Shown one piece after another: positions 1 to 64,000 of a stretch of 64,000 nucleotides of DNA. The notes under the pieces were generated by a model that saw only the letters and a list, made by a program, of their open reading frames with translations, did not search any database and was not told the origin of the DNA. The position numbers and the translations under genes are program-made. Source of the stretch: Acutalibacteraceae bacterium (GTDB lineage: Bacteria > Bacillota > Clostridia > Oscillospirales > Acutalibacteraceae). Where the stretch lies: positions 2,870 through 66,869 of the forward strand of contig CAVBYX010000045.1 of assembly GCA_963599905.1 (NCBI GenBank). Direction: 5' to 3'. The first letter of the stretch is position 1; each line of letters begins with the position of its first letter.

Positions 1-1
1 T

Positions 2-739
2 TGCGGTGAAAATTATATGACACGCAATTTTGCTGATACTTATTTTAGCAAAAAAGATTGTGCGAAAATCGGATATATTCGAGAGGATATAGAACGAAAC
101 TATAAAAAAGGCAATTTAAATAATCGTGAAAGAGCAATCTTAATAACATCATTGCTTTATGCAATGGATAAAATCGCCGTAACTTGCGGACATTATGATG
201 CATACAGAAAGGGTGCAAAATTTGAGGGTTCATTAGAGCTATATGTCCCGTTGGCAGAAGTTAATAATAATCAAAAAAATCAATGCTTTAATGAGGATGC
301 CAATAACCTTATTAAGAGGATTGAGGCTGACCTTGTTTACATAGATCCACCGTATAATTCAAGACAATATTGCGATTCGTATCATTTGCTTGAAAATGTT
401 GCTCGCTGGGAAAAACCCGAGGTTTTCGGTGTTGCCAAAAAGATGGATAGAAGCGGTATGAAGAGTAAATATTGTACAATCGGGGCAACAAAAGCATTTG
501 AAACACTGATAAATGATATAAAAGCTAAATACATTTTGCTTTCTTATAACAATATGGCTGAGAAAGGCAACTGCCGTTCCAATGCAAAAATTTCTGATGA
601 TGATATTATGAGAATATTGAGCCGGAAAGGAACGGTAAAGGTTTTTGAGGAAAGCTACAAAGCGTTTACAACAGGGAAATCAGACATTTCGGAAAATGCC
701 GAGAGATTATTTTTGTGTATTTGCTTTGATGAGGAGTAA
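2..739 (+). CDS. N6-adenine DNA methyltransferase, D12/Dam class (5' end outside window)
   Basis: The frame stays open back to nt 2. Catalytic DPPY motif in VYIDPPYNSRQY. LLSYNN box typical of Dam/DpnM-type enzymes. Ends 6 nt before a second D12 MTase. Confidence 0.8.
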   Translation, partial: CGENYMTRNFADTYFSKKDCAKIGYIREDIERNYKKGNLNNRERAILITSLLYAMDKIAVTCGHYDAYRKGAKFEGSLELYVPLAEVNNNQKNQCFNEDANNLIKRIEADLVYIDPPYNSRQYCDSYHLLENVARWEKPEVFGVAKKMDRSGMKSKYCTIGATKAFETLINDIKAKYILLSYNNMAEKGNCRSNAKISDDDIMRILSRKGTVKVFEESYKAFTTGKSDISENAERLFLCICFDEE

Positions 740-745
740 ATCAAT

Positions 746-1666
746 ATGATACAATCACCGCTTAATTATACCGGTGGCAAGTACAAGTTGTTACCTCAAA
801 TATTGCCGCTGTTTCCTAAAGATATAGATGTATTTGTAGATTTATTTTGCGGTGGCTGTAATGTCGGTATCAATGTTGACTGTAACCGAGTTATTTATAA
901 TGACTTAAATGAAAATCTGCTTTATTTATACAATACCTTCAAAAATCTTGATAAGGAATCTGTTTTGGAGTGGATTTATGAAATTATAGAAAAGTACGGT
1001 TTGTCCCTTGTCAGCAAAAACGGATATGATTATTACGGTTGCGAGAGTAGCAAAGGTCTTGGCAATTATAACAGGGAAGGATATTTAAAACTGCGTGCGG
1101 ATTTTAATCAAAAACACGCAAACGGGAACTTTGATTATTATTACTATGTTATGCTTTATGTAATAATCGTATATGCTTTTAATAATCAAATTCGTTTTAA
1201 TTCAAACGGCGAATTTAATTTGCCGGTGGGAAAAAGGGATTTCAATAAAAAAATGGAGCAAAAACTCATTGATTTTATCGACAGAATCCAAGAGCAAAAC
1301 TGTGTTTTTACCTGCCGTGATTTTAGAGAGTTCGACACATCAGCATTAACACCGCAGGATTTTGTATATGTTGATCCGCCGTATTTGATTACTTGTGCCA
1401 CATACAATGAGCAAGGCGGTTGGAACGAAACCGACGAAAGAGATTTACTTGCTTTTTTGGATGAATTAAATGGCAGAAACATTCGATTTGCTTTGTCTAA
1501 TGTTTTAAGAAGTAAGGGTAAGGAAAACAATATATTGATTGAATGGCTTGAAAAAAACGCAGATAAATATAAGACTGTAAGGCTCAATTATAATTATTCG
1601 AATTCAAATTATCAGACAAAAGATAAAACTTCTTCTTCCGAAGAAGTTTTGATAATAAATTATTGA
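746..1666 (+). CDS. N6-adenine DNA methyltransferase, D12/Dam class (second MTase of the operon)
   Basis: N-terminal PLNYTGGKYKLLPQI, SAM-binding-like FCGGCNVG, catalytic VYVDPPY. Confidence 0.85.
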   Translation: MIQSPLNYTGGKYKLLPQILPLFPKDIDVFVDLFCGGCNVGINVDCNRVIYNDLNENLLYLYNTFKNLDKESVLEWIYEIIEKYGLSLVSKNGYDYYGCESSKGLGNYNREGYLKLRADFNQKHANGNFDYYYYVMLYVIIVYAFNNQIRFNSNGEFNLPVGKRDFNKKMEQKLIDFIDRIQEQNCVFTCRDFREFDTSALTPQDFVYVDPPYLITCATYNEQGGWNETDERDLLAFLDELNGRNIRFALSNVLRSKGKENNILIEWLEKNADKYKTVRLNYNYSNSNYQTKDKTSSSEEVLIINY

Positions 1667-1679
1667 GGGGAATGCGGCT

Positions 1680-3650
1680 ATGCCAAATTTAATTCCATAT
1701 AAAAGTTTTTGTTGGAGCTTGGGGACTACCAGTTTCAGAACGAAAAACTTCAATAAAACCATTGAAGAACAACTTGCTCTGTTAGACGAGTTTTGGTCTC
1801 TTGAAGAAAATAAAAATGAGACTTGGTCGGGAAATAAAGATTTACAAACCCGTTATTATGATTTTATGCAGTCTAAAGGGTTTGTGGAGGGCAATGCCGG
1901 AAATAAACCCAAAGACGCACGTGAAAAAACATCGGGTTTGGTTGATATCGGCTTAATTGATGACGGAAGAAAATTGAGTAATGCAGGAAAAGCATTGCTT
2001 AAAATCAGCTTTGAAAATGATTTTTCTTCCGATAATCAATTTCAAATAGCCAAGGATAGTTTTATCTATTTTAAGCAGTTGTTAAAAACATATTACAATG
2101 TAGACGGACATACTGTGCGTCCGTTTATGGTATTGATTCATTTATTGGATAAATTCGATTATTTAACACTTGATGAATATACATATTTATTACCTTTGTG
2201 CATTGGAGAAAAAGAAACTGCTGAAATCGTCGAAGGCATTTCAAAGTTACGCTCTGGCAGTACATCTATTGAACAAATCATCATAGATCGTTTAATGGAT
2301 ATGCCTAATTATAAAATGGCATTAGACTATCTTCTCGAAAATGAAGTTAGCGAAGATTTGATATGTGAAATAGGACTTAATAGAAAAAGCCGACAATACG
2401 ATAAAGCGTATTTTAAGTTATATCAGGGATTACGCCGAGTTTTTGTATTAAACGATATGGATAGCTTGATATCTGTTTATGGTGCGACAAGAGATATAAA
2501 AATAGGAAAATGGTGGCGCAATTATTTATTTGATACCACTTCTGAAAAGGCAATTAGCAACCATCCTGTGGCGCATTTAAAAGCAACATCATTTAATGAA
2601 GTTGAAGATGAAAGTACCTTCAAAATTGCTTTCTTTAAAATAATGCACTTATTTAAGGCCAAAGCCACGCTTTCAGACTATCTTGACCTTAATCGTAGGT
2701 ATATTAAAACAACGGATGTAGTGTTATTTGAGGATGATACAATTAAACTTGATATTGTTCCTAAGCATTTTTTCAAAGCTGTTGCGGAAAATTTGCATTT
2801 AGATACATTCACTTCATCTGAATTGTTGTTTGAAGATTGCGATATGTCAGAGATATCTGCGTGCCTTGTAGTAAGTGACGAAACTATTGTTGCCGGAATT
2901 AATGAAGAACTCGGCATAAATGTTTCTGATATGCAGTCAGCACGAGAAGCTTTGGATGATACACGTTATCAGAGATTGCAACATCTTATTGACACTAAAT
3001 TTACTGATGATAAATTACTGTCGCTTCTTGATTGCTTTGAAACCAGAAATGATGATGAAATCAGAAGTATGGTTACCGATAATGCCGATGTACCTACGAT
3101 TTTCGAATATGTGCTTGGTATTTTGTGGTACAAAGCAAGTGAAAGACACGGTAAGATTCTTGATTATATGAAGCTCTCGCTGGACGCTGATTTATTGCCT
3201 AAAACTCATGCGGCTGGTGGCGAGGCAGATATAGTTTATGAATATGAGTCAACCGAGTACTATCCTGAACACACACTTTTGCTCGAAGCAACACTTGCTG
3301 ACAGTACGAACCAACGTAGAATGGAAATGGAGCCTGTTTCAAGGCATTTGGGTATGTATTTAATACGTACCGGTAATATGAATTCTTACTGCGTTTTTGC
3401 TACAAATTATCTTAACATAAATGTTATTTCTGATTTCCGTAGCAGAAAGACAACTCCGTTTTATGATCCGCAAGACTATTCAAAGTCTGTAGCGGGAATG
3501 AAAATTATTCCTTTGCAGACATCGGAATTGAAAAAGATTGTTTCTAACGGAAAAACATACAAGGATTTGTATCCAATATTTGAAACAGCGTTTAATTCGA
3601 CATTACCACCACACGAGTGGTATAACCAAAATATATGTGAGATTTTTTAG
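1680..3650 (+). CDS. Putative Type IIS restriction endonuclease (AlwI/PleI/MlyI/BstNBI-family-like)
   Basis: 656-aa ORF 13 nt after two adenine MTases. The N-terminal W-x-LGTTSFRTKN... segment recalls the AlwI-family N-terminus. C-terminal GGEADIV...LLLEATL resembles a D...E-x-K/T nuclease core. Family assignment is from memory, not a search. Confidence 0.5.
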   Translation: MPNLIPYKSFCWSLGTTSFRTKNFNKTIEEQLALLDEFWSLEENKNETWSGNKDLQTRYYDFMQSKGFVEGNAGNKPKDAREKTSGLVDIGLIDDGRKLSNAGKALLKISFENDFSSDNQFQIAKDSFIYFKQLLKTYYNVDGHTVRPFMVLIHLLDKFDYLTLDEYTYLLPLCIGEKETAEIVEGISKLRSGSTSIEQIIIDRLMDMPNYKMALDYLLENEVSEDLICEIGLNRKSRQYDKAYFKLYQGLRRVFVLNDMDSLISVYGATRDIKIGKWWRNYLFDTTSEKAISNHPVAHLKATSFNEVEDESTFKIAFFKIMHLFKAKATLSDYLDLNRRYIKTTDVVLFEDDTIKLDIVPKHFFKAVAENLHLDTFTSSELLFEDCDMSEISACLVVSDETIVAGINEELGINVSDMQSAREALDDTRYQRLQHLIDTKFTDDKLLSLLDCFETRNDDEIRSMVTDNADVPTIFEYVLGILWYKASERHGKILDYMKLSLDADLLPKTHAAGGEADIVYEYESTEYYPEHTLLLEATLADSTNQRRMEMEPVSRHLGMYLIRTGNMNSYCVFATNYLNINVISDFRSRKTTPFYDPQDYSKSVAGMKIIPLQTSELKKIVSNGKTYKDLYPIFETAFNSTLPPHEWYNQNICEIF

Positions 3651-3694
3651 AAGCGATTTGCAGTAAAAAACTATTTTTATCAAGGAGAAAAATT

Positions 3695-4660
3695 ATGGCA
3701 ACGTCTGAACAATTATTATCTTTAATAAGAGCTCATTATGAAAATGACAATGAGCACTTTAAAACGGTTGCATTGCAAATTGCTGCACACGAATCGAAAA
3801 TTGGGCATACTGTTCTTGCACAATCATTAAAAGATATGGTTATGAAACAGAAAGCAAATCAAATTGTGCGTTCAATAAAGCCTATGGACAATAGTTTAAT
3901 CACACAGAGAATTTCCAAAAGCAGAAAAAGCGATTTGATTGTTTCTGAAAAGTTAGATCGACAAATTAATAATATTATTTTGGAATTTACGCAACGTTCA
4001 AAACTTAGTAGAAACGGTTATACAAATCGACGTAAAATCCTATTAGAAGGATTACCTGGAACAGGGAAAACTCTAACCGCTTCGGTTTTAGCAACTGAAT
4101 TGAAATTGCCATTATATATAGTACAAACTGATAAACTCATTAGTAAATATATGGGAGAAACTGGGACAAAATTGCGCCAAATTTTTGATGCAATCTCACA
4201 GGATATTGGAATATATTTTTTCGATGAATTTGATTCTATAGGTGCGGAACGTTCTTCAGACAATGATGTTAAAGAAATGCACCGTGTGTTAAATTTATTT
4301 TTACAATTCATAGAACAAGATACATCAGATAGTATTATTATTGCGGCAACAAACAGCGGAAACCTTTTAGATCAAGCGTTATTTAGACGTTTTGATGATG
4401 TTTTACGTTTTGATTTGCCTTCAAGCATTGAAATTGAGAAGCTTTTTGCATTAAAGCTCAATAAGTTTATCTCCTCAAAAACAATCAACCAAGAAATAAT
4501 AGATTTAGCAGTCGGCTTATGTCACGCCGACATTGCTAAAGCTTGTGAAAACGCGATTAAACAAGCAATATTAAATGATAAAAAATATGTTTCTCAGGAT
4601 AACATTAAAGAAATGCTCATAGAAAGGAAAGTTGTATATCAATCAAAGGAGGCTAAATAA
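3695..4660 (+). CDS. AAA+ ATPase, IetA-like
   Basis: Walker A GLPGTGKT, Walker B IYFFDEFD, sensor-1 AATN, Arg-finger region ALFRRFD. Its stop overlaps the start of the downstream subtilase by 1 nt (TAATG). Confidence 0.75.
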   Translation: MATSEQLLSLIRAHYENDNEHFKTVALQIAAHESKIGHTVLAQSLKDMVMKQKANQIVRSIKPMDNSLITQRISKSRKSDLIVSEKLDRQINNIILEFTQRSKLSRNGYTNRRKILLEGLPGTGKTLTASVLATELKLPLYIVQTDKLISKYMGETGTKLRQIFDAISQDIGIYFFDEFDSIGAERSSDNDVKEMHRVLNLFLQFIEQDTSDSIIIAATNSGNLLDQALFRRFDDVLRFDLPSSIEIEKLFALKLNKFISSKTINQEIIDLAVGLCHADIAKACENAIKQAILNDKKYVSQDNIKEMLIERKVVYQSKEAK

Positions 4661-7176
4661 TGGATAGGTATAATAATGTGTTTCTTTCAGATACTGCTGA
4701 AACATACGATTTTAGTTCCACTCCAAAACCAGCTGGAGAATTACAAATACCTTTTCGTGAAAATCGTCAGTCTCATAGTGACAAATTGGTAGCGCAGTTT
4801 CGCGAAGCTCAAAATCACTTTAATTCTTATACGCCAGAACAAGTTGCAGCTATTTCTTATAACACAGGTACCTATGTAGAGTTTGTAGGCGCTGAAAATT
4901 GTGATTTGGTGACAAAAAGTCTTGAAGACAGTCGACAAGGAATAAAGCTTTTAAATGTACGTGATGTTGTTTCCGAATGTGATGAAAATCATAATCCTAA
5001 AATAACAACAAAAGCTACTGTTTTTATTCCTGCTGGTAAAGAAGATGTCTTTATAAAAAAGATTACGGATTTTGCTACAAAGCAAACTAAAAGCGGAAAG
5101 CCTAAAAACAACGATCTTGTTAGTAGTATAGAATATATTTCAGATGCGATAAAAATAAGTTCTTTTTGGGTTGGACGTCCTAACGAAATGCCGAATGAAA
5201 CTAAGCGGTGGTATGAATTATGGGTAGATGTTGACGAAAAACATTTTGATGAAATTATGAAAAACACTTTTAGCGTGTTAAATGAACTAAATTTAGAGCA
5301 TAGGCAAGAAACAGAGTATATTAGATTTCCTGAAAGATTAGTGCTCCCCGTTTTTGCTAATCGTTCAGAGTTATTAAGTTTGATAAGACAAGGAGTAACC
5401 ATTGCCGAAATACGTAAACCTGCAGAACCTAATGCATTCTTTCTTGATTCGTCTGTATCAGAACAAACTGACTGGGCAGATGATTTGTTGGCAAGAACAA
5501 AGTTTAATGATTCTGGAGTAACAGTATGTATTTTAGACACAGGCGTTAATAATCATCATAAATTAATATCGCCATATATGCCGATATCTGGAACAACTGT
5601 TAATAATTCTTGGGGAACACAGGACAAGAATGGACACGGCACCAATATGGCTGGTGTGATTTTGTATAATGATTTAAAACGATATTTAATTACTAATGAC
5701 CCTTTTGAATTGAATCACACTATTGAATCGGTGAAGATCTTAGAACCAAATTCATCAGAACCAACAAATGTAACACTTTATGGTTCTATAACTGAACAGG
5801 CGGCACTATTGCCTGAAATTTCCAATCCAACAGCAAAGCGTATTTATTGCATGGCAGTCACAGATTCAACGAGTGGTTTTAATAATGGTCAACCGTCATC
5901 TTGGTCTGCTGCAATTGACAAGATATCAGCAGAAGGTCAAAAAAGTCTATTCATTGTTTCGGGAGGTAATGTTGAAGAAGATGAATTGAAAGCTACTGGG
6001 TATCCAAATGCTTGCATAAATAAATCAATAGAGGATCCAGCTCAAGCCTGGAATGCTTTAACGGTAGGTGCTTATTCCGTAGATTCGACTATCGAGCCAC
6101 GCAGAGAAACAGAAGGATATTCTCCGATTGCTCAATGTGGTGAATTGTCTCCGTATAGTTCGACCTCTAATGAGTGGAAAACTCAATGGCCCATCAAACC
6201 TGAGGTAGTATGTGACGGCGGTAATGTAGCAAGTGATGGAACAAATTTTATACAGGGTATGGATGAACTGTCAAAACTAACACTATCTAAAGATATAAAT
6301 CGAAGACTATTTGATACGATTTGGGCCACAAGTGCATCTGCGGCACAATGTTCATACATAGCAGCTGAGCTAATGGCTGCATATCCATCAATGAGACCGG
6401 AAACATTACGTGCATTAATTGTCCATTCAGCTCGTTGGACTACTCAAATGATAAACCAATTTGGGTTACCTGATACAAAATCTCAAGGACGTAAAAAATT
6501 GCTTAGGACTTGTGGCTACGGAGTCCCTAATCTTGAAATAGCAAAAGACACGCTTAATAATCGAGTAAATATGATTGTTGAAGGGGAACTTCAGCCATAC
6601 GAGAAAAAGCAGAGTTCTGCTCCGAAAATGAAAGAGATGCACTTACATACCCTACCTTGGCCAGAAAGTGTACTGCAAACCTTAGAAAATAAAATGGTTA
6701 AAGTAAGAATTACTTTATCATATTTTATAGAGCCTGGTCCAGGACAAAAGGGTTGGAAAAACAAGTACAGATATTCATCTTGTGGTCTTCGTTTTGATAT
6801 GAAACGCCCAAATGAAACATTGGAACAATTTCAACAGCGAATCAATAATCTTATGCGTGATGATGATTATCAAAATACGAGCACCACAGATAATAATTGG
6901 TTCTTAGGTTCAAAAAATAGAGATGTAGGTTCTATTCATTCCGATGTTTGGGAAGATACAGCAATTAACTTAGCGCAAAGTGGCGTTATTGCAGTATATC
7001 CTGTTGTGGGTTGGTGGAGAGAACGAACAGCATTGAAGAAATACAATTCTAAGATTCCATATTCTTTAGTTGTAACAATAGAAACACCAGAAGAAAATGT
7101 CGATCTATATACTCCAATTATGACTAAGATAGCTAGTAGAGTTACTGTTCCGATTGCAACAAGTAGCAACACATAA
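4660..7176 (+). CDS. S8 subtilisin-family serine protease, IetS-like (838 aa)
   Basis: Asp box VCILDTGVNNHH, His box NGHGTNMAGV, Ser box WATSASAAQCSY. About 280 aa of unassigned N-terminal domain. Translationally coupled to the AAA+ ATPase. Confidence 0.75.
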   Translation: MDRYNNVFLSDTAETYDFSSTPKPAGELQIPFRENRQSHSDKLVAQFREAQNHFNSYTPEQVAAISYNTGTYVEFVGAENCDLVTKSLEDSRQGIKLLNVRDVVSECDENHNPKITTKATVFIPAGKEDVFIKKITDFATKQTKSGKPKNNDLVSSIEYISDAIKISSFWVGRPNEMPNETKRWYELWVDVDEKHFDEIMKNTFSVLNELNLEHRQETEYIRFPERLVLPVFANRSELLSLIRQGVTIAEIRKPAEPNAFFLDSSVSEQTDWADDLLARTKFNDSGVTVCILDTGVNNHHKLISPYMPISGTTVNNSWGTQDKNGHGTNMAGVILYNDLKRYLITNDPFELNHTIESVKILEPNSSEPTNVTLYGSITEQAALLPEISNPTAKRIYCMAVTDSTSGFNNGQPSSWSAAIDKISAEGQKSLFIVSGGNVEEDELKATGYPNACINKSIEDPAQAWNALTVGAYSVDSTIEPRRETEGYSPIAQCGELSPYSSTSNEWKTQWPIKPEVVCDGGNVASDGTNFIQGMDELSKLTLSKDINRRLFDTIWATSASAAQCSYIAAELMAAYPSMRPETLRALIVHSARWTTQMINQFGLPDTKSQGRKKLLRTCGYGVPNLEIAKDTLNNRVNMIVEGELQPYEKKQSSAPKMKEMHLHTLPWPESVLQTLENKMVKVRITLSYFIEPGPGQKGWKNKYRYSSCGLRFDMKRPNETLEQFQQRINNLMRDDDYQNTSTTDNNWFLGSKNRDVGSIHSDVWEDTAINLAQSGVIAVYPVVGWWRERTALKKYNSKIPYSLVVTIETPEENVDLYTPIMTKIASRVTVPIATSSNT

Positions 7177-7301
7177 AATTATGTCACCCTAGCTAAAAGT
7201 ATTGCTACAAATAAAAGCGTTAAAAGCGCTAAATCGATACAACATAATGCGTTTGATTTTTTCAAGAATATATCTGATATACTTGTTGCCGTGGCAACGA
7301 T

Positions 7302-7420
7302 ATGGCAACAAAAAATCGGATAGCGTATGCTTTACCGATAATACAAATAATGTAGGTACTCTCTGCTAAATCTCATAAACAAATGCGTTTAAGATTGATT
7401 TACAGGGAGCGAGTGGGAAT
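7302..7420 (+). repeat. Direct repeat copy 1 (119 nt), candidate att/element-end sequence
   Basis: Aligns colinearly without gaps to 18840-18958 with 8 mismatches by eye. Both copies are preceded by a TGGCAAC-containing sequence and end in GGGAGCGAGTGGGAAT. Confidence 0.85.
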
Positions 7421-7568
7421 AATACCAAGAGTGCTGTAAACCCGCATAAGCACTGGGTTTTAGGCTCTTAAATTCCCGATTTGATAGCAAAATGATAGCA
7501 AACTGAAAAATGACTTTATTCTAAGTGTTCTATCGGTTTGCAGGTACAATTATCTTAATACTATAAAA

Positions 7569-7605
7569 GGCATTACTGACTTTTGCAGTCGGTAATGCCT
7601 TTTTT
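7569..7605. terminator. Bidirectional rho-independent terminator downstream of the XRE gene
   Basis: 13-bp stem GGCATTACTGACT / AGTCGGTAATGCC (one G-U pair), 5-nt loop. T6 run on the + strand and TTTTAT on the - strand. Confidence 0.6.
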
Positions 7606-7627
7606 GTGTCTTCTATTATGTTCCGTT

Positions 7628-8092
7628 TTACTTACGAGAATTAAAAGCTACGCTTTCGGGGTAGTTATATCTCCAGTTATCGTATTCCTCTTTTGTGATT
7701 TCTCCGTTCTTAAACTTTTCGGCTTGTTCCTGCCAAGCGGAAAACATATCAAACATTTTAAGATAGTTTGTTCCCATACCCTTATCAAGGCGTATGCAAA
7801 GCTCATCATCAAGTTTATCAATACGGAAACCGTATAAATCCTCAAGAGTAAACAGCGTGTGCATTAAGCCGTTGTAGCTGTCAATGTCGGGCACAGTTAA
7901 AGCACTTGTTGATACGCCAAACACATTTGCAAGATTGTTTGTTAAATCAGCCTTAGGCGTTCTTGATCCTGATTCATACTGTGCCATACGAATGTCAGCG
8001 GTTTTCTCCGGAAAGCCCACCTGCATACCGAGATATTTTTGAGTCATACCTTTTAAATTTCTGAAAAATCTTATTCTTTCTCCGATAGCCAT
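7628..8092 (-). CDS. XRE-family HTH transcriptional regulator (element repressor candidate)
   Basis: N-terminal IGERIRFFRNLKGMTQKYLGMQVG HTH. Divergent from the xis-int module. Confidence 0.85.
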   Translation of the reverse strand: MAIGERIRFFRNLKGMTQKYLGMQVGFPEKTADIRMAQYESGSRTPKADLTNNLANVFGVSTSALTVPDIDSYNGLMHTLFTLEDLYGFRIDKLDDELCIRLDKGMGTNYLKMFDMFSAWQEQAEKFKNGEITKEEYDNWRYNYPESVAFNSRK

Positions 8093-8122
8093 AATATAGC
8101 CCCTCTCATTTTACTGTTAAAT

Positions 8123-8152
8123 ATCATAGCATAACAAGTTAAGTGATGTCAA
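8123..8152 (-). promoter_or_regulatory. Sigma-A-type promoter for the XRE gene
   Basis: On the minus strand: TTGACA, 18-nt spacer, TATGAT. GAGGG Shine-Dalgarno before the ATG at 8092. Confidence 0.45.
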
Positions 8153-8194
8153 GACACATAAAGCAAAAAAGTTTAATATTTTTATGAAAACCAC

Positions 8195-8223
8195 TTGACA
8201 TAACGGAATATGCTTAGTATAAT
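8195..8223 (+). promoter_or_regulatory. Sigma-A-type promoter for the xis-int-mob operon
   Basis: TTGACA (8195-8200), 17-nt spacer, TATAAT (8218-8223). Confidence 0.55.
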
Positions 8224-8373
8224 TATTAAGCAAATAGCGTTAAGTCATTTGCCAAAATTGAATATCCGTCATATATCACGGTAATGGTGTATCCGCTCGG
8301 GCAAATCGGAATGCGGTCAGAAAGTATCCGACACTAAATAATTATAAAAATATAAAACGAAAGGATGATGTTA

Positions 8374-8571
8374 ATGTCAAATAAAATGTTTATGCGTGTT
8401 GAAGATGTAGCAGAAGAAATGGGCGTTTCCGTTTCTTACGCCTACAAACTCATACGCAAATTAAATAAAGAATTGCAGTCAACCGGGTGTATTACAATCC
8501 CCGGCAGAATTGACCGTAAATTCTTTCACGAAAAATTTTACTCAACAAAAACAATTGAAAGGAGCGATTAA
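8374..8571 (+). CDS. Excisionase-like / HTH_17-type DNA-binding protein
   Basis: MRVEDVAEEMGVSVSYAYKLIRKL HTH. Lies immediately upstream of the integrase. The ATG at 8374 is preferred over 8365 on AAGGA spacing. Confidence 0.6.
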   Translation: MSNKMFMRVEDVAEEMGVSVSYAYKLIRKLNKELQSTGCITIPGRIDRKFFHEKFYSTKTIERSD

Positions 8572-8572
8572 A

Positions 8573-9652
8573 ATGGGAGCATTCAAAAATGAAAAGAACG
8601 GAACTTGGTATGTGCAGTTCCGTTATACAGATTGGCAAGGCTTGCGACAGCAAAAATTAAAGCGTGGCTTTGCCACCAAACGAGAGGCACAGGAGTGGGA
8701 ACGAGCATTTCTGACCGAAAAGAAAGCTGACGTCACTATGCCATTTAAGACTTTTACGGAATTGTACGAAAAAGATGTGCGACCGAAGTTAAAGGAAAAC
8801 ACTTGGCTTACCAAAGAACATATTATTAAAACTAAAATATTGCCGTATTTTGAGCATAAGCGATTATGCGATATATCGGCAAAAGATGTTATTGCTTGGC
8901 AAAACGAGATTAGAAAGCAGACAAATTCAAGCGGTGAGCCGCTTTCCCAGGGGTATTTAAAGACGATTCACAATCAGTTGAGTGCATTGTTTAATCATGC
9001 AATCAAGATTTACGGATTAAGATTAAATCCCGCCTCTACGGTCGGAAATATGGGTAAAGAGGAACGCAAAGAGATGAATTATTGGACTGTGGAGGAGTAC
9101 AGCAAGTTCTCCGATGAAATGATGGACAAACCTATTTCATATTATGCGTTTCAAATGCTTTATTGGACAGGTATTCGTGTAGGCGAGTTACTTGCATTAA
9201 CTGCCGGCGATTTTGATTTTAAGAGCGGCACAGTTACAATCAATAAATCATACCAAAGGCTGCACCGAGAAGATGTTGTTACTCCACCGAAAACGGAGAA
9301 AAGCAATCGAACAATAAAAATGCCTCAGTTTTTATGTGATGAAATGCAAGAGTATTTGAAAATGTTTTATTCACCGAATGACGGCGACAGAATATTCCCT
9401 GTTTCAAAAAGCTATCTTCATCACGAAATGGACAGGGGCTCAAAAGCCGCAGGTGTAAAACGTATTCGTATTCACGATTTGAGGCATTCGCATGTTTCAC
9501 TTTTAATAAACCAAGGCTACCAAGCCGCCGCTATTGCTGACAGGGTCGGTCACGAAACCGTAGAAATTACCGACAGATATACACACATATATCCGTCAAA
9601 ACAAAATGAAATGGCAAATACACTTGATGAATTATGGAAGGAGAGAAAGTAA
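8573..9652 (+). CDS. int: Tyrosine site-specific recombinase / integrase
   Basis: N-terminal GTWYVQFRY SAM-like domain. C-terminal catalytic boxes TGIRVGELLAL, HDLRHSHVSLL, GHETVEITDRYTH. GGAG RBS before the ATG at 8573; the ORF-track start at 8510 was rejected. Confidence 0.9.
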   Translation: MGAFKNEKNGTWYVQFRYTDWQGLRQQKLKRGFATKREAQEWERAFLTEKKADVTMPFKTFTELYEKDVRPKLKENTWLTKEHIIKTKILPYFEHKRLCDISAKDVIAWQNEIRKQTNSSGEPLSQGYLKTIHNQLSALFNHAIKIYGLRLNPASTVGNMGKEERKEMNYWTVEEYSKFSDEMMDKPISYYAFQMLYWTGIRVGELLALTAGDFDFKSGTVTINKSYQRLHREDVVTPPKTEKSNRTIKMPQFLCDEMQEYLKMFYSPNDGDRIFPVSKSYLHHEMDRGSKAAGVKRIRIHDLRHSHVSLLINQGYQAAAIADRVGHETVEITDRYTHIYPSKQNEMANTLDELWKERK

Positions 9653-9653
9653 T

Positions 9654-9980
9654 ATGTCACTGAAAAACAGAGATGAACACAACCGTTGGAGAAATAAGAC
9701 TGTGGCTTTTAGAGTTTCGCCTGAGGAATGGGAACAAATTGAACGCTATGTTCAGCTTTCGGGTCTAACAAAACAAGACTATATCACAAGGCGACTTACT
9801 GTCAAAGATGTTGTTGTGCAAGGCAATCCGAGAGTATATAAGGCTTTGCGTAATAATCTTGCAGATGTACTTATTGAATTGCAAAGAATTGAGAACGGCG
9901 GTGCAGTCAATGACGAATTGCTTGACTTAATTGGAATGATAGCCGATATTCTCGGCGGATTAAAGGAGGTGTCAGAATGA
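9654..9980 (+). CDS. MobC-like ribbon-helix-helix relaxosome accessory protein
   Basis: VAFRVSPEEWEQIERYVQLSGLTKQDYITRRL matches the MobC-type RHH pattern. AGGAG RBS before the ATG at 9654. Confidence 0.55.
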   Translation: MSLKNRDEHNRWRNKTVAFRVSPEEWEQIERYVQLSGLTKQDYITRRLTVKDVVVQGNPRVYKALRNNLADVLIELQRIENGGAVNDELLDLIGMIADILGGLKEVSE

Positions 9981-10123
9981 CAGAAAAAGAAAAGACCGCT
10001 CCGGTTGTATCTGTTGGCGCAGATACGGAGCAGTCAATCCTAAAACATATCGATAACAGTATAACCGAATTTAAAAACAAAATCAAGGCTTATGGCAGAA
10101 ACGGAGGTGATTGCGGTGGCTGA
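9977..10123 (+). CDS. Small hypothetical protein (48 aa), translationally coupled
   Basis: Its ATG overlaps the MobC-like stop (ATGA). Strong AGGAGG 7 nt upstream. Below the ORF-track length cut-off. Translated by hand as MTEKEKTAPVVSVGADTEQS...GGDCGG. Confidence 0.4.
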   Translation: MTEKEKTAPVVSVGADTEQSILKHIDNSITEFKNKIKAYGRNGGDCGG

Positions 10124-11069
10124 ACTTAAAATTATAAGCATGGACGAAGTTGAACCCACCGAGGTTAAATGGCTTTGGTATCCGTATATTCCGTTTGGAA
10201 AAATAACCATTGTTCATGGCGACCCGGGCGATGGAAAAACTATGATGATTTTGCAGTTGGCTTCGCTTTTATCACGAGGAGAAAAACTTCCGTGCGATGA
10301 TACGGAGCGTGAGCCGATAAAAATAATTTATCAAACAGCCGAGGACGGATTGAGCGACACAATCAAGCCTCGCTTGCTTGCAGGCAATGCGGACTGTTCG
10401 CAAATAAAAGTAATTGACGAGTCTGAAGCCGCTCTTTCGCTTCTTGATGAAAGAGTGGAGCAAGCGATAATTGAAACAGGCGCAAAGGTAATAATCCTTG
10501 ACCCTGTTCAGGCATATATCGGCGCCAAGGTTGATATGAATAAAGCTAACGAAGTCCGAAGTGTTTTGGCACGGCTTGGACGACTTGCGGAGCAATACGG
10601 TTGTGCCGTAATTCTTGTAGGACACTTGAATAAAGCAAAGGGCAACAAGGCAAATTATCGTGGGCTTGGCTCGATAGATTTTCAGGCAGCCGCAAGGAGC
10701 GTGCTTGTTGTCGGAAGATTAAAGGACAAGCAAAACATTCGAGTGATGGCGCATGAAAAATCTTCGCTTGCCCCCGAGGGCGAGCCGATTGCGTTTGAGC
10801 TTGATAAAGAAAACGGATTTGCTTGGAAAGGTCATTACGATATTTCTATTGACGATTTGCTCAACGGATTCTCAAAAGAAACAAAAACGCAACAGGCGGA
10901 AAATTTAATAAAAGATTGTTTGTCGGATGGTAAGCAGGCTAATAAAGTTATCTCGAAAAAAGCCGAGAACATCGGCATATCAAAACGAGTGCTTGATGAA
11001 GCGAAAAAATCTCTCGGCGTAATATCTACCAAGGCAAACAATCAATGGTATTGGCAACTGCCCGGCTAA
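10092..11069 (+). CDS. RecA-fold ATPase (AAA_25 / RepA-like)
   Basis: VKWLWYPYIPFGKITIVHGDPGDGKT Walker A; Walker B VIILDPV. Start uncertain: ATG 10092, or GTG 10116 behind GGAGG. Confidence 0.7.
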   Translation: MAETEVIAVAELKIISMDEVEPTEVKWLWYPYIPFGKITIVHGDPGDGKTMMILQLASLLSRGEKLPCDDTEREPIKIIYQTAEDGLSDTIKPRLLAGNADCSQIKVIDESEAALSLLDERVEQAIIETGAKVIILDPVQAYIGAKVDMNKANEVRSVLARLGRLAEQYGCAVILVGHLNKAKGNKANYRGLGSIDFQAAARSVLVVGRLKDKQNIRVMAHEKSSLAPEGEPIAFELDKENGFAWKGHYDISIDDLLNGFSKETKTQQAENLIKDCLSDGKQANKVISKKAENIGISKRVLDEAKKSLGVISTKANNQWYWQLPG

Positions 11070-11078
11070 GCGACCAAG

Positions 11079-11279
11079 GTTGCAACATTGCAAAGGTATG
11101 GGAGAACTGCAATGTTGCAATCTTCCTTTTCGGCAGGTAGTAACAATAGCGAAAAGTTTAGACAGGGTGTAGGGTGTCCTTTACAAAGGACAGCCCTACC
11201 GCAAAACCTGTTTGCAGGTTGCATTTTTGATGGGCTTGCCTGTCAAAAGTGCTTTTGCGTTACTCTTGACAAGAGTAAC
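11079..11279 (+). promoter_or_regulatory. Candidate oriT / regulatory region (cluster of inverted repeats)
   Basis: Four inverted repeats lie directly upstream of the MobV relaxase. IR 11080-11092/11108-11120 (13 bp). IR 11169-11199 (14-bp arms, 1 mismatch). IR 11205-11220 (6 bp). Palindrome GTTACTCTTG-A-CAAGAGTAAC at 11259-11279. Confidence 0.4.
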
Positions 11280-11322
11280 AGAACCGAGGACGGTCAAATT
11301 TATTAGATTGGAGGTATAACTT

Positions 11323-12483
11323 ATGCAACGAACGATAAGTGCAATGGTGGGTAAAGGCTCAGTAAATCATAACAGCCGCAAGTTCAAAGCAGAAAATATT
11401 GATGGCAGCAGAACGCACCTGAACATAGATTACTGCAACGAGCCGATAAAGGAAATCTATCACGAATTGTTTGACGAAGCATTAAAAAGATACAACGAAA
11501 AGCAGACACGAGCCGACCGCCGAATAGAAAATTACTATGAGAAAATCAGAAATTCCAAGCAGGAAAAGCCCTTTCACGAATTGATTTTGCAGATTGGCGA
11601 TAAGGAAAATATGAGTGCCGAAAGCGAAAACGGACAGCTTGCAAGACAGATTTTAGATGAGTATTACCGTAGTTTTCAAGAGAGAAATTCTAACCTAAAA
11701 GTGTTCTCCGCCCATCTGCATATGGACGAGGCAACGCTCCATTTGCACATTGATTTTGTTCCGTTCACCACCGGAAGTAAGCGTGGACTTGATACGAGAG
11801 TAAGCCTGAAACAAGCGTTAGCCGCACAAGGTTTCAAAGGCGGAACTCGTGGCGATACTGAGTGGAATCAATGGGTAGGCGCAGAAAAATCAGCACTTGC
11901 ATTTGTAATGGAATGCCACGGAGTTGAGTGGGAACATAAAGGTACGCACGAAAAACATCTGTCTGTTCTTGATTATAAAAAGCAAGAGCGTGAAAAGGAA
12001 CTTGATATTTTGGAAGATAAACTTGCCGAGAAAAAAGATGAGTTTCGTGTTATGGCTGACCGCATTGAAAACTTTGACAATGGCGAAAGAGCACTGCAAA
12101 ATCTTGATGAAAGCATAATGAATGAGCCTGAATATCAGATGCCTGAACCGCCAGCAATGATGTCGGCGAGAACATATAAGGCAAAGTTCGCAGAACCGCT
12201 TGTGGCTCGATTCAAGTCGCTAATCAGCACCTTATTTGCACGATATTTCAAGGCGGTGGACAGCTACCACAGGTTAAACATTACAAACGGCAATCTCTAT
12301 CGTGAGAACGAAATATTGTCGAAAATCAACAGCAAGCTGAAAAGCGAAAACGAAAATCTGCGCTCGGAGGTCAAAGACTACAAACTCTTGCGTAAGGTTT
12401 TCGGAAATAAACAAATTGATAATTTGCTTGAACAGGCAAGAAATATCAAAGGTCATAAGCGTGAAAATCCACGCTCAAGATAA
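11323..12483 (+). CDS. MobV-family (Mob_Pre) relaxase
   Basis: HxDE..xHxH metal motif as HLHMDEATLHLHIDFVP. N-terminal VNHNSR segment. Coiled-coil C-terminus. Confidence 0.8.
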   Translation: MQRTISAMVGKGSVNHNSRKFKAENIDGSRTHLNIDYCNEPIKEIYHELFDEALKRYNEKQTRADRRIENYYEKIRNSKQEKPFHELILQIGDKENMSAESENGQLARQILDEYYRSFQERNSNLKVFSAHLHMDEATLHLHIDFVPFTTGSKRGLDTRVSLKQALAAQGFKGGTRGDTEWNQWVGAEKSALAFVMECHGVEWEHKGTHEKHLSVLDYKKQEREKELDILEDKLAEKKDEFRVMADRIENFDNGERALQNLDESIMNEPEYQMPEPPAMMSARTYKAKFAEPLVARFKSLISTLFARYFKAVDSYHRLNITNGNLYRENEILSKINSKLKSENENLRSEVKDYKLLRKVFGNKQIDNLLEQARNIKGHKRENPRSR

Positions 12484-12507
12484 ATAAATTTTTGGAGGTA
12501 AAACAAA

Positions 12508-12876
12508 ATGGTAAACACAATTTTTGAAAAAGCAGGCGGTACTTATACGCAGGCGGGCGACTATATGTTGCCGGATTTATTATCGGCGGAAGAAGCAAAT
12601 ATCGGCGTTTGGGCAATGCGACACAAACGATATTTGAAGCAGAATCATAAAGTGCTTTACTACAATTTGCTGACAAGCGGTAAACTCAATTCATATCTTG
12701 CAGATATTGAACAACAAGCAAGTAATATGTTTTCTCGGCTGGTAAATGACTTAGCCGAAAAAGAAAATGCAACCGAAGGACTCAAAGCAATCGATATGAT
12801 GTTGTGGGTGCGGAGAATAAATAATATTCAGAATAGGGCGACGGAAATTGTAAATGTAGATTTAATCTACGCATAA
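12508..12876 (+). CDS. TnpV-like protein
   Basis: 122 aa. GGTYTQAGDYMLPDL ... YLADIEQQA ... NRATEIV pattern recalled from Tn4451 TnpV-type proteins. Confidence 0.55.
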   Translation: MVNTIFEKAGGTYTQAGDYMLPDLLSAEEANIGVWAMRHKRYLKQNHKVLYYNLLTSGKLNSYLADIEQQASNMFSRLVNDLAEKENATEGLKAIDMMLWVRRINNIQNRATEIVNVDLIYA

Positions 12877-13068
12877 AAAATTGCGCCGAGTGTGGCTCTG
12901 AAAATGAGTTATGCTCGGCGATTTCCCTTTGTTTTGATTACGAATAACTAAGTGTTGTTATCTGTATTTAATTCCATTTTCGTGCAATTTGTTCTTGCTT
13001 TTCTTAAGTAAAAGTGATATACTAAACGAGTATAAGAACTTATTTATTTGTGTTTTATGAGGTGTAGT

Positions 13069-13293
13069 ATGGCTGTTAGTTACAATAAGTTATGGAAACT
13101 TCTAATTGATAAAAATATGAAAAAGAAAGAACTTGGAGAAGCCGCTGGTATAAGCAATTCTCTAATCGCAAAGCTTGGTAAAAATGAAAATGTTACAGTT
13201 GAAGTATTGGTAAGAATCTGTACTGCTCTTGATTGTCAAATAGATGATATTGTAGAGTTAATTCCCGATTCAGAACAAGTTGTGAAAGGTTAA
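13069..13293 (+). CDS. XRE/Cro-type HTH protein, possible R-M controller (C) protein
   Basis: KKKELGEAAGISNSLIAKLGKNENVTVEVLVRICTAL HTH. Ends 11 nt upstream of the MTase. GAGGTG RBS before the ATG at 13069. Confidence 0.65.
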   Translation: MAVSYNKLWKLLIDKNMKKKELGEAAGISNSLIAKLGKNENVTVEVLVRICTALDCQIDDIVELIPDSEQVVKG

Positions 13294-13304
13294 GGTAAAT
13301 AACG

Positions 13305-15890
13305 ATGAAAATGAACAAACCAACTTACATCAGCTTGTTTAGTAGTGCAGGTGTAGGTTGTTACGGATTTAAATTAGAAGATTTTGATTGTGTTGCAACA
13401 AACGAACTAATTACAAGAAGATTAGATATTCAGAGATATAATCACAAATGCAAATATGAAAGCGGATACATCTGCGGAGATATTACCGACAATTCCATTA
13501 AGGATATTTTGTATTCGCAGATTAATTTATGGAAGAAAAAAGAAAATGTATCAAGAATTGATGTTATAGTTGCAACCCCTCCTTGTCAGGGAATGTCCGT
13601 TGCAAACCATAAAAAAAGCACAAATGAAATTGTGCGAAATTCTTTAGTAATTGAATCAATAAAAATCATAAAGCAGGTTAACCCTCGATTTTTCATTTTT
13701 GAAAATGTTGCCGCTTTTATGAAAACAATATGCACTGATATAGACGGAGAAAACAAAACAATTGCTGCTGCTATTGAAAGCGATTTGGGACAAAATTACT
13801 CTTATACTTCTCGTATTATAAACTTCAAGAATTACGGAGCTTGCTCCAGCAGACAAAGAACTGTTGTCATCGGCGTTTCTAAGGATTATGCTGATGAGGT
13901 ATCTCCTTTAGAATTATATCCTGACCTTGTTGAAGAACGCACACTGAGAGAAGTTATAGGCAATTTAAAGCCGTTAAAAGAATTCGGCGAAATTGACAAA
14001 GATGATATTTATCATTCATTTAGGACATATCCCGAACATATGAGAGCGTGGATTTCTGATATAAAAGAGGGCGAATCTGCGTTTGATAATGTTGACGATA
14101 GCAAAAAACCTCATAGAATTGTTGAGGGTAAAATTGTAATCAATCAGCAAAAAAACGGTGATAAATACAAAAGACAATTTTGGGACAAAGTCGGTCCTTG
14201 TATACACACAAGGAATGACCAAATGGCAAGTCAGAATACTGTTCATCCAAGCGATGACAGAGTGTTCAGCATAAGAGAACTTATGCTTATGATGACAGTC
14301 CCGCACTCTTTCAAATGGGTTGAAACAGATTTCTCAGATTTAAATGCTCTTTCGTTTGAGAAAAAACGAATGTTTTTAAAAAAAGAAGAAATCAAAATCA
14401 GACAATCATTAGGAGAAGCTGTACCTACTGTTATTTTCCAATCAATAGCGAGAAAAATAAAAGGGGCGTTAAAGCATACGCCTCTCAATACAGCAATGAT
14501 TAACAAATTGGTGTTATCTAATAAATTGAGTGATATTGATGCTTTAAAAAAATTCATTTCGGCTAATCCTATGAATTTATCATCTGCAACATTAGGACAT
14601 ATTGCAGAATTAGCAAATACCAACAGAACAGATAATGCAGCTTTTTTCACAAGCAAAACGCTGATTACTGAAATGATGAAAGCACTGCCTGATACTGACA
14701 AAGAAACAGTCAGAATCCTTGAACCATCTGTCGGAGTCGGTAACTTCATACCGCTAATCATTAAAAAATTCGAGGGTAAAAACATTATTCTTGATGTAGT
14801 AGACATTGATAAGCATAGTTTAGAACTTGCAAAGCTGATTTTAAAGAATTACAACATTCCAAATAACTGCACTATCAATTTTATCAATGCAGACTTTTTG
14901 CTGTACAATTTTTCGGAAAAGTATGACTACATAATTGGCAATCCGCCTTTTTATAAAATGAAAGCAAGCAATTCTCTTTTGAATATTTACCGTAAAAATG
15001 CAGTTAATACTGCAACAACAAATATTTGTTCTTTCTTTTTGGACAAAGCAGTTCGCATAGGGAATTATGTTGCATTGGTATTTCCTAAATTTTTGCTTAA
15101 CACACCTGAGTTTTCGCAAACAAGAAAATACTTATCCGACAAAGCGGTAGAATGTATTATCGATTTTGGCGAGAAAGGTTTTCCAGGTGTGCTTGTAGAA
15201 ACATTGGCGATTTTCATTAACAATTTGAGTCGTCCTTCAAATACTCGCATTGCTTCAATCACTCGCGGAAAATTCATGATACAGTCACAGAAATATATTT
15301 TTGATGACAAACTGCCGTATTGGATTATTTACCGTGACAATGAATTCGACTCTGTGTGTAAGAAACTCGATTTTAATGTTTTTAAAGTATTCAGAGATAG
15401 GCAAATAACTAACAAAATGCTCTCTTCAAGTGGAGATATTCGTGTGCTAAAATCTCGAAACATTAGCGATGACGGAAAAAATGTAATGGATATTGACGGG
15501 TATGATTCATACATCTCATATTATGATGCCAAGAGTTTATCGGTTTACAGTTATTTAGACTGTGATAATGTATATCTTACACCTAATATGACATACAAAC
15601 CTCGTATGATTGAAAAACCGAAAGAGTGCCTTGTAAATGGTTCTTTAGCAGTTTTAATTCCTAAAAAAGGGATAATTCCAACCAAGGAGCAATTGGCATT
15701 TTTCTCAACGCAAGAATATCGAAATTTTTATCAAATCGCAAGAAATTTTCAAACAAGATCATTAAATGTTGATGCTTGTTCGGTATTCTTCTATGGGTTA
15801 TTGAGAGATAAAACGAAAAAAGCTCCTATAACCGAAAAACTTGATGAAAATGAAAATATTCAAATTACAATTTTTGATTATATGAAATGA
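13305..15890 (+). CDS. Bifunctional DNA methyltransferase: N-terminal C5-cytosine MTase fused to C-terminal gamma-class N6-adenine MTase
   Basis: m5C motifs: I LFSSAGVG, IV PPCQGMS, VI FIFENV, VIII SSRQRTVVIG, IX FSIRELMLMMTVP, X GEAVPTV. m6A motifs: ILEPSVGVGNF (SAM binding) and IIGNPPFYK (NPPF catalytic). Confidence 0.85.
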   Translation: MKMNKPTYISLFSSAGVGCYGFKLEDFDCVATNELITRRLDIQRYNHKCKYESGYICGDITDNSIKDILYSQINLWKKKENVSRIDVIVATPPCQGMSVANHKKSTNEIVRNSLVIESIKIIKQVNPRFFIFENVAAFMKTICTDIDGENKTIAAAIESDLGQNYSYTSRIINFKNYGACSSRQRTVVIGVSKDYADEVSPLELYPDLVEERTLREVIGNLKPLKEFGEIDKDDIYHSFRTYPEHMRAWISDIKEGESAFDNVDDSKKPHRIVEGKIVINQQKNGDKYKRQFWDKVGPCIHTRNDQMASQNTVHPSDDRVFSIRELMLMMTVPHSFKWVETDFSDLNALSFEKKRMFLKKEEIKIRQSLGEAVPTVIFQSIARKIKGALKHTPLNTAMINKLVLSNKLSDIDALKKFISANPMNLSSATLGHIAELANTNRTDNAAFFTSKTLITEMMKALPDTDKETVRILEPSVGVGNFIPLIIKKFEGKNIILDVVDIDKHSLELAKLILKNYNIPNNCTINFINADFLLYNFSEKYDYIIGNPPFYKMKASNSLLNIYRKNAVNTATTNICSFFLDKAVRIGNYVALVFPKFLLNTPEFSQTRKYLSDKAVECIIDFGEKGFPGVLVETLAIFINNLSRPSNTRIASITRGKFMIQSQKYIFDDKLPYWIIYRDNEFDSVCKKLDFNVFKVFRDRQITNKMLSSSGDIRVLKSRNISDDGKNVMDIDGYDSYISYYDAKSLSVYSYLDCDNVYLTPNMTYKPRMIEKPKECLVNGSLAVLIPKKGIIPTKEQLAFFSTQEYRNFYQIARNFQTRSLNVDACSVFFYGLLRDKTKKAPITEKLDENENIQITIFDYMK

Positions 15891-15899
15891 GGATTTGTT

Positions 15900-17132
15900 A
15901 TGTTAACACAGCAAGATATTATAGATTTTTGTAATCAGCGCAATTATGATATACGGGAAAGTCATAACGGCAGATGGATTGACCAAAAGTGCACACCAGA
16001 TGTTATTTGGTCGATATCTGACTTTGTATTAGATTATGTTGATACCGTCAACGAGCGTTTTACTGTTAAAGATATTTGGCAAAGTGAATACGCAAAGCAA
16101 ACAATAGCCGAAACATATTCCAAACCGGGTACTGATGAAAGAACTGCGGAAAACGAATATGATAAGGTCTTTTCACAACCGCTTAATATGCTCTGTTATG
16201 CGGGCATACTCAAAGATGTTTCAGAAACCTCGAGGCATTTATATATTGTTGAAAATAGAGAGGTTCTTGAATATATTGCCCGAAATGATGTATATGCACT
16301 GCGGTTTTTACAGTGCTATATTGAAAAAGTGCTAACAGATAGTGGACTTATTGATGTTTTCAACGACTTCTTTGAAAATCAAGACTCTGCACACTTCAAT
16401 GCTATGAAACAAGCTTTTATTGATTTCTATCATACCTATACTCCAGTAAAAAAGGATTACGAACCGAAACGAATATTTACAAAGGTAGTAAATCCTCTTG
16501 CTTTCAGCAGAGATAAGTTAGGCTCTGAAAAAGGTCGAATGTCAAAGCATAAAGTAAATCGTTCTGATATGATGTATAATCAAGACAATTTTAGAGATGT
16601 TTATCGTGATAAGCCGAAAGATGTAACAAGGCAAGAATGGCTTGCTACTCATCCTGATATTGATAGAAGAGACGGATATTTCGAACAGATGATGTCCCGC
16701 TCCAAGAGACTGTTACGTGATTTCACAAATCAATATAGAGAGAATATTTCTGAATTGACTATGTTTGTTGATGGTCAGGATGATAATACTGCTCCGACAC
16801 AGTCGCACCATATTTTCCCTAAAAATGAATTTCCTGAAATTATGCATTATATAGAAAATTTAATAATGTTAACACCGAATCAGCATTATGGATATGCTCA
16901 CCCTAATAACAACACTCATATAATTGATTTAGCAGCTCAAAAAGTTTTACTAATTGCAAAGACATATAGTATTCGTCAAAATCTAACAAGTGAGGTTGAA
17001 GAACATATTTTTGAGTTCTGCAAATTCTTACAGGTGTTAAGTGTAGGTTGGGATGATGAAAGTGTTTTAGAAATTGCGGAGAATGACTACAATGATATAA
17101 TTCACGCCATAAATTATCATTATGTAGCGTAG
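15900..17132 (+). CDS. HNH-motif nuclease, probable restriction endonuclease partner
   Basis: Starts 9 nt after the MTase. C-terminal TQSHHIFPKNEFPEIMHYIENLIMLTPNQHYGYAH fits a beta-beta-alpha-Me (H-N-H) site. Confidence 0.6.
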   Translation: MLTQQDIIDFCNQRNYDIRESHNGRWIDQKCTPDVIWSISDFVLDYVDTVNERFTVKDIWQSEYAKQTIAETYSKPGTDERTAENEYDKVFSQPLNMLCYAGILKDVSETSRHLYIVENREVLEYIARNDVYALRFLQCYIEKVLTDSGLIDVFNDFFENQDSAHFNAMKQAFIDFYHTYTPVKKDYEPKRIFTKVVNPLAFSRDKLGSEKGRMSKHKVNRSDMMYNQDNFRDVYRDKPKDVTRQEWLATHPDIDRRDGYFEQMMSRSKRLLRDFTNQYRENISELTMFVDGQDDNTAPTQSHHIFPKNEFPEIMHYIENLIMLTPNQHYGYAHPNNNTHIIDLAAQKVLLIAKTYSIRQNLTSEVEEHIFEFCKFLQVLSVGWDDESVLEIAENDYNDIIHAINYHYVA

Positions 17133-17247
17133 AGGGAGATGTTTAATGTTGATTTTTGACTTTTACCATTAGCGAGTTTTTGAATTAATTAATAGACCAT
17201 ATTATCGAAATGCTTATGGTATAAAACAAGTTTAAAGGAGAATTTAT

Positions 17248-17856
17248 ATGAGTAAACAAGTATATATTAGTGCTGACTATGATCAACATAATGGTGACCA
17301 AGATGTTGTTAATGAATTGAATAAATGGGGAAGCGATAATCTTCATAAAGTTGAATTTATTGATATGTCCAAGGTGTCGTCTGGCAGTGTTGCTAATGGC
17401 TATGATTGTCGCATTTGTGATTTAAAGTCTGAATTCAATCGCCAAATTAACGCATCTTCTGCGGTCATTTTTGTGGTAGGAGACATGACTGCTTATCGCA
17501 CAGCAGGAAGCGGATGCGAACGTATGTCCAAAGAAAAGTGGCAATGCTCCTGCACACCATATAAACAAAACACTAATGGTGCTAAAATATGTAAAGTGTC
17601 CACTGTTTCTACTCCTGGGGATAATGACGATTATGGTAATATAAACTCTCATTCTTATCTTCGGCACGAATTTGAACAGGCAAAAAAGAAGAAAAAATCA
17701 ATTATTATTGTATATAATTCAACGAGAAAAGAATCAGATTGGTTGCCTTCATACATGAGAGATTATCAAAACGACGCAAGGCCTTTTTGGAAAATTGATG
17801 CCAATGGAAGAAAGATTGGAGATTATACATATATAAAAGAGGCACTTGGATTTTGA
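17248..17856 (+). CDS. TIR-like domain protein (ThsB-like) with Cys-rich insertion
   Basis: KQVYISADYDQH N-terminal strand, AVIFVVGDMTAYR and SYLRHEFEQAKKKKKSIIIVY parallel ThsB/DUF1863-type TIR-like proteins (candidate catalytic Glu141). Six Cys residues at positions 54, 57, 90, 100, 102 and 115. Confidence 0.65.
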   Translation: MSKQVYISADYDQHNGDQDVVNELNKWGSDNLHKVEFIDMSKVSSGSVANGYDCRICDLKSEFNRQINASSAVIFVVGDMTAYRTAGSGCERMSKEKWQCSCTPYKQNTNGAKICKVSTVSTPGDNDDYGNINSHSYLRHEFEQAKKKKKSIIIVYNSTRKESDWLPSYMRDYQNDARPFWKIDANGRKIGDYTYIKEALGF

Positions 17857-18713
17857 AAAAATTTATAACAAAGAGTAGTGGTTGGGCATTCGCCATTACT
17901 ACAGGAATTTTTGCTTTTGTTCCAGAGCCCTTTTTTGGGCAAAAAGAGTGGTTAACCCAAAAGTTTGTTGCACAATGCAAATTTTTATCCACTATAGATG
18001 TCTATAATACAAACATTGCGATTTCTCGTTTAATTAGTTTTTTTGTTGTCTTGATAATAACATCCTTTTTATATGCTGTTTTTCTAAAAGCACGCACACG
18101 AATTACTATAAAAGGACAGAATTATTGTATTTGTGTTGAGTACGGGGATATATTAAAAAAGAAAAAATGCAAACGAGTAATCAACTTTGATGAATGTTTT
18201 TCAACCAAGGTTGGTAACTCAACAGCAGATATAAATCCCAATTCAATATGCGGGCAATATTTGATATTGAATCCAAATTTAAATATGCAAGGATTAATTG
18301 AATCCGCTCAAATTAGCCCTGCTCAGAGTAAATCGAAATACCAGCATAAAGTGCGATATGATTCTGGTACTGTAATTCCCAATGGTAATGATTTGTTGAT
18401 GGCTTTTGCAAAATTGGATGAAAAAGGTAAAGGCAGATTCTTTTCACGTGATGAATATCTTAAGTGCTTAGATTTGTTGTGGAGAGAGATAGAGAATTAC
18501 TATTCTGAAATGGATGTATGTGTGCCAATATTAGGGGCTGGAACAACATCATTTGATGGCGGAGCTGGTGCTTCAATTTCACAGCAAGATTTGCTTGACA
18601 TGATGATTTGGTCATATAAGTTAAGTTCTCATAAAATAAAAGCTCCACATAAATTGTGTATCGTCTGTAAAAGGAATACAAACTTTTCACTAAACAGCAT
18701 AGACAAATCATAA
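17853..18713 (+). CDS. Two-TM membrane protein with C-terminal Macro-like domain (type II ThsA-like)
   Basis: Its TTG start overlaps the upstream stop (TTGA). Hydrophobic segments WAFAITTGIFAFV and LISFFVVLIITSFLYAVFL. Macro-like VEYGDIL...RVINFDECFS and VPILGAGTTSF. Confidence 0.55.
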   Translation: MKKFITKSSGWAFAITTGIFAFVPEPFFGQKEWLTQKFVAQCKFLSTIDVYNTNIAISRLISFFVVLIITSFLYAVFLKARTRITIKGQNYCICVEYGDILKKKKCKRVINFDECFSTKVGNSTADINPNSICGQYLILNPNLNMQGLIESAQISPAQSKSKYQHKVRYDSGTVIPNGNDLLMAFAKLDEKGKGRFFSRDEYLKCLDLLWREIENYYSEMDVCVPILGAGTTSFDGGAGASISQQDLLDMMIWSYKLSSHKIKAPHKLCIVCKRNTNFSLNSIDKS

Positions 18714-18839
18714 CGATTTCCTAACAAAGTATATTTAAATAATAGATCTATTATCAATTTCTGAGTTTATTTGCCAATATTCTTTAAAAGAATGCTATTT
18801 GTCAATTGTTTGTTTTTTAATATCGGCTATGGCAACAAA

Positions 18840-18958
18840 ATGGCAACAAAAAATCGGATAGCGTATGCTTTACCGATAATTCAAATAATATAGATACTCT
18901 TTGTTAAATCTCATAAACAAAAGTGTTTAAGATTGATTTACGGGGAGCGAGTGGGAAT
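18840..18958 (+). repeat. Direct repeat copy 2 (119 nt), candidate att/element-end sequence
   Basis: Aligns to 7302-7420 with 8 mismatches. Preceded by a tandem ATGGCAACAAAA motif. Confidence 0.85.
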
Positions 18959-19047
18959 GACGGATTAAAATGCCGAAAGCCTGCATTTATGCGGGTTTCC
19001 GGTATTTGTTTTATCAAATGGCTCTATTTGTTGGCGGAGTAATGGAA

Positions 19048-19363
19048 GGAGATAAAATGTGGAAAAGTAATAAAATTGCAATATTATATTCTGTGATTAC
19101 TTTATTTGCAACTTTTATCTTAGGGCAAATATTATTAATTTTATATCCTGATGGTAATACAACTGGCTCATCAGTATTGTTATTTTGATGAATCTGATTC
19201 CAATGATTGTTGCTATATTTTTTCTAAATATGAGAAAAGAAAAAATGTATTAAAGGACATGTTTTTACATCGTGAAAAATTGACACCATATCTTTTAGCA
19301 ATTGGTAGTGTTATTTTATACTATACCGTTTCCATAATATTAAGAAATATAGCCAGATCCTAA
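19048..19363 (+). pseudogene. Disrupted membrane-protein gene remnants (possibly the N-terminal part of a CPBP-type protease)
   Basis: Hydrophobic reading frames are broken over three frames: MWKSNKIAILYSVITLFATFILGQ...; MNLIPMIVAIFFLNMRKEK; KDMFLHREKLTPYLLAIGSVILYY. No intact gene. Confidence 0.3.
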
Positions 19364-19534
19364 TTTTTTATTCTTTGAAATTCGACGTCTTTGACTCCTG
19401 TTTTGTTATGTTTTTTTACCCTCAATCAATTCACTGCATTTTTCTTTTTTAGACTTGACTTTTAATAGTTAGTCTTTCTGTGATGCACCTATTGTAAACC
19501 TACAAAATTTCAAAATAAAATTTTAATTTAACTA

Positions 19535-19563
19535 TTGAAAATTTCTTCTAAGTGTTGTATAAT
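19535..19563 (+). promoter_or_regulatory. Sigma-A-type promoter of tRNA-Thr
   Basis: TTGAAA (19535-19540), 17-nt spacer, TATAAT (19558-19563). The tRNA starts 24 nt downstream. Confidence 0.55.
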
Positions 19564-19587
19564 TAATTTAGTTTTGGTTTAATATTC

Positions 19588-19663
19588 GCTGAAGTGGCGC
19601 AGTTGGTAGCGCAACTGATTCGTAATCAGTAGGTCGTGGGTTCAAGTCCCATCTTCAGCTCCA
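19588..19663 (+). tRNA. tRNA-Thr (anticodon CGU), CCA encoded
   Basis: Cloverleaf folded by hand. Acceptor GCTGAAG/CTTCAGC, D arm GCGC-AGTTGGTA-GCGC, anticodon arm ACTGA-TTCGTAA-TCAGT, T arm with GGTTCAAGTCC, discriminator T then CCA. Confidence 0.9.
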
Positions 19664-19669
19664 AATCAG

Positions 19670-19715
19670 AATCCGCATTATTAAGCTGTTTTAGTTTTTA
19701 ATGCGGATTTTTTTA
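19670..19715 (+). terminator. Rho-independent terminator after tRNA-Thr
   Basis: 11-bp stem AATCCGCATTA / TAATGCGGATT followed by a T-run. Confidence 0.8.
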
Positions 19716-19729
19716 ATTTCAAAAATATA

Positions 19730-19790
19730 TTGACAAAAAATATAAATTTGCATATAATATTCATATCATTTAACCGAATGGTTAAATGAT
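19730..19790 (+). promoter_or_regulatory. Promoter plus perfect palindromic operator upstream of the ArsR/SdpR-like gene
   Basis: TTGACA (19730-19735), 17-nt spacer, TATAAT (19753-19758). Then ATCATTTAACC-GAAT-GGTTAAATGAT (19765-19790), a perfect 11-bp inverted repeat. Confidence 0.6.
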
Positions 19791-19807
19791 ATGTGGAGGT
19801 AATTTAA

Positions 19808-20071
19808 TTGGGTTTACAAGAAACGATGAAAGCACTTTCAGATGAAACTCGGCGGGAAATCATTCAGTTGTTAAAGAAAACAGAAATGACAGCAGGTGAC
19901 ATTTCAAAACATTTTAAAATATCAAATGCAGCTATATCAAAACATTTGTCAATATTGAAAAATGCCGATTTAATACGAGATAGGAGAGAGGGAAAATTTA
20001 TAATTTATGAGCTTAACACTTCGGTTCTTGAGGATGTGTTATTGTGGATTTCTGAACTTAAAGGAGAATAA
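19808..20071 (+). CDS. ArsR-family transcriptional repressor, SdpR-like
   Basis: LSDETRREIIQLLKKTEMTAGDISKHFKISNAAISKHLSILKNADLI winged HTH. TTG start behind GGAGGT. Confidence 0.85.
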   Translation: MGLQETMKALSDETRREIIQLLKKTEMTAGDISKHFKISNAAISKHLSILKNADLIRDRREGKFIIYELNTSVLEDVLLWISELKGE

Positions 20072-20073
20072 TT

Positions 20074-20727
20074 ATGAAATTAAAATATTATCTTATAAAC
20101 GCATTTATGTTTCTGACTTTGGTTTATACAATTATATTTATGATGATTTCGCCTGATTCCATACCTATGCATTATAATATGCTGGGTGAAATTGACAGAT
20201 ATGGCAACAAGCTTGAAATGATTATATTTCTGTTCTTCGTGTACATTTGCGGTATAATTTCTTTGCTTTTTGCTAAGTATTTTAAATCAAAGAGCGAAAA
20301 ATCATCTGAGAAATTATCACTAAATGTGGGTATTATTTTAGTTTTAACGTTTATCGTATTGTATTTAATTTTTTCTGTTATGGCTTTAAATCCAAATATA
20401 AGATACGGAACTGATATTGGTAATGTTGTTCTAATTGTAATAGGAATATTTTTTACAGTGTTATGCAATTTGATGCCAAAAACAAGATTAAATTCTTTGT
20501 TCGGAATTCGCACCTGTTGGAGTATTGCAAATGAAAAAATATGGCAAAAGTCTCAGCGTTTTGGCGGATACTCCGGAGTTATATGCGGAATAATTCTCGT
20601 TATTTCAGGTTTTGTTTTCTCTTTTGAAATCAGTATAATAATCACAATATTATCAGTTACTCTTTGGGCTGTTTTGTCTTCTGTTATGTCCTATATATTT
20701 TATAAAATATATGAAAAAAATAATTAA
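20074..20727 (+). CDS. SdpI/YhfL-family membrane protein (DUF1648 + SdpI domains)
   Basis: IPMHYNMLGEIDRYGNK and FGIRTCWSIANEKIWQKSQRFGG signatures. Polytopic. Confidence 0.8.
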   Translation: MKLKYYLINAFMFLTLVYTIIFMMISPDSIPMHYNMLGEIDRYGNKLEMIIFLFFVYICGIISLLFAKYFKSKSEKSSEKLSLNVGIILVLTFIVLYLIFSVMALNPNIRYGTDIGNVVLIVIGIFFTVLCNLMPKTRLNSLFGIRTCWSIANEKIWQKSQRFGGYSGVICGIILVISGFVFSFEISIIITILSVTLWAVLSSVMSYIFYKIYEKNN

Positions 20728-20846
20728 TTTGACTTTGTTCTTATTTTGTGTTATATTACAAATAAACTGCCACCGGGTAGAAAATGCAAAAGCATTCGTC
20801 TGCACATCGTTAGGTCTTTGAAGATGTGTAAACGGATGCTTTTTTT
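20728..20846 (+). promoter_or_regulatory. Promoter and structured leader with intrinsic terminator upstream of the pnuC-like gene (attenuator / possible riboswitch)
   Basis: TTGACT, 17-nt spacer, TATATT with upstream TG. 17-bp terminator stem 20792-20808 / 20823-20839 (1 mismatch, 2 G-U pairs) plus a T7 run ending 11 nt before the ATG. A competing small hairpin AAUGC-AAAA-GCAUU is possible. Confidence 0.5.
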
Positions 20847-20857
20847 GTGAGGATATT

Positions 20858-21550
20858 ATGAAAATAATTAAAGCAATTACAGACTATTTTTCAAAATTTG
20901 AGGTTACGCTGTGGCTTACTTCCGTTACGATAATCGCATCATCATTTGTAATTTTTGACCGAGTAAATTACATAACACTTGTTTCTTCGATAATAGGTGT
21001 AACTTCACTGATTTTAAACGCCAAAGGAAATCCTTTCGGACAGGTTTTAATGATAATTTTTGGTGTTCTTTACGGTATAATTTCCTTTTCGTATTTATAT
21101 TACGGTGAAATGATAACTTATCTCGGAATGACTGTACCAATGGCGTTCGTCGCTCTCGTTTCATGGCTTAAAAATCCTTATAACGATAAACGATCAGAGG
21201 TAAAAATCAATCATATTTCTTATAAGGAATTAATATTTATGGCTGTTCTAACGCTTATTGTAACAATTGTATTTTACTGTATTCTCAAATTCTTTAACAC
21301 AGCTAATCTTATACCAAGCACAATTTCGGTTACAACAAGTTTTTCGGCGGTATATTTAACGTTCAGACGAAGTCCGTATTTTGCAATCGCATATGCATTA
21401 AACGATATTGTTTTAATTGTTCTGTGGTCACTTGCATCAATTTATGATATTTCGTACGTATCTGTAATAATTTGTTTTTTCGTTTTTTTGGTAAACGATA
21501 TTTACGGTTTTATAAATTGGCTCAAAATAGGGCAAAGGCAATCGTCATAA
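20858..21550 (+). CDS. pnuC: PnuC-family nicotinamide riboside / vitamin transporter
   Basis: Seven or eight TM segments, LNAKGNPFGQ and C-terminal NDIYGFINW signature. Confidence 0.7.
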   Translation: MKIIKAITDYFSKFEVTLWLTSVTIIASSFVIFDRVNYITLVSSIIGVTSLILNAKGNPFGQVLMIIFGVLYGIISFSYLYYGEMITYLGMTVPMAFVALVSWLKNPYNDKRSEVKINHISYKELIFMAVLTLIVTIVFYCILKFFNTANLIPSTISVTTSFSAVYLTFRRSPYFAIAYALNDIVLIVLWSLASIYDISYVSVIICFFVFLVNDIYGFINWLKIGQRQSS

Positions 21551-21552
21551 TT

Positions 21553-22161
21553 TTATGCATCAAGACCTGCTGAATTAAGTTCGGTTTGACTCAGATGAGT
21601 GATTCTTCTTACGCTGTTGGGTTTGTTGTTGTGTTCTCCTATTAATTTTTCCATCCAAATCATATCGTACCATTTTTCAAATTTGTAACCGCATTTATGA
21701 AATACTCCCACCGCTTCAAATCCGAAATGTTTGTGAAATTTTGTACTGTCGGCAGGTAAGTGCTTTTCTTCTGTTTCCAAATATGCAATGCACGCATTCG
21801 TGTTTAATATTCCCTGAGTTTTAAGTAACTTTTCAAGGCAGTCATAAAGCTTAGAGCCAATGCCGGAATGTCGTACCTCCGACTTAATATAAATACTTGT
21901 TTCAACTGCCCAATCATATGCCGATCTGTTTTTGAATATTGAGGCATATGCATAACCGAGTATCTTATTGTTTCTTACTGCTACGATATACGGGTATATT
22001 TTTAAAGTATCAACAATTCTTTGAGCAAATTCAACGTTGTCGGGAACTTCATATTCAAATGTTATGGCAGTATTTTCAACATACGGTTTATATATTTGTA
22101 ACAGCTCTTCGGCGTCATCAACAGTTGCCATACGCAATTTAATATTATCCAATTTAATCAC
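21553..22161 (-). CDS. GNAT-family N-acetyltransferase (phosphinothricin acetyltransferase-like)
   Basis: ATVDDAEELLQIY, GYAYAS, RHSGIGSKLY acetyl-CoA-binding region. Confidence 0.85.
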   Translation of the reverse strand: MIKLDNIKLRMATVDDAEELLQIYKPYVENTAITFEYEVPDNVEFAQRIVDTLKIYPYIVAVRNNKILGYAYASIFKNRSAYDWAVETSIYIKSEVRHSGIGSKLYDCLEKLLKTQGILNTNACIAYLETEEKHLPADSTKFHKHFGFEAVGVFHKCGYKFEKWYDMIWMEKLIGEHNNKPNSVRRITHLSQTELNSAGLDA

Positions 22162-22182
22162 CTTATCAGTTAATTAATGCAA

Positions 22183-22219
22183 ACAAAAAACCGAACAATC
22201 CAATTGAATGTTCGGTTCT
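22183..22219 (-). terminator. Rho-independent terminator of the GH13 gene
   Basis: Minus strand: stem AACCGAACA / TGTTCGGTT followed by TTTTTTGTTTG. Confidence 0.6.
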
Positions 22220-22248
22220 GTTTACGGTATGTAAAAATGTAACAGTTT

Positions 22249-23895
22249 TTAAATTTTTGTAAATCTTTTAACCGTCTGACCGTCGCTGCCGATTGTTTCG
22301 GTGAACATATCGTACGGTCTTGCCCAAACTTCATCGGGATTTTCAACAGATCTGTATATTACAAGTTTCTCACCGGTTTCACTGTGTTTTGCAAATCCCA
22401 AAACATCATATACATTTCCTTTGAAATTACGATACTTTCCAAGAGTAATTTCTTCGATTTCTTCGCCATCAAATTCATCATTTTGCGTGTTTTTGTTGCT
22501 TTCAATCGGTTTTGCAACATTTTCAAAATTTAAATCCAATTTAAAGCTTCCGTCGTTAACAACAAGAATTCTCGATGAATAAGGCGGCATGTCGATTTCC
22601 GTCCATCCGTTTGTATCAAAAATTTGATTGTCGTTCAAAACATCCGTAACTTTGCCGCTGTAATGAGTGTCAAATCCGATTTTCTCGTCATGATTTGTGA
22701 GGTTAAATGCTACAAACACAGTCTGGTTATCGGTAAATCTTTTATATACCAAAGTTTCATTTTTAATATTTGCATTTTCAAATTTTCCGTATTTTAACGC
22801 TTCAAGAGCTAACCTTGCTTTGCCTAATTTTATAATATGATTGAATAAATCGTAGTTTGCGTTAGGAATATTATTAAGGTCAATACACGGTCTCAAATCA
22901 TAATCATTGTGTTCGTTTCTTGTTCCTTCAATACCGAATTCGCTGCCGTAATAAATCGAGGGAACACCCGGCATAGTATACAGCATTGTATATACATCGC
23001 AAAGATGATTTTTATCTTTTAATGTACTTGCAATTCGGTTTACATCATGGTTATCGACAAAGTTGTAAGTGTAAATATTTTGATATATACCGCCGTTTGC
23101 AAATTGACGATTTAACGAGTGGGCAATTTCAAAATAATTATGGTCATTATGACTTGAATAAATTCCTTTATAACATTCATAATTGGTAACGGAATCAAGT
23201 GTTTCGCTGTTTGCCCAACGGTTGTAGTCACCGTGAATAATTTCACCGTAAAGCCAAAAATCCGATTTTTTTGCTTTGCAGTTGTTTCTTAATTTTTTAA
23301 AAAATTCAAGATCTATACAATCCGCTGCGTCAAGTCTCAGACCGTCTATGTCAAATTCATCAATCCAGAAATTAACCGAACCAAGCAAATAATCAACAAC
23401 TTCGGAATTTTGCAAATTGAGCTTAACCAAGTCGTAGTGTCCTGCCCAACCCTCGTACCAAAATTTGTCGCCGAAAGGACTGTTTCCGTCAAAATTCAGA
23501 TTTTGAAACCAGCCGCAATAACGTGAGTCCCAAAGATGTTCCTGAACGTCTTTAAAAGCAAAAAAGTCTCTGCCGACATGGTTAAAAACTCCGTCAAGCA
23601 TAATCCTTATTCCGTTTTCGTGCAGAGTTTGACAAAGCTTTTTGAAAGATTCATTATCTCCGAGTCTGCAGTCTACTTTTCGGTAATCAATTGTATCATA
23701 TCCGTGTTTTGAACTTTCAAAAAGAGGATTAAACACTATAACGTTTACAGACATTTTTTTCAGATTATCTATTATATCATAAATTTTATCGAGTCTGTAC
23801 TCAAGTATGCCGTCATTCTCTTTCGGAGCGCCGCAAAACCCAAGCGGATATATGTTATAAATTATAGATTCGTTGATGTAGCTCATATTATTCAA
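22249..23895 (-). CDS. GH13 alpha-amylase-family glycosidase with C-terminal DUF1653-like domain
   Basis: GH13 regions DGVFNHVG, DGLRLDAADCI, YGEIIHGD, FVDNHDVNR. C-terminal YRNFKGNVYDVLGFAKHSETGEKLVIYR...WARPYDMF. Confidence 0.85.
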   Translation of the reverse strand: MNNMSYINESIIYNIYPLGFCGAPKENDGILEYRLDKIYDIIDNLKKMSVNVIVFNPLFESSKHGYDTIDYRKVDCRLGDNESFKKLCQTLHENGIRIMLDGVFNHVGRDFFAFKDVQEHLWDSRYCGWFQNLNFDGNSPFGDKFWYEGWAGHYDLVKLNLQNSEVVDYLLGSVNFWIDEFDIDGLRLDAADCIDLEFFKKLRNNCKAKKSDFWLYGEIIHGDYNRWANSETLDSVTNYECYKGIYSSHNDHNYFEIAHSLNRQFANGGIYQNIYTYNFVDNHDVNRIASTLKDKNHLCDVYTMLYTMPGVPSIYYGSEFGIEGTRNEHNDYDLRPCIDLNNIPNANYDLFNHIIKLGKARLALEALKYGKFENANIKNETLVYKRFTDNQTVFVAFNLTNHDEKIGFDTHYSGKVTDVLNDNQIFDTNGWTEIDMPPYSSRILVVNDGSFKLDLNFENVAKPIESNKNTQNDEFDGEEIEEITLGKYRNFKGNVYDVLGFAKHSETGEKLVIYRSVENPDEVWARPYDMFTETIGSDGQTVKRFTKI

Positions 23896-24004
23896 CTCCT
23901 TTGTTTAATTCTTAAATTATATCACGAATTTGCTTATTGTGCAACGGAGCATTTTGTGATACAATGTAAATTAATAAAAATATAAAAAATATCGGAGGTA
24001 ACCA

Positions 24005-24529
24005 ATGCTTAAATTACCTGAAAATAAAACAAGAAAGAGGCTCAGAATAACCCAATGCGTTTTGTATTTGTTACAAATTTTTCTTTGCACAATGACATAT
24101 GTGACAATACCTAATCCAAGCGATCCGACTGACAATTTTTATGCAACGGTGTTTGATATGCTGAGTTATCTCGGGGGTTCCGGAGAAAGTGTTGCAGAAT
24201 CACAGTTTTCGGCATTTCAATCGTACATACCTTACTACTTTATTTTTATATTAATTCCTGTAATCGGTTTTTGTTTTTGCGCATTTGACAAGGAACGCAA
24301 TCTAAAAAATATAGTATCGCTTGTTTGTTGCCTTGTCGGTGTGCTTGCAATACTTTTAATTATAACAATTAATTATATTGACATCGGTTCAACACTTGCA
24401 TTGCTTTTATATATTGCCATTTCATTCATTACGACAATAGCGATGATGTCAAGACTTACAAAAGATGACGAAAATGAACAAAAAAAGCCTAAAAAGAAAA
24501 AAATCAGTAAGTATGACAGAGAATATTAA
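24005..24529 (+). CDS. Hypothetical polytopic membrane protein with Lys-rich tail
   Basis: Four hydrophobic segments. GGAGGT RBS. Confidence 0.5.
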   Translation: MLKLPENKTRKRLRITQCVLYLLQIFLCTMTYVTIPNPSDPTDNFYATVFDMLSYLGGSGESVAESQFSAFQSYIPYYFIFILIPVIGFCFCAFDKERNLKNIVSLVCCLVGVLAILLIITINYIDIGSTLALLLYIAISFITTIAMMSRLTKDDENEQKKPKKKKISKYDREY

Positions 24530-24542
24530 TTGATTCGTAAGA

Positions 24543-24577
24543 AATCAGGCGGTAGCTTAAATAACTACCGCCTGATT
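24543..24577. terminator. Bidirectional terminator between convergent genes
   Basis: Perfect 13-bp stem AATCAGGCGGTAG / CTACCGCCTGATT, 9-nt loop, T-rich tail. Confidence 0.7.
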
Positions 24578-24649
24578 ATTTATTTTATTGTTTTTAACTG
24601 TTAAACTATTATTAAAATACAAAAGTAAAGTTAGTTAATAATCATATTT

Positions 24650-25072
24650 TTATTCTTTAGCGAGAACGGAAAGCAGTCGATTGTAAAAATCCGGGTATTT
24701 TTTTTTAATGGAAATAGGTTTAAAGTTTTCACCGACAAAACAATGTGCGGTATGACCCGTAGCAGCGACAGTATCATTGCAGAGAAATCTTATTGTGTAA
24801 TTGTATTCCATTAATACACCGTTGAATTTTATAAGTTTCACCTCAATATAGATATCATCATCAAATCTAATCGGTTTTATATATTTTGCATAAGCATCAA
24901 CGTTGGGGATAATAACACCGTCATTTTCTAATTTCATTATATCGCAGTCGATTTTTTTCATAAAATCAATTCTTGCTTCTTCAAAATATCGTATATGGTT
25001 AGAGTGATGAACAATTCCCATTCTGTCAGTCTCATAATAGTTTGCTTTGCGCACAAAGTATTTATTATCCAA
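24650..25072 (-). CDS. Acyl-CoA thioesterase, hotdog fold (YbgC/4HBT family)
   Basis: YYETDRMGIVHHSNHIRYFEEARIDFM signature. 140 aa. Confidence 0.75.
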   Translation of the reverse strand: MDNKYFVRKANYYETDRMGIVHHSNHIRYFEEARIDFMKKIDCDIMKLENDGVIIPNVDAYAKYIKPIRFDDDIYIEVKLIKFNGVLMEYNYTIRFLCNDTVAATGHTAHCFVGENFKPISIKKKYPDFYNRLLSVLAKE

Positions 25073-25082
25073 AATTTCTCCC

Positions 25083-26744
25083 TTACTTTCTTGTTAAAAG
25101 TCCGTCGGCAAGATCCTGCTTTGCTTGTTTTTTTATTATATAATGTTGTTTTTTGCCTGTTGCGGTGTGTGGAAGTTCGTTTACGAAGCGATAATATTTC
25201 GGTATCTGATACTTTGACAAATTCGGAGAAGAGGAACAGTAATCATGAAGTTCGTCAACAGTCAGATTTTCATCAGCTTTAATCACATAAGCTGCAATTG
25301 ATTCTCCTCGTGTTTTGTCCGGTACACCTGTAACTATACATTCGCTGACTTTTTCGTTACAGTTTATTACCTCTTCGATTCGTGCGGGATAAATATTTTC
25401 GCCTTTGCAAATAATCATATCATCTTTTCTGCCGGCAATAGTAATATACTGCTTTGAATCCCATGTTCCGATATCGCCTGTATACATCCAACCTTTATAG
25501 AATTTTTCTTTGGTTGATTTTTGATTGCCTACATAGCAATATGTTGACTTACCTGGGCTTTTTATAATAATTTCACCCTCAACATTATTGTCTGTCGGAA
25601 CAACTTCATCAGGTTCGGCTTTTTTATCCTCATATACTTTTACTACTCTTACTTCGTCGTCAGTACATGAACGACCGGCTGTACCGGACATTTCGGGTAA
25701 ATCAAACGGTCGCAAAAAAGTATTCCAGAATGTTTCGGTAGTTCCGTAACCGTTGAAAATATTCGGTGTAAGCACTTTTTGAAAACGAATACAAGCTTCC
25801 TTTTCAAGAGGACTGCCCATTGTTACAATTCCTTTAAGCGAAGACAAATCCTTAGGATGCTTTTCTTGTCTTGTGGCAAGCAAAGTCAGAATTGACGGAA
25901 CGCCTGTCATAAAGGTAATTTTGTGTTTTTCGGCATATTCCATACAAACTTTCGGATTAAATGTGCGCATTATAACCAATGAAGCACCGGCATATAATGT
26001 CGGTGTTGGACCTCCGGAATGAAGTCCGCCGCGATGAAACCACGGAGTCATATTCATTGTGACATCAGTAGGATTTATTGGGAAATGCATAATAACGTCA
26101 TGTGCCGACAAAACTTCATTAACATTATTAAGCGGCACGCCTTTGGGAGTACCCGTAGTTCCGGAAGTTTGAAGTCTTACAACTTCATCATATATGTGCG
26201 GCGCAAAATCAATCCTAGGATTATCTTCACTGCCGTTTTTTACAAAATCATCATACAGAATGTGTCCTTCGGGAGGATTAAATTCTTTATTGGAATTATT
26301 TACGGCAACAATTACTGACGGCTTGTGTTTGCACAATTCTATTGCTTTAACAGCGGTCTGTACAACCTCAGAATCATACATATAAACTTTCGGCTTGTTG
26401 TGTTCCATTATTTCAGCGGTTTCACCCGGTGAGAGGTTAAAATTAATCGGATTGGATATAGCACCTATTTTTTGCGACGCTATATAGCCAAAAAGAAATT
26501 CAGGCGAGTTAAAAAGTTGCATCAGAACAATATCGCTTTTATTTACACCGCTTATTTTCAATGTGTTGGCAAGCTTATTGCTTTCGGCGTTGAGCTGTTC
26601 ATATGTCCAACTTTTGTTATTTGTCGGAAAAACAGCTGCATTTTTATATCCAAAACGTCTTACGTTACGCATAAACCCGTTAAGCCAGGTGAATTCACTT
26701 TCAAATGTCTGTTTAAACATTGTGCCGTCATACGTTAAACTCAT
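25083..26744 (-). CDS. AMP-dependent acyl-CoA synthetase / ligase
   Basis: AMP-binding motifs LQTSGTTGTPKGV, GYGTTE, YTGDIG, and the C-terminal GKKQ lysine. Confidence 0.85.
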   Translation of the reverse strand: MSLTYDGTMFKQTFESEFTWLNGFMRNVRRFGYKNAAVFPTNNKSWTYEQLNAESNKLANTLKISGVNKSDIVLMQLFNSPEFLFGYIASQKIGAISNPINFNLSPGETAEIMEHNKPKVYMYDSEVVQTAVKAIELCKHKPSVIVAVNNSNKEFNPPEGHILYDDFVKNGSEDNPRIDFAPHIYDEVVRLQTSGTTGTPKGVPLNNVNEVLSAHDVIMHFPINPTDVTMNMTPWFHRGGLHSGGPTPTLYAGASLVIMRTFNPKVCMEYAEKHKITFMTGVPSILTLLATRQEKHPKDLSSLKGIVTMGSPLEKEACIRFQKVLTPNIFNGYGTTETFWNTFLRPFDLPEMSGTAGRSCTDDEVRVVKVYEDKKAEPDEVVPTDNNVEGEIIIKSPGKSTYCYVGNQKSTKEKFYKGWMYTGDIGTWDSKQYITIAGRKDDMIICKGENIYPARIEEVINCNEKVSECIVTGVPDKTRGESIAAYVIKADENLTVDELHDYCSSSPNLSKYQIPKYYRFVNELPHTATGKKQHYIIKKQAKQDLADGLLTRK

Positions 26745-26762
26745 ATAATGTTCCTCCCGATA

Positions 26763-27983
26763 TCAATATTTTCCAACAATTATACTTGAATTTTGACCGC
26801 CAAAACCGAAAGCATTTGACATAGCATAGTTAATTTCAGCTTTTTTGGCAGTGTTTGCCACTAGATCAACTCCGGAACAGCCCGGATCAACTTCGTTAAG
26901 ATTTATGGTAGGCGGAATTACTCCTGTTTCAATAGCCTTTATACAAGCTATTGTTTCTGTGATTCCGCCGGCGCCCATCATATGTCCCGTGGCACCCTTT
27001 GTAGAACTCACAAACGGTAATTTATCCGCAAAAATATTTTTAATCGCTTCAATTTCAACTGTGTCGCCCTTATTTGTAGCTGTACCGTGTGCATTTACAT
27101 ATCCGATGTCAGACGGATTAAGTTTTGCTTCTGATAACGCTTGCTTCATACAAGCAATTGCACCTCTGCCTTCCGGGTGCGGTGCGGTAACGTGATAAGC
27201 GTCGCTTGTGTTGCCGCAAGACTTTATTTCGGCGTATATCTTAGCTCCGCGGGCAAGTGCGTGTGATTCTGTTTCAATCACAAGTGCTCCGCCGCCTTCG
27301 CCGATTACGAATCCGTCACGGGTTATATCAAACGGTCTGCTTGCGGTTTTTGGTGTATCGTTTCTTCTTGAAAGAGCTTTTGCATTCGCAAGAGAGTAGA
27401 TTACGAGAGGGCAAAGTACCGATTCCGCACCGACTGCAAGCATAACATCGGCTTTTCCCGATTGAATACACATACATGCCATATTAATTGCGTCTCCGCC
27501 GGACGAGCACGCCGTACTGACCGTGAAGCTCGGACCTTGTATATTGTAGTTTATAGATATGTTTGCTGCGGAAATATTACCAAGAATTTTCGGAATAAAT
27601 CTCGGGCCTACTTTTTTATGAGAAGCACCCGAAAGTGCGTCCTGTGTAAACGCAGTTGTTGCAATGCCGCTCATTGCGGTTCCCATAGTTATTCCCGTTC
27701 GTTGCGGAACTATCTCAATGTTACTTTGCTTAATTGCTTCTTCTGCCGAAATGTACGCATATTGCATAAAAGGGTCTGTTTTTCTTATTAAATCCTTAGG
27801 TAAGTAATCCGACGGAACAAAGTTTTTGATTTCACCTGCAATTTGAACAGCAAGGTCTGACGCATCAAAGGACTTGATGGTGTCGATTCCCGACACACCG
27901 GAAGTGATATTATTCCAATAAGTATCAACTCCGATTCCAACGGGTGTTACCGCACCCATACCTGTAACTACAATCTTTTCCAT
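26763..27983 (-). CDS. fabF: Beta-ketoacyl-ACP synthase II (FabF-like)
   Basis: VVTGMGAVTPVG, active-site STACSSGG, NAHGTAT, GHMMGAGG. Start moved to the ATG at 27983 behind GGAGAT. Confidence 0.85.
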   Translation of the reverse strand: MEKIVVTGMGAVTPVGIGVDTYWNNITSGVSGIDTIKSFDASDLAVQIAGEIKNFVPSDYLPKDLIRKTDPFMQYAYISAEEAIKQSNIEIVPQRTGITMGTAMSGIATTAFTQDALSGASHKKVGPRFIPKILGNISAANISINYNIQGPSFTVSTACSSGGDAINMACMCIQSGKADVMLAVGAESVLCPLVIYSLANAKALSRRNDTPKTASRPFDITRDGFVIGEGGGALVIETESHALARGAKIYAEIKSCGNTSDAYHVTAPHPEGRGAIACMKQALSEAKLNPSDIGYVNAHGTATNKGDTVEIEAIKNIFADKLPFVSSTKGATGHMMGAGGITETIACIKAIETGVIPPTINLNEVDPGCSGVDLVANTAKKAEINYAMSNAFGFGGQNSSIIVGKY

Positions 27984-28307
27984 AAAATACAGAATCTCCT
28001 TATTACTTAAATTTAAATAGCTATTTGCATTTTGCATATTGTTATGCTATATTTAGATTATAACAGATGAAATTAAAGATTTCAACATACACTGTAATGC
28101 AAAAAAAGCCGTAAATTAAGTGGTTTTACCATTTTCTGCATAGTATAACGTTGTTCGGATGTCAACCTCGTCTTTCGGGCGACAGATTTTGTAAGGTTTT
28201 TCGGCTTGTGTTTTAATCTTCTGCCGAATTTTCAAGGAGCTAACGTTCATTTTCAACCTTTTGGCAGATTCAAATAACCTCCAAGTTAAAATGAAAGAAG
28301 CGTATTT

Positions 28308-29219
28308 ATGGATATTAATCAACTTGTATACTTTATTTCAGTAGCACAGACTCTTAATTTTTCGGAAGCCGCACGTCGAAATTATGTTTCGCAATCAACG
28401 GTAAGTCGTTATGTCAGTGACCTCGAAAGAGAATTCGGAGTTAAACTTTTTACTCGTTCTCACCGTGATGTGGTGATTACCAATGAAGGGAAAACATTGT
28501 TACCGTATGCCGTTGAAACGGTTGAAACCTTAAATAAGGCGAAAAATGTAATCAAACAAATGCGTGACGGCGGAAACGGAAAATTAACAGTTGCTAATGA
28601 TGTCACTTCCCTGAGCTTTCCGTCCAAATGTGTTGCGGAATTCAGTCATAAATATTCCGGTGTCACCATTGACTTTTGTCAGCTTGACGTTAATAATATT
28701 ACACAAAATATAATCGGCGAAGAATATGACTTTTGTTTTATGCCGCGTGATATGTTACCTGAAAACACAGAAATAGATTCTGTATTGACACACGTCGAAC
28801 CGTTAGCGGTTATCGCTTCAAAGGACGGAAAGTTCGGAAAGCGTAACCGCATCAGTTTCAGCGAGCTTGCGGATGAAAAACTGTTGCTTTTATCTGAGTC
28901 GATAGCTCCGATATTGTATATGGAAATAATGGATTTGTTACGTACATTCCATATTTCACCTGCAATTGAGAGTACGTATAACGACCTCGTATCGTTATAT
29001 ATCGGTGTAAATGCAGATATCGGTGTTACTATTCTTCCAAAATCATTCGCCGAATATTCAACCAACGAGCACACAAAAACCATTTTAATAGAAGACACCG
29101 ATACGGGCGTTCCTTATGTTATGGCTTGGTCAAAAAACATTTCAAATTCGGTTGCAAGATTATTCTTAAATGTTGCAAAACACTTTGCAAAAGGTGATGA
29201 AGACATATTCGGTTTATAG
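28308..29219 (+). CDS. LysR-family transcriptional regulator
   Basis: MDINQLVYFISVAQTLNFSEAARRNYVSQSTVSRYV HTH. Divergent from the KAS operon. Confidence 0.9.
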   Translation: MDINQLVYFISVAQTLNFSEAARRNYVSQSTVSRYVSDLEREFGVKLFTRSHRDVVITNEGKTLLPYAVETVETLNKAKNVIKQMRDGGNGKLTVANDVTSLSFPSKCVAEFSHKYSGVTIDFCQLDVNNITQNIIGEEYDFCFMPRDMLPENTEIDSVLTHVEPLAVIASKDGKFGKRNRISFSELADEKLLLLSESIAPILYMEIMDLLRTFHISPAIESTYNDLVSLYIGVNADIGVTILPKSFAEYSTNEHTKTILIEDTDTGVPYVMAWSKNISNSVARLFLNVAKHFAKGDEDIFGL

Positions 29220-29418
29220 AATTAGTAATCAATTATTTTTATTTTAACAATGCTTTGATTTGTTTTTTATTAACACGGTATTATGCAGTATACCGTGTTA
29301 ATTATTTGTGCTTAACTTTATATAAACACAATTTAGCAAAATATCCCTTGTTTTCCTTTACAAAACGCACAATATATTGTATTATATAGATACTTATAAT
29401 ATAGTGGGGTGTTGTACT

Positions 29419-30132
29419 ATGAAACCAAAATATAAAAGAGTATTATTAAAACTTTCCGGTGAGTCGCTTGCGGGTAATTTAAAACACGGAATCGATTTTG
29501 ATACGGTTATTAAGATTTGTGAACCGATAAAAAAATGTGTCGATGCAGGTGTTGAAGTGGCAATAGTTGTTGGCGGCGGCAATTTTTGGCGCGGCAGAAG
29601 TTCCGGAGAAATGGACAGAACAAGAGCAGATCATATGGGAATGCTTGCAACCGCTATCAATGCTTTGGGTGTTGCCGATGCTTTGGAGCAACTTGATGTT
29701 GTTGTAAGAGTTCAAACCGCTATTTCCATGCATCAGGTTGCCGAGCCGTATATAAGAAACAAGGCCATACGCCACCTTGAAAAGGGAAGAGTTGTGATCT
29801 TTGGTTGCGGAACAGGAAACCCGTTTTTCAGCACAGATACCGCTGCAGCTTTAAGAGCAGCCGAAATGGAAGCCGATATTATTATGAAAGCAACAATGGT
29901 TGACGGCGTTTATGACAGCGACCCGAAAACTAACCCTGATGCAAAAAAATATGATACCGTTTCGTATCACGAGGTTTTGAATAAAGACCTTGCCGTAATG
30001 GACAGTACGGCGGCTTCGCTTTGCAAGGATAACAACATTCCGATTTTGGTTTTCAGCATTGAAAACCCTGAAAATATTTATAAGGCAGTATGCGGTGAAA
30101 ACATCGGTACTGTCGTAAACAGTGAAGATTAA
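29419..30132 (+). CDS. pyrH: UMP kinase
   Basis: [33 protein letters not shown]. Start moved to 29419. Confidence 0.95.
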
Positions 30133-30178
30133 TTAACGCACATATCGCTTTAAATTCAGAAATCAGGAGGCATAAAGC

Positions 30179-30733
30179 ATGCAGGAACAATTAAAAAAAG
30201 CAGAAGAAAGAATGAACAGAAGACTTGACCATATGTGTCAGGATTTTTCGGAAATAAGAGCGGGAAGAGCAAATCCGGCGGTTCTTGACAAAATTAAAGT
30301 TGATTATTACGGCACCCCTACACCTGTAAATCAGCTTGCTGCCGTTTCGGTAACAGAAGCACGCACCCTTACAATTCAGCCGTGGGACGTTTCGGTACTC
30401 AAACAGGTTGAAAAAGCCATTCAGACTTCTGATATCGGCATTAATCCACAAAATGACGGAAAAATTATCAGACTTATTTTCCCGCCGCTTACCGAAGACA
30501 GACGTAAGGAAATCGTTAAGGATGTACAGAAAATTGCCGAGGAAACAAAGATTCAAATCAGAAATGTCAGACGTGATACGATTGAAAAATTAAAAGCCTT
30601 GAAAAAAACAGGCGATTTAACAGAAGATGATTTGAAGCTCGGCGAGAAGAAAACTCAGGATTTGACAGATAAATTTGTCAAAAATGTTGATAAAATTTCG
30701 GCAGACAAACAAAAAGAAATCTTGGAGATGTAA
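30179..30733 (+). CDS. frr: Ribosome recycling factor
   Basis: FSEIRAGRANPAVLD, IRNVRRD. 184 aa. Confidence 0.95.
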   Translation: MQEQLKKAEERMNRRLDHMCQDFSEIRAGRANPAVLDKIKVDYYGTPTPVNQLAAVSVTEARTLTIQPWDVSVLKQVEKAIQTSDIGINPQNDGKIIRLIFPPLTEDRRKEIVKDVQKIAEETKIQIRNVRRDTIEKLKALKKTGDLTEDDLKLGEKKTQDLTDKFVKNVDKISADKQKEILEM

Positions 30734-30734
30734 T

Positions 30735-31487
30735 ATGGCTTTCTTTTCAAGAAATAAAGATAAAAATCATAATGCGGATTTGTCGGATATACAAATTCCC
30801 GTCCACGTCGGAATTATTATGGACGGCAACGGGCGTTGGGCAAAAAAACGCGGTCTTCCGCGAAAGGCAGGACACTCCGAGGGAGCTAAGACTTTCCGAA
30901 AGATTACCCGTTATTGTTCCGAGGTAGGCATAAAGTATCTGACTGTTTATGCTTTTTCGACAGAAAACTGGAAACGACCGCAGGATGAAGTAAATTCTTT
31001 GATGAAGCTGTTTAAGTCATATTTGGAAGAAGCTCTGAGTGACTTTAAAGATGACGACATTGTTGTAAAATTCATCGGAGATAAATCTCATTTTACCGAA
31101 GATTTGCAACAGCTTATGATTGAAAACGAAGAGAGTTCAAAGAACCGTAGCGGAATGGTTTTGAATATTGCAATGAATTACGGCAGCCGAGATGAAATTG
31201 TCAGAGCCGTAAAAAATATTTGTTCGGATGTAAATCAACACAAAATCTCAAATTCGGATATTGATGAAAATCTAATTTCAAATTATTTATACACAGCGGG
31301 TCAACCCGACCCGGATCTGATTATCAGACCCAGCGGCGAATACAGAATATCCAATTTTATGTTGTGGCAAGCCGCTTATACCGAGTTCGTTATTATGAAT
31401 AAGCTTTGGCCGGATTTTCAAAAATCCGATTTGGACGAAGCACTGAGGATTTATTCTCACCGAAGCAGGCGTTACGGTGGAGTATAG
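30735..31487 (+). CDS. uppS: Isoprenyl transferase (undecaprenyl-diphosphate synthase)
   Basis: HVGIIMDGNGRWAKKRGLPR, FSTENWKRP, IRPSGEYRISNFMLWQ. Confidence 0.95.
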   Translation: MAFFSRNKDKNHNADLSDIQIPVHVGIIMDGNGRWAKKRGLPRKAGHSEGAKTFRKITRYCSEVGIKYLTVYAFSTENWKRPQDEVNSLMKLFKSYLEEALSDFKDDDIVVKFIGDKSHFTEDLQQLMIENEESSKNRSGMVLNIAMNYGSRDEIVRAVKNICSDVNQHKISNSDIDENLISNYLYTAGQPDPDLIIRPSGEYRISNFMLWQAAYTEFVIMNKLWPDFQKSDLDEALRIYSHRSRRYGGV

Positions 31488-31547
31488 CGAGTGCGGATTT
31501 AAATTTGCTTTTTCTTTTAAAAATAAATACGTGTATTTTAAAGAAAG

Positions 31548-32390
31548 TTGATGTGTATGAAATCATTGAAACCACGGTTGCTGACTGCAACAGTAGGCAT
31601 ATCGGCAATGTTAATTATAATGTTTGCATCGGTATATTTGAGTCCGATTATTGTAACAATAGTAATCGGATTTTGTTCGGCATTTATGGTCGGAGAATAT
31701 CTGTATGCTAAAAATTTGCTGAAAAATTATCCGTTTTCGATTCCTTGTATGGCTTTTGCTTTTGTTCTTCCGCTTGTAATTACCACTCAATATCTGCATT
31801 TGATTTTATATGCGGTAATGATAATCGAATTTTTTGTTATAATTATCAGCCATAAAAAGCTAACGTATCACGACCTTTCGTATTCTTTGTTCGGTACGCT
31901 TCTCATATCATTCGGTATGTCTTCCGTTGCTGTTATGTGTAATGATAAAAGAACTGTAATTTTCTACTTTGTTCTTGCCTTTTTGTTGCCGTGGATGGCA
32001 GACGCAGGCGGATTTTTTATCGGAGCCGCTTTTGGCTCACACAAACTTTGCCCGAACATCAGTCCCAAAAAAACAATAGAAGGCGCAATAGGCGGTGTGA
32101 TTTTCTGCATCTTATCCGCCGTATCAATGGGAATTGTGTTTCAATATATCATTATGCCTGATATCACAATAAATCTGTGGGCACTTGCAATTCTCGGTTT
32201 TATTGACGCTCCGCTGTCTATACTCGGTGACCTGAGCTTTTCTCTTATTAAACGAAGTCTTGATATAAAGGATTACGGTTCTGTTTTTCCGGGGCACGGC
32301 GGTATGCTTGACAGATGTGACAGTATAATTTTCACGGCACCCGCTGTTGTTTTGGTGGGTCAATTTATACCTTTTATAACATTGGGGTAA
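31548..32390 (+). CDS. cdsA: Phosphatidate cytidylyltransferase
   Basis: ISPKKTIEGAIGG and PGHGGMLDRCDS signatures. Exact start ambiguous (31548 or 31557). Confidence 0.9.
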   Translation: MMCMKSLKPRLLTATVGISAMLIIMFASVYLSPIIVTIVIGFCSAFMVGEYLYAKNLLKNYPFSIPCMAFAFVLPLVITTQYLHLILYAVMIIEFFVIIISHKKLTYHDLSYSLFGTLLISFGMSSVAVMCNDKRTVIFYFVLAFLLPWMADAGGFFIGAAFGSHKLCPNISPKKTIEGAIGGVIFCILSAVSMGIVFQYIIMPDITINLWALAILGFIDAPLSILGDLSFSLIKRSLDIKDYGSVFPGHGGMLDRCDSIIFTAPAVVLVGQFIPFITLG

Positions 32391-32392
32391 TT

Positions 32393-33541
32393 ATGATTAA
32401 TAATATTTCTATTTTAGGTTCTACAGGTTCAATCGGCACACAAACTCTTGATGTTGTCGATAAGCTCGGTTTAAAGGTTTCCGCACTGGCTGCCTTTGGC
32501 AACATTAAAAAGCTTGAAGAACAGGTGCGAAAATACAAACCTTTGCTTGCCGTTGTTTTTGATGAAGAAAAAGCAAAAGAGTTTAAGGTCTATGTCAGCG
32601 ATACCGATACCGAGGTGCTGAGCGGAATGGACGGACTTATTGCCGCTTCTCAAATAAATCAGGCGCAGCTGATTGTTAATTCGGTTGTCGGAATGGTTGG
32701 TTTGCAGCCGACGATTGCTGCTGCCCAAGCAAAAAAAGATATTGCTCTCGCAAATAAAGAAACATTGGTTGCAGGCGGTGCACTTGTTACCGATGCAATA
32801 AAAGATAACGGTGTTAAATTGTTACCTGTTGACAGCGAACATTCTGCTGTTTTTCAGTGTATTCAGGGAATGTCGGATAAAAAATTCCTCAAAAAACTGA
32901 TTTTAACCGCTTCCGGTGGGCCGTTCTTCGGTAAGACAGAAGAAGATTTAAAGAATGTTACGGTTGAGCAAGCCTTAAATCATCCAAACTGGAGTATGGG
33001 TGCAAAAATCACAATTGATTCTGCAACAATGATGAATAAAGGACTTGAGATAATAGAGGCAAGGTGGTTGTTTGATGTCCCTGCAAAGGATATTGACGTC
33101 GTTGTCCACCGTGAAAGCATTATACATTCTATGATAGAATATAATGATAATTCGGTAATTGCTCAGCTTGGTCTTCCTGATATGAGAATCCCGATTCAGT
33201 ATGCAATTACATATCCAAAAAGATATGAATCGCCTGTAGGCGAACTTAATTTGGCTCAGATTGGCAAGCTTACATTCTTCGAACCGGATTACAACACATT
33301 TAAATGCCTGCGTGCTTGCAAAAAGGCAATTGATGCGGGAGGAGTTGCTACTGCAATTGCAAACGGAGCAAATGAGGTGGCAAATTTGCTTTTCAGAGAA
33401 GGAAAAGTTTCTTTCCTTGAGATAGGCGACTTGGTTATGGGTGCGGTTGATAATATTACAAACTTTGAACCAAAGTGCGTCAATGATGTTTTAAAAGCCG
33501 ATGCGCTTGCAAGACAGTATGTTATTGACATTGTAAAGTGA
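32393..33541 (+). CDS. dxr: 1-deoxy-D-xylulose-5-phosphate reductoisomerase
   Basis: ILGSTGSIGTQTLDV, LANKETLV, PVDSEHSA, NHPNWSMG. Confidence 0.95.
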   Translation: MINNISILGSTGSIGTQTLDVVDKLGLKVSALAAFGNIKKLEEQVRKYKPLLAVVFDEEKAKEFKVYVSDTDTEVLSGMDGLIAASQINQAQLIVNSVVGMVGLQPTIAAAQAKKDIALANKETLVAGGALVTDAIKDNGVKLLPVDSEHSAVFQCIQGMSDKKFLKKLILTASGGPFFGKTEEDLKNVTVEQALNHPNWSMGAKITIDSATMMNKGLEIIEARWLFDVPAKDIDVVVHRESIIHSMIEYNDNSVIAQLGLPDMRIPIQYAITYPKRYESPVGELNLAQIGKLTFFEPDYNTFKCLRACKKAIDAGGVATAIANGANEVANLLFREGKVSFLEIGDLVMGAVDNITNFEPKCVNDVLKADALARQYVIDIVK

Positions 33542-33577
33542 TTTTGCGGTAATTTATTTTGGAGTTGAATTGTTTTA

Positions 33578-34963
33578 ATGCAGGTATTAATTATCATAGC
33601 CTTAATAATAATCGGCGTATTCCTTTTTGAACTGATTATTTTTTCACATGAACTAGGTCATTTTATTACCGCAAAGCTTTCAGGCGTAAAGGTCAATGAG
33701 TTTGCACTCGGTATGGGCCCGAGACTTTTTGGATTTACAAAGGGTGAAACCAAGTATTCTTTTCGGTTGTTTCCGATCGGCGGTTACTGTGCAATGGAAG
33801 GCGAGGACGAAGAAAGCGACAATCCCCGTGCTTTTAATAATGCAAAAATATGGAAGAGGATGATTATAATCATAGCAGGTGCTGTTATGAACATTATTCT
33901 CGGATTTCTTCTGATGTTTATATATACAGTTCAGTCAGACAGTTACGCCTCAACCACAATTCAGGAGTTTGTGCCGAACTCCTTTTCTGCTAATTGCGGT
34001 TTGAAAGCAGGCGATAAAATTGTCGATGTTAACGGCTATTCAATTTGGAATTCAAGAGATTTGCAGTTTAGTCTTGCAACTTTAAAATGTCAGGAAGTTG
34101 ACGGACATTCTGTCGAAATATATAAACAGGACTGTGCAATTGAAGCGTGCAACGCCTATAAAAAGGTCGTAGCCGACGAAAATCCCGATAAATATACACT
34201 AAAGGATTTTTACAAAGTTTTGCAGGATTCATGCAACAAAATAAACGGGTCAGAAACAAAGAACGAGGCATATGATTATTTGCTTGAGGGCTTAAAAAAT
34301 ATTTACGGATATTTTGAGAACTCAAACTATGATTACGATAATCCACAAATTATCGAACAAGACACTCGCAAGAGGTTCTCTGCTGATTTTACGGTGATTC
34401 GCAACGGAGAAAAAGTAAATATCAGTGATGTTCAGATGTATACTTACTATGCAAATGAAGAATCAAAAGAGAATGATACTCCGTCTTTGGCTTTTGATTT
34501 TTATCTTAAAAGTATAGATAAAAATTTCGGTTCTGTAATCGAGCAAACTTTTACCGGAACCTGTTCCATGGCTAAAACCGTTTGGACATCTCTGGTATGG
34601 CTTGTTCAGGGACGATTTGCTTTTACTGATTTATCAGGCCCTGTCGGCATTGCAACAGCAGTTACCACAGTGGCTTCAAAGGGACTTGAAACAGGGTTTT
34701 TGAGTGCTGTAAACAACATTCTGTTTGTAATGATTCTGATTACCGTCAATCTCGGTATTGTTAATATGTTACCGTTTCCGGCACTTGACGGCGGAAGATT
34801 TTTATTCTTGCTTATCGAAGGAATATTCCGCAAACCGATTCCGCGTAAGGTTGAGCAGATTGTAAACGCAGCAGGCTTAATAATTTTAATTTTATTTATG
34901 ATTGTAATATCATTTAAAGATGTATGGCAGCTTATAACCGGAACAATGCCGGGAATGAGTTGA
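33578..34963 (+). CDS. rseP: RIP (site-2) zinc metalloprotease RseP/RasP
   Basis: HELGHF zinc motif, central PDZ-like region, C-terminal NMLPFPALDGG. Confidence 0.85.
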   Translation: MQVLIIIALIIIGVFLFELIIFSHELGHFITAKLSGVKVNEFALGMGPRLFGFTKGETKYSFRLFPIGGYCAMEGEDEESDNPRAFNNAKIWKRMIIIIAGAVMNIILGFLLMFIYTVQSDSYASTTIQEFVPNSFSANCGLKAGDKIVDVNGYSIWNSRDLQFSLATLKCQEVDGHSVEIYKQDCAIEACNAYKKVVADENPDKYTLKDFYKVLQDSCNKINGSETKNEAYDYLLEGLKNIYGYFENSNYDYDNPQIIEQDTRKRFSADFTVIRNGEKVNISDVQMYTYYANEESKENDTPSLAFDFYLKSIDKNFGSVIEQTFTGTCSMAKTVWTSLVWLVQGRFAFTDLSGPVGIATAVTTVASKGLETGFLSAVNNILFVMILITVNLGIVNMLPFPALDGGRFLFLLIEGIFRKPIPRKVEQIVNAAGLIILILFMIVISFKDVWQLITGTMPGMS

Positions 34964-34973
34964 CGGAGGAAAT

Positions 34974-36017
34974 ATGAGCAGTAAAATTCAGGTAAATGCA
35001 GGAAATGTAAAAATCGGCGGCGGGGCAGATGTTTCAATTCAGTCAATGCTGAACATTCCGTCAACAGATATAGAAGGTTCTGTTAATCAGGCTAAAAGAC
35101 TGGAAGCCGCAGGATGTCAGATTATCAGAGCGGCAATCCCGAATATGGACGCGGTTAAATTGATTCCGTCTTTAAAAGAAGCGGTAAGCGTTCCGATTGT
35201 TGCGGATATACACTTTAATTACAAGCTGGCACTTGAAGCATGTGCAGCCGGAATTGATAAAATACGCATTAACCCTGGCAATATCGGTTCAGACGATAGG
35301 GTTAAGGCGGTAGCGCAGGCATGCAAGGCAAAAAACATTCCTATTCGCATCGGTGTTAATTCGGGTTCACTCGAAAAGGATATCCTTGCAAAATACGGTC
35401 ATCCTACTCCGCAAGCATTGTGCGACAGCGCACTGTACCATGCTTCGCTTTTAGAAAAATTTGATTTTCATGATATAGTTTTATCCATGAAAAGCTCGAC
35501 GGTTTCGACTATGATAGAGGCGTATGAGCTTGCTTCTCTGCAGTGCGATTATCCGCTTCATCTCGGTGTTACCGAAGCGGGAACCGAACGCATGGGACTA
35601 ATTAAATCCTCAGCCGGCATAGGTTCGCTTTTGTTGCACGGAATCGGCGATACTATTCGTGTATCGCTTACTGCCGACCCTGTGCGTGAAGTTTATGCCG
35701 CAAAAGATATATTAAAAGCACTTGATATTGATAAAAGCGGAGTACAGTTTGTTTCATGCCCAACCTGCGGCAGAACAAGAATAAATCTCGTAAAAATTGC
35801 AGACGAAGTGGAAGAGAAACTGAGAGACTGCAATAAAAATATAAAGGTTGCCGTTATGGGTTGTGTAGTAAACGGGCCTGGAGAGGCTCGAGAAGCCGAT
35901 ATCGGAATTGCCGGCGGTGACGGATGCGGTCTTATTTTCAAAAAAGGAGAAATCCTTTACAAAGTTCCTGAAGACAAACTTGTAGACGCACTTATTGACG
36001 AGATAAATAAACTTTAA
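34974..36017 (+). CDS. ispG: 4-hydroxy-3-methylbut-2-en-1-yl diphosphate synthase
   Basis: IQSMLN, VADIHFNY, RINPGNIG, CPTCGRT, MGCVVNGPGE. Confidence 0.95.
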   Translation: MSSKIQVNAGNVKIGGGADVSIQSMLNIPSTDIEGSVNQAKRLEAAGCQIIRAAIPNMDAVKLIPSLKEAVSVPIVADIHFNYKLALEACAAGIDKIRINPGNIGSDDRVKAVAQACKAKNIPIRIGVNSGSLEKDILAKYGHPTPQALCDSALYHASLLEKFDFHDIVLSMKSSTVSTMIEAYELASLQCDYPLHLGVTEAGTERMGLIKSSAGIGSLLLHGIGDTIRVSLTADPVREVYAAKDILKALDIDKSGVQFVSCPTCGRTRINLVKIADEVEEKLRDCNKNIKVAVMGCVVNGPGEAREADIGIAGGDGCGLIFKKGEILYKVPEDKLVDALIDEINKL

Positions 36018-36060
36018 TATATTTGAATATACTGTATTTTGAAAAGTTATAAGGAAGAGT

Positions 36061-39000
36061 ATGAAAACTTTAGGCGAAATCTATCTCTCTGTTTGTCAAT
36101 CTTCTTTGTCTGATTGTATCTCAAACGGAAATATAACAAAAGTGAATATATCAAACGAAGCAAGATCGGTAAAAATTAAGGTCGATTTTTCCACCCTGAT
36201 TGATGCAAACGATTTGTTTGCAGTTGAAAAAGATCTGTCAACTGCTTTAAACGCTTACGTGCAGATTAAACCTCATTATAAATCTGAAATGTTTAATTCG
36301 GAGTATTTCCCTCAGCTTTATTTATCTGTCAAAAGAGAAATACCGAGCATTAACGGTACTTTGACAAATGCAAATGTAAGCTTCAGCGATAATACACTCA
36401 CAATTGAATTACAAAACGGCGGCAAATCGTTACTTGATGCCAAAGGCTTTGACAAAGCGTTGGTAAACCTTATTGCAGAAGAATTTGATTTACATTTAAG
36501 TATCAATTATACAGGTACACTTGAAGTGAATGCTGACAGTGCTGAATATAAAGAAGTTATTAAGAGTGCCGAACAGCAAATGCAACGCGAACAACTTGCA
36601 AAAGCTGCCGATTTTTACAAAGAGGAAGAGGAAACATCTAAAAAAGTCCAAAAACAACACTTTGAAAATATTACCGAAGAAGTTGAAATTCGGGAAGGAA
36701 AATTTGCTTCCCCTCAACTCATACAATCGTCTGTTCGTCCTTTGTACGGAAGCTCAATCAGAGGAAAAATGGTTCCTATAAGCTCGATAGCCGAAGATTC
36801 AGGCAGAGTTGTTGTATGGGGAGATGTTTTTGATACAGATAAAAGAGTCACAAAGTCGGGTGACAAAAATATATTCAACTTTGATATTACCGATTACACA
36901 GGTTCTACAACAGTTAAAGTATTTAACTCAATTAAAGATTGTGCTCCTTTGGATACTCTGAAAAAAGGAAGTACTGTTGTAGCTATGGGCGATATAGAAT
37001 ATGATAAGTATGCAGGAGAAATAGTGCTAAACGCAAGGTCGATCGGAACGGCAAAAAAGGTTCAGGTATGCGACAAAGCGGAAGAAAAGCGTGTTGAACT
37101 TCATATGCATACAAATATGTCGCAGATGGATGCGGTTACTCCTGCCGGTGATCTTGTAAAGAGAGCCTACCAATGGGGACACAAAGCTGTTGCAATAACG
37201 GATCACGGTGTTGCCCAGGCATTTCCCGATGCTATGAAAGCCGCAGATAAAATTAACGGCGATGAAGAGAAAATAAAGGTTTTGTACGGCGTTGAAGCAT
37301 ACTTTATGGATGATCTTGTGGAATCCGTTGACGGAACTCAAAACACACCGTTTGACGGAACATTTATATGCTTTGATATCGAAACCACAGGCTTATCTGC
37401 TGCACGTGACAAAATTACCGAAATCGGCGCCATTAAAGTAATTAACGGTGAAATAACAGATACATTTTCTACTTTTGCAAATCCCGAAATGCCGATTCCC
37501 GCCAAAATAACTCAACTGACCGGCATTACCGATAATATGGTTAAAGACGCCCCGTCACAGAGCGAGGCTGTTTCAGCCTTTCTTGAGTTTGCGGGAGATA
37601 ACGTTTTGGTTGCACACAATGCGCCGTTTGATACTTCCTTTATACGAAAAGCCTGTGAAAATATGGGCAGAGAATATAACTATACATCAATTGACACGGT
37701 TGCAATTTCCCGTGCCATTTTATCGGATATAAAAAATTGCAAACTTGATACTGTTGCCAAGTATCTCAGATTGGGTGATTTTAATCATCACCGTGCAACT
37801 GATGATGCGGAAATACTTGCGAGAATTTTTATTGCTTTATGCACTCGTTTAAAAGACGATTATGCAATTACAACAACCGCCGAGATTAATACTAAAATTG
37901 CAGGCGGTGATTTTAAAAAACTCAGAACGTATCATCAGATAATTATTGCAAAAAACAAGGTTGGATTGAAAAATCTTTACAAATTAATTTCTTTCAGTCA
38001 TCTTAATTATTTTTATAAAAAACCGAGAATTCCGAAAAGTGAGCTTGTTAAGCACAGAGAGGGTTTGATTATCGGTTCTGCCTGTTGTGCGGGCGAATTG
38101 TACGACAGTATTCTAAAAGGAAAACCTTGGGCAGAACTTAAAAGAATCGCATCTTTCTATGATTATCTTGAAATACAGCCGTCGGGTAATAACTCATTTA
38201 TGATTCGCGAGGGTACCTTTAATAACTTAGATGAGTTGCGCGAAATTGACAGAACCATTATTAAACTCGGCAAAGAGCTCGGAAAGCCTGTTTGCGCTAC
38301 TTGTGACGTACACTTTATGGATCCTACCGATGGAGATTATCGTAAAATTTTGCTTGCGGGTCAGGGCTTTAAGGATGCGGAAGATCAGGCTCCGCTCTAC
38401 TTCAGAACCACTGCCGAAATGCTAAAAGAATTTGAATGGCTCGGCGAGAATAAGGCGTATGAAGTAGTCGTTGAAAACCCAAACAAAATAGCCGATATGT
38501 GCGAATATATCCGACCTATTCCAAAGGGAACTTTCCCTCCTAATATTGAGGGAGCGCAGGAACAGCTCATTGATATTACGTGGAAAAGAGCAAAAGAAAA
38601 ATACGGTGATCCTTTACCCGAAATCGTAAAAGCAAGACTTGATAAAGAACTTAATGCAATTACCAAATACGGATTTTCAGTCCTTTATATGACCGCTCAA
38701 AAGCTTGTTGCCGACAGCGAGGCACACGGATATCTTGTCGGCTCAAGAGGTTCGGTTGGTTCTTCGTTTGTTGCAACAATGTCGGGTATCTCTGAGGTCA
38801 ATCCGCTTTGTCCTCATTATATATGTCCAAAATGCAAGCACAGCGAGTTTATAACGGACGGCAGCTACGGTTCGGGATTTGATTTGCCGCCTAAGGATTG
38901 TCCCGAATGCGGCACAAAGATGGATCAGGACGGTCACGAAATACCGTTTGAAACATTCCTTGGTTTCAAAGGCGACAAGGTACCTGATATTGACCTTAAC

Positions 39001-40419
39001 TTCAGCGGTGAATATCAGTCGAAATCTCACCGTTATACGGAAGAATTGTTCGGTAAGAACAACGTATTTAAAGCCGGAACTATTGCAACCGTTGCGGAAA
39101 AAACCGCAATCGGATTTGTAAAAAAATACGAGCAGGAAAGAGGCGTCAGCTTTCATAAATCCGAATTAAAACGACTTGCAATCGGTTGTACCGGCGTTAA
39201 GCGTACCACAGGTCAACATCCGGGCGGTATGGTTGTTGTACCGAGAACAAACGAGGTTTATGATTTTTGTCCGGTTCAGCATCCAGCAAACGATGTCAAC
39301 TCGGATAACATAACCACGCACTTCGATTTCCATTCTATTCATGACACAATTACCAAGCTTGATGAGCTCGGACACGATGTACCGACAATTTATCATTATC
39401 TTGAAATGTTTACCGGTATTCCTGTTATGAAAGTTTCTATGAGCGACAAAGCCGTTATGTCTTTGTTTACTTCCACAAAAGCACTTGGAGTTGCTCCTGA
39501 AGACATTGATTCAAAAACAGGTACATTCAGTATTCCCGAATGTGGCACACCTTTTGTAAGAGGTATGCTTATGGAAGCCCAACCCAAAACCTTTACCGAT
39601 CTTTTGCAGATATCAGGACTTTCTCACGGTACTGATGTTTGGCTGGGGAATGCTCAGGAGCTTATTAAAAACGGTACTTGCGATATCTCGGAAGTTATCG
39701 GTACGCGTGACTCAATTATGACTTACCTTATGCACAAAGGTCTTGATCCGTCTATGGCTTTTAAAATTATGGAAATTGTGCGTAAGGGTAACGCCACAAA
39801 ACTGCTTACAGAGGAACATTTTAATGCAATGAAAGAACATAACGTTCCCGGGTGGTATATTGATTCTTGTATGAAAATCAAATATATGTTTCCAAAGGCC
39901 CACGCAGCCGCATATATGATTGCCGCTTTAAGACTCGGCTGGTATAAAGTTCACAAACCTGTTGAATACTACGCAGCATATTTTACGGTACGAAGTGAAG
40001 ACCTTGACGGTGCACTTGTAATGCAGGGACAAAAAGCGGTCAGAGAGAAAATGAATCAAATCAAACATAAGCAAAGCGTACATGAAGCAACTGTAAAAGA
40101 CAATGCGGAATTTTCAACCTTACAAATTGTAAACGAAATGATGGCAAGAGGAATCGAAGTTCTTCCGATTGACATATACAAATCCGAAGCAAAGATGTTT
40201 AAAGTTGAGGACGAAAAAATACGTCTGCCGTTTTCATCACTTCCGGGTGTTGGAGAAGCAGCTGCCATAGCGCTTGCCGAATCCGGCAAACATAACGAAT
40301 ATCTTTCAATCGAAGATATGCAGGTAAAAACTAAGGTTTCAAAATCAGTCACAGAAACACTTAGAACCGTCGGTGTTTTGGGCAATTTGCCTGAAAGTTC
40401 ACAGATGTCACTATTTTAA
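36061..40419 (+). CDS. polC: DNA polymerase III PolC-type (Gram-positive replicative polymerase)
   Basis: 1452 aa. PHP domain VELHMHTNMS, internal 3'-5' exonuclease FDIETTGLS...HNAPFD...HRATDDA, Zn-finger CPKCKH...CPECG, polymerase core. Confidence 0.97.
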   Translation: MKTLGEIYLSVCQSSLSDCISNGNITKVNISNEARSVKIKVDFSTLIDANDLFAVEKDLSTALNAYVQIKPHYKSEMFNSEYFPQLYLSVKREIPSINGTLTNANVSFSDNTLTIELQNGGKSLLDAKGFDKALVNLIAEEFDLHLSINYTGTLEVNADSAEYKEVIKSAEQQMQREQLAKAADFYKEEEETSKKVQKQHFENITEEVEIREGKFASPQLIQSSVRPLYGSSIRGKMVPISSIAEDSGRVVVWGDVFDTDKRVTKSGDKNIFNFDITDYTGSTTVKVFNSIKDCAPLDTLKKGSTVVAMGDIEYDKYAGEIVLNARSIGTAKKVQVCDKAEEKRVELHMHTNMSQMDAVTPAGDLVKRAYQWGHKAVAITDHGVAQAFPDAMKAADKINGDEEKIKVLYGVEAYFMDDLVESVDGTQNTPFDGTFICFDIETTGLSAARDKITEIGAIKVINGEITDTFSTFANPEMPIPAKITQLTGITDNMVKDAPSQSEAVSAFLEFAGDNVLVAHNAPFDTSFIRKACENMGREYNYTSIDTVAISRAILSDIKNCKLDTVAKYLRLGDFNHHRATDDAEILARIFIALCTRLKDDYAITTTAEINTKIAGGDFKKLRTYHQIIIAKNKVGLKNLYKLISFSHLNYFYKKPRIPKSELVKHREGLIIGSACCAGELYDSILKGKPWAELKRIASFYDYLEIQPSGNNSFMIREGTFNNLDELREIDRTIIKLGKELGKPVCATCDVHFMDPTDGDYRKILLAGQGFKDAEDQAPLYFRTTAEMLKEFEWLGENKAYEVVVENPNKIADMCEYIRPIPKGTFPPNIEGAQEQLIDITWKRAKEKYGDPLPEIVKARLDKELNAITKYGFSVLYMTAQKLVADSEAHGYLVGSRGSVGSSFVATMSGISEVNPLCPHYICPKCKHSEFITDGSYGSGFDLPPKDCPECGTKMDQDGHEIPFETFLGFKGDKVPDIDLNFSGEYQSKSHRYTEELFGKNNVFKAGTIATVAEKTAIGFVKKYEQERGVSFHKSELKRLAIGCTGVKRTTGQHPGGMVVVPRTNEVYDFCPVQHPANDVNSDNITTHFDFHSIHDTITKLDELGHDVPTIYHYLEMFTGIPVMKVSMSDKAVMSLFTSTKALGVAPEDIDSKTGTFSIPECGTPFVRGMLMEAQPKTFTDLLQISGLSHGTDVWLGNAQELIKNGTCDISEVIGTRDSIMTYLMHKGLDPSMAFKIMEIVRKGNATKLLTEEHFNAMKEHNVPGWYIDSCMKIKYMFPKAHAAAYMIAALRLGWYKVHKPVEYYAAYFTVRSEDLDGALVMQGQKAVREKMNQIKHKQSVHEATVKDNAEFSTLQIVNEMMARGIEVLPIDIYKSEAKMFKVEDEKIRLPFSSLPGVGEAAAIALAESGKHNEYLSIEDMQVKTKVSKSVTETLRTVGVLGNLPESSQMSLF

Positions 40420-40422
40420 GGA

Positions 40423-41808
40423 GTGGTGAATTTGAAGAAATTTCTGTCAATGAAGAATGTAATCATTGCAATATCATTTACGGTAGCTTTATTGCTTGTA
40501 AAAGACAATATGAATATTGTGTGGCAAATATCATCTACAATAGTATCAATATTGTCTCCGTTTTTAATCGGTTTTTTGTTTGCATATATTTTAAATTTTC
40601 CGTATAAGTTTTTTTATACAAAAGCATTCGGCAAAATCGGTGCAAAAAGGCAATCGTTTCAAAAGCTGAAAAAACCGCTTTCACTTGTTTGCACATACTT
40701 AATAGTTGTTGCGTTAATTGTCTTAATCATTGAGATTGTGGTTCCTCAAATAGCTACGAATGTAGTAAATCTTATTGATAATATGCCTGCATATTTTAAA
40801 AATGCAACCCAATATATCAATGAGTTTTTTGATTGGATAAACGGTACATTCCATACCGATTTCAGCCTAAACGAAGCAATGAACCAATTATTTAATGAAA
40901 TGACGGAATTGCTTACGTTCAGTAATATTACAAGCACAGCCGGCGGAGCAACAGAGTTCATATTCAATATGCTTTCTAACACTACTTCGGGAGTTTACAA
41001 TTTTATTATGGGAGTAGTTATTTCGGCATATTTTCTTGCCGAAAAAGAAAGACTGTGCCGCCAGATTAAGCAAATTACAGTAGCCTTCATTCCGATAAAA
41101 TGGCTTCCGAAAGTGTATGAAGTGGTTGATATTACAGATACAAAATGCGGACGTTTTCTGGTAGGAGATATTCTTGATGCCGCATTTATCGGACTTCTGA
41201 CCTTTCTGACAATGTCAATTTTTCAACTTCCTTATGCAGCTTTAATCGGAGTTCTTATCGGCGTAAGTAACATTATTCCTTTTTTTGGTCCTTTTATCGG
41301 AGGCATTCCGAGTGCATTTATTCTCTTGCTTGTAAGTCCGAAAGATATGATTATTTTTGTAATTATATTGGTTATCTTACAACAACTTGACGGAAATCTT
41401 TTCAAGCCGAAGATTATAGGAAATCAGGTGGGACTTTCAAGTTTTTGGGTTTTGTTCTCAGTTATTGTCGGTGGCGCGTTGTTCGGATTGATAGGTTTTA
41501 TACTCGGTACACCGATATATGCGGTTATTTACTCACTTGTCGGCAAGAGAGTAAATAACTCGATACGTAAAAAAGGAAAAATCGCTCAGGAAGCTCTTGA
41601 TTTTGAAGTTCTTAATTATGCTAAAATAGCAGAAGAACAAAAGAAAATCAGGGAGGAAAAGGAAAAACAGCAAAAAGCTAAATTTATGAAGTTCATAAAG
41701 GGTGAAAAAACTGTTGAAAATGAAGAAAATAAGAATCATAATTTAGATAAAGAAAACAAATCCGACGATGATTCCAATTCTAAAAACAGCAATAATACTG
41801 AAAATTAA
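40423..41808 (+). CDS. AI-2E family transporter (PerM-like) with charged low-complexity C-terminal tail
   Basis: Polytopic. IIPFFGPFIGGIP signature. GTG start 3 nt after the polC stop. Confidence 0.8.
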   Translation: MVNLKKFLSMKNVIIAISFTVALLLVKDNMNIVWQISSTIVSILSPFLIGFLFAYILNFPYKFFYTKAFGKIGAKRQSFQKLKKPLSLVCTYLIVVALIVLIIEIVVPQIATNVVNLIDNMPAYFKNATQYINEFFDWINGTFHTDFSLNEAMNQLFNEMTELLTFSNITSTAGGATEFIFNMLSNTTSGVYNFIMGVVISAYFLAEKERLCRQIKQITVAFIPIKWLPKVYEVVDITDTKCGRFLVGDILDAAFIGLLTFLTMSIFQLPYAALIGVLIGVSNIIPFFGPFIGGIPSAFILLLVSPKDMIIFVIILVILQQLDGNLFKPKIIGNQVGLSSFWVLFSVIVGGALFGLIGFILGTPIYAVIYSLVGKRVNNSIRKKGKIAQEALDFEVLNYAKIAEEQKKIREEKEKQQKAKFMKFIKGEKTVENEENKNHNLDKENKSDDDSNSKNSNNTEN

Positions 41809-41816
41809 TATGTGAT

Positions 41817-41857
41817 TTGACATAAACATTTTAATGTGTTACCATATTAACACATTA
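41817..41857 (+). promoter_or_regulatory. his operon promoter overlapped by a perfect 10-bp inverted repeat (operator candidate)
   Basis: TTGACA (41817-41822), 17-nt spacer, TACCAT. TAATGTGTTA-CCATAT-TAACACATTA at 41832-41857. Confidence 0.45.
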
Positions 41858-41886
41858 CTACAATAAAGTGGATTTGCGAGGAATAT

Positions 41887-43056
41887 ATGAAAAAATATTT
41901 AAGAATAACACCGGAAGGCACAAAGGATTTTTTGTTTGCGGAAGCATCCGCAATGGATGATATTTGCGGAAAAATCGAAAATGTATTTGTTTCCGGAGGA
42001 TTTCAAAAAGTTATCACTCCCGGGATTGAATTTTATGATGTGTTTTCTGTTCCGTGCAGCGGAATTTCACAGGAGTCGATGTTTAAAACGGTTGACAATA
42101 AGGGCAGACTGCTTGTGGCACGTCCCGATTCAACTTTGCCAATCGCCAGAATGGTATCATCAAGACTTAAAAACAGTGTCCTTCCTGTGCGGTTATATTA
42201 TAAACAGGCGGTCTATCGCAACAATCCTACTTTAACAGGCAGACGCAATGAACTGATGCAAATGGGTGTTGAGCTTCTTGGCGTAAAAGGACTCAGAGCC
42301 GACATTGAGATTCTTTCAACTGCCGTTAAAGCCATTTCATCGGTTGCAGACGATTTTAGAATAGAACTCGGACACGCAGAAGTATTTGACGCATTGTCAA
42401 AAGAACTGGATATTGATGACGATTATAAAGAGAAAATTCGCATGTCAATTGAAGGAAAAAATTATTCGGCACTGAACAACCTCCTTGATAAACTTGAGCC
42501 TTGTAAAACTGTTTCGGCAATTCGCAGTTTGCCGTCCCTTTTCGGCGGAGAAGAAGTGTTTGAAAAAGCTTTTGAAATTTGTGACGGGACAAATGCGGTT
42601 GAAGCACTTGATTATTTGCACAAAATTTATGACATTCTTACTCCGCTCGGATTGGGTGACAAGCTTATTATTGACTTGGGGCTCGTTCAAAGAAACGATT
42701 ATTATACGGGAATTGTATTTACCGGATATATAAACGGAATCGGTGATGCGGTGCTTTCGGGCGGAAGATACGATGATTTGCTTTCGGTTTTTGACGCTCC
42801 CATGGGTGCAGCCGGTTTTGCCATTGATACCGATGCCGTTACAATTAAACAACTTGCTGATTCTGATGTCAGTTATTCCGATAAACCCGACGTGCTTGTT
42901 TTTGCACGGGACGGTTGTGAAATTGAAGGAATAAACCTTGTTGCACAGCTTATTGAAAGCGGCACAAAGGCTGAATTTTCGACATTACCTACTCTTGAAG
43001 AAACCAAAGAATTTGCTGCCAAACGAGGTATAGCGGAAGTTAAGGTTGTAGGATAA
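41887..43056 (+). CDS. hisZ: ATP phosphoribosyltransferase regulatory subunit
   Basis: HisRS-like class II fold without an anticodon domain. Directly upstream of a short-form hisG. Confidence 0.85.
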   Translation: MKKYLRITPEGTKDFLFAEASAMDDICGKIENVFVSGGFQKVITPGIEFYDVFSVPCSGISQESMFKTVDNKGRLLVARPDSTLPIARMVSSRLKNSVLPVRLYYKQAVYRNNPTLTGRRNELMQMGVELLGVKGLRADIEILSTAVKAISSVADDFRIELGHAEVFDALSKELDIDDDYKEKIRMSIEGKNYSALNNLLDKLEPCKTVSAIRSLPSLFGGEEVFEKAFEICDGTNAVEALDYLHKIYDILTPLGLGDKLIIDLGLVQRNDYYTGIVFTGYINGIGDAVLSGGRYDDLLSVFDAPMGAAGFAIDTDAVTIKQLADSDVSYSDKPDVLVFARDGCEIEGINLVAQLIESGTKAEFSTLPTLEETKEFAAKRGIAEVKVVG

Positions 43057-43078
43057 TATTCTTGAAAGGATTACATAT

Positions 43079-43708
43079 ATGAACCCATTGCGGATTGCCT
43101 TGACAAAGGGCAGACTTGAAAAGACAACAATAGAATTATTTGAAAAAATCGGATATAACTGTGATGAAGTTAAAAATAAAGGCAGACGTTTGATTTTACC
43201 TGTCGGGAACAATGATTTTGAAGTAGTGCTCGCAAAAGCGGCTGATGTTATTACATATGTTGAACACGGAGTTTGTGATTTGGGAGTTGTCGGAAAAGAT
43301 ACAATTCTTGAGAACGGAACATCGTTCTATGAGCTTCTAGACTTGGGGTTTGGCAAATGTAAATTTGCCCTTGCAACCAAAAAGAATCATGAATTTTACG
43401 GCGGATACAATACAAAAACCATTGCAACAAAGTACCCTAACGTAACCAGAGCATTTTTTGATGATAAAAATATGGATGTAAGAATCATTAAAATTGAAGG
43501 TTCCGTTGAGCTGGCTCCGCTTGTCGGACTGTCAGACGGAATTGTCGATATAGTTGAAACCGGTTCTACCTTAAAAGCCAACGGTCTTGAGGTTATCGAA
43601 TGGGTAACTGATATTTCTGCAAGATTGATTGCCAATACGGCAAGCCTTAAATTAAGAAAAAATGAAATTGAAACATTGCAAAACAAATTGGAGGCTGTAA
43701 CAAAATGA
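43079..43708 (+). CDS. hisG: ATP phosphoribosyltransferase (short form)
   Basis: LRIALTKGRL, DLGVVGKD, DIVETGSTLKANGL. 209 aa. Confidence 0.95.
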   Translation: MNPLRIALTKGRLEKTTIELFEKIGYNCDEVKNKGRRLILPVGNNDFEVVLAKAADVITYVEHGVCDLGVVGKDTILENGTSFYELLDLGFGKCKFALATKKNHEFYGGYNTKTIATKYPNVTRAFFDDKNMDVRIIKIEGSVELAPLVGLSDGIVDIVETGSTLKANGLEVIEWVTDISARLIANTASLKLRKNEIETLQNKLEAVTK

Positions 43709-45000
43709 TAGCGACAGTAACGGCAGACGGTAAAAAAGAATACGAGTTTATCAATTCATTAAAAGCTCGATCTCAAAATTCCGACAAGAATGTTATTCCG
43801 ACGGTTTCGGAAATAATTGAGAATGTCAGAACAAACGGAGACAAAGCCGTTAAAAATTACACTGTCAAGTTTGACGGCAAGGCTCCCGAAAAAACAGAAA
43901 TTTTAAAAGAAGATATTGATAATATTATTGCAAAGTGTGACTCAAAGTATATTGAAACGGTAAAAAAAGCTGCGTCAAATATTTCTGACTTTCACCGTCG
44001 TCAGCTTCAGCAAAGCTGGTTGACCACAAAAAGCAACGGCGTAATAATGGGGCAGAGAATACGCGGATTGAAACGTGTGGGCTTGTATGTGCCCGGCGGC
44101 ACAGCCGCATATCCGTCGTCGGTACTTATGAATGCAATTCCCGCAAAGATTGCGGGAGTTGAGGAGTTGATAATGTGTACTCCCCCTCAAAAAGACGGTA
44201 CTCCAAATCCGAATATTATAGCAGCCGCAAAAATTGCGGGAGTTGACCGAATTTTCCTTATGGGCGGTGCACAGGCTGTTGCAGCACTTGCTTTTGGTAC
44301 GGAAACCGTGCCAAAAGTCGATAAAATAGTCGGTCCGGGAAATATCTTTGTTGCTACTGCCAAAAAACTTTTGTACGGTACGGTAGATATCGATATGATA
44401 GCCGGACCGAGTGAAATACTTATAGTAGCCGATAAAAGTGCAAATCCTCAGTTTCTCGCCGCAGACCTTATGAGTCAAGCAGAGCATGACAAATTGGCTT
44501 CGGCAATTCTTCTTACAGACTCACAGGATATTGCAGATAAAACAAAGCAAGAGCTTGACAGGCAAATCAAAGAGCTTTCGAGAAATAAAATTATTAATTC
44601 TTCACTTGAAAACTTCGGTGCAATCATTGTTTGTTCCGATTTGAATCAAGCGATAGAATTTGCAAACGAGCTTGCTCCCGAACACCTTGAAGTTTGTTGT
44701 GAAAATCCAATGGAATATATAGGAAAACTTGATAATGCGGGTTCTGTTTTTCTTGGAAATTACAGTCCGGAACCGCTCGGCGACTATTTTGCGGGGCCTA
44801 ACCATGTTTTGCCTACCAGCGGAACAGCGAGATTTTTCTCACCGCTGTCGGTCGATAGTTTTATAAAAAAATCAAGCTTTATTTATTACACTGAAGACGC
44901 CCTAAAAAATGATGCCGATGATATCGTTCGCTTTGCAGATACCGAGGGACTTACAGCGCACGCAAATTCAATAAAAGTACGCTTTAATAATAAAGAATAA
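43705..45000 (+). CDS. hisD: Histidinol dehydrogenase
   Basis: [38 protein letters not shown]. Confidence 0.95.
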
Positions 45001-45015
45001 AACGGAAGTATTGTT

Positions 45016-46068
45016 ATGAATTATAAGTTAAACAAAAAAATTGTTGAATTAGAGCCATATGAACCAATCAGCGGCACATATGATGTTAGGCTTGACGCTA
45101 ACGAATGTCCTTATAATTACCCTGATGAAATAAAGCAGGAGATAAAGGACGTCTTGGATAATATTGATTTTAATCGTTATCCGGATCCGCTTGCAACAGA
45201 TGTTGTAAATGCTTTTGCGGAATTTTACGGCTTGAATCCTGATTTTGTTACAGCCGGAAACGGTTCTGACGAATTAATTTTTTTAATCGAATCCGCTTTT
45301 CTTGAAAAGGGCGACAAGATGCTCGTTGTGTCACCGGACTTTTCAATGTACCGTTTTTATTCATCAATATGTGAAGTTGAATGTGATACTTTTTATAAAG
45401 ACGATGAATTCAATATCGATGTAGATAGGCTCATTGACAAAGTTAATTCAGACAATATAAAATTGCTGATTTTTTCTAATCCTTGCAATCCTACGGGCAA
45501 AGGAATCACTGCCGACCGGGCACGCAAACTTGTAAGTTCAGTAAATGCGCTTGTTATTTTAGACGAAGCATATATGGACTTTTGGACAGAGGGGCTATTA
45601 AATGAAGCCGAACAGTATTCAAATCTGATAGTTTTCAGAACTGCTTCTAAAGCAATCGGCTCTGCCGCACTTCGTCTTGGGTTTGCGGTAGCTAACACGG
45701 TAATTTCACGTGCAATCAAAGCGGTTAAGTCGCCTTATAATATAAACAGCTTTTCGCAGGCAGTCGGAAAGATTATATACAGTCATAAACAATTTTTGCT
45801 TGATCGTAAAAAAGATATTGTAAAAAATCGAGAAAAGCTGTATAATGGACTACTGGATATATCAAAAAGCAGTTCGGATTTTAAAGTATTCGAGAGCTGT
45901 GCAAATTTTATATTTATAAAAACATCATTCGGTAAAGAACTTTGGGAGTTCTTAAAACAAAATTCTATTGTAATAAGATATATGGGCGATTATATTCGCA
46001 TTTCAGTCGGAACAGCCGATGAGGTTGACAGAACGCTTAAAGCAATTAAGGCATATTTTGAGAGGTAG
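45016..46068 (+). CDS. hisC: Histidinol-phosphate aminotransferase
   Basis: LDANECPY, GNGSDE, SNPCNPTG, RTASKA (PLP lysine). Confidence 0.9.
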   Translation: MNYKLNKKIVELEPYEPISGTYDVRLDANECPYNYPDEIKQEIKDVLDNIDFNRYPDPLATDVVNAFAEFYGLNPDFVTAGNGSDELIFLIESAFLEKGDKMLVVSPDFSMYRFYSSICEVECDTFYKDDEFNIDVDRLIDKVNSDNIKLLIFSNPCNPTGKGITADRARKLVSSVNALVILDEAYMDFWTEGLLNEAEQYSNLIVFRTASKAIGSAALRLGFAVANTVISRAIKAVKSPYNINSFSQAVGKIIYSHKQFLLDRKKDIVKNREKLYNGLLDISKSSSDFKVFESCANFIFIKTSFGKELWEFLKQNSIVIRYMGDYIRISVGTADEVDRTLKAIKAYFER

Positions 46069-46069
46069 T

Positions 46070-46651
46070 ATGATGAGAACAGCTAAAATACAGCGTAAAA
46101 CCAAAGAAACCGACATTGAGCTTGAACTTGGCCTCGACGGAGGAGAAATCTCGATTGATACAGGAATAGGATTCTTTGACCATATGTTGAATTCCTTTGC
46201 GACTCACGGAGGATTCGGTTTAATTCTCAGAGTGCGCGGTGATTTAAACGTTGATACTCACCATACCGTTGAAGATACCGGAATTGTGCTCGGTCAGGCA
46301 TTTGCAAATGCCTTGAAAGATAAAAGCTCGATTGACAGATTCGGAAGTTTCTATGTTCCGATGGATGAAGCACTTGCATTTTCATCAGTTGATATCAGCG
46401 GAAGACCGTTTCTTGTGTTTGACGCCGACTTTCCCCAAGCTGTTTGCGGTCAATACGACTGTTCAATGACAGTTGAGTTTATGAGGGCGCTTGCCTATAA
46501 TTCACAGATCACTCTGCATATTAAATCTTTTTACGGAGGCAATTCACATCACATTACAGAAGCAATATATAAAGCTGTTGCTCATTCTCTGAGAATTGCC
46601 GTAAAGCCTAATAATTCAAATAAACCGCTTTCAACAAAAGGAGTGCTTTGA
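46070..46651 (+). CDS. hisB: Imidazoleglycerol-phosphate dehydratase
   Basis: RKTKETDI, GFFDHML, DTHHTVEDTGI, GGNSHHITEA. Start moved to 46070. Confidence 0.95.
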   Translation: MMRTAKIQRKTKETDIELELGLDGGEISIDTGIGFFDHMLNSFATHGGFGLILRVRGDLNVDTHHTVEDTGIVLGQAFANALKDKSSIDRFGSFYVPMDEALAFSSVDISGRPFLVFDADFPQAVCGQYDCSMTVEFMRALAYNSQITLHIKSFYGGNSHHITEAIYKAVAHSLRIAVKPNNSNKPLSTKGVL

Positions 46652-47370
46652 TGATTATTTTACCTGCAATTGATATAAAAGGCGGAGAATGTGTACGTCT
46701 TGTAAAAGGTGATTATTCAACTGCTCAAAAGGTTATCGAATCGCCATACCTTGCCGCTCAACGTTTTGCCGATGCGGGAGCCGATTGGATGCATATGGTT
46801 GACCTTGACGGAGCAAAAGACGCCAGACTTGTCAACGCCGATTTAATTGCCGACGTTGCAAAGTCTTCGGGACTTTCGGTAGAAGTAGGCGGAGGAATAC
46901 GTGATATGAAAGCGGTTGAGTACTATCTTTTGCATGGTATTAACCGTGTAATTCTTGGTTCGGCTGCTGTAAAAGACCAACAGTTTGTAATTGATGCGGT
47001 AAATACATTCGGAGACCGAATAGTAATCGGCATCGACGCCAAAGACGGGATGGTACGTGCCGAGGGTTGGTTGGACAACTCGGATATTAATTATATTGAA
47101 CTTGCCAAAAGGATGGAAGATGTCGGAGTTAAAACCATTGTGTTTACCGATATTGAGCAGGACGGAACGCTTGCAGGGCCGAATCTTAAGCAACTTGATT
47201 CTCTTATAAAAAGCGTAAGTTGTAATATAATTGCAAGCGGCGGAGTTGCGGTTCTAAAAGATATTAAAAATTTGATTGAATTAAATGCATACGGTGCAAT
47301 ATGCGGAAAGTCGTTATATTCAGGCAGCCTTGATTTACACCGTGCTATTGAAACAACAAGGAACAGTTAA
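46648..47370 (+). CDS. hisA: ProFAR isomerase (HisA)
   Basis: [50 protein letters not shown]. Confidence 0.9.
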
Positions 47371-47372
47371 TT

Positions 47373-47687
47373 ATGGATTTAGATAAATATTTTGTTAAGG
47401 CAGAGCTTATTCCTGCAATCATACAGGAAAAATCAACAGGTGAAGTTTTAATGCTTGCATATATGAATCGTGAAAGCATGCAAAAAACTTTTGAAACCGG
47501 ATACACATGGTTTTGGTCGAGAAGCAGACAAGAGTTGTGGAATAAAGGGGCAACGTCAGGCCATCTGCAAAAAGTTATTGATATTTATTCTGATTGTGAT
47601 GACGATACATTGCTGATAAGTGTTGAGCAAATCGGTGCTGCTTGCCATACGGGCAACCATTCTTGTTTCTTTAAAAAGCTAAAATAG
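47373..47687 (+). CDS. hisI: Phosphoribosyl-AMP cyclohydrolase
   Basis: [45 protein letters not shown]. Confidence 0.9.
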
Positions 47688-47700
47688 AGAGGTAAAAAAT

Positions 47701-48033
47701 ATGAATGACAAAGAAGTTCTTGCGGCTTTGTACGCAACAGTTGAAAACAGAAGAGATAATCCAAAAGAGGGTTCATATACCTGTTATCTTCTTGATAAAG
47801 GAATTGATAAGATTCTTAAAAAGGTCGGAGAAGAATGCAGCGAAACAATTATTGCTGCGAAAAACGGCGTAAACAGTGAAACCGTTTACGAAACTGCCGA
47901 TTTGATTTATCATCTTACGGTTATGCTTGTACAGCAGGGAATTCCGCTAGATGATGTACTTGCCGAGCTTGAACGAAGAAGTGAAAAAACGGGGAATTTA
48001 AAGAAATTTCACGTTGTAGATAAAAATTCTTGA
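47701..48033 (+). CDS. hisE: Phosphoribosyl-ATP pyrophosphatase
   Basis: GSYTCYLLDKGIDKILKKVGEECSE...ETADLIYHL MazG-like fold. Confidence 0.9.
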   Translation: MNDKEVLAALYATVENRRDNPKEGSYTCYLLDKGIDKILKKVGEECSETIIAAKNGVNSETVYETADLIYHLTVMLVQQGIPLDDVLAELERRSEKTGNLKKFHVVDKNS

Positions 48034-48045
48034 CGTAATAACTTA

Positions 48046-48073
48046 AAGCCCTATGACAAAAGTCATAGGGCTT
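48046..48073. terminator. Hairpin between convergent genes (candidate bidirectional terminator)
   Basis: Perfect 12-bp stem AAGCCCTATGAC / GTCATAGGGCTT with an AAAA loop. Weak U-tracts on both strands. Confidence 0.5.
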
Positions 48074-48101
48074 AATAAAACTATGTATCTGCTTACTAAT
48101 A

Positions 48102-48341
48102 TTATGCAGTTGCAAGTACAAATTTTGAAACCGCCTCTTTAAATTCATCACTTGGTTCATTGTTAAGCAATAATTCAAACGGCTTGTTGATGTCAAGTGA
48201 AAATACACCGATAAGTGAATGTGCATCAACAGTATATTCACCGCTTTTAATCATCATCATGATATTCGGAAAGTGTGACAACGTTTCAAAAATATCAATA
48301 AGACTGTTTTTGTTTTCTGCAGCTATGTGCATTTTGTACAC
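48102..48341 (-). CDS. HPr-like domain protein (degenerate; canonical His15 region absent)
   Basis: VDAHSLIGVFSLDINKPFELLL resembles the HPr Ser46 region (KSIMGVMSLG). The N-terminus has no GLHARPA box. Confidence 0.45.
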   Translation of the reverse strand: MYKMHIAAENKNSLIDIFETLSHFPNIMMMIKSGEYTVDAHSLIGVFSLDINKPFELLLNNEPSDEFKEAVSKFVLATA

Positions 48342-48456
48342 TCAATCACCCCATAAAGTTAAATAATCTTCTCTTAATATATCTTAACATTAATTATTTA
48401 CATAAGCAATATGATTTTTTGAATTTCAAAAATTTCAACTATTTGAATAAAAAAGG

Positions 48457-49761
48457 ATGACAATAATAATGGATTTTAATATTCTTACCTTAGGTTGCAA
48501 GGTTAATCAATACGAATCACAGGCAATGCGTGAAGATATGCTTAATCACGGTTATATTCTGTCTGACGACAAAAACAAGGCAGACATCACCATTATAAAC
48601 AGTTGCACGGTAACCTCGGTAAGTGATGCTAAAAATCGTAAGCTTATTAACAAAATACGCCGAGCAAATCCGGACGGCATAATAATACTTACGGGATGTA
48701 TGCCACAGGCTTTTCCCGAAGAAACCGCCAATTTTAAAAATTGTGACATAGTTTTGGGTAATGCAAAACGAGCTGAACTTATTCCTACTTTAGAGAATTA
48801 CCTCAAAAACAAACACATCCTTGTTCAAATAAGTGAACATAACGGAAATAACGAAGTTTATGAAAACTTGCACATAACATCATTCGGAGAACATACAAGA
48901 GCATTTATTAAGATTGAGGACGGATGCAATCGTTTTTGTTCTTATTGCATTATACCGTATGCCAGGGGAAGAGTGCGTTCAAAATCTCTTACAGATTTGA
49001 AGACTGAGGTACAGAGGGTTGCCGACGGCGGTTATAAAGAAGTTGTCCTTGTCGGAATAAACCTTTCAGCTTATGGACTTGATGAAAATTATAATCTTGC
49101 GGACGCTGTTGAATGTGCTTGTTCTGTCGATGGAATTGAGCGTGTGCGACTCGGTTCTATTGAGCCGGAACGTATGGACGAAGATATGGTCAGGCGACTT
49201 GCAGCCCAGCCCAAATTCTGTCCTCAGTTTCATCTGTCTTTACAAAGCGGTTGCGACAAAACTCTAAAGGCTATGAATCGTCATTATGATACAAAAGAAT
49301 ATGCTGAAATTGTCACAAGACTGAGAAAAACGTTTGATAATTCGTCAATCACAACCGATGTTATGGTTGGGTTTGCAGGGGAAGACGATTGCGATTTTGA
49401 GCAGTCAATGCAGTTTGTAAAAAGCATCGGATTTGCCAAGGTGCATGTTTTTCCTTATTCACGAAGAAAAGGTACGGTTGCAGACAAAGCAGACGAGCAG
49501 GTATCTCTCGAAATTAAAGAACATCGTGCCAAACTGATGGGTAATCTTGTTGAAGAATCAAGAGCAAAGTTTTTGCAATCACAGGTTGGAACTGTTGAAG
49601 ACGTATTATTTGAACGTATCAGACACGGCTATCTTGAAGGATATACCAAAAACTATACTCCCGTTCACATCTGTACAGATAAGAATACTCTTTGCGGAAC
49701 TATTCATAAAGTGAAAATCACAGAGGCAGATATAGATTTTTGCGTAGGTGAAATTGTTTAA
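48457..49761 (+). CDS. mtaB: Radical-SAM methylthiotransferase, MtaB-like
   Basis: N-terminal TLGCKVNQYES, radical-SAM CNRFCSYCIIP, C-terminal TRAM-like region. Start may be 48469. Confidence 0.8.
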   Translation: MTIIMDFNILTLGCKVNQYESQAMREDMLNHGYILSDDKNKADITIINSCTVTSVSDAKNRKLINKIRRANPDGIIILTGCMPQAFPEETANFKNCDIVLGNAKRAELIPTLENYLKNKHILVQISEHNGNNEVYENLHITSFGEHTRAFIKIEDGCNRFCSYCIIPYARGRVRSKSLTDLKTEVQRVADGGYKEVVLVGINLSAYGLDENYNLADAVECACSVDGIERVRLGSIEPERMDEDMVRRLAAQPKFCPQFHLSLQSGCDKTLKAMNRHYDTKEYAEIVTRLRKTFDNSSITTDVMVGFAGEDDCDFEQSMQFVKSIGFAKVHVFPYSRRKGTVADKADEQVSLEIKEHRAKLMGNLVEESRAKFLQSQVGTVEDVLFERIRHGYLEGYTKNYTPVHICTDKNTLCGTIHKVKITEADIDFCVGEIV

Positions 49762-49817
49762 TCATTTGTTAAAACAAAGCAAGCTCTTAATGAGATTCGT
49801 TCCAGAACCTGCAATGC

Positions 49818-51074
49818 CTACACTGTAGTTATAACCTTTCTCAGCGTTTCTGCTTCTTCTGCCGCATCATCTTCAAAAAGACTTGAGTAGCTGTATAGCA
49901 TAAAACCGCTTACTTTATCGCATCTTTGAATAATTTTATATTCTGTTGCAAGTATGTCATTGCTGTTGAGCCATGTACCATCATCTTTGTCGCTTCCGGC
50001 TTTATATCCGGCAAGCCCTACATATATTGTTACATTATCGGCAAAATCTAGATTTAGCCAACTTTCGAGCGAGTCTTCAAATTTTAACTTCGGATTGTCA
50101 ATACTGAAGTATATTTGCGGACAAATATAGTCAATGTACCCTCCACAGGTACACCAGCTTCTGACATCTGCATATAATCCGTCGTTATTATCAATATTAC
50201 CTTGCGGAGATATACCGAATACAACATTTTCCTTTGTTTTATGTACGGTTCGGTATACCTCGCTTATCAGCAAATTAATATTTACCTTTCTCCAGTCGTC
50301 AACGCTCATACAATTATTACCGAATTTTTCCCTGTATTTTTCGTATGATTGGTTATCACAATCGCTTATATCGTTCGGGTAAAAATAATCGTCAAACTGA
50401 ATGCCGTCAACGTCATAATTTCTGACGATTTCTTCTATGCCGTTAATAATCAACTGCCTTGCTTTTACATTTGATGGGTCAAGATATATTCCCCCCTCTG
50501 TTTCAAAGCCAAGACTGTTGTCAATAATATACGGATTATTATCGCTTAGTTCTGACGGTGTTTTACTAACCGCAACACGGTATGGGTTTATCCAAGCATG
50601 AATTTTCAAATCATAGCTTTTGCAAATTTCACACATAATTTTAAGTGCATCGTAACCCGGATTTTTACCTTGTAAGCCTGTTAATATATGTGAATACGGA
50701 AAAAATTCCGATTCGTATAATGCGTCACAAAAAGGTCTGACTTGTACAATTAGTGTATTAAATCCCGATTTCACGGAGTTTTCGGCTATTTCGGTAAATT
50801 TTTCTTTGAAACTTTTTTCGGACTTATCTGCATCGTTTTCCATACTAAGTTCCATATATGTTACCCATACGCCCTTCATTTCTTCAATTTTGAGATTTGC
50901 ATTGTCATTGGTTGCCGAATGGTTATTGGCAGAGCTTGAGTCGTCAATTACCGAATTTCCCATAAAGGTCATCGGAGCTTTTGAATTGCTTATTGCACTG
51001 AATAAAATTGTGCTTATAAGAACTGCAGCGGTAACGGTCAATGGCAAATATTTTTTTATTTTCAAATTTATCAT
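49818..51074 (-). CDS. Secreted GHL10 / UPF0748 (YngK/YddW-like) glycosyl-hydrolase-like protein
   Basis: N-terminal signal anchor. KGVWVTY, HAWINPYR, GIQFDDYFYP pattern of the GHL10 family. Confidence 0.65.
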   Translation of the reverse strand: MINLKIKKYLPLTVTAAVLISTILFSAISNSKAPMTFMGNSVIDDSSSANNHSATNDNANLKIEEMKGVWVTYMELSMENDADKSEKSFKEKFTEIAENSVKSGFNTLIVQVRPFCDALYESEFFPYSHILTGLQGKNPGYDALKIMCEICKSYDLKIHAWINPYRVAVSKTPSELSDNNPYIIDNSLGFETEGGIYLDPSNVKARQLIINGIEEIVRNYDVDGIQFDDYFYPNDISDCDNQSYEKYREKFGNNCMSVDDWRKVNINLLISEVYRTVHKTKENVVFGISPQGNIDNNDGLYADVRSWCTCGGYIDYICPQIYFSIDNPKLKFEDSLESWLNLDFADNVTIYVGLAGYKAGSDKDDGTWLNSNDILATEYKIIQRCDKVSGFMLYSYSSLFEDDAAEEAETLRKVITTV

Positions 51075-51088
51075 CCTTTGAGGTTATT

Positions 51089-51370
51089 ATGAATTTATTG
51101 TATATTCTCCCGATATACTTGATTTTGATTAATATTTTCGCAGTGTATATCACAATTTATGATAAGTCACACGCCATTCACCATAAATGGCGCGTCAAGG
51201 AAAGCACTTTACTGCTTGTTTCTGCACTTGGCGGAAGCATGGGAATGTATTTTACAATGCTTTTAATTCATCACAAAACGAAACACTTGAAGTTTATGAT
51301 TGGAATTCCTACAATTCTGATTTTAGAATTGTTCGCAGTATTTTTTATATGGAGATTAATTTATGTCTGA
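51089..51370 (+). CDS. DUF1294 membrane protein
   Basis: YDKSHAIHHKWRVKESTLLLVSALGGSMGMYFTMLLIHHKTKH signature. Confidence 0.7.
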   Translation: MNLLYILPIYLILINIFAVYITIYDKSHAIHHKWRVKESTLLLVSALGGSMGMYFTMLLIHHKTKHLKFMIGIPTILILELFAVFFIWRLIYV

Positions 51371-52238
51371 ACAGCTCAAGTTTACAGTGCCTGATGAATG
51401 TGACAAAATGATTGCCAAAAATTTTTTGAGAAAAAGCTGTTATCTTTCAGCAAGAATGATAACACAATTGGTTCGCAAAAAAGACGGAATTATGATGAAC
51501 GGAAAAATTTTAAGGACTATTGATTTTGTTGAGAGTGGGGCAGAGGTGATAATCAACTTACCCGAGGATAAGCAATCTCAGATAATTCCTGTTAAAGGTA
51601 AACCGGATATATGTTATGAAGACAGCAATTTGCTTATTGTAAACAAGCCGCCGTTTATGCCCGTTCATCCTGTAAAACAACACCAAGAAGACACATTAGC
51701 AAATCTTGTTGCGTATTATGCGACAGAAAAATCCGAAAATTATACATTCAGAGCGATTAATCGTTTAGACAGGGATACCTCAGGTTTGGTACTGATTGCA
51801 AAAGACAGATATTCGGCAAACAAATTAAAAAACTCAGTTAAAAAAACTTACTATGCAATTTGTCACGGAAAAATTGATAATGACGGCATAATTAAAGCAC
51901 CTATCGGTCTGCTTCCCGAATCAAAGATGGTACGTCATATCTTAAAAGAGGGCTCGGCAGCCATTACACATTATCACACAATATATTCATCAAAAGAATT
52001 ATCTTTTATTGAACTAAATCTTGAAACAGGAAAAACACATCAAATCAGATGTCATATGGCATCTGTCGGGCATCCTCTGCTCGGTGATGATTTATACGGA
52101 GGAAGTCTCGAGAAAATACCCCGACAGGCGTTGCATTGCGGAAAAATGAAAATAAAGCATCCTATCACAGAAGAAGAGTTTATTGTTAAAACAAAAATTC
52201 CGAATGATATGATGCGGATAATAAATCAAATAAGATAA
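51363..52238 (+). CDS. RluA-family pseudouridine synthase
   Basis: S4-like N-terminus, NRLDRDTSGLVLIAK catalytic Asp, HQIRCHMASVGHPLLGDDLYG. Confidence 0.9.
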   Translation: MSEQLKFTVPDECDKMIAKNFLRKSCYLSARMITQLVRKKDGIMMNGKILRTIDFVESGAEVIINLPEDKQSQIIPVKGKPDICYEDSNLLIVNKPPFMPVHPVKQHQEDTLANLVAYYATEKSENYTFRAINRLDRDTSGLVLIAKDRYSANKLKNSVKKTYYAICHGKIDNDGIIKAPIGLLPESKMVRHILKEGSAAITHYHTIYSSKELSFIELNLETGKTHQIRCHMASVGHPLLGDDLYGGSLEKIPRQALHCGKMKIKHPITEEEFIVKTKIPNDMMRIINQIR

Positions 52239-52251
52239 TTTCAAAATGAAA

Positions 52252-52291
52252 AATCCCCTAAACAAGTTCTGAAAACTTTGTCTTGGGGATT
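52252..52291. terminator. Hairpin between convergent genes
   Basis: AATCCCC ... GGGGATT outer stem with imperfect inner pairing. Confidence 0.4.
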
Positions 52292-52312
52292 AAGATTTTG
52301 ATAATAATTAAG

Positions 52313-53686
52313 TTATCGGATTTTATTGTTATTCACAATTTGACTCAATGTTTTAATACCTTCATCAATATTTTCAATCGGTATTCCCGAAAAACTTAAA
52401 CAAAATTCATTATCTTCTGTTTTATAAGGCATTAAACAAATTGATTTTTCATAAACTTGTTCATCAATTTTTTGTCGGTTAATCATAAAGTTTAATTTTA
52501 ATGTAATATATAATGATGTTTCATTAAAAATAACGTCAAAATTATCAAAATACTTATCGATGCAGTTTAATATCACCTTGCTTTTTTCAAGGTAAGTTCT
52601 TCTTGCTTTCCTAAGATGAACATATATTTTTCCGCTGTTTATATATTTTGAAAGTGCCAATTGTTCTGTTTTTGAGGCTGTCTGATTTATTGCGCCTTTA
52701 ATTTTATTATAACGTTTTATATATTTATCAGGCAGTACCATATAGCTGATACGCACCGACGGTAAAAGCACCTTGGAAAAGGAACCCAAATAAACGGTAT
52801 TTTCTATTCCGTAGTTTTGAACACAGGGCATGGGGTGAGTGCTGTATCTAAGTTCTCCGTTATAATCATCCTCTATTATTAAGGCATTGTTCTGTTTTGC
52901 CCAAGCGATAATTTCAAGACGTCTTGCAACAGGAGTGTTTGCTCCCTTTTTATTTGTAAAATTGGGATTAATAAGTATAATATCCGGCTTTATTCTTTCA
53001 AGTGAGTCTATCGTAACTCCCAATTCGTCGCTCTCAGAGTAATTAATTTGATAATCGTAGCTCTTAAATACATATTCCGACTGAATAAAACTTGAATCAG
53101 CCATTACAACCTTTTTTCTGCATCCCAATAGAGAACACAGTAAGCATAAAAGGGGTTGTATGCCTGCACCTACAATTATATTTTCAGAACTTGTACTTAC
53201 GCTTCTTGTTCCAAGCGCATAGTTTTGCAGAGCTGTTCTCAGTGCTTCTTCACCCTGAACATTTCCGTAAGAAGTAAGAAGATAATTACTGTTTATTACT
53301 TCCTTTATATCTTTTTTCCATTCGGCAATGTTTATGATTTTTTCATCAATACTCTTTCCACTGAAATCAAAGCGATAAATTATATTTGAATCTCGAGATT
53401 TATTTTCGTCTGCGTCAACACTCTTGGGCTTATTTTCAAATTGTGCTTCAACATAGTACCCGCTTTGCGGCTTGTTCTTAATATAACCTTCAGCACATAA
53501 TTGCTCATATGCGCCCGTAACAGTGGTTTTTGAAACCCCAAGATTTTCACTCAGCTTTCGGATAGAGGGGAGTTTGGTATCTTTTTTCAGACTGCCGTTT
53601 TCTATTGAATTTCTTACAGATAAATATATTTGCCTGTATTTAGGGATTTTTGAGTTGCCGTCGGCAATTATAAAATCGTAAAACAT
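52313..53686 (-). CDS. GntR/MocR-family regulator with aminotransferase-like domain (PdxR-like)
   Basis: N-terminal PSIRKLSENLGVSKTTVTGAYEQL wHTH. C-terminal fold-type I domain with SFSKVLLPSVR lysine. Confidence 0.85.
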   Translation of the reverse strand: MFYDFIIADGNSKIPKYRQIYLSVRNSIENGSLKKDTKLPSIRKLSENLGVSKTTVTGAYEQLCAEGYIKNKPQSGYYVEAQFENKPKSVDADENKSRDSNIIYRFDFSGKSIDEKIINIAEWKKDIKEVINSNYLLTSYGNVQGEEALRTALQNYALGTRSVSTSSENIIVGAGIQPLLCLLCSLLGCRKKVVMADSSFIQSEYVFKSYDYQINYSESDELGVTIDSLERIKPDIILINPNFTNKKGANTPVARRLEIIAWAKQNNALIIEDDYNGELRYSTHPMPCVQNYGIENTVYLGSFSKVLLPSVRISYMVLPDKYIKRYNKIKGAINQTASKTEQLALSKYINSGKIYVHLRKARRTYLEKSKVILNCIDKYFDNFDVIFNETSLYITLKLNFMINRQKIDEQVYEKSICLMPYKTEDNEFCLSFSGIPIENIDEGIKTLSQIVNNNKIR

Positions 53687-53749
53687 AAAACATCACCGTT
53701 GTATTTTTGTATTTCTTACAATTCTTAAAATATATTTTTTAGTGCTGTG

Positions 53750-54850
53750 TCATCTGATTAAATCACAGATTATTGTGTTTGAAACGAGAAAACCTTTTGG
53801 TGTAAAAAACGCCCTTTGACTGTCGATTTCCATAAAATCGGTATCTGCATACCTGTGTATTTTTCTAGATAAAGGCAATGGAACCGAGTGTCCGAATTTT
53901 TCTTTATATTCCTCAAAAACAAGCCCGCTTTTGAGCCGCAACGAAAGCATTATAAATTCTTCTTCATTACCTCCGTCACAATCAAAAGCAGTGATATTTT
54001 TATCAAAATCACTAAAGCTTCTTCCGTAAAAAAATCTTTTCCCATTAAAAAAAGAATGGGCAGACGGGCCGATTCCTATATACTCTCCGCACTTCCAATA
54101 ATTGATATTATGTTTACTTTCAAAACCACTTCTTGCAAAATTGGAAATTTCGTACTGCTCATATCCGAGTGATTTTAAATAATCTACGGCAAATAAATAA
54201 AGCTCTGCTTGCATATCTTCATCGGGTAGTTCAAGCCTGTTTCTTGCAGCATAGAATCTTGTACCTTTTTCAATCTTAAGAATATAAGATGATATATGTG
54301 TAACCCCACATTCGGCACAAAAATCAATTGATTCTTTTAAGCTGTTTAACGTTTGATGCGGAATCCCCATCATTAAATCTAATGATATATTATTTATGCC
54401 GGTTTCTTTGGCTCTGATAACGGTTATTTTTGCATCATTGGCACTGTGGATTCTTCCCAGTTCGTCGAGTTCATTTTGAACGGCACTCTGCATACCTATT
54501 GAAATTCTGTTAAAACCGGCTTCTTTTAATAATTTGAAATCTATGGTTTTTCCGGTATCAGGATTAATTTCAACAGTGATTTCAGCATTTGGTTCAACTG
54601 TAAAATTATTTTTTACTTCAAACAATATTTTTGTCAGCAGTTCTGAGCCCAGTACACTTGGAGTGCCACCCCCGAAGTAAACACTCTTTACTTTGATTTC
54701 AACTTGTTGACCCCAATACCTTATTTTATCAATTAAGGTTTCGGTATAACTTCTGTATTTTTCGTCATTACCTTTTCCGCTGTAAAAATCACAATAGGGG
54801 CACTTGCTCTTGCAAAAAGGAATATGTATATACAGTCCGATTGAATCCAT
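53750..54850 (-). CDS. hemW: Radical-SAM heme chaperone HemW
   Basis: YIHIPFCKSKCPYCDF, FGGGTPS, ISIGMQS. Confidence 0.85.
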   Translation of the reverse strand: MDSIGLYIHIPFCKSKCPYCDFYSGKGNDEKYRSYTETLIDKIRYWGQQVEIKVKSVYFGGGTPSVLGSELLTKILFEVKNNFTVEPNAEITVEINPDTGKTIDFKLLKEAGFNRISIGMQSAVQNELDELGRIHSANDAKITVIRAKETGINNISLDLMMGIPHQTLNSLKESIDFCAECGVTHISSYILKIEKGTRFYAARNRLELPDEDMQAELYLFAVDYLKSLGYEQYEISNFARSGFESKHNINYWKCGEYIGIGPSAHSFFNGKRFFYGRSFSDFDKNITAFDCDGGNEEEFIMLSLRLKSGLVFEEYKEKFGHSVPLPLSRKIHRYADTDFMEIDSQRAFFTPKGFLVSNTIICDLIR

Positions 54851-55020
54851 AAAAACCTCTTAAATTATATTAAGGCAGAAAACAAAATTTCTGCCTAAAC
54901 ATTTAAAATATTAAATCTTTCCAATAAATATCTTACATTTATTTAATATCATTGTCAAGGGCTAGAAAATGTTATATTAATAAATAAAAAAATCAGCAAA
55001 TTCAAAAGGAGTTAGTAATT

Positions 55021-55983
55021 ATGAAAAAAATATTCTCATTGATTTTATCAATAATTTTCATTTGTCTATTCAGCTTATTTGGCTGTAATTCCGCTCAAGA
55101 TGAAGACACAAACATCAATTCGAAAAATCCGACTCAATCCGCAACCGACAAAAGCGATCCTTATGCAGCTGCAAATAAATATGACGTAGATGAAGAAATG
55201 TTTGAAAAACGCAATAACGTTGACTATGGTACAGTGTTAAAAAATGTAACTTATTATTCACAAGCTGCCGAAGACAACAAACAATGCAATATTCTTTTGC
55301 CTGCGGGTTACAATAAAAATAATCAATATCCTGTTATGTACATTTTTCACGGTTTTGGTGGCAGTCACAGCGATCAGATTGACGATGATTCGTATGTAAC
55401 ACTTCTTTACGGAAATATGTTACATGACAATTTAACCGTACCGCAAATTCTCGTTAATGTTGATATGTATACCGACAAACAAAGTGAAAAAGCCGAAAAA
55501 TCAGATGAAGAATTGCGCTATATTTACGATAAGGCAATCGATGACGTTGCACAAGACCTTATGCCGTTCATCGAAAAAAATTATTCTGTTAAAACAGGTA
55601 GGGAAAACACAGCGGTTGCAGGTATGTCGGAAGGCGGAGCAAAGTCACTTTGTACAGGTTTTAAATGGCTTGATAAATTCGGCTTTATTGCTTCGTTTGC
55701 GCCTGACCCGGGCGTAATTCCGACAGAGTTTTACAAAGGGACATACTGGAACACACCGTATCTTGAGGGATTTCCTCAACCGACGGATAAAAATACTCCG
55801 TTATATTTATATCTTGCCGTCGGCAGTGAAGACCCATGGAATACAGAGTGCACATTATATTACAAGCAAGTGTTTGACGAAGCGGGTATTAAAAATCAAA
55901 CGGATTATGTGGATGGATATGAACATAATCATATATTTTGGAGACAATGTTTTTATAATTTCTTGAGTAAAACATTCAATTAA
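55021..55983 (+). CDS. Secreted lipoprotein esterase (alpha/beta hydrolase, putative esterase family)
   Basis: Lipobox LFGC, YPVMYIFHGFGGSH, nucleophile elbow GMSEGG. Confidence 0.7.
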   Translation: MKKIFSLILSIIFICLFSLFGCNSAQDEDTNINSKNPTQSATDKSDPYAAANKYDVDEEMFEKRNNVDYGTVLKNVTYYSQAAEDNKQCNILLPAGYNKNNQYPVMYIFHGFGGSHSDQIDDDSYVTLLYGNMLHDNLTVPQILVNVDMYTDKQSEKAEKSDEELRYIYDKAIDDVAQDLMPFIEKNYSVKTGRENTAVAGMSEGGAKSLCTGFKWLDKFGFIASFAPDPGVIPTEFYKGTYWNTPYLEGFPQPTDKNTPLYLYLAVGSEDPWNTECTLYYKQVFDEAGIKNQTDYVDGYEHNHIFWRQCFYNFLSKTFN

Positions 55984-56023
55984 GCACAATGTAACGCTCA
56001 GTTAATCTTCTTGATACGATAAA

Positions 56024-56067
56024 ACCTTCTGTGACGGTAAAATTCCGTTACAGAAGGTCGATTTTTT
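56024..56067 (+). terminator. Rho-independent terminator after the esterase gene
   Basis: 14-bp stem ACCTTCTGTGACGG / CCGTTACAGAAGGT (one G-U pair) followed by T6. Confidence 0.75.
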
Positions 56068-56077
56068 ATTATATAAT

Positions 56078-56899
56078 TTATTTATCGTTTTTTACTACAA
56101 TATGCGGATACGGTATGGTTATTTCATTTTTGTCAAAAGCAAGTTTAACATTTTCCTGCATATAATAATAAACATCAAAATAATTTTCGGGATTAACCCA
56201 AAATTTTACTATTATTTCAATTCCGCTGTCAAGATGATTTCCGACACACACAGCAGGTTCCGGATCTTTTAGAATGAGTTCGTAATCATTTATAATTTCC
56301 GTTATAACCTCTCTTACTTTTAACAAATCATCCTCATAGCTTACGGTATATTTTAAAAACATCCTTCTTTTATCATCAATAGTGCAATTAACAACATTAT
56401 TAGATGTCAGCTTGGAATTTGGAATACGCACAATTTTATCATCGGATGACCTTAACGTAGTAAAAAATACATTTATTGCTTCAACACTGCCTGTTAAATT
56501 TTCAAACTCCAAAACGTTACCGGCAACAAACGGTTTATTTATCAAAATCACCATTCCGCTTACAAAATTTTTAAGATTATCCTGAAGTGCAAGTCCTGCG
56601 GTAAGAGCTGCAGCTCCAAGAGCGGTAAGCAGAGATGAAACATCAATTCCGATTGTGGAAAGCGCTGTTATCGCAACAATAAAATACAATATTATTTTAG
56701 TAAAAGAAAATATAAATGTTTTTGTCGTATGTTCGATTTTTGATTTTTTAAGTAACTTTTTAAAAAGCGTCATAATAAGTTTTACAATTAAACATCCTAT
56801 GACAGCCACAAGTGCCAGCAAAAACAGCTTAGAAGCCGCCACTGACAAAAATTCGTTAAATTTATTAATAGATTCTTCAGTCATTGTTTCCTCCGTCAA
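56078..56899 (-). CDS. mscS: Small-conductance mechanosensitive channel (MscS family)
   Basis: Three TM segments, then PFVAGNVLEF...GSVEAINVFFTTLRSSDDKIVRIPNS. Confidence 0.85.
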   Translation of the reverse strand: MTEETMTEESINKFNEFLSVAASKLFLLALVAVIGCLIVKLIMTLFKKLLKKSKIEHTTKTFIFSFTKIILYFIVAITALSTIGIDVSSLLTALGAAALTAGLALQDNLKNFVSGMVILINKPFVAGNVLEFENLTGSVEAINVFFTTLRSSDDKIVRIPNSKLTSNNVVNCTIDDKRRMFLKYTVSYEDDLLKVREVITEIINDYELILKDPEPAVCVGNHLDSGIEIIVKFWVNPENYFDVYYYMQENVKLAFDKNEITIPYPHIVVKNDK

Positions 56900-58307
56900 T
56901 AATTTTTTCCGAAATTAGTTCTCCGTCAGTCCAAAAACCGATTACTATATCTCCGTTTTCGTTAAGTGATATGCTTTTTCCGTTTCTGATACCGTCAATA
57001 TATTGACATACATCAAGGAAATTACCTTTTTTATCAAAACGTGCTCCGTATTCTTCAGGTAAATTAGATTTCCATTTTCCGATATGCATAATGCCGTCGC
57101 TTTGTCTGTATCCAACGCCGCAACCCGTTCTTACGCCGTTATTCCACTCGCCGACATAGTTTACCGAGCCGTTCTTATAATAACATATTCCAAAGCCTTG
57201 ACGCTTATCATCAACATAATTTCCTTCATAAGAAGTAAATCCCTCAGGAGTTTCGGTACGACCCCGGCCTGTTCTTAATTTATCGGCATCAAGCTCTCCG
57301 TAGTACAAATATTCACCTGTTTCGGTAACAATAGAAGTATCCGGTTCGGCTTTGCTTGCCTGTATTAATTTTAAATTATTATCATCCGCTGTGTCTTCAT
57401 TATCTTTTGTTTTTGAATTATCATTATCGGGAATTTCGGAAAGACGAGAATCATCAGAATTGTCTTGATTTTCGTTGTTTTCAACACCGAACAGGTTTTT
57501 GTTTGTCTTATGTGCTTCAACAAGTATCCGCTCTATTTTATCATAAGCAGAATAATTATTGTCACTCGAAGCCGTGTATAAAATATCTCCTGCATTATCT
57601 GTATTTTCAACAGGTTTTAAATATTCAGCGTTATCTAAATCCTGTGCATTTACAATATTTAACGAAGTTGAAAAATTCTTTGTACTAAAATTAAAGCCGC
57701 TTTTTTTTATTCCCTGCAAATCGTCAAGCACAGAATCATTTGGTCTGAATTTTTCATCAAGCCACAGCATTCCGAAATTTGTATACATCAAACCAACACA
57801 TCTTGCGTTGCTTTGCTTGTTAACCGACGGAAATAAATATGAAGTTAATTTTTTGCCATCAGGATAAAATCTGTCGTACTTTATCGAAAAATATTCAAAA
57901 ATAAACATCGGCTCTGTAACAGCCGACAACACATTCTCAAATTTATCATCGTAGTATTCGGTTCTTATCCAAATATGTTTGGAATCAAAAAACTGTCTTT
58001 TATTGATTATCCCATTCTGCTTATATGATATAACGGAATACAAACCGCCGGTTTCTTTTTTTACAGTTTGATAGGGAATATTATTGTTGACTATTTTCCA
58101 AGATAAAGGTTCATTTTCAGATAAAAAATACGAAAGCTTATATTCTTTACCGTCAATTTCAATATTGGTTTTTTCATTCTGACTCGAATGATTGGAGTTA
58201 AAATAGTTAGCTCTGACTCCGGCTAAGGCGTCATTTTTAAAATCTAGTTTTTCAAAATTTGAGATCAAAGCAGAAAAGACAATCAAGTTATTATAATTTG
58301 AAATCAT
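56877..58307 (-). CDS. MORN-repeat protein with large unassigned N-terminal domain
   Basis: C-terminal YEGNYVDDKRQGFGICYYKNGSVNYVGEWNNGVRTGCGV MORN repeats. Acidic low-complexity linker. Its 3' end overlaps the mscS start by 23 nt. Confidence 0.65.
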   Translation of the reverse strand: MISNYNNLIVFSALISNFEKLDFKNDALAGVRANYFNSNHSSQNEKTNIEIDGKEYKLSYFLSENEPLSWKIVNNNIPYQTVKKETGGLYSVISYKQNGIINKRQFFDSKHIWIRTEYYDDKFENVLSAVTEPMFIFEYFSIKYDRFYPDGKKLTSYLFPSVNKQSNARCVGLMYTNFGMLWLDEKFRPNDSVLDDLQGIKKSGFNFSTKNFSTSLNIVNAQDLDNAEYLKPVENTDNAGDILYTASSDNNYSAYDKIERILVEAHKTNKNLFGVENNENQDNSDDSRLSEIPDNDNSKTKDNEDTADDNNLKLIQASKAEPDTSIVTETGEYLYYGELDADKLRTGRGRTETPEGFTSYEGNYVDDKRQGFGICYYKNGSVNYVGEWNNGVRTGCGVGYRQSDGIMHIGKWKSNLPEEYGARFDKKGNFLDVCQYIDGIRNGKSISLNENGDIVIGFWTDGELISEKIIDGGNND

Positions 58308-58354
58308 ATCATAATTCCTTTCAGGAAAATAAACAATCTAAAAAGCCAAATCAT

Positions 58355-58383
58355 AAAAAACAAGGGCGAACAAAGTCCGCCCT
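58355..58383 (-). terminator. Rho-independent terminator of pfkA
   Basis: Minus strand: AGGGCG-GACTTTGTT-CGCCCT followed by TGTTTTTTAT. Confidence 0.6.
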
Positions 58384-58402
58384 GAAATTTATAAAAATAT
58401 TA

Positions 58403-59371
58403 TCAAATAGAAATTGTCATTGCAATTTTGTACAGTTCAAGGTCAAATACACGTTCCATATCAAGAGCTTCATTAATATCAAGATCGGTAATTTTACCGT
58501 TACGCATAACAACAACACGATTACCGATATTTTTTTCAAGAAGCTGAACAGCCTTATATCCCATCTCACTTGCAACAACTCTGTCACGAAGCGTCGGCGA
58601 ACCTCCGCGCTGTACATGACCGAGAACAGTTGCTCTTGTTTCGATTCCGAGACGTTGCTCAATATATTTGGCAAGATCGTTAACTCCGCCGACACCTTCC
58701 GCAACAACAACGATAAAATGCTTTTTGCCTGTTTTTTGGGTATTAATAATTCTTGTAATTACATCACGTTCAATATTATATTCGATTTCAGGAACAAGAA
58801 TTGCGGTTGCACCGGCTGCAATACCGGTCTGAAGCGCAATATCACCGCAACGTCTGCCCATAACTTCAACGATTGAGCAACGATCGTGTGATTGAGCTGT
58901 GTCTCTGATTCTGTCAACCATCTGAATAGCAGTATTCATTGCAGTATCAAATCCTACCGTATACTCGGAACAGGCAATATCATTATCAATTGTTCCGGGA
59001 ACACCGATACAATTGATTCCCGCATTAGTAAGAGCGCGTGCACCTCTGAATGAACCGTCACCGCCAATAACAACAACACCGCCGATTCCTATACTTCTGC
59101 AAAAGTCAGCAGCTTTTTTAATTCCGGCAGGTGTCGCAAACTCTTCACTGCGAGCCGTATAAAGCATTGTTCCGCCGTTTCCGATTATGTCGGAAACGCT
59201 GCGAAGATTCATCTCCTGAATATCGCCGTTCAAAAGTCCGTTATATCCACGGTAAACACCGTATACTTTCATACCTTTATTTATACCTGCACGAACAACA
59301 GACCTTACAGCCGCATTCATACCGGGAGCATCGCCACCGCTTGTTAAAACTGCAATAGATTTTTCAGACAT
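58403..59371 (-). CDS. pfkA: ATP-dependent 6-phosphofructokinase
   Basis: IAVLTSGGDAPGMNAA, GGDGS, PGTIDND, MGR, LGHVQRGG. Confidence 0.95.
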   Translation of the reverse strand: MSEKSIAVLTSGGDAPGMNAAVRSVVRAGINKGMKVYGVYRGYNGLLNGDIQEMNLRSVSDIIGNGGTMLYTARSEEFATPAGIKKAADFCRSIGIGGVVVIGGDGSFRGARALTNAGINCIGVPGTIDNDIACSEYTVGFDTAMNTAIQMVDRIRDTAQSHDRCSIVEVMGRRCGDIALQTGIAAGATAILVPEIEYNIERDVITRIINTQKTGKKHFIVVVAEGVGGVNDLAKYIEQRLGIETRATVLGHVQRGGSPTLRDRVVASEMGYKAVQLLEKNIGNRVVVMRNGKITDLDINEALDMERVFDLELYKIAMTISI

Positions 59372-59587
59372 AGTACTACCTCCGTTAGGTTATTAACATT
59401 GTTATTATAATACAAATATTTTTTGTTTACAAGGGGATTTTTAAAATTTGGCGAATTTTCATTACATTATGTTACAAAAGCAAATAAATCTTGACTTTTT
59501 AATTTGTGAGTATTAATATATATAGTATATGTAAAGCTATTATTTGTTCTACTTGAATTTTGATTAATTATTTATAAGGAGACTATT

Positions 59588-60532
59588 ATGACGAAATTGT
59601 ATTTAGCAATTCCTTGTTATAATGAAGAGGAAGTTTTAAGAGATTCTGCTGAAAAACTCAATAATAAATATAACGAAATGATGGCAGAGGGAAAAATTTC
59701 TTCTGACAGCAAAATTGTTTTTATTGATGACGGATCCAAAGACAAAACTTGGAATATAATTTCCGAGCTTCACAAAGAAAATCCGATTTTTCAAGGAATA
59801 AAGCTTACTCGCAACAGAGGTCATCAAAATGCACTGCTTTGCGGTCTTATGACATTAAAAGACAAAGCTGACGCAGTAATATCAATCGATGCGGATTTGC
59901 AGGATGACATAAACGTTTTTGATGAAATGGTTAAAAAATATGAAGACGGATGCGATGTGGTATACGGTGTGCGTTCAAAGCGTACAACCGATACTTTCTT
60001 TAAACGTTTCACCGCCGAAGCTTTCTATAAAATCCTAAATAAAATGGGCGCAAAGGTGATTTTTAACCACGCCGATTTCAGACTTATGAGCAAACGTGCT
60101 CTTGAAGCTTTTTCAATGTACAAAGAAACCAATATATTCCTGAGAGGAATGGTTCCGCTTGTAGGTTATAAATCCGATGTTGTAAAATACGAACGTGCCG
60201 AACGCTTGGCGGGTGAAAGTAAATATCCGCTTAAAAAGATGCTTGCACTTGCCTGGGAGGGAATCACGTCACTGAGTATCCAACCGATACGAATGATTAC
60301 TTGGCTTGGCGCCATAATATTTGCAATCAGCCTTGTCATTATAATCTACTCACTTGTAAGATTCTTCATTGGAGCTACCGTAAGCGGATGGGCAAGTACT
60401 CTTTGCTCCATTTGGGCATTAGGAGGTCTTCAGCTTCTTGCAATCGGTGTAATAGGCGAATATATCGGAAAAATATATCTTGAAACCAAGCGTCGCCCGA
60501 GATACATTGTTGAAGAATTTCTTGAGGATTAA
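59588..60532 (+). CDS. GT2 glycosyltransferase, GtrB-like polyprenol-phosphate sugar transferase
   Basis: IPCYNEEE, IDDGSKDKT, DADLQDD. Two C-terminal TM helices. Confidence 0.85.
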   Translation: MTKLYLAIPCYNEEEVLRDSAEKLNNKYNEMMAEGKISSDSKIVFIDDGSKDKTWNIISELHKENPIFQGIKLTRNRGHQNALLCGLMTLKDKADAVISIDADLQDDINVFDEMVKKYEDGCDVVYGVRSKRTTDTFFKRFTAEAFYKILNKMGAKVIFNHADFRLMSKRALEAFSMYKETNIFLRGMVPLVGYKSDVVKYERAERLAGESKYPLKKMLALAWEGITSLSIQPIRMITWLGAIIFAISLVIIIYSLVRFFIGATVSGWASTLCSIWALGGLQLLAIGVIGEYIGKIYLETKRRPRYIVEEFLED

Positions 60533-60680
60533 TTCACAATATATAATCTAAAAAATCATCAAATAAGTGTTCGTATTATCGAGCACTTATTTTTTTGGAT
60601 AAATATAGTTGTTTTTGTTGTAAAATTTCTGATTTTATGTTAATCTTAATTAAGTATTATTAAAAGTTTTGAAGAATAGG

Positions 60681-63572
60681 ATGGTACAAATGACAGCTAA
60701 CAAAAATGTTAAGGCTAACAAATTGAAGCCTACACAAAAAGAAAGAGACGGTTCGCTGGATATAATTCGTATCGTTGCGGTAGCAACTGTCCTTTCTGTA
60801 CATTTTTTTCTGCATAACGGATTTTACAGTCAGACCGTTCAGGGTGCACCTATGTATATCATGGTGCTTATGCGCACCTTTTTCACGGTTTGTGTTCCGA
60901 TGTTTATGTTACTCACCGGCTATCTTATGTGCCATAAAACATTAAGTAAGAAGTATTATAAAGGTATTGTAAATACCCTCATAATATATGTTTTGTCGGC
61001 ACTTGCCTGTATGATATTCAAAGCGATTCATGACGGTGCTGAGTTTACGTTTAAATCCGTTATTTTAGGCATATTCGACTTTACCGGAGCAAATTACTCA
61101 TGGTACATTGAGATGTACATAGGTTTATTTTTAATTGCTCCTTTCTTAAATCTTGCTTATAACAAACTGACTAGCCAAAAGCAAAAGCAAGTTTTGGTTT
61201 TAACTTTTGTATTTTTAACAATTATACCATCGGCGTTTAATATTTTTAATTTCGGTTCTCTTAATTGGTGGGTCAATCCTACAAGTTCGGATGAATTTCA
61301 AAAACTTATTCCGAGTTGGTGGATTGGATTTTATCCGGTTGCATATTATTTTACCGGTTGTTATTTGCGTGAATACGGCATTAAATTCAGAACACGTACA
61401 TTATTTGCGCTTTTGGCTGCTTCCGTATTAATATTCGGAACATTTAACTACTACAGAAGTTACGGAACAACTTTTAAATCAGGTATGTACCTGTATTGGT
61501 ACGGTATAGAATCTTATATTCTTGCTGTACTGTTTTTTGCTCTGCTTAAAAGAATTAAAACTGACAACATAAAAAAAGCAACAAAAAAATTTCTTTGGAA
61601 GTTATCAGACCTGGCTTTGGGAATATATTTACTCTCATTTATTTTTGATTCAATCGTTTATCCGATTTTATGTCGGAAAGTTCCGTTAATGACTGACAGA
61701 CTTCCATACTACTTTGTTACGGTACCGATTGTATTTGTTTGTTCCGCAATGAGTTCCGCGGTTTTAAAATTACTTACAAATTGGATAATACTTGCTTATA
61801 ATAAAATATCCGTATTTGTCAAAGAACAACGTCAAAGAAAAGATAAATACAGATGGCAGGATTGCCTGTTTATAGTTTTGCTTGTAGGCGGAATTTTGTT
61901 CGCATTTTGGAAATGCAAATACGGTTTTGGCGGGAGCGATGAGGCGTTTTATCTTACTATTCCGCACAGATTAATCCATGGAGACGCTCTGTTTACCGAC
62001 GAATGGCATTTATCTCAGCTTTCGGGATTGCTCTTAGTACCTTTTGTATGGGTATATGAAACTGTTACTCAATCCACCGAAGGCATTATCCTTGCCGCAA
62101 GATTTACTTATGTAGTATTCCATGCGATAATTTCAATTGTGATTTATACAAGGTTTAGAAAATTCGGATACATTTCAGTATTTGCAAGTGTTTTATTCTT
62201 TATTTACACACCTTATAATATCATGGCAATGAATTATGACTCAATGGGCGTTGACTTTATTGCCGTAACCGGTGCGATGATGGGAACAACGGATTATAAA
62301 AAGAAATTGCCGTTGATTATAAGCGGACTTACCTTTGCGGCTTCTGTTTTATGTTGTCCGTATCTTATGATAGCTTACGCACTGTATGCACTTTGTGTTT
62401 TAGTTCATATAATAATTAAAAAGAAAGACTGCAAATTTATACTTAAATCCGAACTTTTCTCATTAAAGACATTCTTGTTTTTTACAATCGGCGCAGCCGT
62501 ACTTGCATTGATATTTGTAATTTTTGTACTTTCAAAAGCAAGTCTTGGCGATATACTGAGAAACTTTCCTTATCTTATGACAGATCCTGAGCATCCGTCA
62601 ATTTCAATATTTACCAAATTTACAACATACTTTGATACCACTGTAAATTCAATTGCACTGTTTAAAGTATGCGTTTATTCATACTTGGCAATGTTTGCGG
62701 TAATGCTGATTGACAGAAAAAGAAATCTCCACAGAGCGCCGTATCTTATAATTACGGCATCAATTGTTATATTCAGCTATGTTTTAATAGTACCTAATAT
62801 GGTATCGTCAACATATAATGCTATTATGTACCCTCTGATATTCATCGGAATCACTTCATATACATTATGCAAAAACAAGCCCAAAGAATTATTTGCGGCG
62901 CTGTTTATATTGGGATTTATTTATTCATTCTGTATTCACTGCACTTCAAACCAGTATTTCTATGTCATTTCAATGGCTATGGCTTCCGCAAACCTTGCAA
63001 GTTATATCTTCCTTACTCGGCTGATAAAAGAAATGCAGGAAGCTCCGGATAATATAACATATGCGCTTTGGGTAAAACGTATCGCATTTGTATCGGTCGG
63101 ATTTATGATATTCCTTCAAGGCGCACTTCAAATTTCTATAAAGGCAAATCATTGCTTCTGGGAGTTTGGGAATCCGTCAACTCTCACAAGCAAAATTAAT
63201 GACGGCCCGGCAAAAGGAATTTACACCAATCCAACAAACTGTGATAATTACGAAAAAATATATAAAGACATTAGTTCTTATTACAGCAATAAGGAACCCG
63301 ATAAAATACTGTTTTTAAGTAACAAGACTTGGACTTATCTTGCTGTAAAGGATTACCCGTTTGGCACATTATCCGCATGGATGTCCGAAAATATTCCGAG
63401 TTTTAACAGACTTCTTACTTATTATGAAGTAAATCCCGAGAATACACCGAAATATGTTTATATTCCAAAGGATTCCGACTGGGACTTAACAAAAGTTCAG
63501 AGTAAAGCTGCTGAATACGGTTATCAGCTTACCGAAGACTCTGTAAGCTATAAGCTTGAAAAAGTTAATTGA
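60681..63572 (+). CDS. Fused acyltransferase-3 (OafA/YrhL-like) domain and large polytopic membrane domain with soluble C-terminus
   Basis: N-terminal LDIIRIVAVATVLSVHFF acyltransferase_3 pattern over ~10 TM segments. Then ~570 aa with further TM segments and a C-terminal soluble tail. Start uncertain (TTG 60669, ATG 60681 or 60690). Confidence 0.6.
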   Translation: MVQMTANKNVKANKLKPTQKERDGSLDIIRIVAVATVLSVHFFLHNGFYSQTVQGAPMYIMVLMRTFFTVCVPMFMLLTGYLMCHKTLSKKYYKGIVNTLIIYVLSALACMIFKAIHDGAEFTFKSVILGIFDFTGANYSWYIEMYIGLFLIAPFLNLAYNKLTSQKQKQVLVLTFVFLTIIPSAFNIFNFGSLNWWVNPTSSDEFQKLIPSWWIGFYPVAYYFTGCYLREYGIKFRTRTLFALLAASVLIFGTFNYYRSYGTTFKSGMYLYWYGIESYILAVLFFALLKRIKTDNIKKATKKFLWKLSDLALGIYLLSFIFDSIVYPILCRKVPLMTDRLPYYFVTVPIVFVCSAMSSAVLKLLTNWIILAYNKISVFVKEQRQRKDKYRWQDCLFIVLLVGGILFAFWKCKYGFGGSDEAFYLTIPHRLIHGDALFTDEWHLSQLSGLLLVPFVWVYETVTQSTEGIILAARFTYVVFHAIISIVIYTRFRKFGYISVFASVLFFIYTPYNIMAMNYDSMGVDFIAVTGAMMGTTDYKKKLPLIISGLTFAASVLCCPYLMIAYALYALCVLVHIIIKKKDCKFILKSELFSLKTFLFFTIGAAVLALIFVIFVLSKASLGDILRNFPYLMTDPEHPSISIFTKFTTYFDTTVNSIALFKVCVYSYLAMFAVMLIDRKRNLHRAPYLIITASIVIFSYVLIVPNMVSSTYNAIMYPLIFIGITSYTLCKNKPKELFAALFILGFIYSFCIHCTSNQYFYVISMAMASANLASYIFLTRLIKEMQEAPDNITYALWVKRIAFVSVGFMIFLQGALQISIKANHCFWEFGNPSTLTSKINDGPAKGIYTNPTNCDNYEKIYKDISSYYSNKEPDKILFLSNKTWTYLAVKDYPFGTLSAWMSENIPSFNRLLTYYEVNPENTPKYVYIPKDSDWDLTKVQSKAAEYGYQLTEDSVSYKLEKVN

Positions 63573-63733
63573 TAAATTAGTATAATTTGGCAATTAACGG
63601 TTATATTATATCTGCAAATTACTTGTTTTTTTTCAAGAAATGTGATATAGTAATCTTGATTTGGCTAAAATATTTAATATATTTTGTCAATTTATGTAAA
63701 CTTACCGAATTTATTTATTGGGAGTAGTGTTAT

Positions 63734-64000
63734 ATGGATATTATGAAGTTGTATAATGATTGGTGTTCAAATGCAAACGAGGACAAAGATCTAATAACCG
63801 AACTAAAAGCAATTGAAAACAATGAAAACGAAATTAACGAACGTTTTTATACTTCGCTAAAATTCGGTACAGCCGGACTCAGAGGTGTTATCGGTGCGGG
63901 CACTAACAGAATGAATATTTATGTTGTCCGTCAGGCTACACAGGGCTTGGCTAATTACATTTTAAAAAAATACGGCAAGGGCTCGGTAGCAATATCACAC
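63734..64000 (+). CDS. Phospho-sugar mutase (phosphoglucomutase/phosphomannomutase family), 3' end outside window
   Basis: Hand translation MDIMKLYNDW...LKFGTAGLRGVIGAGTNRMN. GGAG RBS. The frame is open to the window end. Confidence 0.8.
   Translation, partial: MDIMKLYNDWCSNANEDKDLITELKAIENNENEINERFYTSLKFGTAGLRGVIGAGTNRMNIYVVRQATQGLANYILKKYGKGSVAISH

Follow-up and report, generated by a model that had tools for sequence, protein, structure and literature searches.

A likely type II Thoeris defence pair forming the terminal cargo of an integrative mobilizable element in an Acutalibacteraceae bacterium

Introduction

Close to the right-hand end of a small mobile element in the genome of an Acutalibacteraceae bacterium lie two adjacent, co-oriented genes, and the question raised by this locus is what the two proteins do and why the element carries them. 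We analyzed a stretch of 64,000 nucleotides containing the pair (GenBank assembly GCA_963599905.1, contig CAVBYX010000045.1, positions 2,870 to 66,869), hereafter called the window. A preliminary description made from the sequence had proposed that a TIR-like gene is followed here by a gene encoding a membrane protein with two helices and a Macro domain, the architecture of type II Thoeris. The analysis reported below makes it very likely that the two genes make up a type II Thoeris system for defence against phage, which an integrative mobilizable element (IME) carries as its last cargo. This assignment rests on profile searches and on sequence matches to solved ThsA Macro structures; the fold search performed with a model of ThsB agrees with it, through weak matches.

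Results

Organization of the thsB-thsA pair

The two reading frames of 202 and 286 amino acids that had been described are both present, and we refer to them as thsB and thsA (Table 1). The junction between the genes reads GGATTTTGAAAA, and the TTG start of thsA and the TGA stop of thsB share 4 nucleotides, as previously noted. This TTG is the sole in-frame start within the first 60 codons of thsA, and the sequence AAGAGG can be read 12 nucleotides ahead of it. Among thsA homologues the start at the equivalent position is TTG in 34, ATG in 32 and GTG in 4 cases, and the two genes overlap by 4 or 8 nucleotides in 65 of 70 related loci. The overlap probably keeps the expression of sensor and effector coupled. 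A scan of the surroundings of the pair for promoters and terminators returned no terminator and no convincing promoter.

Table 1 Features of the thsB-thsA locus and of the element that carries it (positions in the window)
Feature	Position	Strand	Remarks
Left copy of the 129-nt repeat	7292..7420	+	Directly upstream of the HTH and integrase genes
Element backbone as a whole	7628..12876		
HTH repressor	7628-8092	-	Pfam
Tyrosine integrase	8510-9652		Pfam (Phage_integrase)
NikA-like protein	9606-9980		Pfam
AAA_25 ATPase	10092-11069		Pfam
Mob_Pre/MobV relaxase	11323-12483		Pfam
TnpV	12508-12876		Pfam
Type II restriction-modification module (neighbouring cargo)	13048..17132	+	Pfam, PADLOC
Small HTH protein	13048-13293	+	HTH_26 annotation from the identical locus L087
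Fused C5/N6 methyltransferase	13305-15890	+	PADLOC MTase_II, 6e-277
Restriction endonuclease	15900-17132	+	PADLOC REase_II PDLC03488, 1e-116
Shine-Dalgarno AAGGAG	17235..17240	+	Precedes the thsB ATG by 7 nt; taken from the sequence itself
thsB	17248..17856	+	ATG start, 202 aa; predicted TIR-like sensor and signal synthase
thsA	17853..18713	+	TTG start, 286 aa; predicted effector; start overlaps the thsB stop by 4 nt
N-terminal membrane region of thsA	17874..18092	+	Helix 1 aa ~8-29, helix 2 aa ~55-80; Kyte-Doolittle, AF2
ThsA-type Macro domain, aa 93-273	18129..18671	+	Limits from Pfam; residues mapped onto EcThsA and BaThsA
Macro residues in thsA			D99 (adenine N6 contact), C133-G134-Q135, A186, G228-A-G-T-T-S233 loop with GGA insertion
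Right copy of the 129-nt repeat, the conserved right-terminal sequence	18830..18958	+	Element ends at ~18956-18961

ThsB is a TIR-like protein with a predicted Tyr-Glu active site

The profile searches that the preliminary description had proposed came out in favour of its reading of both genes. ThsB matched the Pfam family ThsB_TIR (PF08937) with 28.7 bits, above the gathering cut-off of 21.2, and the PADLOC ThsB model PDLC00432 over its full length (4e-116), while the corresponding values for ThsA were 9.8e-44 with Pfam ThsA_Macro (PF20016, profile positions 1-183 of 183) and 2e-127 with PADLOC PDLC00411, end to end. No NCBIfam model matched either protein. Searches of PDB sequences with ThsB, performed with the single sequence and with a profile, retrieved no solved TIR or ThsB and nothing relevant, and when 1.84 billion cluster representatives were scanned with the single sequence, only 153 matches came back, mostly fragments. 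The AF2 model of ThsB (pLDDT 71.8, pTM 0.73) was compared with known folds, as had also been suggested, and found neighbours of TIR and nucleoside 2'-deoxyribosyltransferase (NDT) type: the SARM1 TIR, a B. cereus TIR, the ThsB-Tad3 structure, NDTs (2a0k, 9emx, 8pqq, 7o62) and EcThsB2, all of them weak matches (E 1.4e-3 to 6e-2), with the TIR structures ranked above the NDTs. No NDT family of Pfam matched ThsB.

The three motifs pointed out earlier were found in ThsB at residues 3-12 (KQVYISADYD), 72-79 (AVIFVVGD) and 139-145 (RHEFEQA). In 86 relatives, Y6, Y137, H140 and E141 are invariant or nearly so, Y6 being strictly invariant. E141, which had been proposed as the catalytic Glu, sits in a YxxxE motif (137-141), a version of WxxxE, and is kept in 85 of the 86 relatives; E143 varies. 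On this conservation pattern E141 is the right catalytic candidate, and ThsB is, as judged from its sequence, a TIR-like protein whose active site falls in the Tyr-Glu class, a kind found only with TM-Macro effectors.

ThsB also carries a Cys-rich insertion with C54, C57, C90, C100, C102 and C115, five of which are invariant and the sixth nearly invariant. Submitted to Pfam by itself, the insertion gave no match even at E 10. Our literature search on zinc in ThsB returned nothing relevant, the text and supplements of Shi et al. 2024 do not mention the cysteines of this type of ThsB, and we found no description of ThsB cysteines, or of the altered Macro pocket residues discussed below, in the Thoeris papers that we consulted. 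From the Cys pattern, a structural zinc in the insertion is probable; the insertion may be a phage-sensing surface, or may keep the enzyme off in uninfected cells.

ThsA is a predicted TM-Macro effector

In searches of the PDB, the Macro domain of ThsA could be aligned with those of four solved ThsA structures, 8v6q, 8v6s, 8r66 and 9uuz, and with the family profile these matches range from 7.5e-27 (8v6q, the best) to 8e-22. Only Macro-type ThsA models matched the protein, and neither Pfam nor PADLOC detected the SIR2/SLOG domains of type I Thoeris ThsA. The motifs GDIL (98-101), VINFDECFS (109-117) and VPILGAGTTSF (224-234) are present as described.

Two N-terminal hydrophobic helices had been claimed for this protein. 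Helix 2 is strongly hydrophobic (19-residue Kyte-Doolittle mean of 2.67), whereas helix 1 is weakly hydrophobic and amphipathic, its maximum of 1.2 lying below the usual threshold of 1.6; the first helix of EcThsA is likewise amphipathic (PMC11204291). AF2 places helices at residues 2-22, 25-29 and 50-81 (pLDDT 65-81), and the number of two TM helices is inferred from hydropathy and AF2. Six residues of the N-terminal part (F13, F20, P24, E25, F28 and W33) are invariant across the family. The 286-amino-acid protein is thus a TM-Macro ThsA, in which a hydrophobic N-terminal part precedes a Macro domain of the ThsA type.

The pair belongs to a large family of gut Bacillota

The ThsB/ThsA pair of the window is common in gut Bacillota. 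We examined 80 genome loci and found a TM-Macro gene of the PF20016 type beside thsB in all of them, except where the contig ends; every intact partner that matched the window's ThsA, or that was scanned, consists of TM plus PF20016. In phage records no match to the pair was obtained and in plasmid records a single one, from C. beijerinckii (65%), so the pair is not carried by phages in the phage and plasmid collections searched. Few source records name the two genes, and those that do call both 'hypothetical protein'.

Relatives with an equivalent downstream ThsA include Lachnospiraceae bacterium COE1 (81% identity) and Eubacterium plexicaudatum ASF492 (65%), which are two of the seven source genomes of ThsB sub-family 7 of Shi et al. 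2024. This sub-family comprises 7 Clostridia proteins with TM-Macro partners only and with predicted structures only. On this sequence relationship the window's ThsB is a member of sub-family 7, a catalogued and not a new kind, the link being made through organism names in the genome scan since the cluster look-up gave no accessions matching Table S2 of Shi et al.; nothing sets the protein apart from that sub-family.

The preliminary description had called both proteins small and divergent and had suggested an uncharacterised variant. Lengths of 202 and 286 amino acids turned out to be standard in the family. Neither protein is close to the systems characterised in Bacillus, E. coli and Pseudomonas, yet both fall within a large family that is tightly conserved and for which PADLOC has dedicated models. 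The subfamily is uncharacterised as far as experiment goes, but it is already recognised and catalogued.

An integrative mobilizable element carries the pair as its terminal cargo

The element is 11.5 kb long and is associated with two copies of a 129-nucleotide direct repeat that are 92% identical. The end of thsA lies 117 nucleotides before the right copy, which agrees with the earlier placement of the pair directly inside the right-hand repeat. An identical thsB-thsA pair occurs at locus L089 within another chromosomal flank, and there similarity to the window stops at 18961; in the comparison with L001 it stops at 18956. The right end is consistent in three contexts. The element carries an integrase and a MobV relaxase, contains no conjugation genes and is found at different sites, as expected of an IME, and the end that these comparisons define is the right one. 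The thsB-thsA pair is accordingly its terminal cargo, as had been proposed. Rfam matched only tRNA in this search, and the repeat is not a known RNA.

The backbone recurs at 83% DNA identity in L001 and L003, downstream of guaA, while the pair is 97% conserved between related elements. In L001 the repeat sequence is present at the right end only. In the window, the genes upstream of the left repeat copy are not guaA but other defence cargo, an AlwI-type restriction-modification (RM) system and IetAS, which suggests tandem accretion. The view that repeats flank the element held for the right copy, which is the end of the element. The left copy probably marks where an adjacent tandem element ends on its right-hand side, and is probably not a classical attL. 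In its integrase, NikA-like, AAA_25, Mob_Pre and TnpV genes the element resembles the Bacillota IMEs with a tyrosine integrase, MobV and defence cargo; related copies lie downstream of guaA, in contrast to the setting of the window's left repeat. That IMEs and ICEs can carry defence systems is documented in the literature.

Comparison with characterised type II Thoeris systems

The type II Thoeris of B. amyloliquefaciens Y2 (8r66; His-ADPR) is like the window's system in having two genes, a ThsA of TM plus PF20016 and a ThsB with a Tyr-Glu site. The Macro domains of the two ThsA proteins match only at the profile level (E 3e-22), and the window's ThsB differs in its Cys-rich insertion. The best solved match of the window's Macro domain is found in the TM-Macro ThsA proteins of E. 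coli CFT073 and Pseudomonas corrugata (8v6q/8v6r and 8v6s), which likewise combine an amphipathic TM1 with a hydrophobic TM2. These systems have two ThsB genes, whereas the window has a single one. EcThsB2 (8v6t, Shi et al. 2024), the weakly matching fold neighbour of the window's ThsB, shares the Tyr-Glu site but belongs to sub-family 9 and has a C-terminal tail, whereas the sub-family 7 protein has an internal Cys-rich insertion.

The Macro pockets were compared by aligning the window's ThsA with BaThsA and EcThsA. The adenine-binding Asp (D99, Ba D100), the Gly-rich GxG-T phosphate loop and Q135 appear to be kept. Among N133, S194, R240 and Y277 of BaThsA are several whose side chains contact the distal ribose and the His-ADPR histidine; these four residues correspond to C133, A186, S233 and K273, and three Gly-rich loop residues are inserted after T232, beside S233. 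The EcThsA pocket residues N114, S175, S217, R221, H259 and K262 differ as well.

Discussion

By analogy with the studied systems, phage infection would lead ThsB to use NAD+ in a base-exchange type reaction that yields an ADP-ribose conjugate, which in the Bacillus amyloliquefaciens system is His-ADPR. The conjugate would then bind the Macro pocket of ThsA, and ThsA dimers would oligomerise in the membrane, where their clustered TM helices would damage it, so that the infected cell would die or arrest ahead of completion of the phage cycle. His-ADPR production and phage protection have been published only for Bacillus, E. coli and Pseudomonas systems.

The changed pocket residues and the ThsB cysteines indicate that the signal of the window's pair may differ from His-ADPR, and its identity is uncertain. 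The same architecture could work with another second messenger, an ADP-ribose conjugate carrying another base or amino acid or a modified distal ribose and read by the altered pocket. In BaThsA and EcThsA an Asn binds O2' of the distal ribose, and all 67 ThsA partners have an invariant Cys in its place; the O3'-binding Ser is Ala in 59 of the 67, the adenine-stacking aromatic residue has become Lys or Arg, and the Arg holding the histidine carboxylate is Ser in the window's subclade, next to the Gly-rich insertion. The products of TIR proteins are already known to differ among Thoeris types, ThsB has the Tyr-Glu site, which Shi et al. relate to deoxyribosyl-transferases, and NDTs are among its fold neighbours. 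BaThsB, however, makes His-ADPR with a Tyr-Glu site of its own, the histidine is held in BaThsA mainly by main-chain atoms, and the Arg is retained in 39 of the 67 ThsA proteins of the wider clade. A co-variation test found no ThsB position that separates the partners of Arg-type from those of Ser-type ThsA, which argues for one signal read by both. The AF2 model of ThsA, built from a 24-sequence alignment, reached a pLDDT of 47 (below 50 in the Macro domain), and a pocket compared by sequence only also weighs against reading much into these substitutions. We therefore regard a different messenger as possible but doubtful. Somewhat more speculative, and in our judgement unlikely, is a fuller version in which sub-family 7 is a distinct branch that combines a zinc-binding Cys cluster, acting as phage sensor or as redox/metal switch, with a conjugate other than His-ADPR read by the Cys-bearing pocket; the invariant Macro Cys might even touch the ligand covalently or through a metal.

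Two further explanations were considered. The pair might serve the mobile element by addiction or exclusion, killing cells that lose the IME or gain a competing element, phage defence being secondary. That it always occupies the outermost right position in the IME would fit, as would its higher conservation relative to the backbone, the adjoining RM module, since RM modules are known to act as addiction systems, and the published toxicity of a type II ThsB by itself. All type II Thoeris systems tested are nevertheless triggered by phage and otherwise silent, the pair comes without an antitoxin-like third gene, and the family is also found outside this IME in many genomes, so that such a role seems very unlikely to us. 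It is still harder to believe that ThsB is an NDT or a DNPH1-like hydrolase acting on (deoxy)nucleotides, with the Macro protein as an unrelated membrane ADP-ribose binder. That the Tyr-Glu pair is the active-site arrangement of NDTs and DNPH1, and that NDT structures appear among the Foldseek neighbours, speaks for such an enzyme, but TIR structures outrank NDTs in the same search, Pfam and PADLOC assign the protein to ThsB, and His-ADPR is the product of the Bacillus homologue, whose active site is of the same type. In about 80 genomes the gene is strictly and translationally coupled to one for a ThsA Macro protein, which further argues against a stand-alone role.

Read as type II Thoeris, the locus is a recognisable defence system behind 'hypothetical protein' names, one that is very common among Clostridia of the gut and that small mobilizable islands spread. 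The IME would spread thsB-thsA along with an exchangeable RM module, and the related elements illustrate modular cargo exchange, the Thoeris block and the right end being retained and the RM module swapped. Only systems with a ThsB of the sub-family 9 type have been studied so far. The sub-family 7 clade is a natural variant of compact size, in which the sensor bears a conserved Cys cluster and the effector a re-tooled ligand pocket, and it could reveal how far the His-ADPR signal reaches within type II Thoeris and how TIR sensors stay off.

A type II Thoeris pair with conserved translational coupling

We found both open reading frames at the coordinates given in the preliminary description, with all six peptide motifs quoted there present in the two proteins. 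The ATG of thsB is preceded by AAGGAG 7 nt upstream, and its stop shares 4 nt with the TTG start of thsA (GGATTTTGAAAA). This TTG, which has AAGAGG 12 nt upstream, is the sole in-frame start candidate within the first 60 thsA codons. Amongst the 70 related loci in which both genes could be delimited the overlap is 4 nt in 30 and 8 nt in 35, and thsA starts with TTG (34), ATG (32) or GTG (4). Since the overlap is 4 or 8 nt in most relatives (65 of 70), the translational coupling proposed from the sequence is a conserved feature.

Features in and around the mobilizable element (IME), in window positions
Feature	Position	Strand	Remarks
Dam-like N6 methylases	17-739, 746-1666		Upstream of left repeat copy
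AlwI-family restriction endonuclease	1680-3650		Upstream of left repeat copy
IetA AAA ATPase	3695-4660		PADLOC 1e-67
IetS subtilase	4660-7176		PADLOC 2e-45
Left repeat copy	7292-7420		129 nt
HTH repressor	7628-8092	-	Between repeats
Tyrosine integrase	8510-9652		Between repeats
NikA-like protein, AAA_25 ATPase, Mob_Pre/MobV relaxase, TnpV			Between repeats
Type II RM module	13048-17132		Small HTH protein, 861-aa fused C5/N6 methyltransferase, 410-aa endonuclease
thsB	17248-17856	+	ATG start, 202 aa; between repeats
thsA	17853-18713	+	TTG start, 286 aa; between repeats
Right repeat copy	18830-18958		129 nt
tRNA-Thr(CGT)	19588-19663		630 nt right of element end
ArsR-family regulator and SdpI-like membrane protein	19808-20727		After tRNA-Thr(CGT)
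PnuC-type nicotinamide mononucleotide transporter	20858-21550		1.9 kb beyond element right end

ThsB is a TIR-like protein with an invariant cysteine cluster

The TIR-like nature ascribed to ThsB is confirmed by profile: it matches the PADLOC ThsB model PDLC00432 end to end (4e-116), a second PADLOC ThsB model over aa 4-200 (3.5e-16) and, above the gathering score, Pfam PF08937 (ThsB_TIR), the last match being limited to aa 13-85. Sequence searches against solved structures found no TIR. Foldseek neighbours of the AF2 model (pLDDT 71.8, pTM 0.73) include SARM1 TIR, a B. cereus TIR, ThsB from the Tad3 complex, nucleoside 2'-deoxyribosyltransferases, the DUF1863 protein 3hyn and EcThsB2, with probabilities of 0.9-1.0, TM-scores of 0.4-0.6 and weak E-values.

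Across 86 ThsB sequences Y6, S8, C54, C57, C90, C102, C115 and H140 are invariant, C100 (82/86), Y137 and E141 (85/86 each) nearly so, and E143 is variable. Y137-L-R-H-E141 corresponds to the WxxxE motif, mutation of which kills an E. coli type II Thoeris system. Because E141, inside RHEFEQA, is kept within this YxxxE counterpart, it stands as the catalytic candidate suggested earlier. Y6 has the same beta-1 position as the active-site tyrosine that Shi et al. (2024) found peculiar to TM-Macro-associated ThsB. The cysteines fall within or beside an insertion (aa ~80-135) for which the model gives three short strands of low confidence. C102 and C115 align as invariant in relatives at 31-36% identity, where cysteines matching C57 and C90 are present too, in shifted alignment columns. 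On the obvious reading the cluster would be a structural zinc site; a Pfam search of the insertion found nothing, and neither Shi et al. nor our literature search gave any mention of the cluster or of zinc in ThsB.

ThsA carries a Macro domain with a predicted altered distal pocket

ThsA covers the whole of Pfam PF20016 (ThsA_Macro; 9.8e-44) and matches the PADLOC model PDLC00411 end to end (2e-127). Its only matches amongst solved structures are ThsA Macro domains (2e-20 with the single sequence, 7.5e-27 with a family profile), namely 8v6q/8v6r (E. coli), 8v6s (P. corrugata), 8r66 (B. amyloliquefaciens) and 9uuz, the last two being near-identical in sequence. The proposed Macro-like C-terminus and, together with the ThsB profiles, the assignment to type II Thoeris (TIR plus TM-Macro) are therefore borne out. 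Type I was rejected because there is no SIR2 or SLOG domain. As for the two proposed N-terminal hydrophobic helices, the segment at aa ~55-80 is strongly hydrophobic (mean Kyte-Doolittle 2.67) and that at aa ~8-29 is weaker (1.2); no hydrophobic segment was found in ThsB on this scale.

Published ligand contacts were transferred to ThsA through profile alignments to 8v6q and 8r66; the comparison is by sequence alignment only (the AF2 model has a pLDDT of 47).

Ligand contacts of the B. amyloliquefaciens (Ba) and E. coli (Ec) effectors and their counterparts
Published residue	Contact	Window ThsA	67 relatives
D100 Ba (D83 Ec)	Adenine N6	D99	D in 51, N in 16
Q135 Ba	Adenine, water-mediated	Q135	Invariant
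G-x-G-x-T loop	Diphosphate	G228-A-G-T-T232	Conserved
N133 Ba (N114 Ec)	Distal ribose O2'	C133	Invariant Cys
S194 Ba (S175 Ec)	Distal ribose O3'	A186	Ala in 58
Y277 Ba (H259 Ec)	Adenine stacking	K273	Lys or Arg
R240 Ba (R221 Ec)	Histidine carboxylate	S233	Arg in 39, Ser in 19

The Ser233 variant is confined to a subclade, including the window protein, with a 3-residue GG(A/S) insertion just after this position. We found no ThsB position separating partners of Arg-type and Ser-type ThsA, which argues that both types read the same molecule.

A homologue of the window ThsA lies directly downstream of thsB in ~70 of the 86 loci. Ten genome loci lack a ThsA of the window type; eight of these have a more divergent ~300-aa neighbour that begins with hydrophobic helices, on the downstream side in seven and upstream in L066, and in L046 the contig ends. 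The divergent protein of L062 (Intestinimonas massiliensis, 1558-5501) matches PF20016 at 2e-41. About 10 of 80 genomes have the much more divergent TM plus PF20016 effector (among them L062, L044, L061, L063, L066, L067, L072, L074 and L086), with the motifs VIPTNTFF, SVQG and GSGRAAI; L062 also has two additional TIR_2 genes upstream. The Macro pocket thus comes in three or more variants alongside a single sensor family.

The pair belongs to a catalogued sub-family of gut bacteria

A word-index search returned 1786 ThsB and 980 ThsA relatives. The best 120 of each are nearly all 202 aa (77-89% identity) and ~285 aa (67-98%) long, respectively, so the lengths are normal for the family, contrary to the preliminary description of the proteins as small. 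When ThsB was run with HMMER against 1.84 billion cluster representatives it gave 153 hits, mostly fragments, with only a handful of full-length proteins (34-61% identity); by these searches the family is a tight one with a clear gap to other TIRs. At one genome per species we found 80 ThsB loci (53-82% identity), mostly in gut Clostridia, Negativicutes and Erysipelotrichia, a few being assigned to Bacteroidota, Actinomycetota and Treponema. These genomes include Lachnospiraceae bacterium COE1 and Eubacterium plexicaudatum ASF492, both listed by Shi et al. (2024, Table S2) in ThsB sub-family 7, in which every partner is a TM-Macro ThsA. This places the window ThsB in a sub-family that is experimentally untouched, as the term uncharacterised variant implied, and already catalogued there and in PADLOC; the system is of a known kind.

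The pair is the last cargo of a modular mobile element

The two 129-nt direct repeats are 92% identical, and thsA stops 117 nt short of the right copy, directly inside it as described. In L089, a related locus with an identical ThsB and the same RM module in a different chromosomal flank, similarity to the window ends at 18961; in L001 it ends at 18956. Both stops fall where the right repeat copy runs out; the right boundary is thus established and the pair is the last coding cargo, in agreement with the preliminary description.

The metagenomic contigs L001-L006 encode a ThsA 98% identical to that of the window on a related backbone (83% DNA identity) downstream of guaA. The Thoeris genes and right end of the L001-type element are 97% identical to the window, and its RM module (L001 5881-9245; two C5 methylases, endonuclease and C protein) differs from the window's, whose 410-aa endonuclease matches PADLOC REase_II at 1e-116. 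Unrelated RM modules beside a fixed Thoeris module amount to modular cargo swapping.

L001 has the 129-nt sequence at its right end only (10978-11107), and on sequence comparison this is the conserved right-terminal sequence of the IME family; it has no match in Rfam. Because further defence genes stand upstream of the left copy, the simplest reading of this copy is as the right terminus of another, related element in tandem, which suggests that two elements accreted in tandem rather than an attL/attR pair. The upstream block (17-7176) forms a defence island with the IME and is probably cargo of a tandem element extending past the window start. Over 8000-21000 the GC content is a mosaic: ~0.40-0.44 (about 0.42) for the IME backbone, 0.33-0.35 across the RM and Thoeris genes, and 0.29-0.30 on the chromosomal side of the right end. 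This suggests different origins of backbone, cargo and host. The element end is not within the tRNA gene. The PnuC gene, absent from the L089 flank, is chromosomal, and its closeness to an NAD+-consuming defence system is probably coincidence.

Proposed mechanism and alternatives

The analysis shows the domain make-up, the conservation of catalytic-type residues and of gene coupling, and the mobility; every testable defining feature of type II Thoeris was found, save that the residues contacting His-ADPR are, by alignment, not all conserved. By analogy with the characterised systems, the general mechanism very probably applies to the pair. Phage infection would activate ThsB, which would convert NAD+ to an ADP-ribose conjugate, His-ADPR in the B. 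amyloliquefaciens system. The conjugate would bind the Macro domain of ThsA, and Macro dimers would stack into open-ended oligomers, clustering the TM helices; the resulting membrane damage would lead to cell death or growth arrest.

We lean slightly towards His-ADPR as the actual signal of the window pair. A different ADPR conjugate, a reading that overlaps the main one, is a tentative and less probable alternative. It is improbable that the pair serves the element itself in addiction or exclusion, and slightly more so that ThsB is an NDT-like metabolic enzyme.

The invariant sensor cysteine cluster and the apparently re-tooled distal Macro pocket are new relative to the literature that we searched. 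The finding is not thereby surprising; these traits make it reasonable to choose this clade when asking how widely His-ADPR serves as the signal.
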